From a virus (lineage: Duplodnaviria; Caudoviricetes): 25,710 nucleotides of DNA. Numbering within the stretch: the first letter of the stretch is position 1; the number at the start of each line of letters is the position of its first letter. The stretch covers positions 1-25,710 of IMG/VR virus record IMGVR_UViG_3300033513_000044; one strand, written 5' to 3'. A program made the translations under genes and the position numbers. Under the pieces are notes generated by a model that did no database searches, was not told the origin of the DNA, and worked only from the letters and a program-made list of their open reading frames with translations. Shown here piece by piece: positions 1 to 25,710 of this stretch.

Positions 1-543
1 GCTCTTAGCCTCCATACTGTAATTGCCGATGTCGGTATTCTGTCCGACCGTGAATCCGGCAGTGAAGACCGGCGTGCCGGTGAAGGTCTTTGTCCCGCCG
101 ACGCTCTGATCGCCGCTGGACAGGACCGCTTCCGTGGCCGCGACATTGAGTTTGCCGCCGCTGGTCAGTTGCTTGACCGCCCCGTTCTCGTCTTTCCAAA
201 ACAACTCCGTGACGCCGCTGACGGCCTTGGCGTAGACGGCCCCCTCGTCAGGGTCCAGAGTCGGGTCTGCCGCCAGAGCCCCCTGGAATGTCACCTTACG
301 ATGCTTGCCCGCGTCGGCGTCACTGACCTGGGTCCCCGTCAAGGGCCAATAGTGATCGACGTTCTGCCGCTCTTGCAGGGCCTCTTTCGCCTCGCGGATT
401 CGATCATCCAACGTGGCCGGGGGGTCGCTGCCCGGCGGGGTCGCTGTGTCGTACGTCGAGGACCATCCGGCCAGCAGTAGCGACAGGAACGCCACTTGAA
501 CGCACACCAGCAATAACTGCAAAACCATAACGCGCTTAGTCAT
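1..543 (-). CDS. Tail-fibre-like protein, 5' part (runs off the window), with predicted N-terminal signal peptide
   Basis: Absent from the ORF track because it has no stop in the window. ATG at 543 overlaps the adaptor stop (ATGA); frame open for 181 codons to base 1: MTKRVMVLQLLLVCVQVAFLSLLLAGWSSTYDTATPPGSDPPATLDDRIREAKEALQERQNVDHYW...GDQSVGGTKTFTGTPVF. The 'TP.GSD....DD.IR..K' segment and 'DQSVGGTKTF' resemble the N-terminal anchor and shaft motifs of podovirus tail fibres (recognised by eye). Confidence 0.8.
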   Translation of the reverse strand, partial: MTKRVMVLQLLLVCVQVAFLSLLLAGWSSTYDTATPPGSDPPATLDDRIREAKEALQERQNVDHYWPLTGTQVSDADAGKHRKVTFQGALAADPTLDPDEGAVYAKAVSGVTELFWKDENGAVKQLTSGGKLNVAATEAVLSSGDQSVGGTKTFTGTPVFTAGFTVGQNTDIGNYSMEAKS

Positions 544-1151
544 AGGGAAGTCTCCACAATGGCTGGATCGTGAGGCAGGGACAATGCCCGCTCCTGCTTT
601 TGCCCCAGATACCGGGTATTCCAGACCTGCCACGCCTGATAGTTGTTCAGCCCGTACTTGGCCGCCACTTCTGCCGTGACGCCGAATTTGATGCACCGGT
701 CCCACTCGGCGGGAAATTCGATGGGCTCCAGGGCCTCGGCGTGTCGGCGGTAGTACCATATCCGGGTTGTGTAGTTGCCGCCCGGCGGCGGGTACAGGTA
801 GATTTTGCCGCCAAAGGCCAACTTCGCCGCCGGGGTCGAACGCAGAGCATTGACGTTGCCGCTGCACAGGCGGCGATATTCCCGCCAGCCCCCGCGCAGC
901 GTCGGCAAGGGACTGCCCTCGTCGCTTTCGGCATCGACGCACACGCTGATTATCGCCCCCTGCACGTCCAGGCAATCGGATGGATAATCCAGGTACAGCG
1001 ACGTGGCGGTCAAGCCCTGCGTGTCGTCGTACCCCCGCAACACGAGCAAGTCGGCCAGATCGTCCAATACAAGACGCAGCTCCTCGTCAATATCCGTCTC
1101 GTGACGCCTCAGCCGCGAATTGACAAACGACAGAATGTCGCTTTTGGTCAT
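540..1151 (-). CDS. Head-tail adaptor / tail tubular protein A-like virion protein
   Basis: ATG at 1151 overlaps the upstream stop (ATGA); 203 aa (track starts 2 codons earlier at GTG 1157). N-terminal helix MTKSDILSFVNSRL, then KIYLYPPPGGNYTTRIWYYRR and IEFPAEWDRCIKFGVTAEVA, a pattern typical of podovirus adaptor proteins. No signal peptide. Confidence 0.7.
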   Translation of the reverse strand: MTKSDILSFVNSRLRRHETDIDEELRLVLDDLADLLVLRGYDDTQGLTATSLYLDYPSDCLDVQGAIISVCVDAESDEGSPLPTLRGGWREYRRLCSGNVNALRSTPAAKLAFGGKIYLYPPPGGNYTTRIWYYRRHAEALEPIEFPAEWDRCIKFGVTAEVAAKYGLNNYQAWQVWNTRYLGQKQERALSLPHDPAIVETSL

Positions 1152-3694
1152 TGCCACAATCCCCCTAATTTACGCAACAGCTCCCCATCCGCCGCCTGAA
1201 TTTCAAACAGCGAATCGGACGCCGGGACAGTCACCCAAGACCACAGCATTGTCGCCTGTTTGGTCGAGCCGTTGTACGTGTCGATGATGCCGGATTGCCC
1301 GGCCCCGGTGCCGCCGTAAATGACGACCCGGTTGCCGCGATAGATGTCGTTCGTCGCCGACGCGCCCGTATCCAGAGTGACCGTCGTGGCTGTGCCGCCC
1401 TGGGCCGTGTTCTTTCGCAGTGGCGTCCAGCCGCCGCCGGTGGACGACGGGGACAATTCGACCGCGTTGGTCGTGAATCGGTACGTCCCACCATCGGCCT
1501 CGACCATCGTATTGACTTTGTCCGTGGCCGTCTTGATGGTTTGCAGGTGCCCGCCCGACGCCGATGCCTTGGTGCCGTCGATGCCCAGAGCTTGGCGCAT
1601 CTGCTGCTTTTCGTTGTCCGTCCAGTCCAAAGTGGCGGGCACGGGCGCTTGCTCCAAGGCGTTGGTCGTGAGCCGATAGACTGAGCCGTCCAGTTCCAAA
1701 GCCGTGTTCATCTTGTCGATGACGGTATTGACATCCTGAATCAAGCCCCCGGCCCCGGCGGTCTTCGTGCCGGTGACACCCAGGGCCGAACGGATGTTTT
1801 CCTTCTCACCGGCCGTCCAGTCCGTGGCCGCCGCCGCCGCCGGGCTTTGCTCCAATGCGTTGGTCGTGTAGCGGTACACCGTACCGTCAAGCTCTAAGGC
1901 CGTGTTGAGCTTTTCTGTCACGGTGTTCACGTCCTGAATCAGGCCGCCCGCGCCTGCCGTCTTTGTTCCGGCGACGCCGAGAGCCGAACGGATGTTTTCC
2001 TTCTCGGCAGTTGTCCAGTCGGTTGCCGCTGCCGCCGCCGGGGATTGCTCCAGGGCATTGGTCGTGTAACGATACACTGCCCCGTCAAGCTCCATCGACG
2101 TGTCGAGCTTGTTCGTGGTGGTTTGCACGGTTTGCAACTGGCCGCCTGACGCCGTGGTCTTCGTCCCGGCGACGCCCAGGGCCGAACGGATATTCTCCTT
2201 CTCACCGGCCGTCCAGTCCGTAGCGCCCATCGGACCCAATTCGAGGGAGTTCGCCGTGAGTCGATAGACCGCCCCGTCAAGCTCCAGGGCCGTGTCCACC
2301 TTATCCGACACGGTTTTCATGGTTTGCAGTTGCCCGCCAGCCGCCGTGGTCTTATCGCCGGTGACGCCCAGAGCGTCACGAAGTTGCTGTTTCTCTGCCG
2401 TTGTCCAGTCCGTCGCCGCCGCTACGGCCGGGCTTTGCTCCAAAGCGTTGGCCGTGTAGCGATAGATAGAGCCGTCAAGCTCCAGCATATCGTTCACCTT
2501 GCCGGTGACGGTGTTCACGTCTTGGATCAAGCCCCCCGCCCCGGCCGTCTTTGTTCCGGCGACGCCGAGAGCATGGCGGATATTCTCCTTCTCACCGGCC
2601 GTCCAGTCCGTGGCCGCCGCCGCCGCCGGGCTTTGCTCCAGGGCATTGGTGGTATACCGGTAGACCGCACCATCCAGTTCCATCGACGTGTCGAGCTTGT
2701 CGGTCGTCACCTTGACCGCCTGCAACTGGCCATCCGCCGCCGTCGTTTTGTCGCCAGCGACGCCCAGGGCAGAGCGAATCTGCTGTCGCTCAGCAACCGT
2801 CCAGTCCACTGCGCCGGACGGGGCCGGGGATTGCTCCAAAGCGTTGGTCGTGAACCGCCAGACCCCGCCATCGGCCTCCATTGCCGTGGCAACCTTGTCC
2901 GCCGTGGTCTTGATGCTCGCAATGTCTGCCAGCCGGGCGCTGTTCGGTTCGTTCACCCATACCTTGTCGGCGATAGCGTCTTTCTTGGCGTCGATAGCCT
3001 GCTCGGCCTCGGCCTGCACGTCATTGATCGTCGCGACGCCAGCCGCTTTGGAGATTGCGACCGTGCGGTTATTCCATACGCCGTTGGGCTCGTTGAACGC
3101 CGTGGCATAGTCCGTGTAGAACACGTTCGAGAAGTTCGCCAGGGTTTGTGCGGAGCCATTCCACGCCCTCACGTCGCTGTTGACCGCACCGGCCGCGATG
3201 GACAACTCCCCGGCCCCAGTCCCATTCTTGACCGTGACTTTCGGATAGCCTGCCGTATCCGGGGTCGCGACGTTGGCGCTAGCCCACTGGGTGACGTTCG
3301 CCGGGATCGCGCCGGAGCCGCACATACTCTCGTAGGCGACGGCCGAGAGCACCACGTACTCTTGCGGCACGCACACGGCGTTGGGGTCGTACCACTTCAC
3401 CGTCAGGATGCCCCCCGTGCCGCTGTCGGTCGCATCGAAGGGGACGTTGTAGTAGCCGTCCTTATCGTAGGTCAGTGCCCCGGCAGAGGTTTTGACGGTG
3501 AAGGCCCCGCCATTTTTGGATAGTTCGATATGGTTGGCGTGCAGGGTCAGTCCCGCCTCTGGCGTCACACCATCGGTCTTGTCGTACATGGGACCGAATT
3601 TGAGTGTCCCGGATGCCCCTTGCTTGATGAAGCCCGACAACCCGTAGGCGGGCAGGGACAAAGTCAGCAGCAACAGCAGTGTAGCGCGTTTCAT
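1148..3694 (-). CDS. 848-aa putative virion fibre/stalk protein with signal peptide and tandem ~66-aa repeats
   Basis: GGAG RBS; ATG 3 nt after the upstream stop. MKRATLLLLLTLSLPAYG signal-like leader; N-terminal beta domain (KQGASGTLKFGPMYDKTDGVTPEAGLTL...LSKNGGAF...DGYY); 7 full repeats plus 1 partial; C-terminal TAQGGTATTVTLDTGASATNDIYRG...GGTGAGQSGIIDTYNGSTKQAT module of a kind I recall from uncultured phage structural proteins. Confidence 0.75.
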   Translation of the reverse strand: MKRATLLLLLTLSLPAYGLSGFIKQGASGTLKFGPMYDKTDGVTPEAGLTLHANHIELSKNGGAFTVKTSAGALTYDKDGYYNVPFDATDSGTGGILTVKWYDPNAVCVPQEYVVLSAVAYESMCGSGAIPANVTQWASANVATPDTAGYPKVTVKNGTGAGELSIAAGAVNSDVRAWNGSAQTLANFSNVFYTDYATAFNEPNGVWNNRTVAISKAAGVATINDVQAEAEQAIDAKKDAIADKVWVNEPNSARLADIASIKTTADKVATAMEADGGVWRFTTNALEQSPAPSGAVDWTVAERQQIRSALGVAGDKTTAADGQLQAVKVTTDKLDTSMELDGAVYRYTTNALEQSPAAAAATDWTAGEKENIRHALGVAGTKTAGAGGLIQDVNTVTGKVNDMLELDGSIYRYTANALEQSPAVAAATDWTTAEKQQLRDALGVTGDKTTAAGGQLQTMKTVSDKVDTALELDGAVYRLTANSLELGPMGATDWTAGEKENIRSALGVAGTKTTASGGQLQTVQTTTNKLDTSMELDGAVYRYTTNALEQSPAAAAATDWTTAEKENIRSALGVAGTKTAGAGGLIQDVNTVTEKLNTALELDGTVYRYTTNALEQSPAAAAATDWTAGEKENIRSALGVTGTKTAGAGGLIQDVNTVIDKMNTALELDGSVYRLTTNALEQAPVPATLDWTDNEKQQMRQALGIDGTKASASGGHLQTIKTATDKVNTMVEADGGTYRFTTNAVELSPSSTGGGWTPLRKNTAQGGTATTVTLDTGASATNDIYRGNRVVIYGGTGAGQSGIIDTYNGSTKQATMLWSWVTVPASDSLFEIQAADGELLRKLGGLWQ
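1449..2881 (-). repeat. Intragenic tandem repeat, ~198 nt / 64-66 aa unit, 7 full copies plus 1 partial
   Basis: Consensus LELDGAVYRYTTNALEQSPAAAAATDWTAGEKENIRSALGVAGTKTAGAGGLIQDVNTVTxKxxTx is directly visible. Near-identical DNA such as ccttctcaccggccgtccagtccgt occurs at ~1801, ~2197 and ~2587. Confidence 0.95.
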
Positions 3695-3697
3695 GGG

Positions 3698-6600
3698 TTA
3701 TCTCCGTTGGCGATAGTGGTGCATTAAAATGGGGGTGACGGCCGCGCCGCCAGCGCCGCCGCCGAGGGACAGATTCTCCAAATACCAGTTCGACCGCGAC
3801 CCTGCCGAGCCGTCCGAGCGCCCGGACCAGGGCACCATGTAGCGATAGGCCGGGGTCGTCGTCGCCGTCACGGCCAGCGCCGCGACGAGGGTCTGCTCAT
3901 AGCCCCCCGTCCAGATGTGCAGTTGCCAACCCGTGCCGTTGGTGCGCTTCAACTCCATGTAGTACAGGGTAGCCATCGTCAGCAAGTTCGTGCTGTCACT
4001 GGCCTCCTGCGTCATGCCGTCATAGACGCGAAGTACAGCGCCGGTTGTCGTGTAATCGACCCACACACTGTGACTTGTCGGTGAGCCCGTGACTGTGTTG
4101 AAGCAGCCGACTTCGTCGGCCATGCCCGTATAGCCGTGCTGCCCGGCCGTCCACGTCCCGCCCGGATTGCCGTACCATGCCCATCGCAGGGTCAAGTCGG
4201 CTCCAAAGTGCCATTGGCCGAAATCCTTCCACAGGACCGTGCCGTTGTCATTGTCGCACGAGCCGGTGACGCGGGTGCTCGTGACAGTCATCGTGGAGTC
4301 CAGGTCATAGCTTTCCGTGTAGGTCAGCAGGTCCTCGTACTGCGTTGTCGGGGGGCAGACGTACGCCCCCAGCTCCCAAGCTGCCCCGTAGGCGTCCTGA
4401 TCCAGTGTCGCGACACCGGACGGCCAACTCGACAAGCTCGACAGGCCCACGTCGAACGGAGATCCCAGTGTCACACCCGCGTTGACGAACGGCGAATCAC
4501 TCAGCAGAGAGTAATCGTTGGTGACGGTGTCGGCGAATCGCGGTGTGGCCGTCGAAAGGGAATAGGTCCCGTAGGTCTCCGTCTGTTGACCGGCGGCGAA
4601 GCCGTTGTAGGAGACCGTCGCCACGCCGGTGATAATCTGCTGGGTCGGGGTATCGTCCAACACGGCGTATCCGGCATCCTGCCAGAGGATATTGTTCGTG
4701 ACAAGTAGCGGCGAAGCGGCATTGTTGGCGACGGTTGCGGCGAAGCGGATCGCGGCCGTAGGGCAAGAAGCCACGGTATTGTTGAACACGCGGATTTCCG
4801 TCAGATCGGCCGTCACGCTTGCCCCGGTAGAAAAGTGAATCCCGCTCGAACAGTCGCGAATCACGTTGCCCCACAGGCGGATGCCCGTAGTAGGCCACGC
4901 GTCCTGCTCGATGACCAGTGACACTCCATCGACCACGTCCTTTTTCGGAGCGGCATTGCCGCCGTAGATGAGGTTCTGGTACACGTCCGTCTGTGTCGCC
5001 CCGTCCAGGTGGATTTGCCCGGCGACGCCGGGCTGGCCGTTGTCGTGACATAGGTTCTGATAGATGAGCCCGTTGGTCGATCCGTACTTGGCATTGATCC
5101 CGGCAAGGAAGTTGTCGTGGACATTGTTGCAGCGAAGGGTGAAGCCCGACACGTTCTGCATCGTCACGGCCTCGTGACCGGTATCGGATTCGAGATAGCC
5201 GGTATTGTTGTAGGCCACTTGGCAATCCGCGATGGTGACATTGGAGACGAGAGGCTCCGTGGCCGGGCCGACGATCCCGGAATCCTTGCTCCAGGTGACG
5301 GCGCAGCCGGTGACGGTGACGTTCGCCGCCTGTGTGCCGCCGGTGCTTTTGAGGCAGATGCCGCGACCATAGGACTGTGTCACGTCGATATTCTCGATGT
5401 CCACCCAGGGACTGGTCACTTGCAGCAGGCCCGTCACGCGGCTGTTCGGATAGAGCGACGCCTCCACGCCGGGTGCCGTGAACGCCGTGGCCGGATTCGA
5501 GGCGCTGTACACGTAGAGCAATCCGGCAGACCAATACCATTCATACATGGCGTCGATTGTGCCCACCGACGTTTCCAGCGTGCCCCGCGCAGCATTGAAG
5601 AACATCTGCGTCGGCTCCGTCGCCAGGGACGCTTTCCACACGCTTGTCGCGTCGCCGAGAAACTCTTCGATGGTGCCGGGCGCGGTCGTGAAATCCTCGA
5701 TGCCGCCGCCCTCGCCGAAATCCAGATTGTTCGTGTAGCCGGTGTGGGTGTAGCCAGCGCCATTGTTGTAGCTGGCGACGGCGTAGGCGTACCGGAAATC
5801 GTTCTGCTCCCCGACGCCGCAATCCAGCGTGCCTTCGTGGACGTGTACCCCGTTGGGGTGATAGTCCCCGGTGTGGACGTGCCAGGTATACCGGCCGGTG
5901 GCGTTGACTCCTGCGTCGTCGTCGCGACTGACCGTGACATAGTAGACGGTGTCCAGACTGAGCGTGAAAACGCCATCGGTTGCCGCAACGCCGTCTTCGC
6001 ACTTACGAAGTCGCATTTCCGTCCCAGCCCCGTACAGGTACACGCCGATATAGTCGTCCTCTTCCTGCGCTGTGCCCTCCAGGAGATAGGGGGTATTGAT
6101 TTCGTTCATTAGGACCCAGCAGTAGGCCCACGCGCTGCCCGATCCGTCGTCGGCCATCGTGCGAAACTTGTGGACGAAGTCCCCTGCGAAGTGCCCAGCT
6201 CCCATGTCCCGCACGACGTGGGCCGTCGCCTGTTTCGTGAGCGCCGTCCAACTGACCTGATTCGTTGCGACCGTGATCGTGCTTTGTGGGTCCGTCTCCG
6301 TCCACAGGGCCGCCCCGCCGCCCAAATCGACGTTCTGCACGAAGCCGCTGCATGTATTGCCGTAGGTATCGTTCTTAGCGGCAATGGCGTAGAGGTACTG
6401 GAAATCGTTCTGCTCCCCGGCGGCGCAGTCTTTGGTCAATGTAGCTACATGCGTACCGGCCGGGTGATAGTCGCCGGTGTGAATCTCGACCACGACTTGG
6501 CCGGTGGCGTTGGCCCCGGCGTCGTCGTCACGCGTGACCGTCACACAGTACAGCGTATCGGCCGCCAGGGTCACGTTTGCCGGACCTGTCATGGAGCCGT

Positions 6601-9151
6601 CTTCGATGAAGTACAGGCCCACTTGGTACGTCCCGGCGCTATTGAGGTACAGCAGCAGCATGGCATCGTTGGTTTCCAGGGCCGTCAGGTGATCGCTGTA
6701 GCTGTCCACGAAGTTCGCCAGCATCCACGGCACGGCCCGGGCGCTGGCCGTTGCCCCGGCCGCGAATTGGACTTCAAACTTCTGCGTGAAGTCGCCGTTG
6801 AACGTGTCGGTCTTGTAGAACCATGTATCCGTCGCGCGGGTCAAGTTGGTCCACGTCACTTGGTGACTGGTGACGGCCAGTACCCCGGTGGGGTCCGTCT
6901 CCGTCCAGTCACTACCGGTGCCGCCTTCCTGGGTCCAGCCGCTCGACAACAGCGCCGTGCCCTTCAACAGGGGATTGCCCCCAGAGCCATAGGCCCCGAT
7001 CTTGATGTGACTGGCCTGGGAACCGGAAGAGGTGACAAGCAAGGGCTCGCGCCACGTATCGCCCCGCTGCAACAGGACCGTCGAACCGGCCGCCAAGCCG
7101 GGAATGTCACTGAGTTGGTTCCACGCCGTGGAGGGACTGATGCCATTGCCGCCCTCGGCGGCCTGGGCGTCCACGTAGTAGGTGCCCGCCCCCGTCGCGA
7201 CCACATTGGCCGTGACGCTCTTGCTGGCGTTCATCGTGATATTCTTGGGATTCTCACTGCCGGTCAAGTCCCCGGTCCATTCACTGAACACGTACCCGCT
7301 GTCGGCTACCGCCGTGAGCGTGACCACTTCGTTCTGCCCGTAGAGGCTCTTGTCCGGATTCTTCGTCACGGTGACGTGCGAACCGCCCACGGTCAGTGCC
7401 CAGCCCGCGAAGGACGTGTACTCTTTGGCCCCGATATCGGGCTTGGAGCCGGAATAGGCCAGGGCAACCCCCTGCCCGCTTGTCCAGGTCAATGCCGCGT
7501 CCAACGTCAGGGTGTGCGTGGTATAGTTCACCACTGTCACGTGCGCTGTGGCCGTCTGACCCTGCAACTGGATCGTGTCACCGGTGACTATCCCGTAGCC
7601 GTCGCAAAAGTAGCGGCTGTCGGCCACGACCATCGACGTACCGGACCCGGCCCCGTTGGTGGTCGTCAGGAATTGCCCGGCGTCGATGCACGGACTTGTC
7701 GGCTGGAGGGTGAAGTCATAGAGGGTATGGACCCCGGCCGGATTCACCGGCAGATTCACCAGCAAGGGATTGGCGTTGAAGCTGGCCGTGTCACAGCCCA
7801 ACGCGAGGATCGGACTGGCCAACTGCCCCGGCCAGTTTGCCCACGTCTCCGTGTGCCAATTGTTCGTTCCAATGAAGTGGACCAGCAGTGCCCCGCCCGC
7901 CGGGAAATACAGGTTCCCTTGAATCGTCAGGTCCGGTGCCGTCTGCGCGATCGCGACATCGGCGCTGCTGTGGCCGCCGAGGATGTTGTTCTTCAAGTTG
8001 ACGTTGGTTCGCCCGCCCCAGCCCTCCAGGCCCGCGAAGGTTGGCCGGTACGTGGAGACCCAGGAGCTGCTGGAGCCGGTGTAGTCGCGATTGTTGTACA
8101 CGACGGTATTGTTGTAGACCTGATAGCCGTTCTCACAGTGAATGCCGCCCTGGTTGTCGTACAGGATGTTGCCACGGACAATCACGTCACGACTGCCCTC
8201 GTCGCTGCCGTGCATGATCGTGCCAGCGCCCGGGAAGCGGTCAAAGCCGTTGCCCGGTCCCTCGTTGTCGGCCGTGCAACCGTAAATGATATTGCCCTCG
8301 ATCAGCATGGGACCGCCGCCTTTCAGGTCAATCCCATTCTCGGCGCAGTAGCGAATCACATTGTTGCGAATCACGACCTTTTGATTGCTGTCGTAGTCGG
8401 TCTCTTCCGGCGGCAGGTTGTAGTTGCCCTCGAATTGGATGCCGTCTTCCTGATAGGTGTAGTCGATGAAGTTGTTCTCGACCAGCCCATAGTGCGCACC
8501 GTAGCCCTGGGCGCTGAAGTCGATCGCGCTATTGAGGGTATTCGTGACTGTGTTGCCCCGAATCACGGTGTACGTCGCCCCCAGGGCGACATTGATGCCG
8601 AGCACCGGCCAACCGGTGACTGTGTTGTTTTCGATGGTCGTGTAGTCGCCGTAGGAGACCTGAATCCCGAATTCGTCGCCGCCGTCATATGTCCCTGTCC
8701 CCTGGCAGATGATGGTGCAGTTGCGGATCGTGTTGTGATCGTAGGAGTCCCCATAGATGAGCACGATGCGAGGATCGGCGACGCTGGCGGGATTGACGTG
8801 CTTCAAGGTCAGACCGTCCAGGGTGATGTAGGACGCCTGCAAATAGGCGACGGCGATTTGGCCGCTGACACCACGGACGGTGACGACGTCGCTACTGTAG
8901 TTGCGATAGGTGATGGGACTGCCCGCCGTGCCGGAATTGGTGGGATTGATGATCTGGTTGTACGTGCCCGCCCGGATGTATACCGTGTCCCCGGCAACCA
9001 GGGTCGTGTTGGCCTTATTGATCGTGGCCCAGGCCGTCGAGAGACTCAGGCCGGAATAACTGTCACTGCCCGTGGCCGCGTCGATGTAGTACGTCGTCGC
9101 CGCCGCCGGGAGTGTCACAGACAGAACCAAAATGGAGGTGAGAAATCTCAT
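3698..9151 (-). CDS. ~1817-aa multi-domain protein: signal peptide, two right-handed parallel beta-helix (pectin-lyase-like) modules, InlB-B/Flg_new-like repeat, three lectin-like domains; putative glycan depolymerase/adhesin
   Basis: ATG at 9151 overlaps the upstream stop (ATGA; track starts 6 codons earlier). MRFLTSILVLSVTLPAAA|TTYYIDAATGSDSYSGLSLSTAWATINKA...AGDTVYIRAGTY is a typical start of secreted beta-helix proteins; many I.NN.I coils; SPCIDAG...PDIGAKEY end motif; VTLTAVADSGYVFSEWTGDLTGSENP repeat; second YYVD...GDTWRE module. Confidence 0.8.
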   Translation of the reverse strand: MRFLTSILVLSVTLPAAATTYYIDAATGSDSYSGLSLSTAWATINKANTTLVAGDTVYIRAGTYNQIINPTNSGTAGSPITYRNYSSDVVTVRGVSGQIAVAYLQASYITLDGLTLKHVNPASVADPRIVLIYGDSYDHNTIRNCTIICQGTGTYDGGDEFGIQVSYGDYTTIENNTVTGWPVLGINVALGATYTVIRGNTVTNTLNSAIDFSAQGYGAHYGLVENNFIDYTYQEDGIQFEGNYNLPPEETDYDSNQKVVIRNNVIRYCAENGIDLKGGGPMLIEGNIIYGCTADNEGPGNGFDRFPGAGTIMHGSDEGSRDVIVRGNILYDNQGGIHCENGYQVYNNTVVYNNRDYTGSSSSWVSTYRPTFAGLEGWGGRTNVNLKNNILGGHSSADVAIAQTAPDLTIQGNLYFPAGGALLVHFIGTNNWHTETWANWPGQLASPILALGCDTASFNANPLLVNLPVNPAGVHTLYDFTLQPTSPCIDAGQFLTTTNGAGSGTSMVVADSRYFCDGYGIVTGDTIQLQGQTATAHVTVVNYTTHTLTLDAALTWTSGQGVALAYSGSKPDIGAKEYTSFAGWALTVGGSHVTVTKNPDKSLYGQNEVVTLTAVADSGYVFSEWTGDLTGSENPKNITMNASKSVTANVVATGAGTYYVDAQAAEGGNGISPSTAWNQLSDIPGLAAGSTVLLQRGDTWREPLLVTSSGSQASHIKIGAYGSGGNPLLKGTALLSSGWTQEGGTGSDWTETDPTGVLAVTSHQVTWTNLTRATDTWFYKTDTFNGDFTQKFEVQFAAGATASARAVPWMLANFVDSYSDHLTALETNDAMLLLYLNSAGTYQVGLYFIEDGSMTGPANVTLAADTLYCVTVTRDDDAGANATGQVVVEIHTGDYHPAGTHVATLTKDCAAGEQNDFQYLYAIAAKNDTYGNTCSGFVQNVDLGGGAALWTETDPQSTITVATNQVSWTALTKQATAHVVRDMGAGHFAGDFVHKFRTMADDGSGSAWAYCWVLMNEINTPYLLEGTAQEEDDYIGVYLYGAGTEMRLRKCEDGVAATDGVFTLSLDTVYYVTVSRDDDAGVNATGRYTWHVHTGDYHPNGVHVHEGTLDCGVGEQNDFRYAYAVASYNNGAGYTHTGYTNNLDFGEGGGIEDFTTAPGTIEEFLGDATSVWKASLATEPTQMFFNAARGTLETSVGTIDAMYEWYWSAGLLYVYSASNPATAFTAPGVEASLYPNSRVTGLLQVTSPWVDIENIDVTQSYGRGICLKSTGGTQAANVTVTGCAVTWSKDSGIVGPATEPLVSNVTIADCQVAYNNTGYLESDTGHEAVTMQNVSGFTLRCNNVHDNFLAGINAKYGSTNGLIYQNLCHDNGQPGVAGQIHLDGATQTDVYQNLIYGGNAAPKKDVVDGVSLVIEQDAWPTTGIRLWGNVIRDCSSGIHFSTGASVTADLTEIRVFNNTVASCPTAAIRFAATVANNAASPLLVTNNILWQDAGYAVLDDTPTQQIITGVATVSYNGFAAGQQTETYGTYSLSTATPRFADTVTNDYSLLSDSPFVNAGVTLGSPFDVGLSSLSSWPSGVATLDQDAYGAAWELGAYVCPPTTQYEDLLTYTESYDLDSTMTVTSTRVTGSCDNDNGTVLWKDFGQWHFGADLTLRWAWYGNPGGTWTAGQHGYTGMADEVGCFNTVTGSPTSHSVWVDYTTTGAVLRVYDGMTQEASDSTNLLTMATLYYMELKRTNGTGWQLHIWTGGYEQTLVAALAVTATTTPAYRYMVPWSGRSDGSAGSRSNWYLENLSLGGGAGGAAVTPILMHHYRQRR

Positions 9152-12100
9152 TTGAGAAACAGCAACCACCCTTCGTAGTCCGGGCCTGGGGCCACGGTGA
9201 TCGTCACGGTATCGCTGCGCACATCCCCGCTGGCCTCGTCGCGCAGCTCCATCGTGACAGTGTGCGTGCCGGATGTAAACGCAACCACGGGGGTCTCGCC
9301 GGTCGCGATGGTGCTACCCCCCTCTTTCCATGTATAGGTCGTTTGCGTCTGATTCGCCCACCAGTTCTTGGAACCGTTGGCGTCCAAGTTGACAGTCAAT
9401 CGCTGGTCATAGGCGACACTCTGGTCACTGCCTGCATCCGGCCACAGCAGATAACAATAGGGATGGACCGTGAAGTAGTCGGCCCGATGGTGATCGTAAA
9501 ACTCTTCCTGCCAGTCGCCGTAGAAGCTCTGCTGCGTGAATTGCCCGCCGGTGACTTGCCAACGGTAATCGGCGTAGTCGAGCAGTGCATCGAAGTCCCC
9601 CGGCCCCGTTGCCCCCAGCAGGTACAGGCACATTGCCGCCGACACGAAGGGCTCGGCGCTCAGTTCGTTGGTCTTGGGATAGCCCGGTCCCGTCCAGGTT
9701 GGGACGCGACGGCCCTGCGATGCAAAGTCGGGACAGCCGATCCAGTCGCTACCGGACCCAGCCTCCGCCTCCGTGACAAGATGGGTCTGCATCGCCTCTG
9801 CGAAGTACCACGCGTCACTCGGCGTGGCCGTCCCGCCCCACAGGTAGTCGCCGGTCTTGGCGAGCATGGCCTTCAAGGCGGTATGGTTCAACGCCTGCGC
9901 CGCCAGGGCGGCCGGGACAAGGCGTCCCTCGTACCAGTCCCCCAGATTGATCGTGCCGGTTTTCACCCACCCGCGATAGTCGCCATAGTTGGCGTTCAAG
10001 ATGCCCCAGATGTCGAGACCATACTGAATCAGGTAGGCCGCCAGAGCTTGCTTCTCGGCGTCGGTGAAGTTGCAGGACAGCTTGAAGGTTGCGACGTTGA
10101 CCTTGTTCGCCAATTCCTGGCCCGTGCGGGGCAGGTTCGCCCTGGCCATCCCGTGCGGATAATCGGAGGGGTCCAGGGCCCAGTCCAAAACAGGATACGC
10201 GAACCAGCTTTGGCAGGTCGCGAACGTGGGCGCACCGGCGGGCTCCGTGAGCTTGGGCAGGGCCGAGAAATTGATACTGGCCAGATTGTAGTTGACGGCC
10301 TTGTTGGTCCCTGTCCAGGGCGGCCGAAAGCTGTTGGCTGGCGGGGCCGACGCCAGCACAGTCAGGACCGCCGCCGCGTTGGCCCAGGTCTGGTCTTGCT
10401 CCGTCGCATACTCACGGAGAAAGACGATACTCGTACCGGCCGGGACACTGACCCACGTCGAGGGAGTGCCAATGTCCAGCGTGTCGATGATGTCCAGGCT
10501 TGCCGAATAGTTGCTGCAATGGCAGGACAAGCCCTGTGGGACGGCCAGCCCGACGTACGGGTCCAAGGCCGCGTGAACGTGCGTAGCACTGCCAGGGGCA
10601 GGAGTGACGCCAACCAGCGTGATCCCGCTGCTGTCGGCTACCCAGACATCGTTTGGGCAAATGAATTTGCCCGTGGTGCCTGCCGAGTTGTAAAACCAAC
10701 TGACGGTAATCGGGTAGCTCGTGCCCGCGTAGAAGTCGGACTCAAAGACCGTGACTCCACCGTTTTGGCCGATGTAGGCCCCGATGTCCCATCCACTGCC
10801 GTAGTCGCGCTGATCGCGGGTGACGACCCCCAACGGCCAGGAAGTGGTATTGCCCAGGCAATCGTAGTAAGGTGATCCGGCATCCGCGCCGGCATTGATG
10901 AACGGCGACGTGGATTGCAGGGCGAAATCGTACGTGTCGGCATTGACGAAGCCCGCCGTGGAGGTCTGCACGTAGCCGCTGCCCAGGGCCTCACTCGACT
11001 GACCGGATCGAAAGCCGTTATGGGTGATCGTGGCCGTGGCGATAAGCTCGTTGCCGCTGCTGTCGTCCAGGATCGCGGAGCCGCTGTCTTGCCAGAGGAT
11101 ATTGTTGCGGATGGTGATCGGCGCAGCCAAGTGCCCCGATGTCCCGCTGGCGGCGTAGATTGCCCTGTCCGAGCAGGAATAGAACGTGTTGTTCACGATG
11201 TACAGGTTGTCCATTTCGTAGGTGGGCGCGCCCCCAACCCACATTCGCAGTCCCTCCGAGCAATCGCGAATCACATTGCCCCAAATGCGGATATTGTTCG
11301 TCGGCTTGGCGTCCAATTCCATCGCCAGCGAAATCCCCTGCACGTTGTCTTGATAGGGCGCGCCGTCGCCGCCGTAGATGTAGTTGTGGTAGATGTCAAT
11401 GTGTGTGCCGCCATCGACGTAGATTTGGATGATGTTCTGGTACAATGGCACATAGCCATTCGAGTAGATCAAGTTCTCGTAGACCTGCCCGTTCGTGGCC
11501 CCGTACTTGCAGTCGAGCCCTTCCTCGAATCCGTTGTGCAGGACGTTGCGGCGAAAGATGAAACCCTGCACGTTCTGGAAAGTCACGCCCTCGTGGGCCT
11601 CTGTCCCGTCGATCTTGCACGTATTGCTGTAGGAAATGTCGCACTCTTCCACGGTCGCATTGGACGACGGCGGCGACGTATCGGGAAAGCACACACCACT
11701 CGACCAGGACCAATCCACGGTGCATCGGCGAATCACGACGTTGTCCCCGTGCTCCACTTCGATGCCGCGACAGGCGCTCTTGCGCACTGCGATATCCTCG
11801 AAGCGGACCCAATTGGCCGTTGCCCGCAAGAGACCGTCCACCGCACTGACCGGATAGACCGACGCCTCGATGCCGGGGGACGTGTAGAGCGTGTCCGGGT
11901 CGCTCGCCGCGTAGACGTACAGCGTCCCACCGGAATAGTACCAGTCGTATTGTGAATCGACGGCACCTTGGGATGCTTGTATATTGCCCCGCGTGCCGTC
12001 GAAAAAGACCTGCGTGGGAGTCAATGCCAGCGATGCCTGCCAGACGTTGCCGCCCGACGTGGCCGTGAAATCCTCTACACCGCCGCCTTCCCCCAAGTCC

Positions 12101-14523
12101 ATGTTCTGCGTGTAGCCGGTCTGCACGGCACTGGAGCTATTGTTCCAGGAATCCACCGCGTAGACATAGCGGAAATCGTTCTGCTCACCGACGCCGCAAT
12201 CCAAATACCCTTCGCCTACGTGTGTGCCACTGGGATGGTAATCGCCCGTGTGGACGTGCCAAGTCACTCGGCCGGTAGCATTGGCCCCGGCGTCGTCGTC
12301 ACGCACGACCGTGATGTAATACAGGGTATCCAACGTGACGGCCAGATAGTTGGCCGTCGCGACGCCGTCTTGACAGAGACGAAGTCGGGCCTCGCCTGTC
12401 CCGTAGAAGTACACACCGATATAGTCGTCGGTCTCTTGACTTGTCCCCTCGTGCAGGTAGGCGCTATCCGTGAAGTTGGCAACCACCCAGGGCAGGACCC
12501 ATCCACCGGCGTCACTGGCGTCGATGTACGCTTGGAACTTGTGTGTGAAGTCTCCGCTAAAGTGCCCAGTTCCCATGTCCCGCACGACGTAGCTCGTGAC
12601 GTTCTTGGGCATAGCCGTCCAGGTGACTCGGTTCGTTGTCACTGTGATATCGGCCCCTGGGTCTGTCTCTGTCCATAGGGCACTGCCCCCTCCCGCGCTG
12701 GTCCAGCCGCCGACGAGCAAGGAGCCGTCGATGATCGGGTCGCTGCCAGAGCCGTAGGTCCCTACCACAGTCGGGTCACTGACGGAGCCGCCGGTGCTGA
12801 TCGTCAAGCCCTGCCGCCAATGGCTGTTGCGTTTCAATAGGACCGTGTCCCCGGCCTTTAGGCCCGTGACGTCACTGAGATCGTCCCAGGGGGTCGCGTA
12901 CGTCCCGTTGCCGCCCTCGCTTGCCGCCGAGTCCACGTAGTAGATGTCGGTCGTGTTCAGGTACTCATTATGACCGCCGTCCGGGCTGTTGCCGATGGGA
13001 CGCAGAGTCCCCCAGAAATCCGCCACGGCCGTATAAAGGGTCGTGCCAAAGTCCACTGCATCGGCGGCGGCAACCAAATCGAAGGCGTGCCCGGGCGCGC
13101 CCGACCATCCGGCGGTGAATACGGAGTCTACTTCTTGCGGCCAGTCAAAGGCATGGCTGGTAAACCACGTCCCGCCTGCAAACCACGAGCCGCCCGTGGT
13201 GAATGGGACCGAATTGGAATCGTCGGTCGAATCGCAGTAGACGATATTGCCCGGCAAGGCGGCGTCCATTGCCGTCTGCGTGAAGGAGTCCGAAAAGGAC
13301 CAGATCAGGTTGCCAGTCATATGGCCATCCGTGATCCGGATGTTCGGGGCACAGCAACACAGGAAGATATTGTTGCAGAATTCCAGGTCGGTATCATCGA
13401 ACGTGGCGTGCGGGTACAACAGGCAGGTCAAGTTGAAGTCCATGTTCACGAACTTGTACAGCCCGCCAGCGCCGCGGTCGCATCCGATGACCGTGTTGTG
13501 ATTGATTTTGTTGTTGCCGCCCAGATTGTAGAATTCAAACCCCGCATTGACCGGGTGAATGATGACGTTGTTCGTGATCGTCAGGTCGCGAAATTCCCGG
13601 TCGCTCGGCACGGGATACGTGCGGATGGAGGCTGTGTTGCCGTAGCTGTCCACGACGTTGGCGTTGACGATAGCGCCGCTGGAGCACAGGTAAATCCCTG
13701 TGCCGTGCGTCACCCCGGCTTGCAGGTATCCGGCCGTGTAGAGCTTGGCCTGCTCGTGGATGTAGTTGCCCTGGATTAGGACCGGGTCGTCGGCCGGTCC
13801 ATAGTACCCACCGGCATAGTCGGTCAACGTGAGAATCCCTCCCGCCCCAGTCAGAGAGATATCATTGTTGGTGATCGAAATGCCGTTGCCCACATTGTCA
13901 CAAGAGCAGTAGACGCCGTAGATCGCATTGCGGATTGTGCAGTGGTCAATGGTGATATCGTAGCAACTGGTCAAGCTCACGCCGGACTGAAAGAGCCGCA
14001 CGCCGGTCGTGGTCGTGTAGTCGCTGCGGTATCGCGGATCGCCGGGTGCCGGTTGCAGCGCGCCTTCAACAATGCAGTAGCGCAGTTTGATATTGTGCCC
14101 GGCCAGAATCTCACAAGTGTACGTGAAACTCGGCGGCTGCGTCCCCGGATCGGGGTAGTCGAACGTCACGCCGTAGAAGTCCAGATACCATGCGACGTTG
14201 CCGTTGGCGATTCTCAGTTTGGCAATGACCGGGCTCGACGTGGGGTCAGCAGTCACCAGCAGGTAGCTTGTGCGGGTTGGGTAGCCGCTGGCGGTCTCCA
14301 GGTTCGTGTAGGGGTAATTGCCGGTCATTAGGTACAAAGGGCCGCCGCCGTTGGGGACGTGGTAGATCGCATAGAGCAGGCTGCCCCATGCGGCGGTTCT
14401 CGATAGGCCCGTGTTACCGTCATTGCCGTTGACCGGGTCCACGTAGTAAGCCGCCCCGCCAGCGATGCCAGACAGGGCCAACACAACCACCGCCGCCAAA
14501 TACGACATCTTGCCGTGTTTCAT
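9148..14523 (-). CDS. 1791-aa multi-domain protein: signal peptide, two parallel beta-helix modules, lectin-like insert, uncharacterised ~430-aa domain, C-terminal PKD/Ig-like domain; putative glycan depolymerase/adhesin
   Basis: ATGA overlap with the upstream gene. MKHGKMSYLAAVVVLALSGIAGGA|AYYVDPVNGNDGNTGLSRTAAW; beta-helix coils; SPFINAG...WDIGAY end motif; C-terminal DAGSDQSV...LDANGS...YTWKEG...GTHTVTMELRD...SDTVTITV is PKD-like. Confidence 0.8.
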   Translation of the reverse strand: MKHGKMSYLAAVVVLALSGIAGGAAYYVDPVNGNDGNTGLSRTAAWGSLLYAIYHVPNGGGPLYLMTGNYPYTNLETASGYPTRTSYLLVTADPTSSPVIAKLRIANGNVAWYLDFYGVTFDYPDPGTQPPSFTYTCEILAGHNIKLRYCIVEGALQPAPGDPRYRSDYTTTTGVRLFQSGVSLTSCYDITIDHCTIRNAIYGVYCSCDNVGNGISITNNDISLTGAGGILTLTDYAGGYYGPADDPVLIQGNYIHEQAKLYTAGYLQAGVTHGTGIYLCSSGAIVNANVVDSYGNTASIRTYPVPSDREFRDLTITNNVIIHPVNAGFEFYNLGGNNKINHNTVIGCDRGAGGLYKFVNMDFNLTCLLYPHATFDDTDLEFCNNIFLCCCAPNIRITDGHMTGNLIWSFSDSFTQTAMDAALPGNIVYCDSTDDSNSVPFTTGGSWFAGGTWFTSHAFDWPQEVDSVFTAGWSGAPGHAFDLVAAADAVDFGTTLYTAVADFWGTLRPIGNSPDGGHNEYLNTTDIYYVDSAASEGGNGTYATPWDDLSDVTGLKAGDTVLLKRNSHWRQGLTISTGGSVSDPTVVGTYGSGSDPIIDGSLLVGGWTSAGGGSALWTETDPGADITVTTNRVTWTAMPKNVTSYVVRDMGTGHFSGDFTHKFQAYIDASDAGGWVLPWVVANFTDSAYLHEGTSQETDDYIGVYFYGTGEARLRLCQDGVATANYLAVTLDTLYYITVVRDDDAGANATGRVTWHVHTGDYHPSGTHVGEGYLDCGVGEQNDFRYVYAVDSWNNSSSAVQTGYTQNMDLGEGGGVEDFTATSGGNVWQASLALTPTQVFFDGTRGNIQASQGAVDSQYDWYYSGGTLYVYAASDPDTLYTSPGIEASVYPVSAVDGLLRATANWVRFEDIAVRKSACRGIEVEHGDNVVIRRCTVDWSWSSGVCFPDTSPPSSNATVEECDISYSNTCKIDGTEAHEGVTFQNVQGFIFRRNVLHNGFEEGLDCKYGATNGQVYENLIYSNGYVPLYQNIIQIYVDGGTHIDIYHNYIYGGDGAPYQDNVQGISLAMELDAKPTNNIRIWGNVIRDCSEGLRMWVGGAPTYEMDNLYIVNNTFYSCSDRAIYAASGTSGHLAAPITIRNNILWQDSGSAILDDSSGNELIATATITHNGFRSGQSSEALGSGYVQTSTAGFVNADTYDFALQSTSPFINAGADAGSPYYDCLGNTTSWPLGVVTRDQRDYGSGWDIGAYIGQNGGVTVFESDFYAGTSYPITVSWFYNSAGTTGKFICPNDVWVADSSGITLVGVTPAPGSATHVHAALDPYVGLAVPQGLSCHCSNYSASLDIIDTLDIGTPSTWVSVPAGTSIVFLREYATEQDQTWANAAAVLTVLASAPPANSFRPPWTGTNKAVNYNLASINFSALPKLTEPAGAPTFATCQSWFAYPVLDWALDPSDYPHGMARANLPRTGQELANKVNVATFKLSCNFTDAEKQALAAYLIQYGLDIWGILNANYGDYRGWVKTGTINLGDWYEGRLVPAALAAQALNHTALKAMLAKTGDYLWGGTATPSDAWYFAEAMQTHLVTEAEAGSGSDWIGCPDFASQGRRVPTWTGPGYPKTNELSAEPFVSAAMCLYLLGATGPGDFDALLDYADYRWQVTGGQFTQQSFYGDWQEEFYDHHRADYFTVHPYCYLLWPDAGSDQSVAYDQRLTVNLDANGSKNWWANQTQTTYTWKEGGSTIATGETPVVAFTSGTHTVTMELRDEASGDVRSDTVTITVAPGPDYEGWLLFLK

Positions 14524-15152
14524 CGCCTGCGTCCCGTCATTACCGCAAAGACCGTGGTCACGTCTGCCTTGCCGTCGAACAGCACTCTGATTCGCGTTGC
14601 CCCCTGGTGGTTGAAGCTCACTTCCCCGATTCCGTTGGTTGTCCCGCTCACTTGGACCGGGCTACGCCAAGACTGCTGGCTGCTGGAAATGGGACCATCG
14701 GCCCAGGTGTGATTGGGATCGGCCACTTGACTGGTCCGGTAGTGAGAGCCCCAGCCGTAGGCCGGATCGTGGCTCATTTGCAGTTGCCCGAAATGCAGCG
14801 TGACGTTGGCGACGTGGATTGCCGAGCCGTACTCATGCACCACGTAGATATAGGCGTTGGCCGTCCCGCCGTTGGGACTGCCGGGGCCGCTGCCGTCCCC
14901 GTACCCGTAGAAGCTCAGACTGACGGAGTCCCAGTCCTCTGGGATCTGCTGCCACTCGGATACATCGTGCCAGGACGACGTCGAGACAGTCAGGGCCGTA
15001 TCGTTGCTGGAGACCCCGCCCGGGCGCACGTGCTTGTAGCCGTGGGACACTTTGTACTCGGTGGGACTGGCACTCTGGCCAAACAGACCGGCCACCAAAC
15101 CGCCGAGACACAGGACAATCAGGGCACACAGGCAAATGTCACGACTTTTCAT
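14520..15152 (-). CDS. 210-aa hypothetical protein with predicted signal peptide, probable minor virion component
   Basis: AGGAG RBS 5 nt before ATG 15152 (the track's 15326 start overlaps the upstream gene). MKSRDICLCALIVLCLGGLVAGLFG|QSASP leader followed by a beta-rich body; stop overlaps the next ATG. Confidence 0.75.
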   Translation of the reverse strand: MKSRDICLCALIVLCLGGLVAGLFGQSASPTEYKVSHGYKHVRPGGVSSNDTALTVSTSSWHDVSEWQQIPEDWDSVSLSFYGYGDGSGPGSPNGGTANAYIYVVHEYGSAIHVANVTLHFGQLQMSHDPAYGWGSHYRTSQVADPNHTWADGPISSSQQSWRSPVQVSGTTNGIGEVSFNHQGATRIRVLFDGKADVTTVFAVMTGRRR

Positions 15153-15162
15153 GGTCACTCCT

Positions 15163-15214
15163 AAAAAGCGGTCCTGTCGCGAGTGAAAGGGATGGAAAGC
15201 CCCGCGACAGGACC
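15163..15214 (-). terminator. Intrinsic terminator-like hairpin between the decoration gene and the 210-aa gene
   Basis: Perfect 12-bp inverted repeat ggtcctgtcgcg (15170-15181) / cgcgacaggacc (15203-15214), 21-nt loop, followed on the minus strand by GCTTTTT and immediately the AGGAG RBS. Confidence 0.6.
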
Positions 15215-15223
15215 AACCGCCCG

Positions 15224-16048
15224 TCACAGCCCACAGGTAAGAATCTGGTAGGTGATAATCACCGTCATGGTGGTATCGGCACCTGCGTTGCCGCCGTAGT
15301 TGCCGTCGCCGGTGTTCTTCAAACACAGGTTCTTATTGACGATAGTGGACGCCGCATTGATCTCGTCTTTGGCCATATGCCAGTTCGTGATCGTGTCGGC
15401 CGCTGCCGTGATGAATGCGGTAGCCTCAATGACTTCCCCGGCCGCGACCTGAGAAGCGCTGTCCCATCCGATAGCCAGATTGTCCGTGCTTTCGGTCAGC
15501 ACGTTGGTCCCATAGTCGAGAATCAGGACCGCCTCTATCGGCAGAATGATCTTGTCGGCCCCAGGGGCAGGGACAAGCTCGACCGGGGTCGCATTGAGAG
15601 CCTTGATCTGGGCATTGGTCAGTTCGACCGTCACCGTCGCCAGGGACGCCAACTGCGCCAAGTATCGCGGGACGGTGACACGGTTGTTGGACGCCGTCAG
15701 GCCGTTGAACCGGGTCGTGCCCAGGGTCGTGCTGGTGACAGAGACATCGAAGCTGTCTTGGCCGTACCAGTAGAAACTCCCGTTGGACAGGGTCGTATTG
15801 GTGCTTGCCCCCGTCATGGGAATCGTGATCGCCAGGGACAAGTCACGGTCCTTGTACACGGCCGGACTGGCATTCGTGCCTGGGGCATAGATCGTCACGC
15901 CGGTGATGTCCGTGACGGGCTGGTTGTCCTCGTTATGGACCTGCACGACGTGATAGTTGAATCCCCGGCTGCCCTGGGCCCACAGAGCCACGGCCGTGAC
16001 GGCCAACAGGGACCACATAAACAGGTGAAACCAAAGTCGCTTATTCAT
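15224..16048 (-). CDS. 274-aa capsid decoration/cement-like protein with predicted signal peptide
   Basis: GAGG RBS before ATG 16048 (the track's 16543 start overlaps the capsid gene). MNKRLWFHLFMWSLLAVTAVALWA|QG leader. First gene after the capsid gene. The C-terminal VTVELTNAQIKALNATPVELVPAPGADKII motif resembles small proteins commonly encoded right after phage capsid genes; the N-terminal VTIYAPGT...VYKDRD...NGSFYWY resembles head-binding domains. Confidence 0.7.
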   Translation of the reverse strand: MNKRLWFHLFMWSLLAVTAVALWAQGSRGFNYHVVQVHNEDNQPVTDITGVTIYAPGTNASPAVYKDRDLSLAITIPMTGASTNTTLSNGSFYWYGQDSFDVSVTSTTLGTTRFNGLTASNNRVTVPRYLAQLASLATVTVELTNAQIKALNATPVELVPAPGADKIILPIEAVLILDYGTNVLTESTDNLAIGWDSASQVAAGEVIEATAFITAAADTITNWHMAKDEINAASTIVNKNLCLKNTGDGNYGGNAGADTTMTVIITYQILTCGL

Positions 16049-16078
16049 AGATACGCCTCGAAAGATTGTCATGGACAA

Positions 16079-16108
16079 TGGGGCCGACCCCCGAAAGAGT
16101 CGGCCCCA
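16079..16108 (-). terminator. Stable hairpin after the major capsid gene (weak terminator or mRNA stabiliser)
   Basis: Minus strand TGGGGCCGACTCT-TTCG-GGGGTCGGCCCCA: 13-bp stem with two G-U pairs and a UUCG loop; only a poor U tract follows (TTGTCC). Confidence 0.6.
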
Positions 16109-16133
16109 CCGATCGTTATTGTTGACCCGGCGA

Positions 16134-17372
16134 CTACGGAATGACTTCCGTGTCGATGCAGTAGATTGCCTCGTCCTCGCCGGGAGTAGTGCCGCCGTGC
16201 GCGTTGAGCTTCGTCCGCTTGTAGCCGACGATGTAGTCGCACACGACACGCGGGATACGCTCGTCAATCCAGCCCTCGTACCAGCCGAGCATCTTGCTCC
16301 AGGCACAGCAAGCCGCCTGAGCGCCAAGGAACAAGGCCCGACAGACGCTACGGCCGCTTGCGCAGGCGTCCGTGGTCGCATCCCGGTTCGCATTGAGCAG
16401 GAAGCCCTCGGCCAGCGTGGTTCCACCGGCCCCGGTTCGCATCGGAATACGGTCGTACTCACTGACAATGACGCCGTACCAGTTGACGCTACCGGGCTTG
16501 AAGATGGGATGATCGCCCGCACGTTGGGCGCACAGAGCGACAAGCTGGTTGAAGCCCACCGAGCCGATTTCGCTCCGCATGGACTGAATCTGATAGGGAT
16601 GCGTCAAGAGGGTGTAGAAATCGCCGATCTTGGGCATGGCCATTTGGTTGCGCTGGTCGCTGAATCCGGCGGCGTCGTTTCGCTGTTGGTAGAACGTCCC
16701 GGCCCGGAATCGCGGCTGCGCCGACAGAATCCTCGCTCGAATCTTGCCGATAACCAGAGTGCCGAACAGGTTGTTCGCCTGCGTACCGGCCGTCAGCAGG
16801 GCATCCGTGGTGTACGCCGTGCCCAGTGCCGGGGTCGCGCCGATGCTCTGGCCGCCGTAGTAAATCCGGTTGGTAGTCGGGTACATGGCGGCATCATTGA
16901 TAACCTCAATGGCCGCGCCCGAGGAGTTCTCGTTGTACAGGCCCGCCAGCGTGTTGACAAGATCATCCTCTTGGGCCTCTTGCCACCAGATGCTCATGCG
17001 GTCCCTGGCGAAGGAGCGAAACTTGTCGGCCCGAAAGATGTCCGTGCGCTGTAGCGACATCTGACCGGCCGCCCGCACGGCAATGGACCGCTCGTGCAGG
17101 GTGATGGACATATTGCGACGGCCCAGGGCCACTTCCAGGCCCTCGTTGTTGCCGTCGTCGCCTTGACCGGCCCCGCTCATAGGCTGATCGCCGGGAATGA
17201 CAATCGTGTCACCCGGTTTGCGGGTCAAGTCCTTTTGTTGAAAGATGATGCTTTCCGGCGTCGTGCCCATTAGGGGCAGGAGCGCCATATTTCGCAGAGC
17301 GTACTTGATCGTTTGGCTCTGCCAAATCTTCTGCGTGTTGGGATCGTTGGTCCCAAAGGTTGTCGATGCCAT
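16134..17372 (-). CDS. Major capsid protein (N4-gp56 / DUF4043-like)
   Basis: 412 aa, GAGG RBS, follows scaffold. Motifs TxFGTNDPxTxKxW, MGTTPESII..KDLTRKPGDTI, G..EG.E.AL, HPYQIQSMR, HPIFKPGSVNWYGVIVSEY and RALFLGAQA match this capsid family. Confidence 0.9.
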   Translation of the reverse strand: MASTTFGTNDPNTQKIWQSQTIKYALRNMALLPLMGTTPESIIFQQKDLTRKPGDTIVIPGDQPMSGAGQGDDGNNEGLEVALGRRNMSITLHERSIAVRAAGQMSLQRTDIFRADKFRSFARDRMSIWWQEAQEDDLVNTLAGLYNENSSGAAIEVINDAAMYPTTNRIYYGGQSIGATPALGTAYTTDALLTAGTQANNLFGTLVIGKIRARILSAQPRFRAGTFYQQRNDAAGFSDQRNQMAMPKIGDFYTLLTHPYQIQSMRSEIGSVGFNQLVALCAQRAGDHPIFKPGSVNWYGVIVSEYDRIPMRTGAGGTTLAEGFLLNANRDATTDACASGRSVCRALFLGAQAACCAWSKMLGWYEGWIDERIPRVVCDYIVGYKRTKLNAHGGTTPGEDEAIYCIDTEVIP

Positions 17373-17404
17373 TGTTGTGCCTCACACAAAGAGGCGGGCT
17401 CGCG

Positions 17405-18262
17405 CTAGACTCCAAAGAAATCGTTCAGGCTCTCACTGGAACCGAACACATCGGACTCCAGGACCTGTTCGCGCGTCGGGGCCTCTTTGGTCTTCGTAGG
17501 TGTCACTGTCTTTTTGACAGGAACAGGGCCTTTGGCATCGCGGACTTGCTTGATCGCGCCGGCAAGTAACTTGCCTTGCGGTGTGCCGGAACGGATCGCC
17601 CGCTCCAGGCATCGCTGATAGAGCACTTCACCGGCCTTGTCGCCAGCTTGGCGGATGTCCAGCTTGTCACCTTCCGTGAGGAAGCTATTGCCGACAAGCA
17701 GTACCGACTCGAATCCCAGCCCGTCGCCCATCGTCTCATCCGTCATGGAGTGAAGCGCGATCGCGACAGAGCGACTTGCGGCATCGGATGCCTGCGTGGC
17801 CGCTTGCTGCTGCTGGTGACTTTGCTCCCACTGGTGTTGGTCCATTAGGACCTTCGCCGTGGGTACGGCGTCCCCGCCTTCATCGGCGATGAATTTCTCC
17901 ATCGGGCTCTTGTCGGCGGTTGTCTGCGTCGGCTTGGCCGTCGCGACCATCTGGCGGGCTTCAAGCTCCGCGAGACGCAACTGCACGTCACGCAGTTTGT
18001 GCTTGGTCTCCAGGTGGGTTGCCAGCGGCACAGTGTCCTTCGGTTTGTCCGGTCCTTTGGCCGGGGCCCCAGAGGTTTCACCGTGCGTCTGCTCGGTCCC
18101 TTGGGACTCTTTAGCCGAGTCGGTGACTTGCTCCTCGTCGGTCGTCTGCGCAGTCTGTCCGTCCGACGTTACGGATTCTGGCACAGTCTGCTCAGTCGTT
18201 TCCGTCGAGGGTGCTTCTTCGCCTAAGTCCACGTTGCTCAAAACCTGTTCCACGTCCAACAT
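17405..18262 (-). CDS. Capsid scaffolding protein
   Basis: AAGGAAG RBS before ATG 18262 (285 aa; the track's upstream extension is the structured leader). Acidic disordered N-terminus, TVPLATHLETKHKLRD coiled-coil motif, immediately upstream of the capsid gene. Confidence 0.75.
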   Translation of the reverse strand: MLDVEQVLSNVDLGEEAPSTETTEQTVPESVTSDGQTAQTTDEEQVTDSAKESQGTEQTHGETSGAPAKGPDKPKDTVPLATHLETKHKLRDVQLRLAELEARQMVATAKPTQTTADKSPMEKFIADEGGDAVPTAKVLMDQHQWEQSHQQQQAATQASDAASRSVAIALHSMTDETMGDGLGFESVLLVGNSFLTEGDKLDIRQAGDKAGEVLYQRCLERAIRSGTPQGKLLAGAIKQVRDAKGPVPVKKTVTPTKTKEAPTREQVLESDVFGSSESLNDFFGV

Positions 18263-18282
18263 GAGAAACTTCCTTGCAAGCA

Positions 18283-18371
18283 CCGGCCAAAGGATGCCGG
18301 GACACCGCAAAGCCGTGCGGCACGGGACACCTGCACACTGGCAGGCGACAGGACACGGCGAATCGTCGCCG
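18283..18371 (-). promoter_or_regulatory. Array of four short hairpins in the scaffold 5' leader
   Basis: Stems ccggc/gccgg (18283-18300), ccgca/tgcgg (18305-18320), cctgc/gcagg (18330-18345), cggcga/tcgccg (18356-18371); repeated motif c(g/a)ggacac at 18298, 18323 and 18349. Confidence 0.55.
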
Positions 18372-18386
18372 CCGCGAACCGGGCGC

Positions 18387-18431
18387 AAAAGAAAGGGCAT
18401 GTGTCGATGGTGTAGCACCTACACATGCCCT
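18387..18431 (-). terminator. Intrinsic terminator-like hairpin upstream of the scaffold leader
   Basis: 11-bp inverted repeat agggcatgtgt (18394-18404) / acacatgccct (18421-18431), followed on the minus strand by TTCTTTT. Confidence 0.65.
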
Positions 18432-18506
18432 GTGATCTTTTGCCTTACGTCACGTCCCCAAATGGCCGTTTGGTTCAGTGAGCCCGGTTATTCAATTGTC
18501 TTGCTG

Positions 18507-18899
18507 CTATGTCGTCTGAACGTCCGGCGAGACTTTACTTCGTTCCCGTAGGTCGCTCAGGCGGTGCATGGTTTCCGGCGGTCGGTTGCCCGGCTGCATC
18601 GCCAGCTTTTCCAACTCGACAAGCTCCGCTTGCTCCCAGGGGGTAAGCGGCCTTCGCATCTCTGCGTCATGGGCCGCCTTTTGGGCCGCCGTCAGCTTGG
18701 CCTCGTCGGCCTTGCGTGCCGCGTCAGCGTCGGCCGTCACCTGTGCGGCCCTGTCTGCGTCCCGCTGTCGCTGCGCCGCCAGGGTGTCCAACGTCTGTTG
18801 CTGAGATTCTTGCTCGTCTTTCACGTTGCGTATCTCAGGCTCCACGATGGTTGCCCCGGGCGCTTGTAGCTCAGGGGCTCTACGTACTTGCTTTGCCAT
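18507..18899 (-). CDS. Hypothetical helical/coiled-coil protein (130 aa)
   Basis: AAGGAG RBS before ATG 18899 (MAKQVRRAPE...); Ala/Gln/Glu-rich helix; in operon. Confidence 0.7.
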   Translation of the reverse strand: MAKQVRRAPELQAPGATIVEPEIRNVKDEQESQQQTLDTLAAQRQRDADRAAQVTADADAARKADEAKLTAAQKAAHDAEMRRPLTPWEQAELVELEKLAMQPGNRPPETMHRLSDLRERSKVSPDVQTT

Positions 18900-18901
18900 T
18901 G

Positions 18902-19099
18902 CTACTCCTTCATCCAACTAAGGTCACGCTCGGCCAGCTTGTCTTTCGCCCAGGGGACGTTGAAGTAGAGCCTCAACGAGCCCACGGTTCGCATGGTGCC
19001 TCGCGTCTTGATCTTGAATGCGTCCGTACAGCCGCCGTTGGCGGCCTCGACAAGCTGATCGCTGCTGTACGGACAGGATTTACGAACGATGATTTCCAC
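18902..19099 (-). CDS. Hypothetical protein (65 aa)
   Basis: GTG start 3 nt after the upstream stop; fills the gap exactly; stop lies within the next RBS region. Confidence 0.55.
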   Translation of the reverse strand: MEIIVRKSCPYSSDQLVEAANGGCTDAFKIKTRGTMRTVGSLRLYFNVPWAKDKLAERDLSWMKE

Positions 19100-19102
19100 T
19101 TG

Positions 19103-19834
19103 TCAGATGTCCAGATACGCGCGAAGGATCGTGCCGATAACCGGCCGAGGCACATTGAAGAACTTGGCCGTCGCGGCCACGGCTTCCTTGGGGCCGTACC
19201 TGCCCAGGTAGGCGTGATAGCGGTTGTAGACATCCGTCTTCGTGTAGTAGGTGCCGCCGTGGATAGCCGCCCCGTCCACAGTCACAGGAGCGGCTCTATC
19301 TCCATTCAAGGGGTTGTATGTCGGTGGCGCTGGCATCGGTTTGAAGTGATCTTCGAGCTTGGCGATACGTGATTGCATGTTCGCTTGTCGCGCGTCCATC
19401 AGCTTGACGCGATTCAGTACGTTGTGGCACAGACTATCCACAGCCGCCATTCGCTCTTCAAGGGCGCATCCGCCCTTGTGGGCTGTCGCCACGCGCTGCT
19501 GCAACTCGCCCAACACGCCGTGAACATCCTGTCGCAACTGGGCATCGTCACTGTCTCGGCGCTTTTCCCGTTCCATTACGGCATTCATCTGTTGTTGCGC
19601 ATCGCCCGCATCTTTGCCGCACCGGGTAGCCAAGGCCATGATCTGCTTTTCCAGAAACGCAATTCTGTCCTTTAGGCCCGACACGCTCACCGTCACCGCA
19701 TTGAGCCCGTCACGATGTGCGTCCGCTCTGGATTCCAAATGGTTCAGTCGGGGCAGGGTATCCTCTTTCGCTTCCCTGAGAGTGCCCACTTGTCCCTTCA
19801 ACTTCTCCAATTCCTGTAAACAAATGTCCAACAT
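19103..19834 (-). CDS. Coiled-coil protein with possible C-terminal HTH-like domain (243 aa)
   Basis: TAATG overlap with the upstream gene; heptad pattern over ~160 aa; C-terminal KEAVAATAKFFNVPRPVIGTIL. Confidence 0.7.
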   Translation of the reverse strand: MLDICLQELEKLKGQVGTLREAKEDTLPRLNHLESRADAHRDGLNAVTVSVSGLKDRIAFLEKQIMALATRCGKDAGDAQQQMNAVMEREKRRDSDDAQLRQDVHGVLGELQQRVATAHKGGCALEERMAAVDSLCHNVLNRVKLMDARQANMQSRIAKLEDHFKPMPAPPTYNPLNGDRAAPVTVDGAAIHGGTYYTKTDVYNRYHAYLGRYGPKEAVAATAKFFNVPRPVIGTILRAYLDI

Positions 19835-20010
19835 TACTTTTTCCCTTTCTTATGCTTATCCCGAATATGGGCATTGGCGATCCGAATCGCCTTACCCTCG
19901 TCCCCTGATTCGCTCAGGACGCCGTTGGCAATGGATGCCCATTCCTCGGCGTCGCCTTGATCGTTGACTTTCTTTGTGTGACGCTTGGCGTCGCTGGCTT
20001 CCCACGGCAT
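19834..20010 (-). CDS. Small ChaB/DUF2188-like protein (58 aa)
   Basis: AGGAG RBS before ATG 20010; MPWEASDAKRHTKK...EEWASIANGVL...GDEGKAIRIANA resembles this small helical family often found near phage head genes. Family call from memory. Confidence 0.6.
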   Translation of the reverse strand: MPWEASDAKRHTKKVNDQGDAEEWASIANGVLSESGDEGKAIRIANAHIRDKHKKGKK

Positions 20011-20014
20011 AGAG

Positions 20015-20107
20015 TCACTCCTGATATTTGAGCTTGGCGATAAGGTATCCGATGGACCCCGCCAACAGGCACACACCCACTTGCCAGAGACACAGCCACA
20101 ACATCAT
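20015..20107 (-). CDS. 30-aa single-pass membrane peptide
   Basis: ATGA overlap with the upstream stop; MMLWLCLWQVGVCLLAGSIGYLIAKLKYQE; stop abuts the next RBS, filling the gap exactly. Confidence 0.55.
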   Translation of the reverse strand: MMLWLCLWQVGVCLLAGSIGYLIAKLKYQE

Positions 20108-20433
20108 CGCCCCAGGATATCCCTGCCGTCGTACGCCTGGATCGCTTTGCCGATTCGCATGCGAGCATCCTCCAGGTGACGGTAGGCAAGGGTCAGATTC
20201 GCCATGACTTCGCTTTGGTCTTTGCAATCGGACATATCGAAGAAGCCGTTTCTGTCGGCGTCATTCCTGACTGACAGGATGTCATCCTTGATCCAGTGGC
20301 ACGCGTCGCGCAGCTTAAAGCATGCCGCGTGAAACTTCGTGCCCTGAGCCGGTTGGCCCTTGGGCGTCGGCCATTGTTTGATCTGCTCTGGGGTTGGGAA
20401 TGGGTCCTCTGTGGGCCGTACGTTCTCTGCCAT
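20104..20433 (-). CDS. 109-aa helical-hairpin protein, possibly Acb2/Tad1-like
   Basis: AAGGGA RBS; C-terminal ANLTLAYRHLEDARMRIGKAI resembles the A.T.LEEA.MW..KA helix of Acb2/Tad1-type sponges. The CDS is solid; the function is tentative. Confidence 0.6.
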   Translation of the reverse strand: MAENVRPTEDPFPTPEQIKQWPTPKGQPAQGTKFHAACFKLRDACHWIKDDILSVRNDADRNGFFDMSDCKDQSEVMANLTLAYRHLEDARMRIGKAIQAYDGRDILGR

Positions 20434-20581
20434 TGCTGTTATCCCTTTTCAGTAATTCACAAATCTCTTGTAACTTTTTGTCGCAACTTCCACACACTAC
20501 CCGCACGTCGCCTGTGACCGTCTTGCGATAGCGGGCCTGTGTGTGGGAGACCTTGCTGCCGCATTCACTACAGAGCCTCAC
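20315..20581 (-). CDS. Small zinc-finger protein (CxxC...CxxC)
   Basis: GTGA overlap with the portal stop; CSEC...CGSC; its 3' end overlaps the next gene by 119 nt. Confidence 0.6.
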   Translation of the reverse strand: MRLCSECGSKVSHTQARYRKTVTGDVRVVCGSCDKKLQEICELLKRDNSNGRERTAHRGPIPNPRADQTMADAQGPTGSGHEVSRGML

Positions 20582-22575
20582 TGGGCGTATCCCCTTTCCG
20601 CCAACACAGCTTCCTTGTCGGGCAGGTCGCTGTTTTCGATGATGTACCTGTCACTCAGTGGCGGCTGCTGATTCGCCAGCAGCATTTGGTTGGTCTCGGC
20701 GACGTTCACCAGATTTCGCATGCGCTGGGTCACGCTCTCCGTGCTCAAAGTCACGCGGCACTGATACCGTCCACGCCGGGCATTGTGCATCGCGTCGATC
20801 AAGGCGGTAATCGCCATCGGCTTGGCCTTGCTGTTAATGGCCGACATTGCTGCCTGATAGTTCGCCATATGACGCTCGAATTGGGCCTTGATCTTGGACG
20901 CCTGCACCGGCTCCAATTGACTGACCAGCAATGGGTCCAAAGGCTTGGGCGGCTGGGGCAGGACAAGCCCCATCGCCGTCGCCACGGCCTGCTGGCACTC
21001 CTTCATAAGCTGAGGGTCCAACAGGTCTTTCTCTTCGATAATCTCCCTGATCTCGGCATCGTTGTAGACCGGGTTGGCTCGAATCACGGCGGCTACCAAT
21101 TGCCCCCACAGCGTCAGGGAGTAATCGAAGTTCGACAGGACCGGGGAAATGCCCGTGATACCCTTTTGCTGCCGCAACTGCATCGCCAAGCCGCTCATGT
21201 TCTTGGGCTCATCCTGCGGAGCGTCTACGTGCATATTGACTACTTCGCGGATTTCCTCTTTGCCCACCTCTGCCAGCATTTCCATCGGCGGCAGGTTCGC
21301 AGGGTCAATACGATCCACCCCCCCACCGAATTTCGACCGGTCAATGACAATGCCATCTTCCCCGCCGTGATCTTCCAGCCAGCTTAAATCGCCCCGCGTG
21401 CCGCCGTTGACCATGTAGCCGCTGTTCGGCTGGTTCTTCATAATGTTCACGACCATCGAACGCATCCAATTGAACCACCTCTGCGGTCCAATCATCGCCT
21501 CGGTCACGCCAGCCTTGTAGCCATTGTTGAAGTTCGCATGGAACGGCACAACCGGATACAGGGTCAGTCCGGTTTGCAGTAGATTAAATTCGTCTACCCG
21601 ATGGTCCAACAGGACCTCAGTGCCCAGGCAAATAGAGTGATACATGATGGGCGTGACGGCCTTGCGTAGTTCGAAGGTGTCGGGTCGCATCGCGACGGCC
21701 TTGCGGGCCTTCTTGATGTCACTGGGATCGGACAGGATGATGCCGCCCAGTTCGTCGCCGCGAAGATCGTAGAAATACTGGACCTCGATATACTCCGTCC
21801 ACCAGCAGTGCAGGACCGGGACACGCAGCTTATCCAAACTGAACACGTCGCTTTCGCGCACCCAGTTCCATACATGACTGGCCGCCGCCGACAGGCCGGA
21901 CAGAAACCAGTGTATCATCCCGTTTGTACTGTGGGTCCCGCCGCCTGTCCCGAAATGCTCCATCGCTTCCGGCCACTGGGCCTCGACGTAGCTCCTGTCT
22001 TCCCACGGTTGCCAAATCACAAACCGTGCCCCCAGTCGTGGGGCATTGATATCGTACACCTTGCACGATGGATCGGTCAGAACTTCGAATTCGTTCAGTC
22101 GGGCAATCTCCAAATCCCCGCCCTTGGGGTCGCTGTCGCTATTCCTGAACAGGCCCAGATAGCTGCACCCAGTGGTAATGCCTTGCTCTGCCCACTGAAT
22201 CTGCTGGTGCCTGGCGTTCTGGTCCTGCATCGCATGCTCGATCAAGGCCGTCTGCAAATCCGCCAGGACCTTCAAGCCGCCCCGCATGTTATACATGGCA
22301 ATCTCGCGGGGATTCTGCACAATGTGGCCGAGCATCTGTTTGATTTGCGGCTGGATCATGGGGATGGTCAGACACAGCTTGCCCCGCTCCTCCATCTGCG
22401 CCACGAACGCGTCGTCCCACTGTATGCCAATGGCGAAGTCTTCCTGCTCCCGCATGCGCTGCATTAAGTCCGCGTTGCCGGTCTCTGCGATTTCGTGGAA
22501 CTCACGTACCCGCTCCAGGATCGCGAGTTTGTCTTCCTCACTGAGCTTGTCAAAGGGCTTATTGCCTATCGCCAT
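20578..22575 (-). CDS. Portal protein (P22 gp1-like)
   Basis: 665 aa directly after terL. Motifs EDFAIGIQWD...RGKLCLTIPMIQPQI, DPSCKVYD...ARFVI, YPVVPF...GVTEAMIGPQRWFN, SGLAMQLRQQ and GRYQCRV...TQR match P22-type portals. Confidence 0.92.
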   Translation of the reverse strand: MAIGNKPFDKLSEEDKLAILERVREFHEIAETGNADLMQRMREQEDFAIGIQWDDAFVAQMEERGKLCLTIPMIQPQIKQMLGHIVQNPREIAMYNMRGGLKVLADLQTALIEHAMQDQNARHQQIQWAEQGITTGCSYLGLFRNSDSDPKGGDLEIARLNEFEVLTDPSCKVYDINAPRLGARFVIWQPWEDRSYVEAQWPEAMEHFGTGGGTHSTNGMIHWFLSGLSAAASHVWNWVRESDVFSLDKLRVPVLHCWWTEYIEVQYFYDLRGDELGGIILSDPSDIKKARKAVAMRPDTFELRKAVTPIMYHSICLGTEVLLDHRVDEFNLLQTGLTLYPVVPFHANFNNGYKAGVTEAMIGPQRWFNWMRSMVVNIMKNQPNSGYMVNGGTRGDLSWLEDHGGEDGIVIDRSKFGGGVDRIDPANLPPMEMLAEVGKEEIREVVNMHVDAPQDEPKNMSGLAMQLRQQKGITGISPVLSNFDYSLTLWGQLVAAVIRANPVYNDAEIREIIEEKDLLDPQLMKECQQAVATAMGLVLPQPPKPLDPLLVSQLEPVQASKIKAQFERHMANYQAAMSAINSKAKPMAITALIDAMHNARRGRYQCRVTLSTESVTQRMRNLVNVAETNQMLLANQQPPLSDRYIIENSDLPDKEAVLAERGYAQ

Positions 22576-22578
22576 TTG

Positions 22579-24006
22579 TCACATCCGAATCTTGCTCTTG
22601 CGTTCACTGGTTGTCTTGTGCCGGTCACGAGCAGCAACGGTTTCCACGACCGGCAGGTGGAACACACCCTGCGTGTACGCGTCGCCGAAATCCGGGCTTC
22701 GCCCTTCGTGATCGGCCTTGATTTCTTCTTTCGGCTGGACCAATACCCGCTCGCCACGAAACTTGTACTTGGGCCACGTCAGCTCCCTGCCGACTTGCCG
22801 CCACGCATCCCACAGCTCCGTATCCGCGCGGTCCGGCTCAGGCATGGAGACCATCGCCCCCACCGTCTTGTCCCATACACCCTCACAGAGCCATCGGGCC
22901 ACTGTAGACCACACCTCGGCACGCAGGTTCCAGCATTGGGTTTCGTCGCTGGCCTTGCCCGCCGGATTGTAGCGAATCACGTGCGCGCCCATTTCACTGA
23001 GTCTGTCCGATGTGCCGCCGCCGATACCCACGTCCTCGACCACGATGGGACAGTTGCCCCACCGCACGCTCATAGCGAACGCCTCGACGGCAATCGCCTT
23101 CGTGTCACAGTACGGCAGTACCACGACATCCACGATCTGCCAATTCTCCAAGCCCAGAATCACGCAACGGTCGTCACCGAACCGGGCCGGGTCCACGGTG
23201 ATAAGCCGCTTGATGTAGGGCTGGTGGACAAGCCGCATACTGGCGGCTGTAATCCATTCCTGCAAAATGATCTGATCGACGCCGGATAGTCCTTCCCAAA
23301 TCCCATCGCGATAGGCCCTGAGCAAATCGGGCCGGTAGCTGAACGCCGCCTCGAGGGTCTTGACATAGTCGTTGGGCAGGTAGGGATTGTCCTTGTACAG
23401 GGCTTGAATGAACCGATACCCTTTCTCGCGAAAGTCGATGAATCGGTCCTTGAACCAACAGGCCGCCGGGTTGGCCGTCCACAGGCCCTTGTAATCCAAC
23501 GCTTGACCGGCAATGGTCAACCGTCGCGACCCCATTAGAACGCTGACGTCGTCCAGCTCCGTCTCCTCGGTCTGATCGACGCCGACGAACATGTACTCGG
23601 CGGAATTGAATTTATTGATGTCTTCGCGATTGTCCAAGCCGCCGTAGTCAACGGCGATCCGGCCGTCGATCAAGATGTGACGCGGATGTTTCTCTGTCGC
23701 GCCTTTAAGTTCGTAGCAGTAGTGGGGAATCGTTCGCTGCCACGTCTGTAGCGTGGTCTGCACAAAGTCTGTGGCACGCTTGCGACCCAGCCAGCCCAGG
23801 TGGATCGGGGTCTTCGTTCGCGGCAGTTTGAATCGTGACGCCACTTCCCAGGACAGTAGGAATGCGACGGCACACAGCCAAAAGCTCTTGCCGCCGCCCT
23901 TGGCCCCGCCGTAGCCCACTTCCCGCACGTTGGGGTCTTTGACGGCAAGCCAAGCCTCGCTCTGTCGCTGGGTGAAGGTGACGTTAAGACTCGGCAGAAT
24001 CGGCAT
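22579..24006 (-). CDS. terL: Terminase large subunit
   Basis: 475 aa. Q motif (TQRQ), Walker A GGAKGGGKS, Walker B-like FVGVDQTEE, coupling motif TANP, DNPYLP, and RNase H-like nuclease motifs VDPARFGDD and SPDFGDA. Confidence 0.95.
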   Translation of the reverse strand: MPILPSLNVTFTQRQSEAWLAVKDPNVREVGYGGAKGGGKSFWLCAVAFLLSWEVASRFKLPRTKTPIHLGWLGRKRATDFVQTTLQTWQRTIPHYCYELKGATEKHPRHILIDGRIAVDYGGLDNREDINKFNSAEYMFVGVDQTEETELDDVSVLMGSRRLTIAGQALDYKGLWTANPAACWFKDRFIDFREKGYRFIQALYKDNPYLPNDYVKTLEAAFSYRPDLLRAYRDGIWEGLSGVDQIILQEWITAASMRLVHQPYIKRLITVDPARFGDDRCVILGLENWQIVDVVVLPYCDTKAIAVEAFAMSVRWGNCPIVVEDVGIGGGTSDRLSEMGAHVIRYNPAGKASDETQCWNLRAEVWSTVARWLCEGVWDKTVGAMVSMPEPDRADTELWDAWRQVGRELTWPKYKFRGERVLVQPKEEIKADHEGRSPDFGDAYTQGVFHLPVVETVAARDRHKTTSERKSKIRM

Positions 24007-24379
24007 GTTGGACCACTGTCACATTGACCACCGGCGCGGCAATGATGATGTCTCCCCCTTGTCCTTCCGGCACGTCGCGCCATCCCAGGTTCTTCAAGGC
24101 AAAGATCGCCCCGGCACACTGAGATTTGGCCAGTTGCTTTTCATAGACATCCTCCATGCGGAGCCTCGCCCTTTTTACAGCGCCCATATACTCAGGACCA
24201 TAGGTTTCGCAGTTGTACAGGCTTTGGCGGCTGTTGAAGCCCAGGTACAGGCATAGCTCTGAGATTCTTGGGCTGTCCGTTTGGAGAAAGTAGGCGTCAA
24301 TGGCAAGCTCCATTTCCTCTGCTGTCTCGAATCGCCGGGGACGGCCTACGGGTCTTGGTTTCTCAGTTTTCTTTGCCAT
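23984..24379 (-). CDS. terS: Terminase small subunit (P22 gp3-like DNA-packaging protein)
   Basis: GRPRRFETAEEM...IDAYF, LCLYLGFNSRQSLYN and AGAIFALKNLGWRD motifs; overlaps the terL start by 23 nt. Confidence 0.9.
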   Translation of the reverse strand: MAKKTEKPRPVGRPRRFETAEEMELAIDAYFLQTDSPRISELCLYLGFNSRQSLYNCETYGPEYMGAVKRARLRMEDVYEKQLAKSQCAGAIFALKNLGWRDVPEGQGGDIIIAAPVVNVTVVQHADSAES

Positions 24380-24424
24380 GCCTTTGCTATCGGCTCGTCA
24401 TGGGTAGGGCACTTTACGTTCCAT

Positions 24425-24784
24425 TCACAGTCGAGGCATCCTGGAGAATACATCCACAGGCTTGTCGTGGGTACGTCCTGGCTTCTTGTGTGGGCTGTGC
24501 TCGATCAAGGTGAATAGGTATCGGTTCACTCGAATCAGGCGTTCCATCTGTGCCGTGACGATCCGGCATTGATCGGCAAGGCGTTGTTCCCTGTCACTGG
24601 GATCTGCCCGTGTGGCCATGTAGTGCTCGTAGGCTTCCAGTTCGCCTCGCTGCTCACCGGCCATGCGGACTGCCTCAATGGCATCGGACAAGACGGAGTC
24701 CGGCACGCAGACGATTCCCGCCAGTGCCTCTTTGAACAGCCGCTTGATTTGTCTGTCACTGTGTTTCATCTGCTGTTGTGCCAT
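24425..24784 (-). CDS. Hypothetical protein (~119 aa)
   Basis: C-terminal part of track ORF 24425..25063; start uncertain (ATG 24784 or 24769); helical, fills the gap between the nuclease gene and terS. Confidence 0.55.
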   Translation of the reverse strand: MAQQQMKHSDRQIKRLFKEALAGIVCVPDSVLSDAIEAVRMAGEQRGELEAYEHYMATRADPSDREQRLADQCRIVTAQMERLIRVNRYLFTLIEHSPHKKPGRTHDKPVDVFSRMPRL

Positions 24785-25115
24785 CCTCGTATGGAGGTAG
24801 GATGCTGCAATTCTTAGCAAAGCTCGCCAACAGGTGAATATCCTCTGGGCGGCACACAAGGAGCCATCCGGCGTGGTTCTTCCACTGTAGGGCCAACAAA
24901 GGTGTCTTGCCCTCTGCCTGCGCCTTGGCCTGCGTCTCCGCGAAGAGCTTATGAATCGGGGACTCCGCACGCAGCTTGCATTCGATGAATAGCGCCGGGT
25001 GTAGACTGTCAGAGCCGGTGATCTTATTGTTGCGGCCAGACAGTGGCGCTCGGGTACTGCCAAAAAACCTCGCCACTCGCTGCTCGAATTTCTTCCACGT
25101 CGATCTATCCGTCAT
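24756..25115 (-). CDS. PD-(D/E)XK nuclease, Holliday-junction-resolvase (Hjc)-like
   Basis: GGAGG RBS and ATGA overlap at 25115; WKKFEQRVA...R.PLSG...SD...FIECKLR...GKTPLLAL...WLLV pattern. Confidence 0.8.
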   Translation of the reverse strand: MTDRSTWKKFEQRVARFFGSTRAPLSGRNNKITGSDSLHPALFIECKLRAESPIHKLFAETQAKAQAEGKTPLLALQWKNHAGWLLVCRPEDIHLLASFAKNCSILPPYEDGTTADETQ

Positions 25116-25447
25116 GGCGCTACCCTCCATACCTGCCGCTGCCGCCCACTGCTGCCAGCGCGCTTTTCGTCGGTCTTGACAATCCATCCTCTTCGATCCA
25201 AAGGCGCAAACCGGGGGGAAATTGATTGCAGCGAAATGCCCAGGGCATCGGCCACTTCTTCCGATGTGCCAGTCCCCATCGCCTGCAACTGCTTCAAAAC
25301 CAGCGTTTCCAGTTGGCTTGCGGGACGGCCTCGCATGGAGCTTGCCGCCTCTCGGCTTGTTTGCGGGTCCGATGTTCTTGCGCGGGCTACGCCAGTGCCC
25401 TCTGTTTTCTCCCGTCCCCTATCGAATAGGGTCGGTTCATTGTTCAT
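25112..25447 (-). CDS. Winged helix-turn-helix DNA-binding protein
   Basis: AAGGAG RBS; ARTSDPQTSREAA leader, then TSEEVADALGISLQSISPRFAPLDRRGWI...RQRQVWR. Confidence 0.8.
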   Translation of the reverse strand: MNNEPTLFDRGREKTEGTGVARARTSDPQTSREAASSMRGRPASQLETLVLKQLQAMGTGTSEEVADALGISLQSISPRFAPLDRRGWIVKTDEKRAGSSGRQRQVWRVAP

Positions 25448-25462
25448 GGTGATCGTACTCCT

Positions 25463-25710
25463 TTATCCTTCCTGGCCCGGCTCTCTTGCCGGGACAACAT
25501 CATCCACTTGGAATGCGGGGTCTGCATTGAAGTCGATACGACCGCCGCTGTAGTGTCCTGATTTTGATTTGCCTTGGGGTTGGGGTTTGCCTGAGCCTAA
25601 TCGCTCCAGGTCTTCACGAGACGGCAATCGCGGTTGCTGTGGCGCTGGTGGGACCATCTTGAGAATCTTCGCCGTGTCTTTTAGGGGATTCGGGCCATGA
25701 TAGGCTGGTA
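25463..25710 (-). CDS. 3' end of a hypothetical protein (partial)
   Basis: The frame of track ORF 25463..25657 stays open to the window edge (PAYHGPNPLKDTAKILKMVPP...); it ends in AREPGQEG. Confidence 0.55.
   Translation of the reverse strand, partial: PAYHGPNPLKDTAKILKMVPPAPQQPRLPSREDLERLGSGKPQPQGKSKSGHYSGGRIDFNADPAFQVDDVVPAREPGQEG

Follow-up and report, generated by a model that had tools for sequence, protein, structure and literature searches.

Predicted signal peptides on the fibre and accessory proteins of a podophage suggest an assembly route with no described counterpart found for tailed phages

Introduction

Tailed phages are held to complete their particles in the cytoplasm. Virion coat proteins with signal peptides are known from filamentous phages, which are not tailed and whose pVIII and pIII are membrane-anchored and assembled during extrusion. 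The closest known systems include the cement and decoration proteins of podoviruses (KHP40, 7dou; GP4, 8h89_J; Pam1, 7eel_H), the head-binding domains of the P22, Sf6 and Pam1 tailspikes, and the tail of phage Pa223. In the tail description of the Pa223 preprint (bioRxiv 10.1101/2025.06.11.659172; PDB 9NWI, 9NXK), adaptor, fibre, hub, needle and ejection proteins follow the same order as in relatives of the phage described here, the hub is homologous to the nozzle of those relatives (E 5e-13), and the fibre N-terminus attaches to an aromatic loop of the hub, one conserved in the family. The Pa223 fibre is leaderless there, to judge from a model that begins at residue 2, whereas the fibre and five accessory proteins described here carry predicted signal peptides. 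Sec-exported endolysins (fOg44 Lys44 and the SAR endolysins) resemble our case in being late tailed-phage proteins that use the host Sec pathway before lysis and become active when the membrane fails, but, as the passages on export in PMC6116005 present them, they are lysis enzymes and not particle parts. The MAT fibres of Bdellovibrio are phage-fibre-like trimeric adhesins with a signal peptide, described in the sections of PMC10769870 concerned as bacterial surface proteins and not virion parts. In the literature searched we found no description of signal peptides on, or export of, tailed-phage structural proteins, and the term ‘signal peptide’ is absent from the structure paper of phi24B, a phage with the same capsid type as ours by Stx matches.

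Results

A podophage late operon with leaders on six genes

The window, a 25.7-kb viral contig, carries one late operon on the minus strand that runs from the terminase subunits through a P22-like portal, a scaffold and an N4-type capsid to five further genes, an SU10-type adaptor and a gene truncated by the contig end:

23984..24379, minus strand, terminase small subunit, no leader (PF16677, phrog_606)
22579..24006, minus strand, terminase large subunit, no leader (phrog_979; PF04466 below cut-off)
20578..22575, minus strand, P22-like portal, no leader (PF16510, E 2e-53; phrog_156)
17405..18262, minus strand, probable scaffold, no leader (by position and composition; start from the gene caller)
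16134..17372, minus strand, major capsid protein of N4/933W/GP4 type, no leader (PF13252, phrog_334)
15224..16048, minus strand, 274-aa post-capsid protein, 24-aa leader at 15977-16048, candidate head decoration
14520..15152, minus strand, 210-aa protein, 25-aa leader at 15078-15152, homologues in L094, L096 and L093
9148..14523, minus strand, 1791-aa modular beta-helix protein, 24-aa leader at 14452-14523
3698..9151, minus strand, 1817-aa beta-helix protein, 18-aa leader at 9098-9151, short basic tail
1148..3694, minus strand, 848-aa protein, 18-aa leader at 3641-3694, N-domain at 3275-3640, repeats at 1644-2899
540..1151, minus strand, head-tail adaptor of SU10 type, no leader (PF24175, E 2e-9)
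1..543, minus strand, truncated tail fibre, 26-aa leader at 466-543 followed by a conserved N-terminal anchor

With its P22-like portal, N4-type capsid and SU10 adaptor the phage is a podophage; the particle type itself is an ordinary one, and the novelty lies in the proposed assembly route. The capsid protein is about 23-25% identical to its best cultured matches, the scaffold candidate has no family match in profile searches, and 181 residues of the fibre are encoded before the contig stops. Over 485-1451 and 8823-10100 the window is identical to contigs of run X1; this is not independent confirmation because X1 may be the source sample. A 109-aa protein at 20104-20433 gives a weak, below-cut-off match to the Acb2/Tad1 hairpin (E 0.0035) and has counterparts by position in L001, L094 and L103; it could be an anti-defence sponge.

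The sequence-only reading had placed six leader-bearing N-termini at 16048, 15152, 14523, 9151, 3694 and 543 on the minus strand. All six were found there, at exactly the starts picked by a gene caller that scores codon use, ribosome-binding sites and coupling and has no signal-peptide term; the same blind caller starts the adaptor at 1151 (ATG). The ATGA overlaps it described are present at 14523, 9151, 1151 and 543, so that the adaptor gene is translationally coupled to both neighbours, and the 3694 start sits 3 nt past the stop of the 9151 gene. Shine-Dalgarno-like words occur at 16048, 15152, 3694 and 543 and at no alternative in-frame start near the cuts of the six leader genes. The exception among these alternatives is a TTG at residue 19 of the 3694 protein, which falls exactly on the mature start, likewise without a Shine-Dalgarno word. 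When the leader genes were considered as possible independent moron genes, promoter-like sites numbered 4 against 4.8 expected by chance, in a scan that does not extend to planctomycete promoters, and terminator-like sites 11 against 13.7; the genes are coupled and GC is even across the window (58-63%). No lysis gene was identified.

The leaders resemble cleaved Sec signals

Leaders were scored with our own heuristic, a basic n-region plus an uncharged 10-residue stretch of mean hydropathy at least 2.0, which gave four false positives among 149 homologues of the 3694 protein and five among 90 nozzles. It is positive for six of the seven post-capsid genes and for none of the 11 upstream genes (Fisher p = 4e-4), against a background of 12 of 290 ORF starts in the six frames of the window, true ones included. 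All six proteins have the basic n-region and hydrophobic core ascribed to them at their true starts, and portal, scaffold, capsid and adaptor are leaderless as had been proposed. The expected small residue at the cleavage site is present in every leader (A or G at -1 in six of six), with position -3 often L, which is less canonical for SPase I. The six window leaders contain no lipobox or twin-arginine motif, and no second membrane helix follows them (highest 19-residue hydropathy 1.48). The description of them as unrelated largely holds: identities of 25-61% in forced alignments come from leucine runs, and no common motif emerges.

Leaderless homologues of the 543, 3694 and 15152 proteins begin at the mature ends that the sequence-only reading had predicted. 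For the fibre, 58 of 109 homologues pass the heuristic, and 43 of the 51 that fail it start at query residue 24-28, the predicted cut lying after residue 26. Where the DNA context of leaderless copies was available, 33 of 34 have no in-frame start upstream, and many adjoin the adaptor stop. Once 16 long fibre leaders are set aside, 43 of the 46 short ones have A, G or S at -1, compared with 22% within the h-region. The 3694 protein's N-terminal domain has 6084 relatives; in the top 149 of these, a leader some 18 residues long is present in 13, and the start falls at residue 17-22 in 128 of the 132 that fail the heuristic. The 15152 homologues have a leader in L094 and L096 and lack it in L093, where the protein starts at about query residue 26. 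Comparison thus supports the view that the window leaders behave like Sec/SPase I signals; they look like removable add-ons, apparently cleaved.

Several long-leader fibres (P0110, P0128-P0130, P0148, P0153, P0175, P0177) combine a signal peptide with another segment, amphipathic and about 16 residues long, ahead of the anchor. Leaders of another kind occur on Mu-like capsids in Nitrospirota contigs (L084:9350-11564, L086:10430-11527, L088:5413-7484), where a hydrophobic two-helix leader of about 50 residues precedes the gpT domain; in L084 and L088 the preceding gene also starts with a two-helix leader. Such leaders are possible membrane tethers for head assembly.

Leaders on peripheral genes across relatives

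Fibre alignment recovered 71 loci, or 67 after removal of three duplicates and the window's own record, a set that still contains near-identical loci and in which ejection genes are labelled by position. Leaders are absent from scaffold (0/16), capsid (0/19), portal (0/7), the post-nozzle gene (0/12) and ejection-position genes (0/30), and nearly so from adaptor (1/38, a false positive) and nozzle (2/43). They occur on 26 of 60 fibres, two more of which have mis-called starts, on the gene after the capsid in 17 of 20 cases (two truncated starts; the gene is absent at one locus), on 31 of 39 genes of at least 150 aa between capsid and adaptor, and on 12 of 18 genes between nozzle and ejection genes. 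The layout is complete in L094, where the capsid (66% identical) is followed by five genes with leaders, the adaptor, a fibre with a leader, and then a nozzle and ejection genes that have none.

The core/periphery split therefore holds across relatives, though not absolutely. In a sister clade (L130:2380-4245, L131; P0348-P0365) the nozzle, or tail hub, itself bears a leader and is coupled to a leader-bearing fibre, with two adaptor genes ahead of it; among the 18 best nozzle homologues the leader is recognised in 12 by the heuristic and 16 by eye, and nozzles that lack it begin at the position of the cut. The further claim that all peripheral appendages are exported proved too strong for the family, since half of its fibres are leaderless and several relatives have no leader at all. 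Within the structural modules of L095 (5693-9410), L109 and L129 (4093-5947) lie glycosyl- and methyltransferase-like genes, named by eye, which could modify the particle.

Fibre and nozzle keep their docking elements

Relatives have one fibre per locus at a conserved adaptor-fibre-nozzle position, where the fibre swaps between states with its anchor intact with or without a leader. The nozzle gene that follows is seen in relatives, the window contig ending before it; its profile matches the Pa223 hub (E 5e-13) and the VP1 nozzle, and its Pa223-like aromatic fibre-binding loop is kept whether the fibre has a leader or not. Because anchor and loop are both kept either way, these alignments suggest that an exported fibre would most likely still dock on the particle. 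The 543 anchor itself matches Pa223 gp60 weakly (E 0.29 over 22 residues), and gene position agrees. The C-terminal part of one fibre homologue (P0098) matches many tail-fibre PHROGs.

Post-capsid and giant beta-helix proteins

After its leader, the 16048 protein is predicted to consist of a transthyretin-like beta-sandwich and a jelly-roll domain of a type fused to capsid cement in other phages, and its gene adjoins that of the capsid, making it a candidate head decoration protein. A leader, of differing sequence, is retained by every full-length homologue whose start is intact. In 80 distant loci with its C-terminal domain, 23 copies have a leader; neighbouring genes carry leaders in only 19 of 221 cases beside these copies versus 19 of 661 beside leaderless ones.

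The 14523 and 9151 products are beta-helix/InlB-repeat mosaics. Blocks of 658 aa (51%) and 297 aa (44%) are common to the pair and read as an internal duplication or module exchange. The C-terminal part of the 14523 protein resembles secreted proteins of Phycisphaerae-class genomes, the top matches having leaders, and no particle anchor was recognised in it. The 9151 protein ends in the short basic tail typical of phage genes preceding a 3694-type gene (50 of 60 such genes versus 60 of 780 others; profile E 2e-7). The 3694 protein combines its widespread phage N-terminal domain (3275-3640) with seven 64-66-aa repeats (1644-2899); a PDB sequence search with the N-domain gave no match. A basic-tailed variable protein followed by a 3694-type N-domain forms a widespread, unnamed phage gene pair (L164-L243; window 3698-3745, 3275-3640). 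The idea that the exported proteins have virion-type bodies finds comparative support for 543, 3694, 16048, 15152 and the tail of 9151, but not for 14523, which resembles secreted host proteins.

Discussion

Since the fibre and accessory proteins carry export signals and the core does not, we suggest that outer parts of the virion complete their maturation beyond the cytoplasm and join the particle late. The cytoplasm would be where head, adaptor, nozzle and ejection proteins are built, while the tail fibre, the decoration-like protein and the accessory fibre or enzyme modules would be sent through Sec. Signal peptidase I would free the same N-terminus that leaderless relatives have, and the mature proteins would fold and accumulate in the periplasm, to dock on the finished, DNA-filled particle at lysis, when the inner membrane opens (or the particle crosses it). 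P22 tailspikes can join heads outside cells. We regard this route as probable: comparison among relatives shows the predicted leaders, cut sites, core/periphery split and conserved docking elements, and from these we infer export itself, presence on the virion and timing.

Disulfides, offered earlier as a reason for export, are probably not the benefit. Mature cysteines number 2, 0, 33, 24, 2 and 0 in the six proteins, a density that does not exceed that of the capsid or terminase, and leader-bearing and leaderless fibres are alike (1.45 versus 1.63 Cys, p = 0.56; 28 of 62 odd). Speculatively, more likely benefits are folding in the calcium-rich periplasm, as for the host secreted proteins that gave the large modules, and a cytoplasm spared premature docking and parts that bind or cut sugars.

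The exported proteins could instead be secreted cargo, such as receptor decoys, proteins that block superinfection, depolymerases set free at lysis, or host adhesins that a prophage expresses. This would suit the mosaic build of the 14523 and 9151 proteins, the similarity of the 14523 C-terminal part to secreted proteins that 66 of the 301 Phycisphaerae-class genomes encode, the related head modules integrated in genomes of that class (L263, L264) and the secretion of phage-like fibres by Bdellovibrio (sections cited above of PMC10769870). The leader genes are, however, coupled into a late operon around the adaptor, the 9151 protein retains a phage tail motif paired with 3694, and the sole fibre of each locus toggles between leader and no leader at a conserved position with its anchor intact. 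As an account of the whole set we judge cargo unlikely, as we do for the 543 fibre; the two giant proteins could be cargo, and for 14523 the chance comes not far short of even. Very unlikely, in our estimate, is that the leaders are uncleaved or late-cleaved tethers for assembly on the cytoplasmic face of the membrane, or that an internal start yields the virion form. Hairpin tethers do exist in phages, as the two-helix leaders on the Mu-like capsid and cement genes of L084, L086 and L088 indicate; long leaders, some of which include a further hydrophobic stretch, occur on 16 fibres, and the 3694 gene has its TTG at residue 19. Yet all six window leaders have a single h-region preceded by basic residues, an arrangement that places the body outside according to the positive-inside rule, the -1 residue is small in 43 of 46 fibre leaders, and the internal starts lack Shine-Dalgarno words.

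We give still less credence to passage of particles or tail parts through the inner membrane, with assembly ending in an enlarged planctomycete periplasm and release that needs no immediate lysis. The leader on the nozzle itself in the L130 sister clade, with leaderless nozzles starting at the cut, would fit, as would an enlarged periplasm in Planctomycetes (in the part of PMC5394234 that treats it) and phage release without lysis by a Phycisphaerae strain (in the corresponding part of PMC10945688). Against it, the closest relatives with a nozzle gene (L094, L103) have it leaderless, no route is known for a capsid across an intact inner membrane, the host assignment is no better than probable, and small holin-like genes (by eye, with no family match) lie beside the fibre in relatives. 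In P22, hub and needle are required to retain DNA, which makes the L130 clade hard to fit with cytoplasmic completion. A doubtful but broader reading is that the family forms a graded series placing ever more of the outer virion on Sec and finishing the particle in the periplasm: no leaders (L100, L254, integrated elements), the decoration protein alone (L095, L253), decoration protein and fibre (window, L094), then fibre and DNA-sealing nozzle (L130 clade). Heads would then be joined by the exported tail parts on reaching the inner membrane or past it, which could precede classical lysis or dispense with it.

If docking of Sec-exported parts on a cytoplasmic core, the route we favour, is correct, and export followed by later addition is routine for receptor-binding and decoration proteins, then morphogenesis involves a second compartment, the annotation of starts and of ‘secreted/moron’ genes in phage genomes changes, and it is explained how phages take over secreted host glycan-binding enzymes whole. 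The family provides a natural test, with close relatives that differ only by a leader on the same fibre, and displays the trait without cysteine pairs, with repeated switching on one gene and with a clade whose nozzle is predicted to be exported.

The host is probably a member of the Phycisphaerae (Planctomycetota), a class name that rests on record L085, and MAG contigs can be mis-binned. The best genome-collection match to the 16048 protein is a locus in a Phycisphaeraceae MAG with four leader genes after its capsid. The 14523 protein matches 66 of 301 Phycisphaerae-class genomes (best E 6e-32), and a control phylum gave 19 of 201 (best E 3e-10); the capsid matches 8 of 401 genomes and the profile of the fibre 3 of the 401. 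L263 and L264 contain distantly related head modules inserted between host genes (terminase 39%, capsid 29%), the window's large terminase subunit being 39% identical to that of the element within the Phycisphaerae-class contig L263. The modules in L264 (G160:C51) and L263 (G250:C60), which could be domesticated elements, are short, leaderless portal-scaffold-capsid-adaptor sets, the former flanked by genes identified by eye as mreBCD-like and mraZ/rsmH-like. G250 holds four such capsid copies.
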